From: Isurus oxyrinchus | Taxonomy: Eukaryota | NCBI GenBank assembly: GCA_026770705.1 | Contig: JANJGN010000016.1 | Span: forward strand, 87,792,001-87,856,000 | Length of the DNA: 64,000 nt | Direction: 5' to 3' | Shown: positions 1-64,000 of the stretch, in pieces | Numbering within the stretch: the first letter of the stretch is position 1 | How the letters are laid out: the number at the start of each line of letters is the position of its first letter | Program-made: the position numbers and the translations under genes | Notes under the pieces: generated by a model | Databases searched by the model: none | The model's input: the letters and a program-made list of their open reading frames with translations, nothing else | What the model was told of the DNA's origin: nothing

Positions 1-3000
1 CATGTGATCTCTGCATAGTATTTAGCATCAGCTTGTTTACACATGATCTCTTCTACATGTGATCTCTGAATAGTATTTAGCATCAGCTTGTTTACATGTG
101 ATCTCTTCTACACGTGATCTCTGAATAGTATTTAGCATCAGCTTGTTTTCACGTGATCTCTTCTACATGTGATTGCTGAATATTATTTAGCATCAGCTAC
201 TTTGCACATGATCTCTTCCACACGTGATCTCAGAATAGAATTTAGCATCAGCTACTTTACACGTGATCTCTTCCACATGTGTTCTCTGAATAGTATTTAG
301 CACCAGCTTGTTTTCACGTGATCTCTTCTACATGTGATCTGTGAATAGTATTTAGCATCAGCTACTTTACACGTGATCTCTTCTACACGTGATCTCTGAA
401 TAGAATTTAGCATCAGTTACTTTACACATGATCTCTTTTACACGTGATCTCTGAATAGTATTTAGCATCAGTTACTTTACACATGATCTCTTCTACACGT
501 GATCTCGGAATAGTATTTAGCATCAGCTACTTTACACGTGATCTCTTCTACACGTGATCTCTGAATAATACTTAGCATCAGCTAGTTTACACGTGATCTC
601 TTCTACATTTGATCTCTGAATAGTATTTAGCATCAGCTACTTTACACGTGATCTCTTCTACACGTGATCTCGGAATAGCATTTAGGATCAGCTACTTTAC
701 ACGTGATCTCTTCTACACATGATCTCTGATTAGTATTTAGCACCAGCTACTTTACACGTGATCCCTTCTACACGTGATCACTGAATAGAATTTAGCATCA
801 GCTACTTTACACATTATCCCTTTTACACATGATCACTGAATAGAATTTAGCATCAGTTACTTAACACATGATCTCTTCTACACTTGATCTCTGAATAGTA
901 TTTAGCATCCGCTACTTTACACATGATCTCTTCTACATGTGATCTCGGAATAGTATTTAGCATCAGTTACTTTACACATGATTTCATCCACACGTGATCT
1001 CTGAATAGTATTCAGCATCAGCTACTTTACATGTGATCTCTTCTACATGTGATCTCGGAATTGTATTTAGCATCAGCTACTTTACACGTGATCTCTTCTA
1101 CACATGATCTCAGAATAGTATTTAGCACCAGCTACTTTACACATGATCTCTTCTACACATGATCTCTGAATAGTATTTAGCATCAGCTTATTTACACGCG
1201 ATCTCTTCTACACATGATCTCTGAATATAATTTAGCATCAGCGACTTTACACGTGATCCTTTCTACACGTGATCTCAGAATAGTATGTAGCATCAGGTAG
1301 CTTACACATGATCTCTTCCACACATGATCTCTGAACAGTATTTTGCATCAGCTTGTTTACAGGTGATCTGTTCTACACGTGATCTCTGAACAGTATTTAG
1401 CATCAGCTACTTTACACATGATCCCTTTTACACGTGATCACTGAATAGAATTTAGCATCAGTTACTTAACACATGATCTCTTCTACACCTGATCTCTGAA
1501 TAGTATTTAGCATCAGTTACTTTACACATGATTTCTTCCACACGTGACCTCTGGATAGTATTTAGCATCAGCTACTTTACACGTGAACTCTTCTACAGGT
1601 CATCTTTGAATATTATTTAGCATCAACTACTTTACACGTGATCTCTTCTACACGTGATCTCTGAATAGTATTCAGCATCAGCTACTTTACACGTGATCTC
1701 TTCTACATGTGATCTCAGAATAGTATTTAGCACCAGCTACTTTACACGTGATCTCTTCTACACGTGATCTCTGAATAGTATTTAGCATCAGCTTATTTAC
1801 ACGCTATCTCTTCTACACATGATGTCTGAATATAATTTAGCATCAGCGACTTTACCCGTGATCCTTTCTACACGTGATCTCAGAATAGTATGTAGCATCA
1901 GGTAGCTTACACATGATCTCTTCCACACATGATCTCTGAACAGTATTTTGCATCAGCTTGTTTACAGGTGATCTGTTCTACACGTGATCTCTGAACAGTA
2001 TTTAGCATCAGCTTGTTTACACATGATCTCTTCTACACGTGATCTCTGAACAGTATTTAGCATCAGCTTGTTTGCACGTGATCTCTTCTACACGTGATCT
2101 CTGAACAGTATTTAGCATCAGCTTGTTTACACATGATCTCTTCTACACGTGATCTCTGAATAGTATTTAGCATCAGCTTGTTTACACATGATCTCTTCTA
2201 CACGTGATCTCTGAATATTATTTAGCATCAGCTACTTTACACATGATCTCTTCTACACGTGTTCTCTGAATAGTACTTAGCATCAGCTAGTTTACACGTG
2301 ATCTCTTCTACACGTGATCTCTGAATAGTATTTAGCATCAGCTTGTTTAAACTTGATCTCTTCTACACGTGGTATCGGAATAGTATTTAGCATCAGCAAC
2401 TTTACTCGTGATCTCTTCAACACAATATCTCTGACTAGTATTTAACTTCAGCTATCTTACACATGATGTCTTCTACACGTGATCACTTCTACACCTAATC
2501 TCTGAATAGTATTTAGCATCATATAGGTTACACATGATCTCTTCTATACCTGATCTCTGAATAGTATTTAGCTTCAGCTATCTTACACATAATCTCTTCC
2601 ACACATGATCACTTCTACACCTGATCTCTGAATAGTATTTTGCATCAGCTATCTTACACATAATCTCTTCTACACATGATCACTTCTACACCTGATCTCT
2701 GAACAGTATTTTGCATCAGTTACTTAACACGTGATCTCTTCTACACGTGATCTCAGAATAGTATTTAGCACAGATAGTTTACACATGATCTCTTCTACAC
2801 GTGTTCTCTAAGTAGTATTTAGCATCAGCTACTTTACACGTGATCTCTTCTACACGTTATCTCTGAATAGTATTTAGCATCAGCTACTTTACACGTGATC
2901 TCTTCTACACGTGATCTCAGAATAGTATTTAGCATCAGCTACTTTACACGTGATCTCTTCTACACGTTATCTCTGAATAGTATTTAGCATCAGCTACTTT

Positions 3001-6000
3001 ACACGTGATCTCTTCTACACATGATCTCTGAATAGTATTTAGCACAGATAGATTACACGTGATCTTTTCTACACGTGTTCTCTAAGTAATATTTAGCATC
3101 AGCTACTTTACACATTATCTCTTCTACACATGATCTCTGAATAGTATTTAGCATCATCTAATTTATACGTGATCTCTTCTACATGTCATCTCTGAATATT
3201 ATCTAGCATCAGCTACTTTACACGTGATCTCTTCTACACATGATCTCTTCTATATGTGATCTCTGAATAGTATTTTGCTTCAGCTAGTTTACACGTGATC
3301 TCTTCTGCATGTTATCACTGAATAGTATTTAGCATCATATAGTTTACACATGATCTCTTCTACACCTGATTTTTGAATAGTATTTAGCTTCAGCCAATTT
3401 ACTCGTGATCTCTTCCACACAAGATCTCTGAATAGTATTTAGCTTCAGCCAATTTACTCGTGATCTCTTCTACACATGATCTCTGAATAGTATTTAGCAC
3501 CAGCTACTTTATACATGATCTCTTTACAAGTGATCTCTGAATAGTATTCAGCATCAGCAGGTTTACACATGATCTCTTCTACATGTGATCTCTGAATAGT
3601 ATTTAGCACCAGCTAGTTTACACGTGATCTCTTCTACACGTGATCTCAGAATAGAATTTAGCATCAGCTACTTTACACGTAATCCCTTCTACACATGATC
3701 TCTGAATAGTATTTAGCACCAGCTACTTTACACGTGATCTCTTCTACACGTGATCTCAGAATAGAATTTAGCATCAGCTACTTTACACGTAATCCCTTCT
3801 ACACATGATCTCTGAATAGTATTTAGCACCAGCTACTTTCCACGTGATCCCTTCTACACGTGATCACCGAATAGAATTTAGCATCAGCTACTTTACACGT
3901 GATCCCTTCTACACGTGATCACTGAATAGTATTTAGCATCAGCTACTTTACACATGATCTCTTCTACACATGATCTCTGAATATTATTTAGCATCAACTA
4001 CTTTACTCGTGATCTCTTCTATATGTCATTACTGAATATTATTTAGCATCAGTTACTTTACACATGATCTCTTCTACACGTAATCTCTGAATAGTATTTA
4101 GCATCAGTTACTTTACACATGATCTCTTCCACATGTGATCTCTGAATAGTATTTAGCACCAGCTACTTTACACGTGATCCCTTCTACATGTGATCTCCGA
4201 ATACTATTTAGCATCAGCTAATTTACACGTGATCTTTTCTACACGTGATCTCTGAATAGTATTTAGCATCAGCTTGTTTACATGTGATCTCTTCAACACG
4301 TGATCTCTGAATAGTATTTAGCATCAGCTTGTTTTCACGTGATCTCTTCTACATGTGATCGCTGAATATTATTTAGCATCAGCTACTTTGCACGTGATCT
4401 CTTCCACACGTGATCTCAGAATAGAATTTAGCATCAGCTACTTTAAACGTGATCTCTTCCACATGTGTTCTATGAATAGTATTTAGCATCAGCTTGTTTT
4501 CACGTGATCTCTTCTACATGTGATCTGTGAATAGTATTTAGCATCAGCTACTTTACACGTGATCTCTTCTACACGTGATCTCAGAATAGAATTTAGCATC
4601 AGCTACTTTACACGTGATCTCTTCCACATGTGTTCTCTGAATAGTATTTAGCATCAGCTTGTTTTCACGTGATCTCTTCTACATGTGATCTGTGAATAGT
4701 ATTTAGCACCAGCTACTTTACACGTGATCCCTTCTACACGTGATCACTGAATAGAATTTAGCATCAGCTACTTTACACGTGATCCCTTCTACACGTGATC
4801 ACTGAATATTATTTAGCATCAGTTACTTTACACATGATCTCTTTTACACGTGATCTCTGAATAGTATTTAGCATCAGTTACTTTACACATGATCTCTTCT
4901 ACACGTGATCTCGGAATAGTATTTAGCATCAGCTACTTTACACGTGATCTCTTCTACACGTGATCTCTGAATAATACTTAGCATCAGCTAGTTTACACGT
5001 GATCTCTTCTACATGTGATCTCTGAATAGTATTTAGCATCAGCTACTTTACACGTGATCTCTTCTACACGTGATCTCAGAATAGTATGTGGCATCAGGTA
5101 GCTTACACATGATCTCTTCCACACATGATCTCTGAACAGTATTTAGCACCAGCTTGTTTACAGGTGATCTGTTCTACATGTGATCTCTGAACAGTATTTA
5201 GCATCAGCTACTTTACACATGATCCCTTTTACACGTGATCACTGAATAGAATTTAGCATCAGTTACTTAACACATGATCTCTTCTACACTTGATCTCTGA
5301 ATAGTATTTAGCATCAGCTACTTTACACATGATCTCTTCTACACATGATCTCTGAATAGTATTTAGCATTAGTTACTTTACACATGATTTCTTCCACACG
5401 TGACCTCTGAATAGTATTTAGCATCAGCTACTTTACACGTGAACTCTTCTACAGGTCATCTTTGAATATTATTTAGCATCAACTACTTTACACGTGATCT
5501 CTTCTACATGTGATCTCAGAATAGTATTTAGCATCAGCTACTTTACACGTGATCTCTTCTACACATGATCTCAGAATAGTATTTAGCACCAGCTACTTTA
5601 CACGTGATCTCTTCTACACGTGATCTCTGAATAGTATTTAGCATCAGCTTATTTACACGCGATCTCTTCTACACATGATCTCTGAATATAATTTAGCATC
5701 AGCGACTTTACACGTGATCCTTTCTACACGTGATCTCAGAATAGTATGTAGCATCAGGTAGCTTACACATGATCTCTTCCACACATGATCTCTGAACAGT
5801 ATTTTGCATCAGCTTGTTTACAGGTGATCTGTTCTACACGTGATCTCTGAACAGTATTTAGCATCAGCTTGTTTACACATGATCTCTTCTACACGTGATC
5901 TCTGAACAGTATTTAGCATCAGCTACTTTACACATGATCTCTTCTACACGTGATCTCTGAATAGTATTTAGCATCAGCTTGTTTACACGTGATCTCTTCT

Positions 6001-9000
6001 ACACGTGATATCGGAATAGTATTTAGCATCAGCAACTTTACTCGTGATCTCTTCAACACAATATCTCTGACTAGTATTTAACTTCAGCTATCTTACACAT
6101 GATGTCTTCTACACGTGATCACTTCTACACCTAATCTCTGAATAGCATTTAGCATCATATAGGTTACACATGATCTCTTCTATACCTGATCTCTGAATAG
6201 TATTTAGCTTCAGCTATCTTACACATGATCTCTTCTACACGTGATCTCTGAATAGTATTTAGCTTCAGCTATCTTACACATGATCTCTTCTACACATGAT
6301 CACTTCTACACCTGATCTCTGAACAGTATTTTGCATCAGTTACTTAACACGTGATCTCTTCTACACGTGATCTCAGAATAGTATTTAGCACAGATAGTTT
6401 ACACATGATCTCTTCTACACGTGTTCTCTAAGTAGTATTTAGCATCAGCTACTTTACACGTGATCTCTTCTACACATGATCTCTGAATAGTATTTAGCAC
6501 AGATAGATTACACGTGATCTTTTCTACACGTGTTCTCTAAGTAGTAATTAGCATCAGCTACTTTACACATTATCTCTTCTACACATGATCTCTGAATAGT
6601 ATTTAGCATCATCTAATTTATACGTGATCTCTTCTACATGTCATCTCTGAATATTATCTAGCATCAGCTACTTTACACGTGATCTCTTCTACACGTGATC
6701 TCTTCTATATGTGATCTCTGAATAGTATTTTGCTTCAGCTAGTTTACACGTGATCTCTTCTGCATGTTATCACTGAATAGTATTTAGCATCATATAGTTT
6801 ACACATGATCTCTTCTACACCTGATTTTTGAATAGTATTTAGCTTCAGCCAATTTACTCGTGATCTCTTCCACACAAGATCTCTGAATAGTATTTAGCTT
6901 CAGCTATCTTACACATAATCTCTTCCACACATGATCTCTTCTGCACCTGATCTCTGAATAGTATTTTGCATCAGCTACTTTACTCGTGATCTCTTCTATA
7001 TGAGATCTCTGAATAGTATTTTGCTTCAGCTAGTTTACACATGATCTCTTCTACACGTGATCTCTGAATAGTATTTAGCATGATATAGTTTACACATGAT
7101 CTCTTCTACACGTGATCTCTGAATAGTATTTAGCATCAGCTTGTTTAAACTTGATCTCTTCTACACGTGGTATCGGAATAGTATTTAGCATCAGCAACTT
7201 TACTCGTGATCTCTTCAACACAATATCTCTGACTAGTATTTAACTTCAGCTATCTTACACATGATGTCTTCTACACGTGATCACTTCTACACCTAATCTC
7301 TGAATAGTATTTAGCATCATATAGGTTACACATGATCTCTTCTATACCTGATCTCTGAATAGTATTTAGCTTCAGCTATCTTACACATAATCTCTTCCAC
7401 ACATGATCACTTCTACACCTGATCTCTGAATAGTATTTTGCATCAGCTATCTTACACATAATCTCTTCTACACATGATCACTTCTACACCTGATCTCTGA
7501 ACAGTATTTTGCATCAGTTACTTAACACGTGATCTCTTCTACACGTGATCTCAGAATAGTATTTAGCACAGATAGTTTACACATGATCTCTTCTACACGT
7601 GTTCTCTAAGTAGTATTTAGCATCAGCTACTTTACACGTGATCTCTTCTACACGTTATCTCTGAATAGTATTTAGCATCAGCTACTTTACACGTGATCTC
7701 TTCTACACGTGATCTCAGAATAGTATTTAGCATCAGCTACTTTACACGTGATCTCTTCTACACGTTATCTCTGAATAGTATTTAGCATCAGCTACTTTAC
7801 ACGTGATCTCTTCTACACATGATCTCTGAATAGTATTTAGCACAGATAGATTACACGTGATCTTTTCTACACGTGTTCTCTAAGTAATATTTAGCATCAG
7901 CTACTTTACACATTATCTCTTCTACACATGATCTCTGAATAGTATTTAGCATCATCTAATTTATACGTGATCTCTTCTACATGTCATCTCTGAATATTAT
8001 CTAGCATCAGCTACTTTACACGTGATCTCTTCTACACATGATCTCTTCTATATGTGATCTCTGAATAGTATTTTGCTTCAGCTAGTTTACACGTGATCTC
8101 TTCTGCATGTTATCACTGAATAGTATTTAGCATCATATAGTTTACACATGATCTCTTCTACACCTGATATCTGAATAGTATTTAGCTTCAGCCAATTTAC
8201 TCGTGATCTCTTCCACACAAGATCTCTGAATAGTATTTAGCTTCAGCCAATTTACTCGTGATCTCTTCTACACATGATCTCTGAATAGTATTTAGCACCA
8301 GCTACTTTATACATGATCTCTTTACAAGTGATCTCTGAATAGTATTCAGCATCAGCAGGTTTACACATGATCTCTTCTACATGTGATCTCTGAATAGTAT
8401 TTAGCACCAGCTAGTTTACACGTGATCTCTTCTACACGTGATCTCAGAATAGAATTTAGCATCAGCTACTTTACACGTAATCCCTTCTACACATGATCTC
8501 TGAATAGTATTTAGCACCAGCTACTTTACACGTGATCTCTTCTACACGTGATCTCAGAATAGAATTTAGCATCAGCTACTTTACACGTAATCCCTTCTAC
8601 ACATGATCTCTGAATAGTATTTAGCACCAGCTACTTTCCACGTGATCCCTTCTACACGTGATCGCCGAATAGAATTTAGCATCAGCTACTTTACACGTGA
8701 TCCCTTCTACACGTGATCACTGAATAGTATTTAGCATCAGCTACTTTACACATGATCTCTTCTACACATGATCTCTGAATATTATTTAGCATCAACTACT
8801 TTACTCGTGATCTCTTCTATATGTCATTACTGAATATTATTTAGCATCAGTTACTTTACACATGATCTCTTCTACACGTAATCTCTGAATAGTATTTAGC
8901 ATCAGTTACTTTACACATGATCTCTTCCACATGTGATCTCTGAATAGTATTTAGCACCAGCTACTTTACACGTGATCCCTTCTACATGTGATCTCCGAAT

Positions 9001-12000
9001 ACTATTTAGCATCAGCTAATTTACACGTGATCTTTTCTACACGTGATCTCTGAATAGTATTTAGCATCAGCTTGTTTACATGTGATCTCTTCAACACGTG
9101 ATCTCTGAATAGTATTTAGCATCAGCTTGTTTTCACGTGATCTCTTCTACATGTGATCGCTGAATATTATTTAGCATCAGCTACTTTGCACGTGATCTCT
9201 TCCACACGTGATCTCAGAATAGAATTTAGCATCAGCTACTTTAAACGTGATCTCTTCCACATGTGTTCTATGAATAGTATTTAGCATCAGCTTGTTTTCA
9301 CGTGATCTCTTCTACATGTGATCTGTGAATAGTATTTAGCATCAGCTACTTTACACGTGATCTCTTCTACACGTGATCTCAGAATAGAATTTAGCATCAG
9401 CTACTTTACACGTGATCTCTTCCACATGTGTTCTCTGAATAGTATTTAGCATCAGCTTGTTTTCACGTGATCTCTTCTACATGTGATCTGTGAATAGTAT
9501 TTAGCACCAGCTACTTTACACGTGATCCCTTCTACACGTGATCACTGAATAGAATTTAGCATCAGCTACTTTACACGTGATCCCTTCTACACGTGATCAC
9601 TGAATATTATTTAGCATCAGTTACTTTACACATGATCTCTTTTACACGTGATCTCTGAATAGTATTTAGCATCAGTTACTTTACACATGATCTCTTCTAC
9701 ACGTGATCTCGGAATAGTATTTAGCATCAGCTACTTTACACGTGATCTCTTCTACACGTGATCTCTGAATAATACTTAGCATCAGCTAGTTTACACGTGA
9801 TCTCTTCTACATGTGATCTCTGAATAGTATTTAGCATCAGCTACTTTACACGTGATCTCTTCTACACGTGATCTCAGAATAGTATGTGGCATCAGGTAGC
9901 TTACACATGATCTCTTCCACACATGATCTCTGAACAGTATTTAGCACCAGCTTGTTTACAGGTGATCTGTTCTACATGTGATCTCTGAACAGTATTTAGC
10001 ATCAGCTACTTTACACATGATCCCTTTTACACGTGATCACTGAATAGAATTTAGCATCAGTTACTTAACACATGATCTCTTCTACACTTGATCTCTGAAT
10101 AGTATTTAGCATCAGCTACTTTACACATGATCTCTTCTACACATGATCTCTGAATAGTATTTAGCATTAGTTACTTTACACATGATTTCTTCCACACGTG
10201 ACCTCTGAATAGTATTTAGCATCAGCTACTTTACACGTGAACTCTTCTACAGGTCATCTTTGAATATTATTTAGCATCAACTACTTTACACGTGATCTCT
10301 TCTACATGTGATCTCAGAATAGTATTTAGCATCAGCTACTTTACACGTGATCTCTTCTACACATGATCTCAGAATAGTATTTAGCACCAGCTACTTTACA
10401 CGTGATCTCTTCTACACGTGATCTCTGAATAGTATTTAGCATCAGCTTATTTACACGCGATCTCTTCTACACATGATCTCTGAATATAATTTAGCATCAG
10501 CGACTTTACACGTGATCCTTTCTACACGTGATCTCAGAATAGTATGTAGCATCAGGTAGCTTACACATGATCTCTTCCACACATGATCTCTGAACAGTAT
10601 TTTGCATCAGCTTGTTTACAGGTGATCTGTTCTACACGTGATCTCTGAACAGTATTTAGCATCAGCTTGTTTACACATGATCTCTTCTACACGTGATCTC
10701 TGAACAGTATTTAGCATCAGCTACTTTACACATGATCTCTTCTACACGTGATCTCTGAATAGTATTTAGCATCAGCTTGTTTACACGTGATCTCTTCTAC
10801 ACGTGATATCGGAATAGTATTTAGCATCAGCAACTTTACTCGTGATCTCTTCAACACAATATCTCTGACTAGTATTTAACTTCAGCTATCTTACACATGA
10901 TGTCTTCTACACGTGATCACTTCTACACCTAATCTCTGAATAGCATTTAGCATCATATAGGTTACACATGATCTCTTCTATACCTGATCTCTGAATAGTA
11001 TTTAGCTTCAGCTATCTTACACATGATCTCTTCTACACGTGATCTCTGAATAGTATTTAGCTTCAGCTATCTTACACATGATCTCTTCTACACATGATCA
11101 CTTCTACACCTGATCTCTGAACAGTATTTTGCATCAGTTACTTAACACGTGATCTCTTCTACACGTGATCTCAGAATAGTATTTAGCACAGATAGTTTAC
11201 ACATGATCTCTTCTACACGTGTTCTCTAAGTAGTATTTAGCATCAGCTACTTTACACGTGATCTCTTCTACACATGATCTCTGAATAGTATTTAGCACAG
11301 ATAGATTACACGTGATCTTTTCTACACGTGTTCTCTAAGTAGTAATTAGCATCAGCTACTTTACACATTATCTCTTCTACACATGATCTCTGAATAGTAT
11401 TTAGCATCATCTAATTTATACGTGATCTCTTCTACATGTCATCTCTGAATATTATCTAGCATCAGCTACTTTACACGTGATCTCTTCTACACGTGATCTC
11501 TTCTATATGTGATCTCTGAATAGTATTTTGCTTCAGCTAGTTTACACGTGATCTCTTCTGCATGTTATCACTGAATAGTATTTAGCATCATATAGTTTAC
11601 ACATGATCTCTTCTACACCTGATTTTTGAATAGTATTTAGCTTCAGCCAATTTACTCGTGATCTCTTCCACACAAGATCTCTGAATAGTATTTAGCTTCA
11701 GCTATCTTACACATAATCTCTTCCACACATGATCTCTTCTGCACCTGATCTCTGAATAGTATTTTGCATCAGCTACTTTACTCGTGATCTCTTCTATATG
11801 AGATCTCTGAATAGTATTTTGCTTCAGCTAGTTTACACATGATCTCTTCTACACGTGATCTCTGAATAGTATTTAGCATGATATAGTTTACACATGATCT
11901 CTTCTACACGTGATCTCTGAATAGTATTTTGCTTCAGCTAGTTTACACATGATCTCTTCTACATGTGATCTCTTCTGCACCTGATCTCTGAATAGTATTT

Positions 12001-15000
12001 TGCATCAGCTACTTAACACATGATCTCCTCTACACGTGTTCTCTGAATACTATTTAGCATCAGCTACTTTACACGTGATCTCTTCTGCACCTGATCTCTG
12101 AATAGTATTTAGCATCAGCTTGTTTACACGTGATCTCTTCTACACGTGATCTCTGAATAGTACTTAGCATCAGCTTGTTTACACATGATCTCTTCTACAT
12201 GTGATCTCTGAATAGTATTTAGCATCAGCTTGTTTACACGTGATCTCTTCTACATGTGATCGCTGAATATTATTTAGCATCAGCTACTTTACACATGATC
12301 TCTTCTACACATGATCTCAGAATACCATTTAGCATCAGCTACTTTACACGTGATCTATTCTACATGTGATCTCTGAATAGTATTTAGCATCAGCTTGTTT
12401 ACACATGATCTCTTCTACATGTGATCGCTGAATATTATTTAGCATCAGCTACTTTACATGTGATCTCTTCTACTCTTGATCTCGGAATACCATTTAGCAT
12501 CAGCTACTTTACACATGATCTCTTCTACACATGATCTCTGAATAGTATTTAGCACCAGCTACTTTATACATGATCTCTTTACAAGTGATCTCTGAATAGT
12601 ATTCAGCATCAGCAAGTTTACACATGATCTCTTCTACATGTGATCTCTGAATAGTATTTAGCACCAGCTAGTTTACACGTGATCTCTTCTACACGTGATC
12701 TCAGAATAGAATTTAGCATCAGCTACTTTACACGTAATCCCTTCTACACATGATCTCTGAATAGTATTTAGCACCAGCTACTTTACACGTGATCTCTTCT
12801 ACACGTGATCTCAGAATAGAATTTAGCATCAGCTACTTTACACGTAATCCCTTCTACACATGATCTCTGAATAGTATTTAGCACCAGCTACTTTCCACGT
12901 GATCCCTTCTACACGTGATCACTGAATAGAATTTAGCATCAGCTACTTTACACGTGATCCCTTCTACACATGATCACTGAATAGTATTTAGCATCAGATA
13001 CTTTACACATGAACTCTTCTACACATGATCTCTGAATATTATTTAGCATCAACTACTTTACTCGTGATCTCTTCTATATGTCATTACTGAATATTATTTA
13101 GCATCAGTTACTTTACACATGATCTCTTCTACACGTAATCTCTGAATAGTATTTAGCATCAGTTACTTTACACATGATCTCTTCTACACATGATCTCTGA
13201 ATATTATTTAGCATCAACTACTTTACTCGTGATCTCTTCTATATGTCATTACTGAATATTATTTAGCATCAGTTACTTTACACATGATCTCTTCTGCACC
13301 TGATCTCTGAATAACATTTAGCATCAGCTAGTTAACGTGATCTCTTCAACACATGTTCTCTGAATAGTATTTTGCATCAACTACTTTACACCTGATCTCT
13401 TCTACATGTGATCTCTGAATAGTATTTAGCATCAGCTAATTTACACGTGACCTCTTCTACACGTGATCTCTGAATAGTATTTAGCATCAGCTACTTTACA
13501 CGTGATCTCTTCTGCACCTGATCTCTGAATAACATTTAGCATCAGCTAGTTAACGTGATCTCTTCAACACATGTTCTCTGAATAGTATTTTGCATCAACT
13601 ACTTTACACCTGATCTCTTCTACATGTGATCTCTGAATAGTATTTAGCATCAGCTAATTTACACGTGACCTCTTCTACACGTGATCTCTGAATAGTATTT
13701 AGCATCAGCTACTTTACACGTGATCTCTTCTGCACCTGATCTCTGAATAACATTTAGCATCAGCTAGTTAACGTGATCTCTTCAAAACGTGTTCTCTGAA
13801 TAGTATTTTGCATCAGCTACTTTACACCTGATCTCTTCTACATGTGATCTCTGAATAGTATTTAGCATCAGCTTGTTTACATTTGATCTCTTCTACATGT
13901 GATCTCTGCATAGTATTTAGCATCAGCTTGTTTACACATGATCTCTTCTACATGTGATCTCTGAATAGTATTTAGCATCAGCTAATTTACACGTGATCTC
14001 TTCTACACGTGATCTCTGAATAGTATTTAGCATCAGCTTGTTTAAATGTGATCTCTTCTACACGTGATCTCTGAATAGTATTTAGCATCAGCTTGTTTTC
14101 ACGTGATCTCTTCTACATGTGATCGCTGAATATTATTTAGCATCAGCTACTTTGCACGTGATCTCTTCCACACGTGATCTCAGAATAGAATTTAGCATCA
14201 GCTACTTTACACGTGATCTCTTCCACATGTGTTCTCTGAATAGTATTTAGCATCAGCTTGTTTTCACGTGATCTCTTCTGCATGTGATCTGTGAATAGTA
14301 TTTAGCACCAGCTACTTTACACGTGATCCCTTCTACACGTGATCACTGAATAGAATTTAGCATCAGCTACTTTACACGTGATCCCTTCTACACGTGATCA
14401 CTGAATATTATTTAGCATCAGTTACTTTACACATGATCTCTTTTACACGTGATCTCTGAATAGTATTTAGCATCAGTTACTTTACACATGATCTCTTCTA
14501 CACGTGATCTCGGAATAGTATTTAGCATCAGCTACTTTACACGTGATCTCTTCTACACGTGATCTCTGAATAGTATTTAGCACCAGCTACTTTACACGTG
14601 ATCCCTTCTACACGTGATCACTGAATAGAATTTAGCATCAGCTACTTTACACATTATCCCTTTTACACATGATCACTGAATAGAATTTAGCATCAGTTAC
14701 TTAACACATGATCTCTTCTACACTTGATCTCTGAATAGTATTTAGCATCAGCTACTTTACACATGATCTCTTCTACATGTGATCTCGGAATAGTATTTAG
14801 CATCAGTTACTTTACACATGATTTCTTCCACACGTGACCTCTGAATAGTATTTAGCATCAGCTACTTTACACGTGAACTCTTCTACAGGTCATCTCTGAA
14901 TATTATTTAGCATCAACTACTTTACACGTGATCTCTTCTACACGTGATCTCTGAATAGTATTCAGCATCAGCTACTTTACATGTGATCTCTTCTACATGT

Positions 15001-18000
15001 GATCTCGGAATTGTATTTAGCATCAGCTACTTTACACGTGATCTCTTCTACACATGATCTCAGAATAGTATTTAGCACCAGCTACTTTACACGTGATCTC
15101 TTCTACACATGATCTCTGAATAGTATTTAGCATCAGCTTATTTACACGCGATCTCTTCTACACATGATCTCTGAATATAATTTAGCATCAGCGACTTTAC
15201 ACGTGATCCTTTCTACACGTGATCTCAGAATAGTATGTAGCATCAGGTAGCTTACACATGATCTCTTCCACACATGATCTCTGAACAGTATTTTGCATCA
15301 GCTTGTTTACAGGTGATCTGTTCTACACGTGATCTCTGAACAGTATTTAGCATCAGCTACTTTACACATGATCCCTTTTACACGTGATCACTGAATAGAA
15401 TTTAGCATCAGTTACTTAACACATGATCTCTTCTACACTTGATCTCTGAATAGTATTTAGCATCAGCTACTTTACACATGATCTCTTCTACACATGATCA
15501 CTGAATAGTATTTAGCATCAGTTACTTTACACATGATTTCTTCCACACGTGACCTCTGAATAGTATTTAGCATCAGCTACTTTACACGTGAACTCTTCTA
15601 CAGGTCATCTTTGAATATTATTTAGCATCAACAACTTTACACGTGATCTCTTCTACACGTGATCTCTGAATAGTATTCAGCATCAGCTACTTTACACGTG
15701 ATCTCTTCTACATGTGATCTCAGAATAGTATTTAGCATCAGCTACTTTACACGTGATCTCTTCTACACATGATCTCAGAATAGTATTTAGCACCAGCTAC
15801 TTTACACGTGATCTCTTCTACACGTGATCTCTGAATAGTATTTAGCATCAGCTTATTTACACGCGATCTCTTCTACACATGATGTCTGAATATAATTTAG
15901 CATCAGCGACTTTACACGTGATCCTTTCTACACGTGATCTCTGAATAGTATTTAGCATCAGCTTGTTTACACATGATCTCTTCTACACGTGATCCCTGAA
16001 TATTATTTAGCATCAGCTACTTTACACATGATCTCTTCTACACGTGTTCTCTGAATAGTATTTAGCATCAGCTAGTTTACACATGATCTCTTCTACACGT
16101 GATCTCTGAATAGTATTTAGCATCAGCTTGTTTACACGTGATCTCTTCTACACGTGATATCGGAATAGTATTTAGCATCAGCAACTTTACTCGTGATCTC
16201 TTCAACACAATATCTCTGACTAGTATTTAACTTCAGCTATCTTACACATGATGTCGTCTACACGTGATCACTTCTACACCTAATCTCTGAATAGTATTTA
16301 GCATCATATAGGTTACACATGATCTCTTCTATACCTGATCTCTGAATAGTATTTAGCTTCAGCTATCTTACACATAATCTCTTCTACACATGATCACTTC
16401 TACAACTGATCTCTGAACAGTATTTTGCATCAGTTACTTAACACGTGATCTCTTCTACACGTGATCTCAGAATAGTATTTAGCACAGATAGTTTACACAT
16501 GATCTCTTCTACACGTGTTCTCTAAGTAGTATTTAGCATCAGCTACTTTACACGTGATCTCTTCTACACGTTATGTCTGAATAGTATTTAGCCTCAGCTA
16601 CTTTACACGTGATCTCTTCTACACGTTATCTCAGAATAGTATTTAGCATCAGCTACTTTACACGTGATCTCTTCTACACGTTATCTCTGAATAGTATTTA
16701 GCATCAGCTACTTTACACGTGATCTCTTCTACACATGATCTCTGAATAGTATTTAGCACAGATAGATTACACGTGTTCTCTAAGTAATATTTAGCATCAG
16801 CTACTTTACACATTATCTCTTCTACACATGATCTCTGAATAGTATTTAGCATCATCTAATTTATACGTGATCTCTTCTACATGTCATCTCTGAATATTAT
16901 CTAGCATCAGCTACTTTACATGTGATCTCTTCTACACGTGATCTCTTCTATATGTGATCTCTGAATAGTATTTTGCTTCAGCTAGTTTACACGTGATCTC
17001 TTCTGCATGTTATCACTGAATAGTATTTAGCATCATATAGTTTACACATGATCTCATCTACACCTGATTTTTGAATAGTATTTAGCTTCAGCCAATTTAC
17101 TCGTGATCTCTTCCACACAAGATCTCTGAATAGTATTTAGCTTCAGCTATCTTACACATAATCTCTTCCACTCATGATCTCTTCTGCACCTGATCTCTGA
17201 ATAGTATTTTGCATCAGCTACTTAACACATGATCTCTTCTACACGTGATCTCTGAATAGTACTTAGCATCAGCTTGTTTACACGTGATCTCTGAACAGTA
17301 TTTAGCATCAGCTAGTTTACACATGATCTCTTCTACATGTGATCTCTGAATAGTATTTAGCATCAGCTTGTTTACACGTGATCTCTTCTACATGTGATCG
17401 CTGAATATTATTTAGCATCAGCTACTTTACACATGATCTCTTCTACACATGATCTCGGAATACCATTTAGCATCAGCTACTTTACACGTGATCTATTCTA
17501 CATGTGATCTCTGAATAGTATTTAGCCTCAGTTAGTTTACACATGATCTCTTCTACATGTGATCGCTGAATATTATTTAGCATCAGCTACTTTACATGTG
17601 ATCTCTTCTACACATGATCTCGGAATACCATTTAGCATCAGCTACTTTACACATGATCTCTTCTACACATGATCTCTGAATAGTATTTAGCACCAGCTAC
17701 TTTATACATGATCTCTTTACAAGTGATCTCTGAATAGTTTTCAGCATCAGCAAGTTTACACATGATCTCTTCTACATGTGATCTCTGAATAGTATTTAGC
17801 ACCAGCTAGTTTACACGTGATCTCTTCTACACGTGATCTCAGAATAGAATTTAGCATCAGCTACTTTACACGTAATCCCTTCTACACATGATCTCTGAAT
17901 AGTATTTAGCACCAGCTACTTTACACGTGATCTCTTCTACACGTGATCTCAGAATAGAATTTAGCATCAGCTACTTTACACGTAATCCCTTCTACACATG

Positions 18001-21000
18001 ATCTCTGAATAGTATTTAGCACCAGCTACTTTCCACGTGATCCCTTCTACACGTGATCACCGAATAGAATTTAGCATCAGCTACTTTACACGTGATCCCT
18101 TCTACACGTGATCACTGAATAGTATTTAGCATCAGCTACTTTACACGTAATCCCTTCTACACATGATCTCTGAATAGTATTTAGCACCAGCTACTTTACA
18201 CGTGATCTCTTCTACATGTGATCTCAGAATAGAATTTAGCATCAGCTACTTTACACGTAATCCGTTCTACACATGATCTCTGAATAGTATTTAGCACCAG
18301 CTACTTTACACGTGATCTCTTCTACACGTGATCTCTGAATAGTATTTAGCATCAGCTTATTTACACGCGATCTCTTCTACACATGATGTCTGAATATAAT
18401 TTAGCATCAGCGACTTTACACGTGATCCTTTCTACACGTGATCTCAGAATAGTATGTAGCATCAGGTAGCTTACACATGATCTCTTCCACACATGATCTC
18501 TGAACAGTATTTTGCATCAGCTTGTTTACAGGTGATCTGTTCTACACGTGATCTCTGAACAGTATTTAGCATCAGCTTGTTTACACATGATCTCTTCTAC
18601 ACGTGATCTCTGAACAGTATTTAGCATCAGCTTGTTTGCACGTGATCTCTTCTACACGTGATCTCTGAACAGTATTTAGCATCAGCTTCTTTACACATGA
18701 TCTCTTCTACACGTGATCTCTGAATAGTATTTAGCATCAGCTTGTTTACACATGATCTCTTCTACACGTGATCCCTGAATATTATTTAGCATCAGCTACT
18801 TTACACATGATCTCTTCTACACGTGTTCTCTGAATAGTATTTAGCATCAGCTAGTTTACACATGATCTCTTCTACACGTGATCTCTGAATAGTATTTAGC
18901 ATCAGCTTGTTTACACGTGATCTCTTCTACACGTGATATCGGAATAGTATTTAGCATCAGCAACTTTACTCGTGATCTCTTCAACACAATATCTCTGACT
19001 AGTATTTAACTTCAGCTATCTTACACATGATGTCTTCTACACGTGATCACTTCTACACCTAATCTCTGAATAGTATTTAGCATCATATAGGTTACACATG
19101 ATCTCTTCTATACCTGATCTCTGAATAGTATTTAGCTTCAGCTATCTTACACATAATCTCTTCTACACATGATCACTTTTACACCTGATCTCTGAACAGT
19201 ATTTTGCATCAGTTACTTAACACGTGATCTCTTCTACACGTGATCTCAGAATAGTATTTAGCACAGATAGTTTACACATGATCTCTTCTACACGTGTTCT
19301 CTAAGTAGTATTTAGCATCAGCTACTTTACACGTGATCTCTTCTACACGTTATCTCTGAATAGTATTTAGCATCAGCTACTTTACACGTGATCTCTTCTA
19401 CACGTGATCTCAGAATAGTATTTAGCATCAGCTACTTTACACGTGATCTCTTCTACACATTATCTCTGAATAGTATTTAGCATCAGCTACTTTACACGTG
19501 ATCTTTTCTACACATGATCTCTGAATAGTATTTAGCACAGATAGATTACACGTGATCTTTTCTACACGTGTTCTCTAAGTAATATTTAGCATCAGCTACT
19601 TTACACATTATCTCTTCTACACATTATCTCTGAATAGTATTTAGCATCATCTAATTTATACGTGATCTCTTCTACATGTCATCTCTGAATATTATCTAGC
19701 ATCAGCTACTTTACACGTGATCTCTTCTACACGTGATCTCTTCTATATGTGATCTCTGAATAGTATTTTGCTTCAGCTAGTTTACATGTGATCTCTTCTG
19801 CATGTTATCACTGAATAGTATTTAGCATCATATAGTTTACACATGATCTCTTCTACACCTGATAGCTGAATAGTATTTAGCTTCAGCCAATTTACTCGTG
19901 ATCTCTTCCACACAAGATCTCTGAATAGTATTTAGCTTCAGCTATCTTACACATAATCTCTTCCACTCATGATCTCTTCTGCACCTGATCTCTGAATAGT
20001 ATTTTGCATCAGCTACTTAACACATGATCTCTTCTACACGTGATCTCTGAATAGTACTTAGCATCAGCTTGTTTACACATGATCTCTTCTACATGTGATC
20101 TCTGAATAGTATTTAGCATCAGCTTGTTTACACGTGATCTCTTCTACATGTGATCGCTGAATATTATTTAGCATCAGCTACTTTACACATGATCTCTTCT
20201 ACACATGATCTCGGAATACCATTTAGCATCAGCTACTTTACACGTGATCTATTCTACATGTGATCTCTGAATAGTATTTAGCATCAGTTAGTTTACACAT
20301 GATCTCTTCTACATGTGATCACTGAATATTATTTAGCATCAGCTACTTTACATGTGATCTCTTCTACACATGATCTCGGAATACCATTTAGCATCAGCTA
20401 CTTTACACATGATCTCTTCTACACATGATCTCTGAATAGTATTTAGCACCAGCTACTTTATACATGATCTCTTTACAAGTGATCTCTGAATAGTTTTCAG
20501 CATCAGCAAGCTTACACATGATCTCTTCTACATGTGATCTCTGAATAGTATTTAGCACCAGCTAGTTTACACGTGATCTCTTCTACACGTGATCTCAGAA
20601 TAGAATTTAGCATCAGCTACTTTACACGTAATCCCTTCTACACATGATCTCTGAATAGTATTTAGCACCAGCTACTTTACACGTGATCTCTTCTACACGT
20701 GATCTCAGAATAGAATTTAGCATCAGCTACTTTACACGTAATCCCTTCTACACATGATCTCTGAATAGTATTTAGCACCAGCTACTTTCCACATGATCCC
20801 TTCTACACGTGATCACCGAATAGAATTTAGCATCAGCTACTTTACACGTGATCCCTTCTACACGTGATCACTGAATAGTATTTAGCATCAGCTACTTTAC
20901 ACGTAATCCCTTCTACACATGATCTCTGAATAGTATTTAGCACCAGCTACTTTACACGTGATCTCTTCTACACGTGATCTCAGAATAGAATTTAGCATCA

Positions 21001-24000
21001 GCTACTTTACACGTAATCCCTTCTACACATGATCTCTGAATAGTATTTAGCACCAGCTACTTTACACGTGATCTCTTCTACACGTGATCTCTGAATAGTA
21101 TTTAGCATCAGCTTATTTACACGCGATCTCTTCTACACATGATGTCTGAATATAATTTAGCATCAGCGACTTTACACGTGATCCTTTCTACACGTGATCT
21201 CAGAATAGTATGTAGCATCAGGTGGCTTACACATGATCTCTTCCACACATGATCTCTGAACAGTATTTTGCATCAGCTTGTTTACAGGTGATCTGTTCTA
21301 CACGTGATCTCTGAACAGTATTTAGCATCAGCTTGTTTACACATGATCTCTTCTACACGTGATCTCTGAACAGTATTTAGCATCAGCTTGTTTGCACGTG
21401 ATCTCTTCTACACGTGATCTCTGAACAGTATTTAGCATCAGCTTGTTTACACATGATCTCTTCTACACGTGATCTCTGAATAGTATTTAGCATCAGCTTG
21501 TTTACACATGATCTCTTCTACACGTGATCCCTGAATATTATTTAGCATCAGCTACTTTACACATGATCTCTTCTACACGTGTTCTCTGAATAGTATTTAG
21601 CATCAGCTAGTTTACACATGATCTCTTCTACACGTGATCTCTGAATAGTATTTAGCATCAGCTTGTTTACACGTGATCTCTTCTACACGTGATATCGGAA
21701 TAGTATTTAGCATCAGCAACTTTACTCGTGATCTCTTCAACACAATATCTCTGACTAGTATTTAACTTCAGCTATCTTACACATGATGTCTTCTACACGT
21801 GATCACTTCTACACCTAATCTCTGAATAGTATTTAGCATCATATAGGTTACACATGATCTCTTCTATACCTGATTTCTGAATAGTATTTAGCTTCAGCTA
21901 TCTTACACATAATCTCATCTACACATGATCACTTCTACACCTGATCTCTGAACAGTATTTTGCATCAGTTACTTAACACGTGATCTCTTCTACACGTGAT
22001 CTCAGAATAGTATTTAGCACAGATAGTTTACACATGATCTCTTCTACACGTGTTCTCTAAGTAGTATTTAGCATCAGCTACTTTACACGTGATCTCTTCT
22101 ACACGTTATCTCTGAATAGTATTTAGCATCAGCTACTTTACACGTGATCTCTTCTACACGTGATCTCAGAATAGTATTTAGCATCAGCTACTTTACACGT
22201 GATCTCTTCTACACGTTATCTCTGAATAGTATTTAGCATCAGCTACTTTACACGTGATCTCTTCTACACATGATCTCTGAATAGTATTTAGCACAGATAG
22301 ATTACACGCGATCTTTTCTACACGTTTTCTCTAAGTAATATTTAGCATCAGCTACTTTACACATTATCTCTTCTACACATGATCTCTGAATAGTATTTAG
22401 CATCATCTAATTTATACGTGATCTCTTCTACATGTCATCTCTGAATATTATCTAGCATCAGCTACTTTACACGTGATATCTTCTACACGTGATCTCTTCT
22501 ATATGTGATCTCTGAATAGTATTTTGCTTCAGCTAGTTTACACGTGATCTCTTCTGCATGTTATCACTGAATAGTATTTTGCATCAGCTACTTAACACAT
22601 GATCTCTTCCACACGAGATCTCTGAATAGTATTTAGCTTAGCTATCTTACACATAATCTCTTCTACACATGATCTCTTCTGCACCTGATCTCTGAATAGT
22701 ATTTTGCATCAGCTACTTAACACATGATCTCTTCTACACGTGATCTCTGAATAGTACTTAGCATCAGCTTGTTTACACATGATCTCTTCTACATGTGATC
22801 TCTGAATAGTATTTAGCATCAGCTACTTTACACGTGATCTCTTCTACACATGATCTCTGAATAGTATTTAGCACAGATAGTTTACACGTGATCTCTTCTA
22901 CACATGATCTCTGAATAGTATTTAACATCAGCTGCTTTACTCGTGATCTCTTCTATATGAGATCTCTGAATAGTATTTTGCTTCAGCTAGTTTACACATG
23001 ATCTCTTCTACACCTGATCTCTGAATAGTATTTTGCATCAGCTACTTAACACATGATCTCCTCTACACGTGATCTCTGAATACTATTTAGCATCAGATAG
23101 TGTACACGTGATCTCTTCTGCACCTGATCTCTGAATAGTATTTTGCATCAGCTACTTAACACATGATCTCTTCTACACGTGATCTCTGAATAGTACTGAG
23201 CAACAGTCTGTTTACACATGATCTCTTCTACATGTCATCTCTGAATAGTATTTTGCATCAACTAATTTACACGTGATCTCTTCTACACGTGATATCAGAA
23301 TACTATTTAGCTTCAGCAACATTACTCGTGATCTCTTCAACACAATATCTCTGACTAGTATTTAACTTCAGCTATCTTACACATGATCTCTTCTACAAGT
23401 GATCACTTCTACACCTGATCTCTGAATAGTATTTTGCATCAGTTACTTACCACATGATCTCTTCTACACGTGACCTCTGAATAGTATTTAGCACCAGCAA
23501 GTTTACACGTGATCTCTTCTACATTTGATCTCTGAATAGTATTTAGCATCAGCCACTTTACACGTGATCTCTTCTACACGTGATCTCTGAATAGTATTTA
23601 GCATCAGCTACTTTACACATGATTTCATCCACACGTGATCTCTGAATATTATTTAGCTTCAGCTACTTTACACGTGATCTCTTCTACACGTGGTCACTGA
23701 ATAGAATTTAGCATCAGTTACTTTACACATGATCTCTTCTACATGTCATTTCTGAATATTATTTAGCATCAGCTTATTTACACGTGATCTCTTCTACACA
23801 TGATCTCTGAATATAATTTAGCATCAGCTACATTACACATGATCCTTTCTACACGTGTTCTCGGAATAGTATGTAGCATCAGCTAGTTTAGACGTGAACA
23901 ATTCTACACATGATATCTGAATACTATTTAGCTTCAGCTTGTTTACACGTGATGTCTTCTACACGTGATCTCTGAATAGTATTTAGCATCAGATAGTTTA

Positions 24001-27000
24001 CATATGATCTCTTCTACACCTGATCACTGAATAGTATTTAGCACCAGCTAGTTTACTAGTGATCTCTTCTACATGTGATCTCCGAATACTATTTCGCTTC
24101 AGCTAGTTTACACGTGGTCTCTTCCACACATGATCTCTGAACAGTATTTTGCATCAGCTAGTTTGCACGTGATCTGTTCTACACGTGATCTCTGATAGTA
24201 TTTTGCATCAGCTAGTTTACACGTGATCTCTTCTGCACCTGATCTCTGAATAACATTTAGCATCAGCTAGTTAACATGATCTCTTCGACACGTGTTCTCA
24301 GAATAGTATTTTGCATCAGCTACTTTACACCTGATCTCTTCTACACGTGATCTATGAATAGTATTTAGCTTCAGTTACTTTGCACGTGATCTCTTCTATA
24401 CATGATCTCTGAATAGTATTTAGCATCAGATTGTTTACATGTGATCTCTTCTACACGTGATCTCTGAATAGTATTTAGCATCAGCTAGCTTACATTTGAT
24501 CTCTTCTACACGTGATCTCTGCATAGTATTTAGCATCAGCTTGTTTACACATGATCTCTTCTACATGTGATCTCTGAATAGTATTTAGCATCAGCTAATT
24601 TACACGTGATCTCTTCTACACGTGATCTCTGAATAGTATTTAGCATCAGCTTGTTTACATGTGATCTCTTCTACACGTGATCTCTGAATAGTATTTAGCA
24701 TCAGCTAGCTTACATTTGATCTCTTCTACACGTGATCTCTGCATAGTATTTAGCTTGTTTTCACGTGATCTCTTCTACATGTGATCTCTGAATATTATTT
24801 AGCATCAGCTACTTTACACGTGATCTCTTCTACACATGATCTCTGAATAGTATTTAGCACCAGCTACTTTACACGTGATCTCTTCTACATATGATCTCTG
24901 AATAGTATTTAGCACCAGCTACTTCACACGTGATCCCTTCTACACGTGATCACTGAATAGAATTTAGCATCAGCTACTTTACACGTGATCTCTTCTACAT
25001 GTGATCTCGGAATAGTATTTAGCATCAGTTACTTTACACATGATCTCTTCTACAGGTCATCTCTGAATATTATTTAGCACCAGCTTGTTTTCACGTGATC
25101 TCTTCTACACGTGATCTCTGAATAGTATTTAGCATCAACTACTTTACACGTGATCTCTTCTACACGTGATCTCTGAATATAATTTAGCATCAGCTACTTT
25201 ACACGTGATCTCTTCTACACATGATCTCAGAATAGTATGTAGCATCAGGTAGCTTATACGTGAACAATTCTACACGTGATATCTGAATAGTATTTAGCTT
25301 CAGCTACTTTACACGTGATCTTTTCTACACTTGATCTCTGAATATAATTTAGCATCAGCTTGTTTACACATGATCTCTTCCACACATGATCTCTGAACAG
25401 TATTTTGCATCAGCTTGTTTACAGGTGATCTGTTCTACACGTGATCTCTGAACAGTATTTAGCATCAGCTTGTTTACACATGATCTCTTCTACACGTGAT
25501 CTCTGAACAGTATTTAGCATCAGCTTGTTTACACGGGATCTCTTCTACACGTGATCTCTGAACAGTATTTAGCATGAGCTTGTTTACACATGATCTCTTC
25601 TACACGTGATCTCTGAACAGTATTTAGCATCAGCTTGTTCGCACGTGATCTCTTCTACATGTGATATCGGAATAGTATTTAGCATCAGCAACTTTACTCG
25701 TGATCTCTTCAACACAATATCTCTGACTAGAATTTAACTTCAGCTATCTTACACATGATGTCTTCTACACGTGATCACTTCTACACCTAATCTCTGAATA
25801 GTATTTAGCATCATATAGGTTACACATGATCTCTTCTATACCTGATCTCTGAATAGTATTTAGCTTCAGCTATCTTACACATGATCTCTTCCACACATGA
25901 TCTCTTCTGCACCTGATCTCTGAATAGTATTTTGCATCAGCTACTTAACACATGATCTCTTCTACACGTGATCTCTGAATAGTACTTAGCATCAGCTTGG
26001 TTACACATGATCTCTTCTACATGTGATCTCTGAATAGTATTTAGCATCAGCTTGTTTACACATGATCTCTTCTACATGTGATCTCTGAATAGTATTTAGC
26101 ATCAGCTAATTTACACGTGATCTCTTCTACACGTGATATCAGAATACTATTTAGCTTCAGCAACATTACTCGTGATCTCTTCAACACAATATATCTGACT
26201 AGTATTTCACTTCAGCTATCTTACACATGATCTCTTCTACAAGTGATCACTTCTACACCTGATCTCTGAATAGTATTTTGCATCAGTTACTTAACACATG
26301 ATCTCTTCTACACGTGACCTCTGAATATTATTTAGCATCAGCTAGTTTACATGTGATCTCTTCTACATGTGATCTCTGAATAGTATTTTGCATCAGCTGC
26401 TTTACACGTGATCTCTTCTACATGTGATCTCTGAATAGTATTTAGCATCAGCTACTTTACACGTGATCTCTTCTACAAGTGATCTCTGAATAGTATTTAG
26501 CATCAGCTACTTTACACGTGATCTCTTCTACACGTGATCTCTGAAAACTATTTAGCATCAGCTACTTTACACGTGATCTCTTCTACACGTGATCTCTGAA
26601 AACTATTTAGCATCAGCTAGTTTTCACATGACCTCTTCTACATGTGATCTCTTAAGAGTATTTAGCATCAGCTTGTTTACATGTGATCTCTTCTACACGT
26701 GATCTCTGAATAGTATTTAGCATAAGCTAATTTACATGTGATATCTTCTACACGAGATCTCTGAATAGTATTTAGCACCAGATAGTTTACACATGATCTC
26801 TTCTACACGTGATCACTGAATAGACTTTAGCATCAGCTGCTTTACACGTGATCTCTTCTGCACATGTTGTCTGAATAGTATTTAGCATCTGCGACTTTAC
26901 ACGTGATCTCTTCTACACGTGATCTCTGAATAGTATTTAGCCTCAGCTAATTGACACGTGATCTCTTCTACATGTGATCTCTGAATAGTATTTAGCATCA

Positions 27001-30000
27001 GCTACTTTACACGTGATCTCTTCTACACGTGATCTCTGATTGGTATTTAGCATCAGCTTGTTTACACGTGATCTATTTCTAAATGTGATCTCAGAATGGA
27101 ATTTAGCATCAGCTACATTACACGTGATCTCTTCTAAACATGATCTCAGAATAGAATTTAGCATCAGCTACATTACACGTGATCTCTTCTACATGTGATC
27201 TGTGAATAGTATTTAGCATCAGCTACTTTACCCGTGATCTCTTCTACACATAATCTCGGAATTGCATTTAACACCAGCTACTTTACACGTGATCTCTTCC
27301 ACATGTGATCTGTGAATAGTATTTAGCATCAGTTACTTTACACGTGATCTCTTCTACACATGATCTCAGAATAGCATTTAGCACCAGCTACTTTACACGT
27401 GATCTCTTCTACACATGATCTCTGAATAGTATTTAGCACCAGCTACTTTACACATGATCTCTTCTACATGTGATCTCAGAATAGTATTTAGCATCAGCTT
27501 GTTTACACATGATCTCTTCTACAAGTGATCTCTGAATAGTATTTAGCATCAGCTAATTTATATGTGATTTCTTCTACACATGATCTCTGAATAGTATTTA
27601 GCATCAGCTTGTTTACATGTGATCTCTTCTACACATGATCTCTGAATAGTATTTAGCATCATATAGGTTACACTTGATCTCTTCTACATGTGATCTCGGA
27701 ATATATTTAGCATCAGCTACTTTACACATGATCTCTTCTACACGTGATCTCTGAATAGTATTTAGCATCAGCTAATTTACATGTGATATCTTCTACACGA
27801 GATCTCTGAATAGTATTTAGCACCAGATAGTTTACACATGATCTCTTCTACACGTGATCACTGAATAGACTTTAGCATCAGCTGCTTTACACGTGATCTC
27901 TTCTGCACGTGTTGTCTGAATAGTATTTAGCATCTGCGACTTTACACGTGATCTCTTCTACACGTGATCTATGAATAGTATTAGCTTCAGCTAATTTACA
28001 CATGATCTCTTCTACACGTGATCTCTGAATAGTATTTAGCCTCAGCTAATTGACACGTGATCTCTTCTACATGTGATCTCTGAATAGTATTTAGCATCAG
28101 CTACTTTACACGTGATCTCTTCTACACGTGATCTCTGATTGGTATTTAGCATCAGCTTGTTTACACGTGATCTCTTCTAAACATGATCTCAGAATGGAAT
28201 TTAGCATCAGCTACATTACACGTGATCTCTTCTAAACGTGATCTCAGAATAGAATTTAGCATCAGCTACATTACACATGATCTCTTCTACATGTGATCTG
28301 TGAATAGTATTTAGCATCAGCTACTTTACCTGTGATCTCTTCTACACATGATCTCGGAATTGCATTTAACAACAGCTACTTTACACATGATCTCTTCCAC
28401 ATGTGATCTGTGAATAGTATTTAGCATCAGTTACTTTACACGTGATCTCTTCTACACATGATCTCAGAATAGCACTTAGCACCAGCTACTTTACACGTGA
28501 TCTCTTCTACACATGATCTCTGAATAGTATTTAGCAGCAGCTACTTTACATGTGATCCCTTCTACACGTGATCACTGAATAGAATTTAGCATCAGTTACT
28601 TTACACATGATCTCTTCTACATGTGATCTCTGAATAGTATTTAGCATCAGCTACTTTACACATGATCTCTTCTACACATGATCTCTGAATAGTATTTAGC
28701 ACCAGCTACTTTACACATGATCTCTTCTACATGTGATCTCAGAATAGTATTTAGCATCAGCTTGTTTACACATGATCTCTTCTACATGTGATCTCTGAAT
28801 AGTATTTAGCATCAGCTAATTTATATGTGATTTCTTCTACACATGATCTCTGAATAGTATTTAGCATCAGCTTGTTTACATGTGATCTCTTCTACACATG
28901 ATCTCTGAATAGTATTTAGCATCATATAGGTTACACTTGATCTCTTCTACATGTGATCTCGGAATATATTTAGCATCAGCTACTTTACACATGATCTCTT
29001 CTACACGTGATCTCTGAATAGTATTTAGCATCATCTAATTTATACGTGATCTCTTCTACATGTCATCTCTGAATATTATCTAGCATCAGCTACTTTACAC
29101 GTGATCTCTTCTATATGTGATTTCTGCATAGTGTTTAGCAACAACTACTATACACATGATCTCTTCTACACGTGATCTCTTCTACACGTGATCTCTGAAT
29201 AGTATTTTGCCTCAACTCGTTTACACATGATCTCTTCTACAAATGATCTCTGAATAGTATTTAGCATCAGCTTGTTTACATGTGATCTCTTCTATACCTG
29301 ATCTCTGAATAGTATTTAGCATCATATAGGTTACACATGATCTCTTCTATACCTGATCTCTGAATAGTATTTAGTTTAGCTATCTTACACATGATCTCTT
29401 CTACACATGATCTCTTCTGCACCTGATCTCTGAATAGTATTTTGCATCATCTGCTTAACACATGATCTCTTCTACACGTGATCTCTGAATAGTATTTAGC
29501 ATCAGCTTGTTTACACATGATCTCTTCTACATGTGATCTCTGAATAGTATTTAGCATCAGCTAATTTACACGTGATCTCTTCTACGCATGATCTCTGAAT
29601 AGTATTTAGCATCAGCTTGTTTACATGTGATCTCTTCTACATGTGATCTCTGAATAGTATTTAGCTTCAGCTAATTTACACATGATCTCTTCTACACGTG
29701 TTCTCTGAATAGTATTTAGCATCAGCTACTTTACACATGATCTCTTCTACACGTGTTCTCTGAATAGTATTTAGCATCAGCTACTTTACACATGATCTCT
29801 TCTACACGTGTTCTCTGAATAGTATTTAGCATCAGCTACTTTACACATGATCTCTTCTATACCTGATCTCTGAATAGTATTTAGCATCAGCTACTTTATA
29901 CATGATCTCTTCTACACGTGATCTCTGAATAGTATTTAGCATCAACTACTTTACACATGATCTCTGAATAGTATTTAGCATCAGCTACTTTACACATGAT

Positions 30001-31678
30001 CTCTTCTAAACATGATCTCGGAATAGAATTTAGCATCAGCTACATTACACGTGATCTCTTCTACACATGATCTCAGAATTGAATTTAACACCAGCTACTT
30101 TACACATGATCTCTTCCACATGTGATCTGTGAATAGTATTTAGCATCAGTTACTTTACACGTGATCCCTTCTACACATGATCTCGGAATAGCATTTAGCA
30201 CCAGCTACTTTACACGTGATCTCTTCTACACATGATCTCTGAATAGTATTTAGCATCAGCTACTTTACACGTGATCCCTTCTACATGTGATCACTGAATA
30301 GAATTTAGCATCAGTTACTTTATACATGATCTCTTCTACACGTGATCTCTGAATAGTATTTAGCATCAGCTACTTTACACATGATCTCTTCTAGATGTGA
30401 TCTCGGAATAGTATTTAGCATCAGCTACTTTACACGTGATCTCTTCTACCCGTGATCTCTGAATAGTATTTAGCATCAGTTACTTTACACATGATCTCTT
30501 CTACACTTGATCTCTGAATAGTATTTAGCATCATCTACTTTACACATGATCTCTTCTACATGTGATCTCTGAATAGTATTTAGCATCAGCTACTTTACAC
30601 GTGATCTCTTCTACAATGATCTCTGAATAGTATTTAGCATCAGTTACTTTACACGTGATCTCTTCTACACGTGATCTCTGAATAGTATTTAGCATCAGCT
30701 TGTTTACATGTGATCTCTTCTACATGTCATCTCCGAATATTATTTAGCTTCGGCTAGTTTACACATGATCTCTTCTATACGTGATCTCTGAATATTATTT
30801 TGTATCAGTTGGTTTCACACGTGATCTCTTCTACATGTGATCTCTGAATATTATTTAGCATCAGCTGGTTTACACATGATCACTTCTAAATGTGATCTCT
30901 GAATAGTATTTAGCATCAGATAGTTTACACGTGATCTCTTCTACACGTGATCTCTTCTACATGTGATCTCGGAATAGTATTTAGCATCAGCTACTTTACA
31001 TGTGATCTCTTCTACATGTGATCTCTGAATAGTATTTAGCATCAGCTTGTTTACACGTGATCTCTTCTACACGTGATCTCTTCTACACGTGATATCGGAA
31101 TAGTATTTAGCTTCAGCTACTTTACACGTGATCTCTTCTACACATGATGACTGAATAGTGTTTAGCATCAGCTACTTTACACGTGATCTCTTCTACATGT
31201 GATCTCAGAATAGTATTTAGCTTCAGCTACTTTACACGTGATCTCTTCTACACATGATGACTGAATAGTGTTTAGCATCAGCTACTTTACACGTGATCTC
31301 TTCTACACGTGATCTCAGAATAGTATTTAGCATCAGCTGGTTTACACATGATCACTTCTAAATGTGATCTCAATAGTATTTAGCATCAGATAGTTTACAC
31401 GTGATCTCTTCTACACGTGATCTCTTCTACATGTGATCTCGGAATAGTATTTAGCATCAGCTACTTTACATGTGATCTCTTCTACATGTGATCTCTGAAT
31501 AGTGTTTAGCATCAGCTACTTTACACGTGATCTCTTCTACACATGCTGACTGAATTGTGTTTAGCATCAGCTACTTTACACGTGATCTCTTCTACACGTG
31601 ATCTCAGAATAGTATTTAGCATCAGCTAGTTTACACATTATCTCTTCCATACGTGTTCTCTGAATAGTATTTAGTATC
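1..31678. repeat. Satellite DNA array, 55-bp monomer (roughly 570 copies; truncated by window start)
   Basis: Consensus GATCTCTTCTACACGTGATCTCTGAATAGTATTTAGCATCAGCTACTTTACACGT repeats with 55-bp period (CATGTGATCTCTG at 1 and 56). Occasional 71-bp and 39-bp variants arise from gain or loss of a 16-bp GATCTCTTCTACACGT sub-repeat. Ends abruptly near 31678. Confidence 0.98.
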
Positions 31679-31929
31679 CAACACGAGCTCTCTGGCCTTC
31701 AACCCCCAGGTTAAGGGACCCTCTATCTAGCACAGAGCACCGTATAGTATCTAATTCTAGAGTCTGCTGTCACACTCAACAATTATCCTGACAACTCCCA
31801 GAACATCATCTGGGGTAACTCCGGGGTGCAGAGAATGGGAGGTCGTGGGTCAGTGTCACAATTGCTAATAATGGAGAAAATAGACTGGGGGAAGTTCAAG
31901 AGGCAGCATTAGAGCAACACAGATATCCC

Positions 31930-32760
31930 AGAGAGTTGTGGGGCTGGAGGATGTTACAGAGATGGCGGGGGCAGGGGAGGGTACAGGCTATGGAGGGATT
32001 TCTAAACAAGGGTGCGAATTTTAAATTCAAGGCTGTGCTTGACTGAGAGTCAGTGTGTGTCAGTGAGCGCAGGGGTGATAGACGAAGGAGACACAGGCAG
32101 CAGATTTTGGGTGATATCGAGATTATGGAGGGTAGGATGTTGGATGTGGGTCAGGAGTATGTTAGAATAGTCGTGTCTGGAGGTTACACAGACATTGATG
32201 AGGGTTTCCATAGAAGATGAGCTGAGCTGGGCCTGAGTCAGGTGTTTTTATGTAAGTGGAAATAGACGGTCTTAGTGATGACACAGTTACATGGTTAGAA
32301 GCCCATCTCAGGGGCAAATATAACACCAAGTTTGTGAACAGCCACAGAGCAGACAGGGAGAGGGATGGAACTGGTGGCTAGGAAATGGAGATTGTGGCAT
32401 GGACTGAAGGCATTGGCTTTGGAATTCCCGATATTCAGTTGGTGGATATTTCTGCTCATCCAGGAGTGAATATCGGATACGAGTCTGATCATTTTGAGAC
32501 TGTGGAGAGGTTGAGAGAGATGGTGGTGAGATGGAGCTGGGTGCTGTCAGTGTACACGTGGAACCTGATGCTGTGATTTCAGATGTGGGGCAGTAAGTAG
32601 ATGAGAAATCGGAGGCGGCCACAATTAGATCCTTGAGAGACACCAGAGGGAACAGACCAGGAGCTGGAAGAGAAGCCATTGCAGGTAATTCTCTGTGATT
32701 AGATCGATAAGAATGGAATTCCCAGTCAGCACTCTGTCTCTTCCAGGACGAGATAGCACA
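31930..32760 (-). mobile_element. Degenerate L2-type LINE reverse transcriptase fragment
   Basis: Minus strand gives a decayed SGV(P)QGS motif (~32620-32650), FHVYTDSTQL (decayed YADD, ~32535-32565) and LVSDIHSWMSRN..QLNIG..LGVIF (ORF 32295-32492), typical of the L2/CR1-group RT C-terminus. Confidence 0.8.
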
Positions 32761-33084
32761 GAACAGGCTCGAGCAGGACCTGACCATGGGGAGGAGGGGC
32801 ACGTCAGTATGAGGTCCCTCCCCTTGAGGAGGCAGTGCTGGTGGTGAGCGGGAGGGCAGTGGGAGACACAGTGAATGCAGGGAGAGCAGCAAGGGGGCAT
32901 CTCACCGGGAGGTATGTGAGCATTCCAGCTTCCTCACAGAGACACAGATATTCCCAATCCCGAATCCCCCAAACCCATCCTCACTCCCAACTCCATATGG
33001 TCTCATCACACATACCGTCCTGTAGAGGTCACACAGACTGTACCCAAACCCTCCCAATGTTATCATTGCAGGTTCCAGAAGCAA

Positions 33085-33551
33085 GATCCACCTCACCCCC
33101 TTCCCCATAGAGGAATAGGAAGATCCATCTCACCCCCTCCCCCATAGAGGAATAGGAAGATCCACCTCACCTCCTTCCCCATAGAGGAATAGGAAGATCC
33201 ATCTCACCCACTCCCCCATAGAGGAATAGGAAGATCCACCTCACTCCATCACCCATAGAGGAATAGGAAGATCCACCTCACCCCCACGCCCACAGAGGAA
33301 TAGGAAGATCCAACTCACCCCCTCCCCCATAGAGGAATAGGAAGATCCATCTCACCCCCTCCCCCATAGAGGAATAGGAAGATCCACCTCACCCCCTCCC
33401 CCATAGAGAAATAGGAAGATCCATCTCACCCCCACGCCCATAGAGGAATAGGAAGATCTACCTCACCCCCTCCCCCATAGAGGAATAGGAAGATCCACCT
33501 CACCCCCTCCCCCATAGAGGAATAGGAAGATCGACCTCACCTCCCTCCCCA
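33085..33551. repeat. 37-bp minisatellite, about 12-13 copies
   Basis: Unit GATCCACCTCACCCCCTCCCCCATAGAGGAATAGGAA in tandem. Confidence 0.95.
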
Positions 33552-33559
33552 CGCTCCAG

Positions 33560-34690
33560 TACTTTTCATTAGTAATGATAAGTTCTGGAAAGATTAATGG
33601 GGTAAAAGGTGATAAATCCCCTGGACCTGGTGCCCAACATCCTCGGGGTCTAATAGATGTGGCTGCAGAGAGAGTGGATGCATGGGTTTCATCTTCCCGA
33701 ATTCCCCAGATTCTAGACCATTCCCCATGGATTGGAAGGTAGTGAATGTAACCCCAGTGTTCCAGAAAGGAGGGAGGGAGAAAACAGGGAATTATACCAG
33801 ACCAGTTAGTCTGACATCAGGAATAGGGAAAATACTGGAATCTTTTATGGGGGATGTGGTAACAGGACACTTGGAAAATCCCGGCCTTGATTAGACTCGG
33901 TCAACAGGGATTTATGAAAGGGAATCATGTCTGACTGAAGGATTGTAGATTTTTCCGTGTGTAACTGGCAGGGTCGATACGGAGGAACCATCGATTCGGT
34001 ATATTTGGATTTTCAGGAGACACTGGATAAGATTCCACACGGGAGGTTGTGACACAAGATTAGGGTTCATGGGATTGGGGAGAATGTATGAACATGGATT
34101 CCGGACAAGCTAACGGACAGAACACGGCGGGAATGAACTGGTCACTATTCAAACATATTAGATAGGTTTGAAATAAAGATAGAATTGCTTTAGGAGCAGT
34201 TCAGAGAAGGTCCACTGGACTCATTCTTTGGATGAAGGTGTTGTTTTATGAAGGAAGCTCCAACAGGTCAGGCCTATATCCACTGGAGTTTCAAAGAGCG
34301 AGAGGGGATCTTATTGAAACATATAAGATCCAGCGGGGACTTGATAGAGTGTATCCCCTGAGGATGTTTCCTCATCTGGGGGAGACTAGAACTAGGGGTC
34401 ATAGTTTAAAAATAAGGGGTCTCCCTTTTAAGCCAGAGATGTGAAGAAAAGCTTTATCCCAAAGTGTAGTTGGTGTGTGGAATTCTCTTCCACAGAAAGT
34501 AGTGGAGCCAGGGTTTTTGAATTGATTCAGGGCAGAGTTAGATTTTTATAGGCAACAAAGTCAAGGCTTAAGGGGGGCAGGAAAGTGGAGCTGAGACTAT
34601 AACCGGATCAGCCATTCTCGTATTGAATGACGGAGCAGGCTCGAAGGGCCGAATGGCCTACTGCTGTTCCGATGTTCCTGTGTCCCTGTT
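33560..34690 (+). mobile_element. 5'-truncated, internally deleted CR1 LINE (RT part plus 3' tail)
   Basis: DKSPGP; DWKVVNVTPVFQKGGREKTGNY.RPVSLTS (ORF 33682-33894); LEF..RGDLIETYKI..GLDRV..TRGHSLKIRG (ORF 34232-34444); CR1-type tail GAAGGGCCGAATGGCCTACTGCTGTTCC followed by short repeats. Confidence 0.88.
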
Positions 34691-34719
34691 ATCAGGATGG
34701 AGAACTGGAACTAACAGGA

Positions 34720-34880
34720 CAGGATCATTGGGTCTCTGCTATTTACAGTTGAGAGCAATGATTTAGACGAGGGGTCTGAGTGTAACACAGACAAGGTTAC
34801 TGACAATAAATAGTTAGTTGGGAAAGTAAGCTGTGAGGAGGATACAAAGAGACTGCAAAGGGATATAAACAGGTTCAGAT
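34720..34880 (+). mobile_element. Short decayed CR1 RT fragment, followed by a (GA)n microsatellite (~34885-34909)
   Basis: NDLDEG..K(F/V)(A/T)D..K..G.VSCEEDTKRLQRDI-like segment. Confidence 0.65.
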
Positions 34881-35219
34881 ATTCGAGAGAGAGAGAGAGA
34901 GAGAGAGAGTATGGGAAACACCCTCAGGGTTTAAACTGAAATGTGACAGAGCAGTTGCTGAGAGAGGCGACTGGAACAGGAGAAAAAAATCACAAAGAGA
35001 CGATCACCGCACAAGGAGAAGCGGCAGGGGTAAGTTTACCCAGAAACAGTTCAGTGAATCCTCCTATCAGCTAAACCCGATCAAGTGATGTATTCAAAAC
35101 TGTAAAATAAGATTAGTTGATTAAAAATGATGACCACAAATTTTGCCTCCATAACCCCGGGAATTTGGACACGACAGGAACCCGATTGGAAACAAAATGG
35201 CGGCTGCAGATAAAAAAAA

Positions 35220-36360
35220 ACAATTTCTCATTCTCCCTGGTCCCTTGGATCTCTAACTCTGGGAGATTTCCTGTATCTTTGTCAGTGAAGACAGACACAA
35301 AGTAATCATTTAGCTTCTCTGCCATTTCTCTATTCCCCATTATAAATTCTCTTAGCTACCTGTAATGGACCCACATTTATTTTAGCTAAACATTTCCTTT
35401 TTCATACCTACAGAAGCTTTTACAGTCAGTTTACATGTCTTTTGCGAGTTTACGTTCATTTTCTATTCTCCCTTTATCAGTTTCTTGGCCCTCCTTTGCT
35501 GTTTTCTAAAATGCTCCCAATCCTTAAGTTTGTTAATATTTTCGACAACTTTATAAGCCCTTACTTTTAATCTTAAACAATCCTTAATGTCCTTTGTTAG
35601 CCACATTGACTGATTTTTCTTTTTTGGTTTTTGTGCCTTGAAGGAATGTATAATTGCAGTAAACTATGTAATAATTCACTAAAGACTATCCATTGCCAAT
35701 GTACTGTCGCACCTTTCAATGTATTTCCCAATCCACATCAAGCAATTTTCCCCCTCACAGAAACCCAAGGAGAAATCATTTTCCTTGTTGAAATTTAACA
35801 CACTGGTTTCGGATTGAACTGCCTCACTTTCAAACATAATGTAAATTACCGAATACTCGATCTATAATAGCCTGTCCTCTGGTCCGTTCCTCAACATTCT
35901 GCTCTAGAAAACCATCCCTAACACACTCCAGAAACTCCTCCTCCCCAGTGTCAGTGCTCATTGCTCTGACCCAGTCTAAATGCAAATTGAAATCACCCAT
36001 GATCACTGTATTACCCATTCTACACATGTCTCTAATCTCCTGATCAATATCATGCCCCACATTACCAATACTGTTTGGTGGCTGATGAACAGCTCCAACC
36101 AATCGTTGCTGCCTCTTGCTGTTTCTTAGCTCCCACACAAACAGATTCCACACATTGTTCTTCTGATCTGAGATCCACCCATACTAATGCCTGATCCTGT
36201 CCCTTATTATCAGCGCAGTACTAACACCTTTTCCTTTCTCCTGTCCTTCCTAAATGTCAAATATCATTGAATATTCAGTTCCCAGTCTTTGTCACCCTGT
36301 AGCCACATTTCTGTCATGGCAATTAGATCATAGGCATTTACCTCTATCTGTGCCTTTAAT
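35220..36360 (-). mobile_element. CR1 LINE ORF2 endonuclease/linker fragment
   Basis: Minus-strand ORFs WELRNSK..LVGAVHQPPNS..VIMGDFNLHLDW..FLECVRDGFLEQNVEE.TRGQAI (35830-36153) and MGNREMAEKLNDYFVSVFT (35113-35340). Confidence 0.88.
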
Positions 36361-36753
36361 TTGCTAGTTAATAATGCTTGCACACAAACAGCAGAGAGAC
36401 CTTACCCTGAGTGAGACACAGTCAGAGTGAGTGTGGGTATTGGCAATTTGGTGCACAGTGGGAATTCGCTACACAAGGGAAGAGGTGCTCTTTGTGTTTT
36501 TTTCTTTGCTATCCAACTTCTTAAATCTTCAGAGAGTGGTCTTGCCCTGCTGCAGCAGTAGAGGCTACAAGGGAAAGGAATGGCTGGTAAGTAGTGGGTA
36601 AGGTCGGGTAAGTATTTACTACTTTTATTGCTTATAGTTTAAGGACTATAATCAAAGATTGGTTTATGGTTTGTATATTCTGTAGTTATGAGGATCAGGA
36701 AAGAAGGGCCCTCGAGTAATTGATTTACAATGTTTAATTTAAAGGGATAAATC

Positions 36754-37689
36754 ATGGCAGGAGAGCTCAAAGCCGTGGTGTGCTCTTCGTGCTCCATGTG
36801 TGAAGCTGGGAACATTTCCAGTGCCCGGGACCAGCATTTGTGCAGGAAGTGTGTCCAGCTGCAGCTCCTGGAAGCTCAGATTTCAGAGCTGGAACGGAAG
36901 CTGGAGACACTGTGGAGCATCCGCAAGTCTGAGAGCATCGTGGATAGCACATTTAGAGAGGTGGTCACATGCAGCTGAAGTGACTTGAGGAAGGAAAGGA
37001 ATGGGTGACCACAAGGCAGTCCAAACGAAACAGGCAGGTAGTTCAGGAGTCCCCTGAGGTACTGCTCACAAATCGGTATTACATTTTGGAGTCTGATGAG
37101 GATGCTGGTTCCTCCAGAGAGTGCAGACAGAGCCAAGCTTCTGGCACCACAAGCAGCCTGTCTGTACCAGAGGGGAGGAAGAGCAATAGTAATAGAGGAT
37201 TATATAGTCAGGGGAACAGGTAGGCGCTACTGTGGCTGTCAACGTGACTCCAGGATGGTGTGTTGTCTCCTTGGTGCCAGGGTCCGGGATGTCACTGAAC
37301 AGCTGCAGGGCATCCTGAAGGGGGTGGGTGATAAGGCAGAGGTCATGGTACATGTTGGTACCAATGACATAGGTAGAAAGAGGGATGAGGTCTTGCATCA
37401 ATATTTCAGGGAGTTAGGCAGTAGACTAAAAAGCAAGACCTCTCGGGTTGTAATCTCTGGATTACTCCCAGTGCCACATGCTAGTGAGCACAGAAATAGG
37501 AGAATAGTGCAGATGAATACGTGGATTAAGAGTTGGTGCAGGAGGGAGGGTTTTAGATTCCTGGATCACTGGGACCGTTTCTGGGGAAGGTGGGACCTGT
37601 ACAAGTGGATCGGTCTACATCTGAACCAGAGCGGGACTAATATCCTTGCTGGCGGGTTTGCCAGTGCTGTTGGGAGGTGTTTAAAATAA
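36754..37689 (+). pseudogene. CR1 ORF1: zinc finger/coiled coil plus SGNH esterase domain, disrupted
   Basis: CSSC..CRKC zinc finger and leucine heptads (36754-36978); esterase blocks AIVIEDY (decayed GDS), VHVGTNDIG, GLHLN (37096-37689); stop and frameshifts in between. Confidence 0.85.
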
Positions 37690-37810
37690 TTAGCAGGGGG
37701 AGGGGACACAGAATGTTAACAGAATAGGGACACATCATAATACAATAAAACAATCAAGTCAGACAGAGTACAGCTGCATTAAGTTTCAAGGGAGTAAGGC
37801 AAGGCTGGAT

Positions 37811-40609
37811 GGCCTCTACTTTAATGCCAAGAGTATTACAGGTAAAACGGATGAGTTAAGGGTGAGGATTGACACGTGGAATTGTGATATATTGGCCATC
37901 ACTGAAACGTGGCTGAGGGAGGGGCAGGATTGGCAGCTCAACATTCTGGGATATAGAATCTTCAGGCGAGACGGGGAGGCGGTAAAAGAGGAGGAGGCAT
38001 TGCATTATTAGTTAGGGAGTCAGTTACTGCAGTAAGGAGAGATGATATCTTGGAGGGGGCATCGAATGAAGCTTTGTGGGTGGAGCTTAGGAATGAAAAA
38101 GGGGCAGCCACATTGTTAGGTGTTTATTATAGACCCACAGATAGTCAGCAGGAAATTGAGGAGCAAATATGAGCACAATTTGCGGAGGTGTGTAAAAACA
38201 ATAACAATAGGGTAATTATGTTAGGAGATTTCAACTTTCCCAACATTAATTGGGATAGACATAGTGTTAAGTGCTTGGATGGATTGGATATTTTGAAATG
38301 TTTACAGGAGGACTTTTTAGGTCAATATGTAGAGGGTCCAACAAGGGATGGCGCAGTGCTGGACTAATTTTGGGGAATGAAGCCGGAGAGGTGGCTGAGG
38401 TGGTGGTGGGGGAGCATTTTAGTGATATTGACCACAACATGGTACAGTTTAGGCTTGTTATGGACAAAGAAATAGGCAAGTTGCAAAAAAATGTTTTGGA
38501 TTGGGGGAGATTGGATTTTAGTAAAATAAGGCAGGATCTGGCCAAGGTAGACCGGGAACAGTTACTTGTGGGGAAATCTACAGAGGAGCAGTGGGGGGTA
38601 TTGAAAAAGGAAATGGGGAGTGTACAGGCTCAACATGTTCCCTCTAGGGTGATAGGAAGGAGTAACAAGCCCAGAGAACCATGGATGACCAGAGTTATTC
38701 AGGATACGATGAAAATGAAGAGAGAGGCTTTTAGCAGGTACAAGGGAAGCAAATCAGCGGAGGCATTAGTGGAGTACAGACAGTGCAGACTGGAGCTTAG
38801 AAAGCAATTAGGAGAGCAAAGAGGGGATATGAGAAAGCTCTGGCTGGTAAAAGTAGGGAAAATCCCAAGATATTCCAGATGTATATCAATGGGAAGAGGA
38901 TAACCAGGGAAAGAGTAGGGCCCATTAGGGACCAAGGGGGCAATCTATGGGCGGAGCCAGCGGACATCGCTAGAGTGTTGAATGAATACTTCTCATCCGT
39001 CTTCAACCAAGAGAATGAGAATGAAGGTATGGAACTCGGGGAGAGAGACTGCAAGGTTCTTAAATAAATTGATATATGGAGTGACAAGGTATTGGAGATG
39101 TTGGCAGGCTTAAAAGTGGACAAATCTCCAGGTCCGGACGATCTGTCTTCCAGACTGCTGAAGGAGGTAAGGGAGAAGATCTGAAGGGCTCTGACCCAAA
39201 TTTTTAATTCCTCTCTGGCCACGGGGGAGGTGCCAGAGGACTGGAGAAAAGCTAATGTGGTTCCGCTATATAAGAAGTGTTGTAGAGATAAGCCAGGGAA
39301 TTACAGGCCAGTGAGTCTCACATCAGTGGTAGGGAAATTATTGGAGAAAGTTCTGAAGGAGAGTATCTATCTCCACTTGGAGAGGCAAGGTTTGATCAGG
39401 GATAGTCAGCATGGCTTTGTCAGAGGGGGGGCATCCCTAACAAATTTGATTGAATGTTTTGAGGAGGTGACCAGGTGTGTAGATAAGGGTAGTGCAGTTG
39501 ATGTAGTTTATATGGATTTCAGCAAAGCCTTCGACAAGTTCCCACATGGGAAATTTATAAAGAAGGCAAATGGACATGGGATACAGGGTAATTTGATAAG
39601 ATGGATTCAAAATTGGTTTAGTTGTAGGAGACAGATGGTGATGACAGAAGGATGCTTTAGTGACTGGAAGCCAGTGTCCAGTGGTGTACCACAGGGATCT
39701 GTGCTCAGTCCCCTATTATTCGTCGTTTATATAAACAACATAGATGACTATGTGGGGGTAGGATTAGTAAGTTTGCGGATGACACAAAGATTGGCCGGGT
39801 GGTTAACAGTGAGGCTGAGAGTCTTGGGCTACAGGAAGATATAGACAGGATGGTCAAATGGGCAGATAAGTGGCAGATGGAACTTAACCCTGAAAAGTGT
39901 GAGGTGATACACTTTGGAAGGAGTAATTTGACAAGGAAGTATTCAATGAAAGGCATGAGACTTGGAAGTTCTGAGGAACAAAGTGACATTGGAGTGTGTG
40001 TCCATAGATCTCTGAAGGCGGAGGGGCATGTTAGTGGGGTGGTGAAAAAGACATATGGGACACTTGCCTTTATCAATCGAGGCATAGATTACAAAATTTG
40101 GGAGTCATGTTGGAGTGTATAGAACCTTGGTGAGGCCACAGCTGGAGTACTGTGTGCAGTTCTGGTCGCCACATTATAGGAAGGATGTGATTGCAGTGGA
40201 CGGGGTGCAGAGGAGATTCACCAGGATGTTGCCTGGGACGAAAAATTTAAGTTATGAAGAGAGGTTGGAAATGCTTGGGTTGTTTTCATTGGAGCAGAGA
40301 AGACTGAGGGGCCACCTGATCGAGGTGTACAAGATTATGAGGGGCATGGACAGGGTGGATAGGGAGCAGCTGTTCCCCTTAGTTGAAGGGTCAGTTATGA
40401 GGGGATATAAGTTCAAGGTGAGGGGCAGGAAGTTTAGGGGGGATGTGAGGGGAACATTTTTTACCCAGAGAGTGGTGACAGTCTGGAATGCATTGCCTGG
40501 GAGAGTGGTGCAGGCGGGTTGCCTCACATCATTTAAAAAGTACCTGGATGAGCACCAGGAACGTCATAACATTCAAGGCTATGGGCCAAGTGCTGGTAAA
40601 TTGGATTAG
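37811..40609 (+). pseudogene. CR1 ORF2: AP endonuclease plus reverse transcriptase, multiple stops and frameshifts
   Basis: GLYFNAKSI, AITETWL, YYRP, LGDFNFPNINW, DKSPGPD, NYRPVSLTS, SQHGF, DFSKAFD, GVPQGSVL, SKFADDTK (~39766-39789), VRPQLEYCVQFWSP, WNALP. Confidence 0.93.
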
Positions 40610-40776
40610 GTAGGAAGGTCAGGTGTTTCTCACGTGTCAGTGTAGACTTGATGGGCTGAAGGGTCTCTTCCCCACTGTGTGATTCTGTGATTCTGTGATT
40701 GTGTGAATAGTCTTGTTATAAAAGAACCGTTCGGATGAATGACAATAACATGATAGAATTTACATTATGTTTTAAA

Positions 40777-41990
40777 ATGTACAGACTGGATTGTGAAATG
40801 TGAGGTACCTGAGTACACAGAGTGGATTGTGAAGTGTGATGTACGTGAGTACACAGACTGCATTGTGAAGTGTGATGTACCTGAGTACACAGACTGGATT
40901 GTGAAGTGTGATGTACGTGAGTACACAGACTGCATTGTGAAGTGTGATGTACCTGAGTATACAGACTGGATTGTGAAATGTGACGTACCTGTGTACACAG
41001 ACTGGAATGTGATGTGTGATGTACCTGAGTACACAGATTGGATTGTGAAGTGTGATGTACCTGAGTACACAGACAGGATTGTGAAATGTGACGTACCTGT
41101 GTACACAGACTGGATTGTTAAGTGTGATGTACCTGAGTACATAGACTGGATTGTTAAGTGTGATGTACCAGAGTACACAGAATGGATTGTTAAGTGTGAT
41201 GTACCTGAGTACACAGCCTCAATTGTGAAGTGTGGTGTATCTGAGTACACAGAGTAGCTTGTGAAGTGTGATTTACCTGAGTACACAGACAGGATTGTGA
41301 AGTGTGGTGCACCTGAGTACACAGACTGGATTGTGAAGTGTGATGTACCTGAGTAGACAGCCTGGATTGTGAAGCGTGATATACCTGAGTACACAGACTG
41401 GATTGTGAAGTGTGATGTACCTGAGTACACAGACTGGATTGTGAAGTGTGATGTACCTGAGTACACAGACTGGATTGTGAAGCGTGATGTACCTGAGTAC
41501 ACAGACTGGATTGTGAAGTGTGATGTACCTGAGTACACAGACTGGATTGTGAAGTGTGATGTACCTGAGTACACAGACTGGATTATGAAGTGTGATGTAC
41601 CTGAGTACACAGACTGGATTGTGAAGTATGATGTACCTGAGTACACAGACAGGATTGTGAAGTGTGATGTACCTGAGTACACAGACTGGATTGTGAAGTG
41701 TGATGTACCTGAGTACACAGACTGGATTGTGAAGTATGATGTACCTGAGTACACAGACTAGATTGTGCAGTGTGATATACCTGAGTACACAGACTGGATT
41801 GTGAAGTATGATGTACCTGAGTACACAGACAGGATTGTGAAGTGTGATGTACCTGAGTACACAGACTGGATTGTGAAGTGTGATATACCTGAGTACACAG
41901 ACTGGATTGTGAAGTGTGATGTACCTGAGTACACAGACTTGATTGTGAAGTGTGTTGTACCTGAGTACACAGACTGGATTGTGAAATGTC
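40777..41990. repeat. 36-bp minisatellite, about 33 copies
   Basis: Unit GATTGTGAAGTGTGATGTACCTGAGTACACAGACTG; produces the 12-aa periodic ORFs in the track. Confidence 0.97.
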
Positions 41991-42479
41991 ACTTCACCAA
42001 TAAGTAGCCATTGTTAAACTATAATAATGACATTTTGCTGAGCAACTTATTAATAAAATTTTATTGCAGCTTTTTGCAGATCTTTATATATTGGCACAAT
42101 AATCTGGTCTGCATATATTACTGTATATTGATAACATATATTTGTAATACATATTTTAATTCATATAATATGATACATATGACTTATTACTCAGGCTTCC
42201 CTATATATTACTCAGCAGAATATATCGTCACTAACGTTTTAACTATATAGTGTCACAGCTCTGATAACCATATTAATCAAGTTTTAATTGTATCTTTCAT
42301 TCTCTCTGTGTTTACTGACACAATTCTCTGGTTTGTGGGTTCCCCTATGTACAAACCATCTGTGATGTCCTTGGAGTAATGGCTCAAACTGACTCCATCA
42401 AACTGACATTCCAAATAGGCCGACATTGTTCATAACGGGATTAACTGTAATTGGCTCAGATCTGAGCATCAGCAGCTAA

Positions 42480-44400
42480 AATAGAGAGAGGGATGGAGGT
42501 CAATTAGGGGGAGAGGTGAAAGTCAATTAGAGAAGGGTTGGAGGTTAGATAGACAGAGAGATGGAGGTCAGGTAGAGAAAGGGATAGAGTTCAGACAGAG
42601 GGTTGGAGGTCAGATAGAGAGAGTGATGGAGGTCAGATAGACAGAGAGATGGAGGTCAGGTAGAGAAAGGGATAGAGTTCAGTCAGAGGGTTGGAGGTCA
42701 GATAGAGAGAGTGATGGAGGTCAGATAGACAGAGAGATGGAGGTTAGGTAGAGAAAGGGATATATATCAGATAGAGGGATGGAGTCATATAGAGAGAGGG
42801 GTGGAGGTCAGATAGAGAGAGGAATGAAGGGCTGAAATGCAGAGTGATGGTGGTCAGATGGAGCGAGGGATGGAGGTCAGGTGGACAGATGTCTGGAGCT
42901 CAGGTTGAGAGAGGGGTGGATGTTAGATAGGGATAGGTGTGGAGAACAGGAAGAGAGAGAGATGTAGGTCAGATAGAGAGAGGGATGGAGTCAGATAGAG
43001 AGAGAGATGGAGGTCTGAAACGCAGAGGGATGGAGTCAGATAGAGAGAAGGATGGAGTCAGATAGAGAGGGGGATGAAGGTCAGATAGAGAGAGGGATGG
43101 AGCTCAGATAGAGAGAGGGATGGAGTCAGATAGAGAGAAGGATAGAAGGCAGATAGAGAGAGGGATGGAGTCAGATAGAGAGAAGGATAGAGGGCAGATA
43201 GAGAGAGGGATGGAGGTCTGTAATGCAGAGTGATGGAGTTCAGATAGAGAGAGGGATGGAGTCAGATAGAGAGAGGGATGGAGTCAGATAGAGAGAGGAA
43301 TGGAGGTCTGATAGAGAGAGGGATGGAGTCAGATAGAGAGAGGGATGGAGTCAGATAGAGAGAGGGATGGAGTCAGGTAGAGAGAGAGATGGAGTCAGAT
43401 AGAGAGAGGGATGGAGTCAGATAGAGAGAGGGATGGAGTCAGATAGAGAGAGGGATGGAGGTCAGATAGAGAGAGGGATGGAGTCAGATAGAGAGAGGGA
43501 TGGAGTCAGGTAGAGAGAGGGATGAAGGTCAGGTAGAGAGAGGGATGGAGGTCAGATAGAGAGACGGACGGAGTCAGGTAGAGAGAGGGATGGAATCAGA
43601 TAGAGAGAGGGATGGAGTCAGATAGAGAGAGGGATGGAGTCAGACAGAGAGAGGGATGGAGGTCAGATAGAGAGAGGGATGGAGTCAGATAGAGAGAGGG
43701 ATGGAGTCAGATAGAGAGAGGGATGGAGGTCTGAAGCGCAGAGTGATGGAGGTCAGATGGAGTGAGGGATGCGGTCAGGTGGAGAGATGGCTGGAGGTCA
43801 GGTAGAGAGAGGGATGGAGTCAGATAGAGAGAGGGATGGAGTCAGATAGAGAGAGGGATGGAGGTCTGAAACGCAGAGTGATGGAGGTCAGATGGAGCGA
43901 GGGATGCGTTCAGGTGGAGAGATGGCTGGAGGTCAGGTAGAGAGAGGGGTGGAGTTCAGAAGGGAGAGGGGTGGAGGACAGGTAGAGAGAGGGGTGGAGG
44001 TCAGAAGGGAGAGGGGTGGAGGACAGGTAGAGAGAGAGATGGAGGTCAGTTAGAGGGATGGCAGGAGTACAGATAGAGAGTAGGCTGGAGATCAGAAAGA
44101 GAGAAGAGTAGAGGTCAGATGGAGAGAGGGATGGAGGTTGGAGAGAAAGACGGATGGAGGTTAGAGAGAAAGACGGATGGAGGTCAGACAGAGAGAGGAA
44201 TGAAGATCAGATAGAGAGAGGGATGGAGGTCAGAACGAGAGACAAATGGAGCTCAGAGCGAGAGAGGGATGGAGGTTGGATAGAGAGTGGGATAGAGGTC
44301 AGATAACTACAGGGATGGAGGTCAGAGAGAGAGAGATGGAGGTCAGATAGAGAGAGGGATGGAGAGCTGTTCAGGAGAGAGATGGAGCTCGGATACACCA
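42480..44400. repeat. Purine-rich degenerate 21-22-bp tandem repeat
   Basis: Unit approximately GAGAGAGGGATGGA(G)GTCAGATA; most homogeneous at ~43230-43860. Confidence 0.92.
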
Positions 44401-44404
44401 GGGG

Positions 44405-44965
44405 TGAAGCTCAGTGAGGTGTGTATCTGAGAGGAAGGTCGGACACTCAGAGGGAGGGATGGAGATCAGGGAGGTGTGTATCTGAGAGGAAGTTCGGTCA
44501 CTCAGGGAGAGGGATGGTGATCAGGGAGGTGTGTATCTGAGAGGAAGTTCGGTCACTCAGGGAGAGGGATGGAGATCAGGGAGGTGTGTATCTGAGAGGA
44601 AGGTGGGACACTCAGAAGGAGGGATGGAGATCAGGGAGATGCGTATTTGAGAGGAAGGTCGGACACTCAGAGGGAGGGATGGAGATCAGGGAGGTGTGTA
44701 TCTGAGAGGAAGTTCGGTCACTCAGGGAGAGGGATGGTGATCAGGGAGGTGTGTATCTGAGAGGAAGGTGGGACAATCAGAAGGAGGGATGGAGATCAGG
44801 GAGATGCGTATTTGAGAGGAAGGTCGGACACTCAGAGGGAGGGATGGAGATCAGGGAGGTGTGTATCTGAGAGGAAGGTCAGACACTCAGAGGGAGGGAT
44901 GGAGATCAGGGAGATGTGTATCTGAGAGGAAGGTCGGACACTCAGAGGGAGGGATGGAGATCAGG
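44405..44965. repeat. 55-bp purine-rich minisatellite, about 10 copies
   Basis: Unit GGGAGGGATGGAGATCAGGGAGGTGTGTATCTGAGAGGAAGGTCGGACACTCAGA; GTGTATCTGA recurs at 44421, 44476, 44531. Confidence 0.93.
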
Positions 44966-45094
44966 TGGAACGAGGTTACTGTCCAGTCTCTCCACCTGTG
45001 CTGCAGTTTGGTGTAGACTAACCTGTTGCTCTGTAGATCCCGGTTAATGCAATCCCCTTGCTCCCTGCCTTTCCACCTCTCTCAAACCACACCA

Positions 45095-45290
45095 CCACTT
45101 CTTCCCTGTAGGGAATGGGATTGAGCCAGTAACCCAGAGGAGATGAGTTCAAATCCCAGGATGGGAAATAGTGAAATGGAATTGGATAAATCTGATCATT
45201 TGTGTTCTGGCTGCAGAAATTGTCCATAAATCCTGCTGGATTGCTGTAAAACACAAGGGACTCAGTGAGGGAAGCTGCCGGTCTCACCCT
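45095..45290 (+). mobile_element. Decayed tRNA-derived SINE fragment
   Basis: B-box GAGTTCAAATCCC (~45144-45156); patchy similarity to the SINE head at 48365-48670. Confidence 0.6.
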
Positions 45291-45560
45291 GTCACTCTCT
45301 ACCCTGTCAATCACTTTAAGAATTTTATATATTTCAATGGGATCACCTCTCATTCTTCTAAACTCCAGGGAATAATGTCCCATTCTACTCAATCTCTCCT
45401 CATCGGACAATCCCCTCATCCCAGGAATCACTCTGGGGAATCTCTGCTGCACTCCTTCCAAGGCTGGTATATCCTTCCTTAGGTAAGGAGACCGAATCTG
45501 TACACAGTAATCCATGTGTGGTCTCACCAAGGTCCGATAGAATTATAGTAAGACTTCTTC
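45290..45560 (-). mobile_element. CR1 RT C-terminal fragment
   Basis: VRPHMDYCVQIRSPYLRKDI.ALEGVQQRF..LEFRRMRGD.IE.YKIL (ORF 45018-45530). Confidence 0.88.
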
Positions 45561-45589
45561 ACTCTGACAGGTACAGGAGCTGACACAGA

Positions 45590-46010
45590 GTCTCTCTCTC
45601 TCTCACACTAACCCATCCCTCTCCCTCTCACTCTCTCTATCTCTCTCTCTCTTTCAATCTCTGTCGCTCTCTCCATCTCCCTCCCTATCACTCACACTAA
45701 CTCATTCATCTCATCCCTCTCTCTCACTCTCTCTCTCACTCTCTCTCTCTTTCTCAATCTCTGTCGCTCTCTCCATCTCCCTCTCACTCACACTAACCCA
45801 TCCCTCTCTCCCGCTCTCTCGCTCTCTCTATCTCACTCTCTCTCTCTCTCTCTCTCTCAAACTCTCTATGTCGCTCTCCCTCTATATCTAACTCTCCATC
45901 TCATCCTCTCTCTCTCTATCTCTCTGCCTCTCTCTCCATCTCTCTGTCTCTCTCTCACTCTCTCACTCTCTCTCCCCCTCTCTCTCTCTCACTCTCTCTC
46001 AATCTCTATC
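45590..46010. repeat. CT-rich low-complexity/microsatellite tract
   Basis: Imperfect (CT)n with internal duplications such as CACACTAACCCATCCCTCT. Confidence 0.9.
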
Positions 46011-46639
46011 CTGCCTTGTCCCTCTGTAGATGTTCTCTGGGTGTGAGTGTGTAATATAAGGGGGTGTTTGTCAGTATATTTTCGATGCTCTATGGTTTCT
46101 GAGCATGGTGGGAGGGGATCAGGGCTCTGTTCTTTGACGTGACGCAGTGATATCTGTCCCAGTGTCTCAGACTGTGATGCTGTTGTTTTCTGTGACTGAC
46201 GCTATGATATTGATTGTAATCTCACTCAGTGTGACACGAGGTTACATGTCTTGATCAGTGGTGAGGGAGGAGCAGACTGAACAAGGAGCTGCAATCATCA
46301 GTCACTGCCGAAATCCTTCACACAGCCCGCACACTCCGCAAACTTCTTCACTAAATATTCTTTCAGCTCCTTAATGAGAGGCCTGGAGCTGAAAAGGGAA
46401 AAAGAGAAAGACATCTTTTCGAGAGGCTCATGGACACAATGTACACTGTACATTACCCACTAATGACACTCTGTCTACATTTAACTCATTGTTTAAGCTC
46501 CAGCCCACCTCCTGTTCCCATCCATATGTTTCAGTCAAGGAGCCTGATAAGCCTCTAGCACAGGAGGAGGCCATTCAGCCCCTTGTGTCTGTGCTAGCTG
46601 TGCACTCGGATCATTCAGAACTAACCTCTCAGTTTAATG

Positions 46640-47700
46640 TCTGTAATGGGGAAGTGACTGGAACCTGTTATTAGAGACAGAATGAGTGATAAATATGAAC
46701 TGATCAGAGAGAGTCAGCATGGATTTAAAAAGGATCAGACATCTTTAACTAACCTGGTTACATTTTTTAAGGAGGTCACTAATGTGGTAGATCAGGGAGA
46801 GTCTTTTCTATTGATATAGATTTCCAGAAGACATTCGAGAAGGTTCAACATGAGAGACTGTGAATAATAATGGAAGCAGATGGAATTTGAGGAAACCTGT
46901 TGCCATGGATGAGGAACTGGTTAGGAGGCAGGAGACAGAGAGTAGGGATAATGTGTATGTGCTCCAATGAGCAAGATGTGAATAGTGATGTCCCCAGGGA
47001 TCTGTGCTGGAGCCTCAGCTTTTCACAATATTTATCAATGATTTGGATGAAGAAATAGAGAGCCATATATCCAAGATTGCTGACGACACTAAGTTAGGCG
47101 GCTTGGAGGAGGTTACAGAGATGGGGAGTGTCGAGGACTGAGAGGGATTTGAGAACAAGGATGAGAATTTTAAAATCGAGACATTGCTGGGCTGGGAGGT
47201 CAGTGAGTACAGGGGGTGATGGGTGAACGGGACTTGGTGTGAGTTCAGATCCGGGCAGCAGAGTTTGGGATGAGCTCATGTTTACGGAGTGTGGAAGGTG
47301 TGACTCCGGCCAGGGCAGCATTGGAATCGTCACGTTTCAGGGAACAAAGACATGGAGGAGATTCTCAGCAGCAGATGGTCTGAGGCAGGCCGGACTCGGG
47401 CGATGTTACCGAGGTGGAAATAGGCTCTCTTAGTGATGGAGCGGATGATGTGGTCAGAAGCTCATCTCAGGGTCAAACTGGACACCATGGCTGTGAACTG
47501 TGTGGTTCAGTGTCAGACAGACCCAGGGAGAGGGATGGAATCGGTGATGAGGGAACAGAGTTTGTGATGGGGACTGAAGACAATGGCAAATGGAGCTCAA
47601 CGTGGGGAGTGTGAAATCATCCACTTTGGACCGAAGAAAGATGGATCAGAGTAATTTGTAAATGGTGAGATGCTGGCAGCTGTGGAGGAGCAGAAAGATG
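46640..47700 (+). mobile_element. Decayed CR1 RT fragment interrupted by an opposite-strand L2 fragment (~47100-47580)
   Basis: [37 protein letters not shown] ends at ~47101 and resumes as WQMELNV..CEIIHFG at ~47584. The intervening DNA resembles the L2 at 31930-32420. Confidence 0.8.
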
Positions 47701-47859
47701 AGGCCAAGGTTGTGAAGAGTCTGGTTCAGCAGCAGACAGTGCTCAGGGAGAGGGATGGAGTTTGTATCGGGAGCTGAAGATGATGGCTTTGATCTTCCCA
47801 ATGTGTTTCCCAGTGAGCCTGCCTCCTCAGTCCTGACTGCTCTTAGCTGCTGTTCTTTT

Positions 47860-48000
47860 CACTGATTGGACAGTTATTATTACAGATTCAGACCACAGCA
47901 GAAACCCCCAGTGTAAAAAATAACTGCAAAGATTGTCCGATCGCAAGACTGAATCGTAACCAAGAGAGGAAGTGAAAGAAGGAGCTCAGAGCAGCTGGAT
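47860..48000. promoter_or_regulatory. Candidate B-cell enhancer (CCAAT, RUNX, EICE, E-box)
   Basis: Island between retroelements with ACCACA 47892-47897, GGAAGTGAAA 47968-47977 and CAGCTG 47992-47997. Motif evidence only. Confidence 0.35.
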
Positions 48001-48045
48001 GTTTGTTACTGACACGGGAGAAAACTGTGAACCGTGTCCACTACC

Positions 48046-48180
48046 TAGAATCTTACAGCACAGAAGGAGGCCATTCAGCCCATCCTGCCTGTGAGTTACC
48101 CAGTGAGTCCCACTCCCCCTCTCTGTCCCCATAACCCAGCAAATCTTTCCTTTTCAGGTAGATCTCCAATTCCCTCTTGT
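48046..48180 (-). mobile_element. CR1-type 3' tail fragment
   Basis: Reverse complement reads GATGGGCTGAATGGCCTCCTTCTGTGCTGTAAGATTCTA. Confidence 0.7.
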
Positions 48181-48364
48181 AGACCTGGGTCCACAGCTCA
48201 AGACTGTCTCGAACCTGGGCTCGAAATTGGCATCTCATTCATTCATTGGAAGACAAAATGCCCGGAGTGGGAAATGGAGCTCAGAACTCCAAACATTCCC
48301 TCTCCCCTCCTGAGGGACACTTCATGCTGGGATACATTTCGATGGAATCCGGGAGCACAACATG

Positions 48365-49210
48365 GGGGAGGCTGTGGGGTAGCGGCAATGTTACTGGACC
48401 AGTAATCCAGAGGCCCAGGGTAACGCTCTGGGGTCACACTTTCAAATCCCACCCTGGCAGCTGGTGGAATTTAAATTCAATTAATAAATCCAGAATTAAA
48501 AGTTAGTCTCAGTCACGGTGACCATGAAACCATTGTCGATTGATGTAAAAACCCATCTGGTTCACTCATGTCCTTTAAGGAAGGAAATCTGCTGTCCTTA
48601 CCTGGTCTGGCCTACATGTGACTCTAGACCCACAGCAATGTGGTTGACTCTTCACTGCCTCTGAAATGTCCTCCCATTTGTACCAAACCGCTATGAGGTC
48701 TAAAAGGAATGAAAGCAGACGGACCACCCACCATTGATCTAGACACTGGAAACGACAACAGCAAACTCAGCCCTGTCCACCCTGCAAAGTCCTCCTGACT
48801 GACATCTAGGGACTAGTGCCAAAATTGGGAGAGCTGTCTCACAGACTAGTCAAGCAACAGCCTGACAGAGTCATCCTCACGGAATCATACCTTACAGATA
48901 ATGTCCCGGACACCACCATCACCATCCCACCAGCAGGACAGGTCCAGCACAGGTGGTGACACAGTGGTATACAGTCAGGAGGGAGTTGCCCTGGGAGTTA
49001 TCAACATCAACACCCAACCCCATGAAGTCACATGGCATCAGGTCAAACATGGGCAAGGAAACCTCCTGCTGATTACCACGTACTGCCCTCCCTCAGCTGG
49101 TGAATCAGTGCCCCTCCATGTTGAACATCACTTGGAGGGAGGACTGAGAGTGGCAAAGGCACAGAATGTACTCAGTGTGGAGGACTTCAACGTGCATCAC
49201 TAAGAGCTGC
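48365..49210 (+). mobile_element. tRNA-derived SINE-like head joined to a LINE AP-endonuclease fragment
   Basis: A-box-like TGGGGTAGCGG 48375-48385 and B-box-like TTCAAATCCC 48441-48450. From ~48800: DI*GLVPKLGELSHRLVKQQPDRVILTESYL, then in a shifted frame DRSSTGGDTVVY..ITTYCPPS..VEDFNVHH (APE motifs). Confidence 0.8.
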
Positions 49211-49289
49211 TCAGTGTGTTGAAGCCTCGACCTGATAGCAGGATATTTGACTGCAGGAGCCATCACCACTGAGCATAATTCTCTCATCG

Positions 49290-49930
49290 ACAACGTGAAT
49301 TTTTATAGTGCCTTAACATAAAAAACATCCCAAGGGGTTTCAGAGAGCTGCAGTAAGAGGAACGGGGGAGGGGATGATGGGACTTTAGGAAGAGGGATCG
49401 AAGTCTTAGGTGAAAGGATGGAGTTTGATGGAGGAGAGAGAAGCCTGGAGAGGGGGAGGGATTAAGGCAGGAATTCAGGGAGCTGGGCCTAGGCGTCTGA
49501 AGGCTCTGCTGTCAATGTTGGGATGAATGAAGCAGCGATGGGCAGGAGAGCAGAGTCAGAAGGTGGAAGGGTGAGGGAGGGAATGTGAGTCTGCAGCAGA
49601 ACACAGAGGTAGGGAGGAGCGAGGCCATGGAGTGCATTGGAGGGCAGTGAGGTCAGGGGTTACAGGTCAGTGAGGTCAGGGATAATGTAGGAACAACACT
49701 TCATGTGGCACAGGGTATGGAATGCTGCATTTCGGACAGTTGGGATTTATGGAGCGTGGATGAAGGAAGCCGGGAGAGGACATCGGAATAATGGAGTCAG
49801 GAGGCGAGACAAACAGGGATAAGGGTTTCTGTGGTCAAGGGGCTGATGTAGTGCAGAGACGGACAATGTTGTGGAGATGGAAATGAGAGGCTTACGGGAT
49901 GGAGAGATGTGGAGTTTGAAGCTCAGATAC
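49290..49930 (-). mobile_element. Highly decayed L2-type LINE 3' end
   Basis: TTTATAGTGCCTTAACATAAAAAACATCCCAAGG resembles the reverse-complemented L2 tail; body resembles the other L2 fragments in the window. Confidence 0.55.
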
Positions 49931-50094
49931 TGGGGGCCCAATGGGAAGGAGGCCCATGTTTACTGGTCCCTATTGGAGGCTCCAGTGGGAAGGAGGCCCA
50001 TGTTTACTGGTCTCTATTGGAGGGTCCAGTGGGACATGGACACCATGGTTGATGTGTGGGACAGTTCCTTGTTGTCAATGTGTGATTGTCCACC

Positions 50095-51090
50095 TTTGAA
50101 TAAGTCACAAGCAAGGTGGATAAAGGGGAAACTGTAGATGTGGTGTACACGGAATTTTTAAATGCATTTGATAAGGTGACACATCAAACATTGCTGCATA
50201 AGATGAGAGCTCATGGGCCAGGATTTTGCTCTCGTCGGGTGAACTCGGTGGGGGTGAGAGTGGGCGTTCAGGAAGCCGACCACTGCCTGTGATTGGAGCC
50301 TGAGCGGGATTTCACAAAGGCGAGCCAATTAAAGCCCTCCCAGCGTGAACCATGTGCTACAGCGCTCAGCGCTGCCTGTGTCGGGAGGAGGGAGGGAGGG
50401 GGGTAAGCGGAGAGCTTTGTGCATGAGTGCGAGTGTGCACAGGAAAAGCTCCCTGAGGCACGGAGCGGCCTGTAAGGTAGCTCAATGTGTCGATCTCATC
50501 AAGATGGGTAGGAATGTAATTTGTTAAGAGGAGGTAGGGAGTCTGCAAAGGGATATGGACAGGTTAAGTGAGAGGACAACAATTTGTCAGATGGAGCGTA
50601 ATGTGTGAAAATGTGAACTTGGCAGGAAGAATACAAAAGCAGGATATTATTTAAATGGAGAGAGATCCTGCAGAACTCTGCGATCCAGAGGGATCTGGGT
50701 GTCCTGGTGCATGAATCACAAAAAGTTGGTTTGCAGATGCAGCAAGTGATTCGGAAGGCACATGGAGTGTTGGAGTTTGTTGCAAGGGGAATGGAATATA
50801 AACATAAGGAAGTTTTACTGCAGCTGTACAGGGACATTGGTGAGACCACATCTGGAGCAGTGTGTACAGTTTTGGTCTCCTTATTTGAAAAAGGATATAA
50901 TTGCGTTTGAAGCAGTTGAGAGAAGGTTCATTCGGCTCACTCCTGGGATGAGGGGTTTATTTCATGAAGGCAGGTTGGACAGGTTGGGACTCCAGTCAGT
51001 GCAATGGAGAAGAATGAGAGGGGATCTTATTAAAACATATAAAATCCTGAAGGGATTTGATAGATTGGATTCCAGGAGGTTGACCCCACT
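50095..51090 (+). mobile_element. CR1 RT fragment with a GC-rich insertion (~50215-50500)
   Basis: VDKG.TVDVVY..F.NAFDKV; LQRDMDRLSE; LVRPHLEQCVQFWSPYLKKDI..RGDLIKTYKILKG (ORF 50762-51115). Confidence 0.85.
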
Positions 51091-51096
51091 TCTCAG

Positions 51097-51360
51097 GAGA
51101 GAGAAAAATGAGTAGGTGGAGGGACAAAGAAAGAGAGACAGAAAGTTAGGGAGAAAGAGAGAGAAAGAGTGAGAGGGAGAGAGAGGGAAAGGAAGAGAAG
51201 GGGAGGGAGAGAGAGAGCAAACAAGGAGAGTGAGACAAAAAGAACAAGACAAGGAGACAGGCAGAACGAGAGGGAGAGAGAGACAGGGAGTGACGGACAG
51301 AGAGAGGGAGAGATAGAGAGAGAGTGATGGACAGATACTGAGAGAGGGAGGGAGAGAGTT
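51097..51360. repeat. GA-rich low-complexity tract directly upstream of the V promoter
   Basis: Almost pure purine (GA)n-like sequence. Confidence 0.9.
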
Positions 51361-51365
51361 GAAGA

Positions 51366-51460
51366 GGAAGTGAAAGGTGCTGACGTGGTTCTCTCTGGGT
51401 GATACCATTTACATACTGAGGAACAGCCAGTGAGACTCTGACAGGCTGCAGCTGTATAAA
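51366..51460 (+). promoter_or_regulatory. Ig light-chain V promoter: EICE, CRE-like site, variant octamer, E-box, TATA
   Basis: GGAAGTGAAA 51366-51375; TGACGT 51381-51386; ATTTACAT 51407-51414 (1 mismatch to ATTTGCAT, light-chain orientation); CAGCTG 51449-51454; TATAAA 51455-51460, about 60 bp before the ATG. Confidence 0.8.
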
Positions 51461-51520
51461 GCTGAGCCCAGTGAAGGGAGAGTTTATCAGTGACCAGGCA
51501 CAGGGACAGGAGCAGACACC

Positions 51521-51569
51521 ATGATTTCAGCCATCCAGCTGATCTGGCCTCTGGCATTCTGCATCGCAG
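51521..51569 (+). CDS. IGKV: Ig kappa-type light chain leader exon (MISAIQLIWPLAFCIA-G)
   Basis: ACACC-ATG context, hydrophobic 16-codon peptide, phase-1 donor G|GTAC at 51570; splices in frame to the V exon. Confidence 0.93.
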
Positions 51570-51755
51570 GTACAAATCTCTCTCCTTCCACCGTGAATAT
51601 TGTCCTGCTCTCCATTTCCATCCAATTCGACTGACTTGTGATTGAAGGGAAAATGCTGAAAGCAGAGGAACGGTCACTGTCTCTAACAATATCTCATTTT
51701 ACAGGCTCTTTGTGTGACAGTTCTTACTTCACACTGTTTCTCTATTACCCCTCAG

Positions 51756-52050
51756 GTATCAGTGGGGACATCACCATGAAACAGCCTCCCCTGGTGTCAG
51801 TGAGCCTGGGCCAGACCGCCACCATCACCTGTACGGCCAGTCAGTCTGTTAGCAGCTATGTTGCTTGGTACCAGCAGCGAGAAGGACAGAAACCGACTCT
51901 CCTGATCTATGATGCAACAACTCGATTCACAGGAACATCCGAGCGATTCACCGGCAGTGGATCTGGCACTCAATTCACCCTGACAATCAGCAATGTACAG
52001 AATGAGGATGTCGCTGATTATTACTGTCAGCAAACTGACAGCTCCCCCTA
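51756..52050 (+). CDS. IGKV: Germline V segment, Ig kappa-type (shark type III/NS4-like) light chain
   Basis: Polypyrimidine tract and CTCAG acceptor; (G)[97 protein letters not shown]; conserved Cys, Trp and YYC; no stops. Confidence 0.98.
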
Positions 52051-52078
52051 CACAGTGATACAGAGCCTGACAAAAACC
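52051..52078 (+). other. 12-bp-spacer recombination signal sequence (V)
   Basis: Perfect CACAGTG (52051-52057), 12-bp spacer, perfect ACAAAAACC (52070-52078). V12/J23 is the kappa configuration. Confidence 0.98.
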
Positions 52079-52267
52079 TCAATACACACAGCACCACCTC
52101 CTGTACTGACACATCCCACAGTTATATAGAATATATAATAATGGTCACTTTACCTCTTACCTTACATGTCCACATATGAAGAGTGGCTGAAAGATTTATC
52201 ATATAAAATTGGGATTCTCAATTCTCCCAACAAAAAAAAGGCATTGAGAGGAAGAGAGAGGGAAAGA

Positions 52268-52543
52268 GAGAGTGTTAAAGGTGAGTGTGAGTGAGAGACA
52301 GAGAGAGGGTGAGAGTGAGTTAAAGGTGAGTGTGAGTGAGAGACAGAGAGAGGGTGAGAGTGAGTGAAAGGTGAGTGTGAGTGAGAGACAGAGAGAGGGT
52401 GAGAGTGAGTTAAAGGTGAGTGTGAGTGAGAGACAGAGAGAGGGTGAGAGTGAGTTAAAGGTGAGTGTGAGTGAGAGACAGAGAGAGGGTGAGAGTGAGT
52501 TAAAGGTGAGTGTGAGTGAGAGACAGAGAGAGGGTGAGAGTGA
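52268..52543. repeat. 45-bp minisatellite, about 6 copies, in the V-J interval
   Basis: Unit GAGTGAGTTAAAGGTGAGTGTGAGTGAGAGACAGAGAGAGGGTGA; copies nearly identical. Confidence 0.95.
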
Positions 52544-52564
52544 CTGAATGAAGCAGAGAGCTGA

Positions 52565-52603
52565 GGTTTTTGTACAGCCCCTGCACTGGAATCTCTCAGT
52601 GTG
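52565..52603 (-). other. 23-bp-spacer recombination signal sequence (J)
   Basis: GGTTTTTGT (52565-52573), 23-bp spacer, CAGTGTG (52597-52603; reads CACACTG on the minus strand, 1 mismatch with the critical CAC intact). Confidence 0.96.
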
Positions 52604-52638
52604 GGTTACGTTCGGTAAAGGAACCAAACTCAGACTGA
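52604..52638 (+). CDS. IGKJ: J segment (VTFGKGTKLRL-S)
   Basis: FGxG motif directly after the 23-RSS; perfect phase-1 donor A|GTAAGT at 52639. Confidence 0.97.
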
Positions 52639-53284
52639 GTAAGTAAACCCCAATCCTCTCTTATTAACCCTTTCAATACTAAAACTTTCTCAAACACTAA
52701 TGCTGAATAGTTGAAGGTGTTAGTGAGGAGCTGCAGTGAATGAAATGGTTCAGTGAACAACACTGTGTATAACAGGGTGCCCAACTGTATTTCTTTCATT
52801 ACATTCCCCCCTTTAAGCAGCAAGATAGAAATAACCAACTTTTACCCACCGTCTAGAGGAGATCTGGACGTTTGCAGACTGTGCTGACATTGCTGCACCA
52901 TGGACTGAAATCACTCACTAGACTCCTGTCAGTCTCAGTGTGACAGACACGGGCAGAGTTTGATATGAGCTCCGGCTCCCTCTCACAGTCTCTGATATAA
53001 CTGATCACAGCACCAGCACAGTGAGACACCGAGGTCCCACCTCCCCCAGCTTGAACTCTGCTCTCTCCACTCCCTGGTTATCTCTTGGCAAATTTCTGAT
53101 GACAAACAGGTAGAGCAGGGCCCACAATCCAGTGGCTTCAGTGTTCCAGGATTTCGGGGAGACTCTCCGTTTCCCCCGAATGTTTAAGTGTCACCCTCTA
53201 GACTCCAGACCTCCTGGAATCTGCTCTCCATCTCTCTCCTGAAGACACTGTCTCTGACTGGGGAACAGCTCCACCCTCCCCAAG

Positions 53285-53615
53285 TGGGCTCATTCCTCCA
53301 AGTGACTTGAGCACATAATCCAGGCTGAGACTCCAGTGCGGTATTGAGGGAGGGCAGCACTGTCAGAGGAGCTGTCTTTCAGATGAGACAAACTGAGGTC
53401 TGCCCTCTCAGTGGGATGTAAAAGTTCCCATGGCGCTGTGAGAAGAATAGCAGGGGAGTTCTTGCGCATTTTCTGTTTAGTATTTATCTCTCAAAGAACA
53501 TCACAAAAAAACCTGACTTTCTGGCCATCATCACTCTACTGACTGGGATCTTACTGTGTACAGTTAGCTGTAAAAATCCTGAGATGATGACTGGTGCTAT
53601 AGAAATGCAAGTATT
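53285..53615 (+). mobile_element. Decayed Deu-domain SINE (SacSINE1/AmnSINE1-like) in the J-C intron
   Basis: GACTTGAGCACATAATCCAGGCTGA..GTCTTTCAGATGAGAC..TAAAAGTTCCCATGGC..GCAGGGGAGTTCT and tail GCTATAGAAATGCAAG resemble DeuSINE as I recall it; not database-verified. Confidence 0.7.
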
Positions 53616-54029
53616 GAGACTGAAGGTTCCTAATCCTGACCCTCGCACTCACACTTTCCATGGTTCATGGTGTCATTCGGAGTCGTGACCTTGTCTGACC
53701 CCCAGACCCTGAGACTAATTGTAGCCTCACCCTTGACCTCTCTCCAGTGCTGGGTGGCAAGGTTTGAAATGAAATCTAGAATCTTCTATACTGAGACCCA
53801 ATCTGAATCCTTTCTGAAGTGGGTTGATCCAAATGTGCTCCAACATTCTGGGATAAAGTTCTCTCAATGTGTGTGTGATCTGAGGATTGTTAATGTGAAC
53901 CTGTTTCCTCGGACAGGCTGATTAATAGTCAGAGCTTCCTGACAGCTTAACAGTGTCTTAGAGGGACACTGAGTCTTTAAACACTCTTACTATTAACCAT
54001 TTCAGTGCTGAATTTGTGGTAACCCTCTT

Positions 54030-55392
54030 TACAAATGTCTAAGTAACAGCCCAATATGATTTAACCAGCTTAACATCAAACCTTTACCTCCTGCCACTCA
54101 ACCAATTTGAAACACAACTTGCTCCTTTCCCTGGCATCCAATGAGTTTTAACTTTCTGACCAGTCTGTCCATGTCAGAAGTCTTGCTAAAATCCACATCG
54201 ATTACATCAAACTCGCTATCGTTGTCAACCCTTCTTGTTACCTCCTCATGATGATGAGAATTTCTCTTAGAAAGATTTCTGACATTTGCCCACCACTGAG
54301 GTTAGAGTGACTGGTCTGTAATTTCTCAGTCTATCCCTTCCTCCCTTTTTAAACAACATTATCAGTCCTCCAGCCCTCTGTAACCACACCCCTTTCCAGA
54401 GAGGATTGGGAAATAATGGTCAGAGCCTCTGCTATTTCTTCCCTTGTTTCCTTTCCTGCCTGGGATACAATTCATCCGGGTCTGGGGATTTATCCACTTT
54501 CCAAGATGCTGAACACATTAATATCTCCTCTCTCACCATGTTTATCCCATCCAATATTTCACAATTCTGCTCCTCCTCAACTAGAATGTCCGCGTTGTCC
54601 CTCTCTTGTGTGAAAACAGATGTAAATTATTCATTCAGAACCATCTATGTGCTTCCAACCCCACCCCCTCCCCCCAATACAGAGAGTGAGTGAGACGGAG
54701 GGAGGGAGAGAGAGGGAGAGTGAGAGGGAGAGAGAGAGGGAGAGAGAGAGAAGGAAAGAGAGAGAGAGTCAGAGAGTAAGGAGGAGAGAGAAGGAGGGAA
54801 AGAGGGGGAGAGGGAGGGAGAGAGAGGGAGAGGGTGACAGAGATACAGAGAGAGAGAGTGGGTGAGAAAGAGATACAGGGGGAGACAGAAAGAGTGACAG
54901 AGAGTGAGTGACAGAGATCTATTTTTTGGTCTCCAATTGGCCTTACTCAATCTTTAGTTATCCTCTTGCAATGTCCCACGCTATTTCTTTGTGTGAAGAT
55001 ATTTGTTCTGAGCCCATTTTATATCTTTCCTGAATGTTTCCCATTGCTCTGACACTGATTTATCTTCAGGTTTCTGTTTCCTGTCCATTTTGGCAAATTG
55101 GCCTTTCCCTAATGTACAAATTTTACACTTTACCTTTTTCCATAACTGCTCTAAATCTAACTGAATTATGATCACTATTATCCAAATACTCTCCCACTGA
55201 TACACCTTCCACCTGGCCAGATTCATTCCCTGAAATTGTCTAAAACTGCCCCTTCTCTTGCTGAGTTTGTTATGTTCTGCCGAAAAAAAATCACCTGGAT
55301 GGATTATAAGAATTTTGCATCATCTAAACATTTACACAGATTTCATCCCAGTTAATATTCGGGAAGTTGAAATTCATTATAATGACAGTGAT
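54030..55392 (-). mobile_element. Decayed CR1 ORF2 fragments in the J-C intron, split by a GA-rich tract (~54680-54915)
   Basis: Minus strand: IIMNFNFPNINW (decayed GDFN, ~55345-55390), QWETF, DKSPDPD, DVIDVDFSKTSD-like motifs. Confidence 0.75.
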
Positions 55393-55417
55393 TAAACTTC
55401 CTTCTCTTCCATTTCAG

Positions 55418-55746
55418 GCAGAGAGAAGTCACCACCCACACTGACCCTGCTGCCCCCCTCCCCAGAGGAGGTCAAGACCAAGGGCACTGCCACCCTGGTG
55501 TGCCTTGCCAATCACTTCTATCCCGATGAGGTGAAGGTGGAGTGGAAGAAGGACGGTGCAGCCATTTCGGACGGGGTTCAGACCAGCAACTACCTGCGAG
55601 CTTCAGACAGCACCTACAGCGTCAGCAGCCTGCTGACCCTCTCTGGCTCCGGCTGGGAGTCCAACGCCAGCTTCTCCTGTGTCGTCACCCACGAGAGTCT
55701 TTCCTCTCCCCTCAGCAAGAGCATCAGGAGATCAGAATGTGCGTAG
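55418..55746 (+). CDS. IGKC: Constant-region exon, Ig kappa-type light chain
   Basis: TTTCAG acceptor, phase compatible with J; (S)REKSPPTLTLLPPSPEEVKTKGTATLVCLANHFYPDEVKVEWKKDG..STYSVSSLLTLSGSGWESNASFSCVVTHESLSSPLSKSIRRSECA*; both C1-domain Cys, the Trp and a penultimate interchain Cys are present. Confidence 0.98.
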
Positions 55747-55909
55747 AGTGTTAGAGACAGTCCACAGAGGAGATACAACTTTAAATAGAACAGGGGTGAG
55801 CTGGGAGGGCAAAGGTCATTGTCAGCACCAAATTACAACTCTCTTCCTTCTCAGGACTGGCTCTGAGACACACTTCTGAGGGTCAGGGGTTAAGGCACGT
55901 TATTGGTGC

Positions 55910-56256
55910 AGTGTACAGTGAGGTTCATTCTGTATCTAACACTGTGCTGTACCTGTCCTGGGAGTTTTTGATGGGGACAGTGTAGAGGGAGCTTTACTCT
56001 GTATCTAACCCCGTGCTGTACCTGTCCTGGGAGTGTTTGTTGGGGACAGTGTAGAGGGAGCTTTATTCTGTATCTAACCCCGTGCTGTACCTGCCCTGGG
56101 AGTGTTTGATGGGGACAGTGTAGAGGGAGCTTTACTCTGTATCTAACCCCGTGCTGTACCTGCCCTGGGAGTGTTTGATGGGGACAGTGTAGAGGGACCT
56201 TTACTCTGTATCTAGCCCCCTGCAGCACCTGTCCTGGGAGTGTTTGATGGGTCAGT
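55910..56256. repeat. 69-bp tandem repeat, about 5 copies, in the predicted 3' UTR
   Basis: Unit CTGTATCTAACCCCGTGCTGTACCTGTCCTGGGAGTGTTTGATGGGGACAGTGTAGAGGGAGCTTTACT; explains the 23-aa periodic ORF 55890-56228. Confidence 0.93.
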
Positions 56257-56454
56257 TTAATCTCGTGATGCTAAGTTAAACCTCTCTAAGATGCTGAAGA
56301 CTGTCAGCTGTACAAAAATAATGTGACCCTCCGAAGTGTCTGCTTCAGTAAACCAGACCCCTTCCTGCTCACCCTGCAGTTACAATTTAAGGTTTAGTCA
56401 CTGTTTAAAGGGGCAGGATTCTCATGTTCTGGAGAAAATCTCCACAAGCGTTTT

Positions 56455-56600
56455 AATAAACCTCCATTCTCCCTGTGAATTTCTCCAGCTCCCTCTGGCT
56501 GGGCTGTTTATTCAAGTCTTTTTTCTGTAAATGTCAATGTGTAAAAGGTAATAAACATTAAGAATATTCAGTCTCTGTCTGGTGAGTGCTTTGGAAATGT
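56455..56600 (+). terminator. Polyadenylation signals for the light-chain transcript
   Basis: AATAAA at 56455-56460 and 56550-56555; the second is followed by CA and a GT-rich stretch (GTCTCTGTCTGGTGAGTGCTTT). Confidence 0.7.
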
Positions 56601-56874
56601 CCCACCTCCCCATCAGCTGATTGGCTGCCTTTCAGCAAGTGCTTGTCCTGATTGGCTGGCTGGCCTGTCAATCAATGACACATCAACAGAAGATTTGATT
56701 CAAAGCCAGCTATCAATCATTTTAAAATGATCAGTTTTATCCTGAATCTCTTGAATTTACAAGATTAAAAACAGAAAAGAAACTGGAAGTTGCTGGGATT
56801 AAATCATCACAACCACAATTAAGTCAGGAGTGCAAACTGTAGCCAGTCCAGGAGATGTGCTCTCAGGCCCTGTG

Positions 56875-57200
56875 CTACTTTTACACTCGATCCTGTTGCA
56901 ATAACCCCCAACATTCCATCTACCTTCCGAATCACTTGCTGCATCTGCAAACCGACTTTTTGTGATTCATGCACCAGGACACCCAGATCCCTCTGGATCG
57001 CAGAGTTCTGCAGCCTCGTTCCATTCAAATAATTTACTGCTTTTCTATTCTTCCTACCAAGCGGACAATACACATTCTCCCACATTATTCCCCACCTGCC
57101 AAATATTTCCCCACTCGCTTAACCGATCTAAATCCCTTTATTGGCCCATTCTGTCCTCTTGACAACTTACTTTCCAAGCAATATTTCTGTCATCAACAAG
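56875..57200 (-). mobile_element. CR1 RT fragment, inverted relative to the 50.5-51.1 kb copy
   Basis: GRKNRKAVNYLNG.RLQNSAIQRDLGVLVHESQKVGLQMQQVIRK (ORF 56819-57085). Confidence 0.88.
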
Positions 57201-57202
57201 TC

Positions 57203-57675
57203 TATTTATTTTTTATTCATTTATGGCTTGTGGGTGTCGCTGACTAGGTCAGCATCTATTGCCCATCCCTAATTGCCCTTGAGAATGTGGTGGTGAGCTG
57301 CCTTCTTGAATCATGCTGTCCACGTGGTGTAGGTACACCCACAGTGCTGTTAGGGAGGGAGTTCTAGGATTTTGACCCAGAGACAGTGAAGGAACAACGA
57401 TATATTTCCAAATCAGGATGGTGAGTGTCTTGTAGGGGAACTTCCAGGTCGTGGTTTTCCCACCTACCTGCTGCCCTTGTCCTTCTAGATATCGGTAGTC
57501 GTGGGTTTGGAAGGTGCTGTCTAAGGAGACTTGGCGTGTTTCCGCATTGCATCGTGTAGATGGTACACACTGCTGCCACTGTGTGTCGGTAGTGGAGGGA
57601 GTGAATGTTTGTGGATGTGGTGCCAATCAAGTGGGCTGTTTTGTCCTGGATTGTGTCAAGCTTCTTGAGTGTTGT
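57203..57675 (-). mobile_element. 3' end of a CR1/L2-group LINE
   Basis: TLKKLDTIQDKTAHLIG..IHSLHYRHTVAAVCTIY..GSKS*NSLP.. then tail AGGGCAATTAGGGATGGGCAATAGATGCTG..AATGAATAAAAAATAAAT. Confidence 0.85.
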
Positions 57676-60600
57676 AGGGGGTGGAGGGGTGGGGGTGGGT
57701 GATGCCGTGGGTGGAGGTGGAGGGTGATGCCGGGGTTGGGGGCGTGGGTGATGCCGGGGGTGGGGGGGGGGTGGGTGATGTTGGAGTTTGGGGGTGTGGG
57801 TGATGCTGCCGGTGGGAGGGTGAATGATGCCGGGGGTAGCGTGATGGGTGATGCTGGGGTTGAGGTGCTGGGTGATGCCGGGGGTGGGGGAGAGGGTGAT
57901 GCCGGGGGTGGGGGTGGGAGTGGGGGACAGGGTGTGGGTGATGCCGGGGGTGGGGCACAGGGTGATGCCGGGGGTGGGGGTGGGAGTGGAGGACGGGGTG
58001 TGGGTGATGCCGGGGGTGGGGGGAGAGGGTGATGCCGGGGGTGGGGGTGGGAGTGGGGGACGGGGTGTGGGTGATGCCGGGGGTGCGGGAGTGAGTGATG
58101 CTGGGGGTGTGGGAGGTGGGTGATGCTGGGGGTGCGGGGTGGTTGATGTCGGCGATAGGGGGGGTGGGTGGTTGATGTTGGGGGTGGCGTGATGGGTGAT
58201 GCTGAGGTAGAGGGGGTGAGTGATGCCAGGGATGGGGGAGTGTTTAATGCCGGAGCCGGAGGGGTGGAGGCCGGGTGGGTGGTAGTGGGTGATGCCGGGG
58301 TGATGCCGGGGGTGGGGTTTGAGTGATGCCGGGTGTGACGTGATGGGTGATGCCGGGGGTGAGGGGGGTGTGTGATGCCGGGGTAGTGGGCGTGGGTGAT
58401 GCCGGGGGTGAGGGAGAGGGTAATGCCAGATGTGGGTGTGTGCATGATGCCGGTGGTGGGGGTTGGGTGATGCCGGGGTGGGTGGGTGGGTGATGCCGGG
58501 GATGAGGCGGTGGGTAATGCCGGGTGTAGCATAATGGGTGATGCCAGGGGTGGGGGCATGGTTGACGCCAGGTGATGCCGGGGGTGGGGGGGTGGGTGAT
58601 GCCGGGGTGAAGGGCGTGGATGATGCCTGGGGTAGGGATGGTGGGTGATGCAGGGGGTGGAGAAATGTGTGATGTTCTGGGTGGTGGGGTGGGTGATGCC
58701 GAGCGTGAGGGTGTGTGTGATGCTGAGGGTGGGGGTTGGTTGATGCCTGGAATGGGGGCCTGGGTGATGCAGGGGTGGGAGAGTGAGAAATGCCAGAGCT
58801 GGGGGTTGGGTGGTGCCAGGGCTGGAGGGTGAGGGACCCATGGGTGGGGGATTGGGTGATGCTGGGTTGAGGGAGAGGGTAATGCCGGATGGTGGGGGGC
58901 TGGGAGAAGCCGGGGATGGGGGAGTGTGTGATGCCGGGCGTGACAGGGTGGTGATGCCGGGGTAGGGGGTGAGGGTGATGCCGGAGTGTGGGTGGGGGTG
59001 GTGGGTGATGCCGGGGGTGGTGGGGTGGATGATGCCGGGAGTGGTGGGTGAGGGTAATGCCCGTGTTGGATGTGTGGGTGTTGCTGGGGGTGAGGGGGGC
59101 AGGTGATACCGGGGGTGGGGGAATAGGGGATGCCGGGGGTTGGTGGGCTTGGGTGATGCCGGGCGTGGGGGCGCGGATGATGCCGGGGGTGGGGGTGGGG
59201 TTTGTGGGTGATATCAGGGGTGTTAGGGTGGGTGATGCCAGTGTTGGGGGTGTGGATGCAGCTGAGGGATGGGCTGGTGGGTGATGCCGGGGGTAGAGGG
59301 GGGAGGAGAATGCCGGGGATGGGGGTTGTGGGTTGTCGGGGGTGGGAAGGATGGTCGATGCCATGGGTGGGGGGTGGGTGATGCCTGGGGTGGCGTGGTA
59401 GTCTTTGCCGGCTATGGGAGGGGTGGGTGATGCCATGGTTGAGGTTTGGGTGATGCCAGGTGTGAAGGGGTGGTTGATGCCTGAGGTGGGGGCGTGGGTG
59501 AGGCCATGGGTGGGGGAGTTGGGTGATGCCGGTGGTGGGCGTGTTGATGATGCAGAGGTTGGGGGTGTGGCTGATGCCATGGTTGGGGGGGTGGGTGATG
59601 CTTGGGATGGGGGGGTGGGGGAATAGGTGATGTCGAGTGTGGAGGGAGTGGGTGGTGCCGGGGGTGAGGGGGTGAGTGATGCCGGGGGTGAGGGTGCGGA
59701 TGTTGCTGTGGGTGGGGTGCCAGGTGATGCCCAAAGTGGGGTGGGTAAAGCCTGCGGTGGGTGATGCCAGGGTTGGGGCCTGCGTGGTGCTGGGTTTGGG
59801 GGGCGTTGTTGATTCCGGGGATGGGGTGGGTGGATGGTGGTGCGGGTGGGGGGGGTGTGGATGATGCCGGGGATGGGAGGGGTGGGTGATGCCATGAATG
59901 GGGGGGGTGGGGGATGCCGTGAGTGGAGGGGTGGGTGATGCTAAGATTGGGGGTTGGTTGATGCCGGGGGTGGGGGGCTGGGTGATGCCGGTGGTGGGGG
60001 TGTGGGTGATGCAGGGGATGGGGTGGTTGGTGATGCCATGGGTGGGGCAGTGGGTAATGCCGGGGGTGGAGGATGTTGGTGATGCCAGGGTTGGGGGAAT
60101 AGGTGATGTTGGGGGTGTTGGGATGGGTGATGCCAGGTGTGAGGGGGTGTGTGATGCCGGGGTTGTGGGCGTGAGTGACGCCTGGGGTCGGGTTGGGCGA
60201 TGCTGAGGGTGGGGGTTGGTTGATGCCTAGGATGGGGGCCTAGGTGATGCCGGGGGGTGGGGGAATGTGAAATGCCAGAGGTGGGGGTGTGGGTGATGCC
60301 GGGGCTGGTGGTGTGGGTGATGCCGGGAGCGTGTGATGCCAGTGTTGGCGGTGTGGGTGTTGCTGGGGGTGGGGGTGGTGGGTGATGCCGGGGTTGGTGG
60401 GGTCGATGATGCCGGGAGTGGTGGGTGAGGGTAATGCCCGTGCTGGGGGTGTGGGTGTTGCTGGGGGTGAGGGGGCATGTGATACCGGGGGTGGGGGAAT
60501 AGGGGGTGCTGGGGGGGTGGGGGGATTGGATGATGCTGGGGGTGGGGGCTGAGGGACCCATGGGTGGGGGATTGGGTGATGCTCAGTTGAGGGAGTGGGT

Positions 60601-63600
60601 AATGCCGGAGTGTGGGGGGCTGGGTGATGCCGGGGTACGGGGTGTGGGTGATGCTGGGAGTGGGGGGTGTGGGTAATGCCCGTGTTGGGCGTTGGGTGTT
60701 GCTGGAGATGAGGGGGCAGGTGATACCATGGGTGGGAGTGCTGGGTGATGCCGAGAGTGCTGGAGTGGGTGATGCCGGGGGTTGGGGTGGGTGATGCCGG
60801 GGGTGACGTGATGGGTGATGCTGGGGTTGAGGAGGTTGGTGATGCCGGGGTGAAGGGCATGGGTGATGCCTGGGGTAGGGTGGTGGGTGATGCCGGGTGT
60901 GGGATGGTGGGTGATGCCAGGGGTGGTGAATAGGTGATGCCGAGGGTGGGGGGGGGTGGGTGATGCCGGACGTGAGGGGGTGTGTGATGCCGGGGTTGTG
61001 AGCGTGGTTGATGCCTGGGATGGGGGCCTGGGTGATGCCGGGTGTGGGGTGTGGGTGATGCCGTGGGTGGGGGGCCAGTTGATGCCGGGGTGGGGGGGTG
61101 GGTAATACCAGAGGTGGGAGTGTGGGTGATGCCGGTGGTGGAGGTTGGGTGATGCCGTGGGTGGGGGTTGGCTGATGCTGGGAGTGGGGTGGTGGGTGAT
61201 GCCGCGGGTGGGGGTTGGCTGATGCTGGGGGTGGAGGTGAGGGACACATGGGTGGGGGGTTGGTTGATGCTGGGGTTGAGGGACTCGGTAATGATGGAGG
61301 TGGGGGTGTGGATGATGCCGGGGGTGGGGGAGTGGGTGGTGCCGGGAGTGAAGGGGTCGTGATACCGGGGTAGGGAGTGTGGGTGTTGCCATGGGTGGGG
61401 GAGTGGTTGCTGCTGGAGTTACGGTGGTGGTGATGCCGGGTGTAGCATGATGGGTGATGCCAGGGGTGGTTGTGGTGGGTGATGCCGGGGGTGGGGGCAC
61501 GGATGTTGCCGTGGGTGGGGTGCCAGGTGGTGTCGAGAGTGGGTAATGCCTGGGGTGGGTGTTGCCAGGGTTGGGGACTGTGTGGTGCTGGGTGTGGGTG
61601 GGGGGTGGTTGATTCCGGAGACGGGTGTATGGATGGTGGTGCGGGTGGGGGGGTGGTGTGGATGATGCCGGGTGTATGGAGGTGGGTGCTGCCGGGGATG
61701 GTGTGGTAAGTGATGCCATGGGTGGGGTGTGGGCGTTGCAGGGGATAGGGGCGAGTGCGTGATGCCGTGGGTGGGGGGGGTGTGGGTGATGCCGGGGGTG
61801 GAGGAGGTTGTTGATGCCGGGGGAGGGGCAATAGGTGATGTCGGGGGTGTTGTGGAGGGTGATGCCAGGCGTCAGGGGGTGTGTGATGCCAGGATTGTGG
61901 GCGTGAGTGATGCCTGGGGTAGGGGTTGGGCGATGCCGAGGGTGGGGGTTGGTTGATGCCTAGGATGGGGGCCTAGGTGATGCCGGGTGTGGGGGAGTGT
62001 GAAATGCCAGAGGTGGGGGTGTGGGTGATGCCGGGGCTGGGGGCCTGTATTATGCCAGGAGTGCGGAAGTGGGTAATACCAGAGCTGGGGGTGTGGGTGA
62101 TGCCGGTGGTGGTGGTTGGGTGACGCCACGCGTGGGGTTTGGCTGATGCCGGGGGTGGGGGTGAGGGACCCATGGGTGAGGGGTTGGGTGAAACTGGGGG
62201 TGAGGGAGTGGGTAATGCCGGAGGTGAGGGGCTGGGAGATACCGGGGATGGGGGAGTGGGTGATGCTGGGCATGTGGGGATGGTGATGCCGGGGTAGGGG
62301 TTGTGGGTGATGCCAGGAGTTGGATTGGGGTTTGTGGGTGATGCCGGGGGTGGTGGTGTGGGTGATGCCAGCAGTGGGTGGTGCCATTGTTGGCAGTTTG
62401 GGTGTTGCTGGGAGTGGGGTTGGTGGGTGATGGCGGGTTAGTGGGATGGGTGATGCCCGGAGTGGGGTGTATGGGTGATACCACTGTTGGCAGCGTAGGT
62501 GTTGCTGGGGGTGAGGTGGGACGTGATACCGGGAGTGGGGGTGCTGGGTGATGCCGGGGTTGGGCAAGTGGGTGATGCTGGGGGTGGGGGAATAGGTGAA
62601 GTTGGGTGTGGGGGGGGTTGGCTGGTGCCGGTGGTGAGGGGGTGGGTGATGCCGGGAGTTAGAGGGAGTGTGATGTCTGGGGTAGGGGGAGGGTAATGCT
62701 GGGGCTGGGTGATGGCAGGGTTGGTGGAGTGGTTGTTGTTGGCAGTAAGGGGGTGGGTGATGCTGGAGGTGGGGGTGGGGGTGGTAGGTGATGCTGGGGG
62801 TGGGTGTTGCTGGCGGTGAGGGTGTGGGTGATGCTAGGGGTGATGCCGGGGGTGGGTGTTGGCACGGTTGGAGGGGTGGGTGATTCTGGGGGTGGGGGTG
62901 GGGGGGGTGGATGATGCCGGGTGTGGGAGACGTGTGATGCTGGGGAGGTGGTTTGTTGCGTGAAGCCGCGGTTGGGGGTAGTTCGTGTTGCCGGGGGTGA
63001 TGGGTGTGTGTGATGCCGGGTGTGGGTGATGACGGGGCTTGGGGGGGTTGGTGATGCCTGGGGTGGTGGGGTGGCTGATGCCCGGAGTGGGGGCAGTGGG
63101 TGATGCCAGTGTTGGGGTTGGGATGGTGAGTAATGTCATTGGTGGGGGCATGGGTGATGCAGGGGGTGAGGGGGAGTGTGATGCCGGGGGCAGGGGTGTG
63201 GGTGATGGCGGTGGTCGGGGTATGGGAGATGGAGGGGATGGGGCGGTGGGTGATGCCGGGGTTTTGTGGGGTGGCTGATGCCGGGAGTGAGGTTGTGGGT
63301 GATGCCGGAGTTAGGGGTTGGGTGATGCCATGGGTTGGGGGGTGGGTGTTGCAGGGGGTGGGGGGGGTGGGTGGGTGATGCCATGGGTGGGGGCGTGGGT
63401 GATGCTGGGGATGGGGGGGTGGGTGATGCCGGTGGTAGCATGATGGTTGATGCCGGAGTTGAGGGGGTGGGTGATGCCGGGGGGTGGAGTGCGTTGGTGA
63501 TGCCGGTAGTGGGGGAGTGGGTGTTGCCGGGGATGGGGTGTGTGTGATGCCAGGTGTGACGTGATGGGTGTTGCCGGGGTTGAGGGGGTGGGTGATGCCG

Positions 63601-64000
63601 GGGGTGGAGGTGTTGAGTGATGCCGGGGGTGGGGTATAGTTGATATCAGGGGTTGGTGGGGGTTGTTGCCGGGGCTGAGGGGGTGGGTTATGCCGGGGTG
63701 ATGGGCGTGGCTGATGCCTGGGGTAGGGGAGCGGGTGATGCCGGTGTTGGGATAGTGGGTGATGCTGGGGATGGGGGAATAGATGATGCCAGGGGTGGGG
63801 GCGTGGGTGATGCAGGGGGTGAGGGGATGTGTGATGCCGGGGTTGTGGGCATGGGTGACGCCTGGGGTAGGGGGTGAATGATGCCGGGTTTCGGGGTTGG
63901 TTGGTGCCTGGGATGGGGGCCTGGGTGATGCCGGGTGTGGGGATGTGAGTAATGCCAGAGGTGGGATTGTGGGTGATGCCGGTGGTGGGGGTTGGGTGAT
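57676..64000. repeat. G-rich degenerate minisatellite array (core GGGTGATGCCGGGG(G)TGGG; unit about 17-22 bp), runs off the window end
   Basis: Hundreds of GTGATGCC/GTGATGCT cores separated by G-runs; extreme G over C skew on the + strand. Confidence 0.95.

Follow-up and report, generated by a model that had tools for sequence, protein, structure and literature searches.

Non-allelic gene conversion between neighbouring retroelement copies was treated by Aleshin and Zhi (2010), as reviewed in PMC6598467. In the cases covered by that review, Alu or LTR copies that inserted independently less than 10 kb apart share a short tract of near-identity in which the aged sequence of one copy appears in the other, and conversion between Alu elements is elevated within 10 kb (PMC6598467). 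The estimates of tract length given in PMC3924818 are mostly 50 to several hundred bp, and conversion is reported there chiefly above 80% identity and rarely below it.

The human inversions mediated by transposable elements that are described in PMC9675761 lie between two related elements that are oppositely oriented and separated by a few kb, and homology is in register at the presumed junction. Template switching between non-identical inverted repeats, as reported for short repeats in yeast, leads to homogenization of the arms and inversion of the spacer (PMC8604942). On yeast chromosome XIV a flip/flop inversion has been described in which inverted flanking repeats belonging to a gene family are recurrently homogenized around intact genes (PMC9731477).

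In a stretch of 64,000 bp from Isurus oxyrinchus (the window, to which all coordinates refer; + is the forward strand), two decayed CR1 fragments, copies A and B, lie in opposite orientation on either side of an immunoglobulin light-chain cluster and share a tract of 91 bp. The tract is probably a fresh instance of an already known process, ectopic conversion between copies of transposable elements. It resembles the Alu and LTR cases, but the partners are fragments of CR1 ORF2 in a fish-type immunoglobulin locus, and the background identity is below the approximately 80% of PMC3924818. Homogenized arms are also a product of template switching, which a small indel at one edge would fit (PMC8604942), although the spacer here is 6.2 kb. 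The human flips were observed against a reference and both orientations were seen on yeast chromosome XIV (PMC9675761; PMC9731477), whereas here no inversion is observed, one orientation is known, and the arms are 91 bp of a dead LINE. Among the titles and abstract openings listed on shark immunoglobulin clusters with repeats, conversion or inversion, a set mostly outside the subscription literature and exclusive of supplements, none was on such a tract.

The kappa-type cluster and the CR1 fragments around it

The 6,164 bp between copies A and B contain an intact L-V-J-C cluster of the kappa type. Promoter-like motifs (51407..51460, +), recognized by pattern match only, are the octamer variant ATTTACAT (51407) and TATAAA (51455). 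The leader exon (51521..51569, +; open frame MISAIQLIWPLAFCIAG) has a GT donor at 51570. The V exon (51756..52050, +) is open; its translation matches the Pfam V-set domain (E 3.6e-18), and the best PDB matches include antibody light chains. The V recombination signal (52051..52078, +) has a canonical heptamer and nonamer and a 12-bp spacer, and that of J (52565..52603, −) has a 23-bp spacer and the heptamer CACACTG, with one non-canonical base. The J segment VTFGKGTKLRL (52604..52638, +; GT donor at 52639) corresponds to the J portion in both P0137 and P0138. The C exon (55418..55746, +; Pfam C1-set E 3.3e-25) is open for 108 codons and a stop and is 96% identical to P0137, whose J-C junction agrees with the predicted splice. 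All close matches to the C region bear bacterial names or no name, and the assignment to shark follows the layout of the cluster and its general resemblance. Two AATAAA polyadenylation-like signals (56455 and 56550, within 56455..56555, +) were also found by pattern match. All of these elements lie between copies A and B; an earlier sequence-only reading had stated this for the promoter, L, V, J, C and polyA signals.

The kappa type is characterized by 12/23 signal spacing, a CDR2 of 3 residues and a CDR1 of 6–12 (PMC5985310), and the cartilaginous-fish kappa clusters (NS4, type III) are described as having single V, J and C elements in split form, 12/23 spacing and a 3-residue CDR2 (PMC4279169; PMC2193156; PMC5985310). 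The present cluster has 12/23 spacers, a CDR1 of 6 residues (QSVSSY) and a CDR2 of 3 (DAT), both read by eye. Its V, J and C are each present once, with open frames and splice sites. Compared with the clusters in these sources, nothing is odd except the J heptamer, in which one base is non-canonical. The cluster lies in a 26-kb island flanked by two satellite arrays. A second immunoglobulin cluster was not found within the 64-kb window.

Copy A (50488..51085, +) is a decayed fragment of CR1 ORF2 comprising the end of the reverse transcriptase and the C-terminal region, with stops and frameshifts and its 3′ end missing. It is 59% identical over 600 columns to a long CR1 at 37–40.7 kb, and up to 76% identical to its protein relatives. 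Copy B (56826..57198, −) is an inverted fragment of the same ORF, 55% identical to the long CR1; its homology is clear to about 56880, below which it is degraded and gapped. An esterase ORF1 is typical of CR1, and the long CR1 has Lipase_GDSL_2 and RVT_1 domains (Pfam). It also carries an 8-bp terminal repeat at 40678–40706 that matches the CR1 terminal octamer ATTCTRTG (PMC2612034). Copies A and B are thus homologous to ORF2 of a CR1-type element that has an esterase ORF1, a reverse transcriptase and terminal repeats of the form ATTCTRTG; a Pfam scan of three frames of A and B gave no domain match, and both fragments end before the CR1 3′ tail.

Differences between A and B in the 5′ flank of the tract are evenly spread over codon positions (17/15/16), as expected of neutral decay; within the tract, copy A and the long CR1 differ at 12/13/23. 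So far as the outgroups permit, the comparison shows that A and B go back to CR1 sources close to each other and underwent neutral decay to the point where about one-fourth of their sites differed. In a list of fragments picked by eye, copy B is the sole CR1-like fragment 3′ of C, and it figures in two of the five most similar pairs. At such CR1 density the bracketing of the cluster is unremarkable.

The 91-bp tract and its departures from other CR1s

Positions 50668–50758 of copy A (+) agree with the reverse complement of 56923–57013 in copy B (−) at 90 of 91 bases, the single mismatch being T at 50727 and C, within a CpG, in copy B; the sequence-only reading had these coordinates and the lone mismatch exactly right. 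It had also put the flanks at roughly 80% identity. They are indeed less alike than the tract, but somewhat more diverged than that: 73% of ungapped columns are identical on the 5′ side (130 of 178, with 9 gap columns; 50488–50667 against 57198–57014) and 76% on the 3′ side (78 of 102, with 26 gap columns). Homology stays in register beyond both edges. Inversions through staggered breaks can leave inverted duplications; this origin was ruled out because the CR1 register continues past both edges in both copies.

Chance does not account for the tract. At 27% divergence, one difference or none in 91 positions has a binomial probability of 1.3e-11, or 2.9e-9 over 230 starts, and none of 200,000 column permutations reached a run of 91 (maximum 84, mean 27.8). 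As a control, 14 CR1-like fragments of the window were chosen by eye, giving 91 pairs, 20 of which aligned with a score of at least 70. The best 91-column window among the other pairs with at least 91 columns (n = 17) had 71 of 91 identities, and the longest exact run, 59 between A and B, was at most 16 in any other pair of this set. The self-comparison of the window was limited to 31680–57690; the tract itself was scanned over all 64 kb, where no third copy was found and the next best ungapped match was only 43/91. Protein searches for paralogous copies of the tract gave none above 76% identity among 13 and 124 matches, and there was no match to plasmids. A scan of prokaryote genomes with the tract region gave one locus, used solely as an outgroup.

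Copies A and B were compared at sites where two outgroups from other subfamilies, L001 and the long CR1, agree. At the 49 such sites in the tract, 15 departures are shared by A and B and none is private by this count, whereas in the flanks 19 are shared and 23 private (Fisher p 1.1e-4). The frequency of departures is alike in the tract (16/49, 33%) and in the flanks (26–32%), with 15 of the 16 in the tract shared. The tract is 62% identical to L001 and, in the case of the long CR1, 47%, no higher than the flanks, and a younger donor copy was ruled out since the tract departs from the outgroups as much as the flanks do. Two residues common to both copies, Ile at 50683 and Met at 50737, are each rare in relatives (2/33 each); among the closest relatives each occurs in 0/18, with Ile in 1/19 in the tally for copy B. 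Some of the shared departures are subfamily traits, given that 19 are shared in the flanks too and that the outgroups covering the tract at nucleotide level come from other subfamilies.

Since the departures are shared, the tract is not conserved and the flanks decayed neutrally, one copy would have overwritten the other long after insertion. These comparisons support the interpretation of the tract as the mark left when sequence passed between two CR1 fragments that had decayed independently. The sequence-only reading had seen in it the signature of conversion or recombination between inverted repeats. The transfer is upheld by the shared departures, the rare residues and the neutral flanks. 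The part concerning change of orientation or spread of immunoglobulin clusters is not upheld: the phase tests described below conflict, the window contains no paralogous cluster, and an inversion between inverted repeats would turn the cassette around at its own site without copying it, from which spread does not follow.

Corrected divergence is 0.33 in the flanks, and that of the tract is about 3% of it (95% range 0.1–18%). At the rate of 7e-10 per base per generation given for the epaulette shark (PMC10587355), the flank divergence would by our own arithmetic correspond to about 240 million generations, which is implausible, and only relative age is used here.

Copying with and without inversion

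The event is best described as a presumed ectopic gene conversion or template switch between neighbouring inverted repeats of unusually low identity. We consider it probable that this was a one-off copying event, resolved without crossover, between two CR1 fossils. One copy would have suffered a break or a stalled fork and been repaired on the other, 6.2 kb away, through in-register pairing; synthesis-dependent annealing or a brief template switch would have copied about 91 bases. The same aged sequence is now present in both copies; a later C-to-T change at the CpG would have given rise to the single mismatch. A 2-bp insertion in copy A (50666..50667, +), whose placement depends on the alignment, abuts the left edge of the tract and may be a junction scar. 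It is missing from copy B, the long CR1, fragment G2 and L001, and weakly suggests that copy A was the recipient. The low identity of the pair, 73–76%, under the approximately 80% that applies to most conversion, counts against conversion. The kappa cluster was most likely a bystander that kept its orientation.

Conversion leaves an identical island with or without crossover. Had the event ended in a crossover, or in a double template switch, it would have inverted the 6,164-bp L-V-J-C cassette and left the tract as a conversion scar at both breakpoints. The geometry permits this, with in-register inverted repeats and a whole transcription unit inside, and in the human data of PMC9675761 all 15 of 15 inversions lie between oppositely oriented elements, with a median of 2,454 bp. 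The phase of the flanks was compared with the outgroups. With outgroups from the window, swapped flanks fit somewhat better than unswapped ones (p 0.39 vs. 0.09); with the closer outgroup L001 the result goes against swapped flanks (p 0.024 vs. 0.15). Both results depend on the distal portion of copy B, where the alignment is poor, and the well-aligned 41 columns alone, at 3:4 (p 1.0 and 0.68), are uninformative. The element pairs of the human inversions have a median similarity of 97.1% for LINE-1 and 81.7% for Alu (PMC9675761), as against 73–76% here. We regard inversion of the cassette as rather unlikely. Short tracts between diverged copies, moreover, resolve mostly without crossover.

Involvement of RAG was rejected: a scan of the whole window (at most one mismatch each in heptamer and nonamer) gave only the two real signals of the cluster, and none at the tract.

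Other explanations and the use of the tract

If A and B had been converted repeatedly, in concerted evolution, the island would be the remnant of a shrinking core from which the flanks escaped, and the pair might still recombine. Repeated conversion is reported to keep divergence at equilibrium (PMC6598467), the 59-bp exact run persists, and identity is graded at the left edge, with 8 differences in the 48 adjoining columns as compared with 40 in the 130 columns farther out. This gradient, spotted after the fact, falls short of significance (p 0.086), and identity drops abruptly at the right edge, with 11 differences within the first 41 columns. Such a history is improbable, although the 88% identity in the 41 columns left of the tract (near vs. 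far p 0.09) could mean that there was more than one event.

Alternatively, the corresponding copy in a paralogous cluster could have been the donor. In this case A and B would never have paired, and either their equivalent in a paralogous kappa cluster served as template or a third copy overwrote both sites. Shark kappa clusters are many and similar, with about 50 NS4 genes and V identities up to 99% (PMC2193156), and a paralogue could serve as the same template if it has the same flanks. Against this, the 64 kb contain neither a second cluster nor a third copy of the tract, two independent overwrites with identical ends are unparsimonious, and the protein matches stay at or below 76%, albeit in sets that contain little vertebrate DNA. 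Copying in trans is therefore given little credence. Equally little is given to the proposal that the kappa cluster is an invertible cassette, for which the yeast chromosome XIV system is the model (PMC9731477): dead CR1 arms would be kept alike by repeated conversion while the orientation toggles in the germline, and paralogous clusters would have inherited the arm pair and hence differ in orientation.

An artefact of assembly or polishing, in which mis-mapped reads made both sites alike, is conceivable for a tract shorter than a short read, but very improbable: the tract shows rare derived states rather than the family majority, one mismatch was retained, and inside a satellite of the window the members of a 4,798-bp tandem duplicate, with 3 differences between them, are resolved, which suggests accurate long reads. 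Least credible of all is a conserved or slow-changing CR1 stretch at which any two copies would match, the case that would have spoken against the sequence-only reading; the DLGVLVH motif, encoded in the tract, belongs to the most strongly conserved positions in relatives, but nucleotide identity to the available outgroups is not raised there, dead copies decay irrespective of protein constraint, as the codon-position counts indicate, and the other CR1 pairs of the control set fall well short of such a match.

The preferred reading, copying without crossover, makes the locus a clean example of in-register transfer between retroelement fossils that differ at about one-fourth of sites. The pair identity is at the low end of the experimental and human data, in a lineage where such events have been little described. 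The presence or absence of the tract in paralogous kappa clusters would order their duplications relative to the event and reveal any flip. If the event was non-crossover only, no effect on antibody function is expected, because the tract overlaps none of the coding or signal elements found. V-J joining and the transcript would remain intact even after a flip, whose consequences could come only from regulatory elements outside the cassette.

The tract has no special secondary structure (folding equally good in 20 of 200 shuffles, z = −1.39), and Rfam gave no matches in 31600–58000. The GC content of the tract is 51–52%, whereas one flank has 49% and the other three 40–43%; this excess is not interpreted, because the corresponding part of the long CR1 is likewise slightly richer in GC (48% vs. 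45–46%).

The inverted CR1 pair and its identity island

Two decayed CR1 fragments flank the kappa-type L-V-J-C cluster, copy A at 50488..51085 (+) and copy B at 56826..57198 (-). The sequence-only reading had reported a 91-bp inverted match between them with one mismatch, and this was confirmed: 50668-50758 in A and the reverse complement of 56923-57013 in B are identical at 90 of 91 bases, differing only at 50727. The inverted homology extends beyond this core tract, from 50488 to about 50886 in A and from 57198 to about 56826 in B, and identity there is 73% in the 5′ flank (130/178 ungapped columns) and 76% in the 3′ flank (78/102, with 26 gap columns). The tract identity is far beyond chance, with a binomial probability of 1.3e-11 at flank divergence and no matching run in 200,000 column permutations. 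As a control, 14 CR1-like fragments in the window were chosen by eye; 20 of their 91 pairs aligned at the threshold score of at least 70. The best 91-column window in the 17 other sufficiently long pairs did not exceed 71/91, and the longest exact run was 59 in A-B vs. at most 16 in any other control pair. A scan of the window found no third copy of the tract, the runner-up matching at 43/91.

Directly left of the tract, 36 of 41 columns (50619-50659) are identical to B, above the remainder of the 5′ flank; this is possibly an older conversion, and is not significant. The 5′ flank (50488-50667 vs. 57014-57198) has 29 transversions and 19 transitions, a transversion excess above our expectation under plain neutral decay. 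Within the tract, at 50683-50696, a perfect 5-bp inverted repeat around a 4-base loop is completed by a derived ATC codon, as quasi-palindrome correction would give; it was noted by eye and in a predicted fold whose overall z-score is not significant.

By alignment, A and B are CR1 ORF2 fragments from immediately downstream of the reverse transcriptase core; a Pfam scan of their frames gave no match of their own. They align at 59% (A) and 55% (B) to a near full-length but decayed element at about 37000-40706 with a GDSL esterase frame (ORF1), RVT_1 and a terminal 8-bp repeat matching the CR1 octamer (PMC2612034). In the 5′ flank, A-B differences are spread over codon positions as 17, 15 and 16, vs. 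12, 13 and 23 between A and the long element within the tract. The two copies thus drifted apart neutrally after becoming inactive, rather than as active lineages exposed to selection. Just upstream of A, at 50095-50216, lies a further CR1 RT piece, with about 270 bp of GC-rich, unrelated sequence resembling a transposon fragment in between; A possibly belongs to a longer element that was interrupted.

Probable sequence transfer between the copies

Sites were scored where the long element and L001, a CR1 contig, agree. The tract has 49 such sites, with departures at 16, of which 15 are shared by A and B, none private and one different in both; the 133 flank sites have 19 shared, 23 private and six different in both (p 1.1e-4). 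Because neither outgroup belongs to the same subfamily, part of the shared departures are subfamily traits, and it is the lack of private changes in the tract that carries the argument. Two residues that both copies have in the tract are uncommon among relatives (2/33 each in a broad motif-filtered set, 0/18 each in the closest). As far as the outgroups show, the tract is one aged sequence occurring twice.

Ectopic sequence transfer between these neighbouring inverted CR1 fossils, proposed earlier as recombination or conversion between independently decayed repeats, is thus well supported. It is very probable that one copy was the template for the other, well after insertion, when a single non-crossover transfer, a crossover, repeated conversion and copying in trans are counted together. 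Tract divergence is about 3% of flank divergence (95% range 0.1-18%), and the lone mismatch is C vs. T at a CpG. At the left tract edge A has a 2-bp insertion absent from B and three outgroups. Human rearrangements carry small insertions at end-joining-type junctions (PMC9675761), and by this resemblance A may be the recipient; the marker is weak, since any tract edge is defined by a difference.

A and B are closer together than the 10 kb within which conversion between Alu copies is reported to be raised (PMC6598467), and 91 bp falls inside published conversion tract estimates (PMC3924818). Conversion is described as occurring mainly above 80% identity (PMC3924818), whereas the A-B background lies below this level, the single mildly surprising feature. 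The island is a new instance of an already known process; among the open-access papers listed on shark Ig clusters with repeats, conversion or inversion, no title or abstract opening concerned this feature.

Possible inversion and other explanations

A crossover between A and B would have inverted the cassette, which we consider rather unlikely. It would also swap the inner flanks, so the more decayed 5′ and 3′ flanks can be asked to pair accordingly. With window outgroups, derived changes number 19 (A) and 15 (B) in the 5′ flank, 6 and 14 in the 3′ flank, and the swapped pairing fits somewhat better (p 0.39 vs. 0.09 unswapped), but L001 gives 14 and 18, then 5 and 17, and speaks against it (p 0.024 swapped vs. 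0.15 unswapped); the two tests disagree and both rest on poorly aligned distal B, the well-aligned 41 columns giving 3 and 4. Human LINE-1 pairs at inversions have a much higher median similarity, 97.1% (PMC9675761). Bracketing of the cluster is not telling, because B is the only listed CR1-like fragment downstream of C and takes part in two of the five pairs at 69% identity or more. RAG-like joining in shark germ cells has been proposed (PMC2193156); no recombination signal was found at the tract, and hence no sign of RAG involvement. An inversion would turn the cassette around where it lies, carrying all its signals along and leaving V-J joining unchanged. Nothing would be copied, and the suggested role in cluster spread is unsupported. 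That the cluster is an invertible cassette with locally homogenised CR1 fragments as recombination arms is very improbable.

An assembly artefact is an unlikely source of the tract, which has rare states, not those of the family majority, and keeps one mismatch, in an assembly that resolves a 4,798-bp duplicate with three differences. The latter (2303-7100 and 7101-11898), a recent higher-order tandem duplication, lies within a 55-bp satellite array (1-31678).

A simply conserved CR1 stretch is rejected as far as the outgroups show: private departures are lacking, and identity to L001, the only CR1 contig that a search of prokaryote genomes returned and one whose frame is open throughout the region, is not raised (62% in the tract; 60-62% and 66-68% in adjacent flanks).

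The kappa cluster and its surroundings

The 6,164-bp spacer between the tracts contains, as first read, a V-J-C unit with polyA signals. A leader exon is followed by an open V whose signal has a 12-bp spacer, a J whose signal has a 23-bp spacer, a C exon that is likewise open, and two AATAAA motifs. The 12/23 arrangement and a 3-residue CDR2 are kappa traits (PMC5985310), and a single V-J-C per cluster is the arrangement of cartilaginous fish (PMC4279169). The J heptamer (52597-52603), CACACTG, is one base from canonical, and the nonamer is perfect. The closest two C-region matches, kappa J-C proteins 96% (P0137) and 87% (P0138) identical, carry Salmonella and Aeromonas names in the database, so the shark origin of the cluster is inferred rather than confirmed by a named match. 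L001:1-709 is a 709-bp contig within an Aeromonas assembly; all three probably represent vertebrate sequence contaminating bacterial entries.

The window showed no further cluster and no Ig remnant. The cluster lies in a 26-kb island (31680-57690) made up of LINE debris and minisatellites, with the 55-bp satellite on one side and a G-rich 24-bp repeat (57691-64000, about 65% GC, GC skew about 0.7) on the other. These flanks could outweigh the CR1 pair in cluster duplication or isolation. On the minus strand at 46260-46400, a short open frame that follows a splice-acceptor-like site, noted by eye, is possibly a stray terminal exon.
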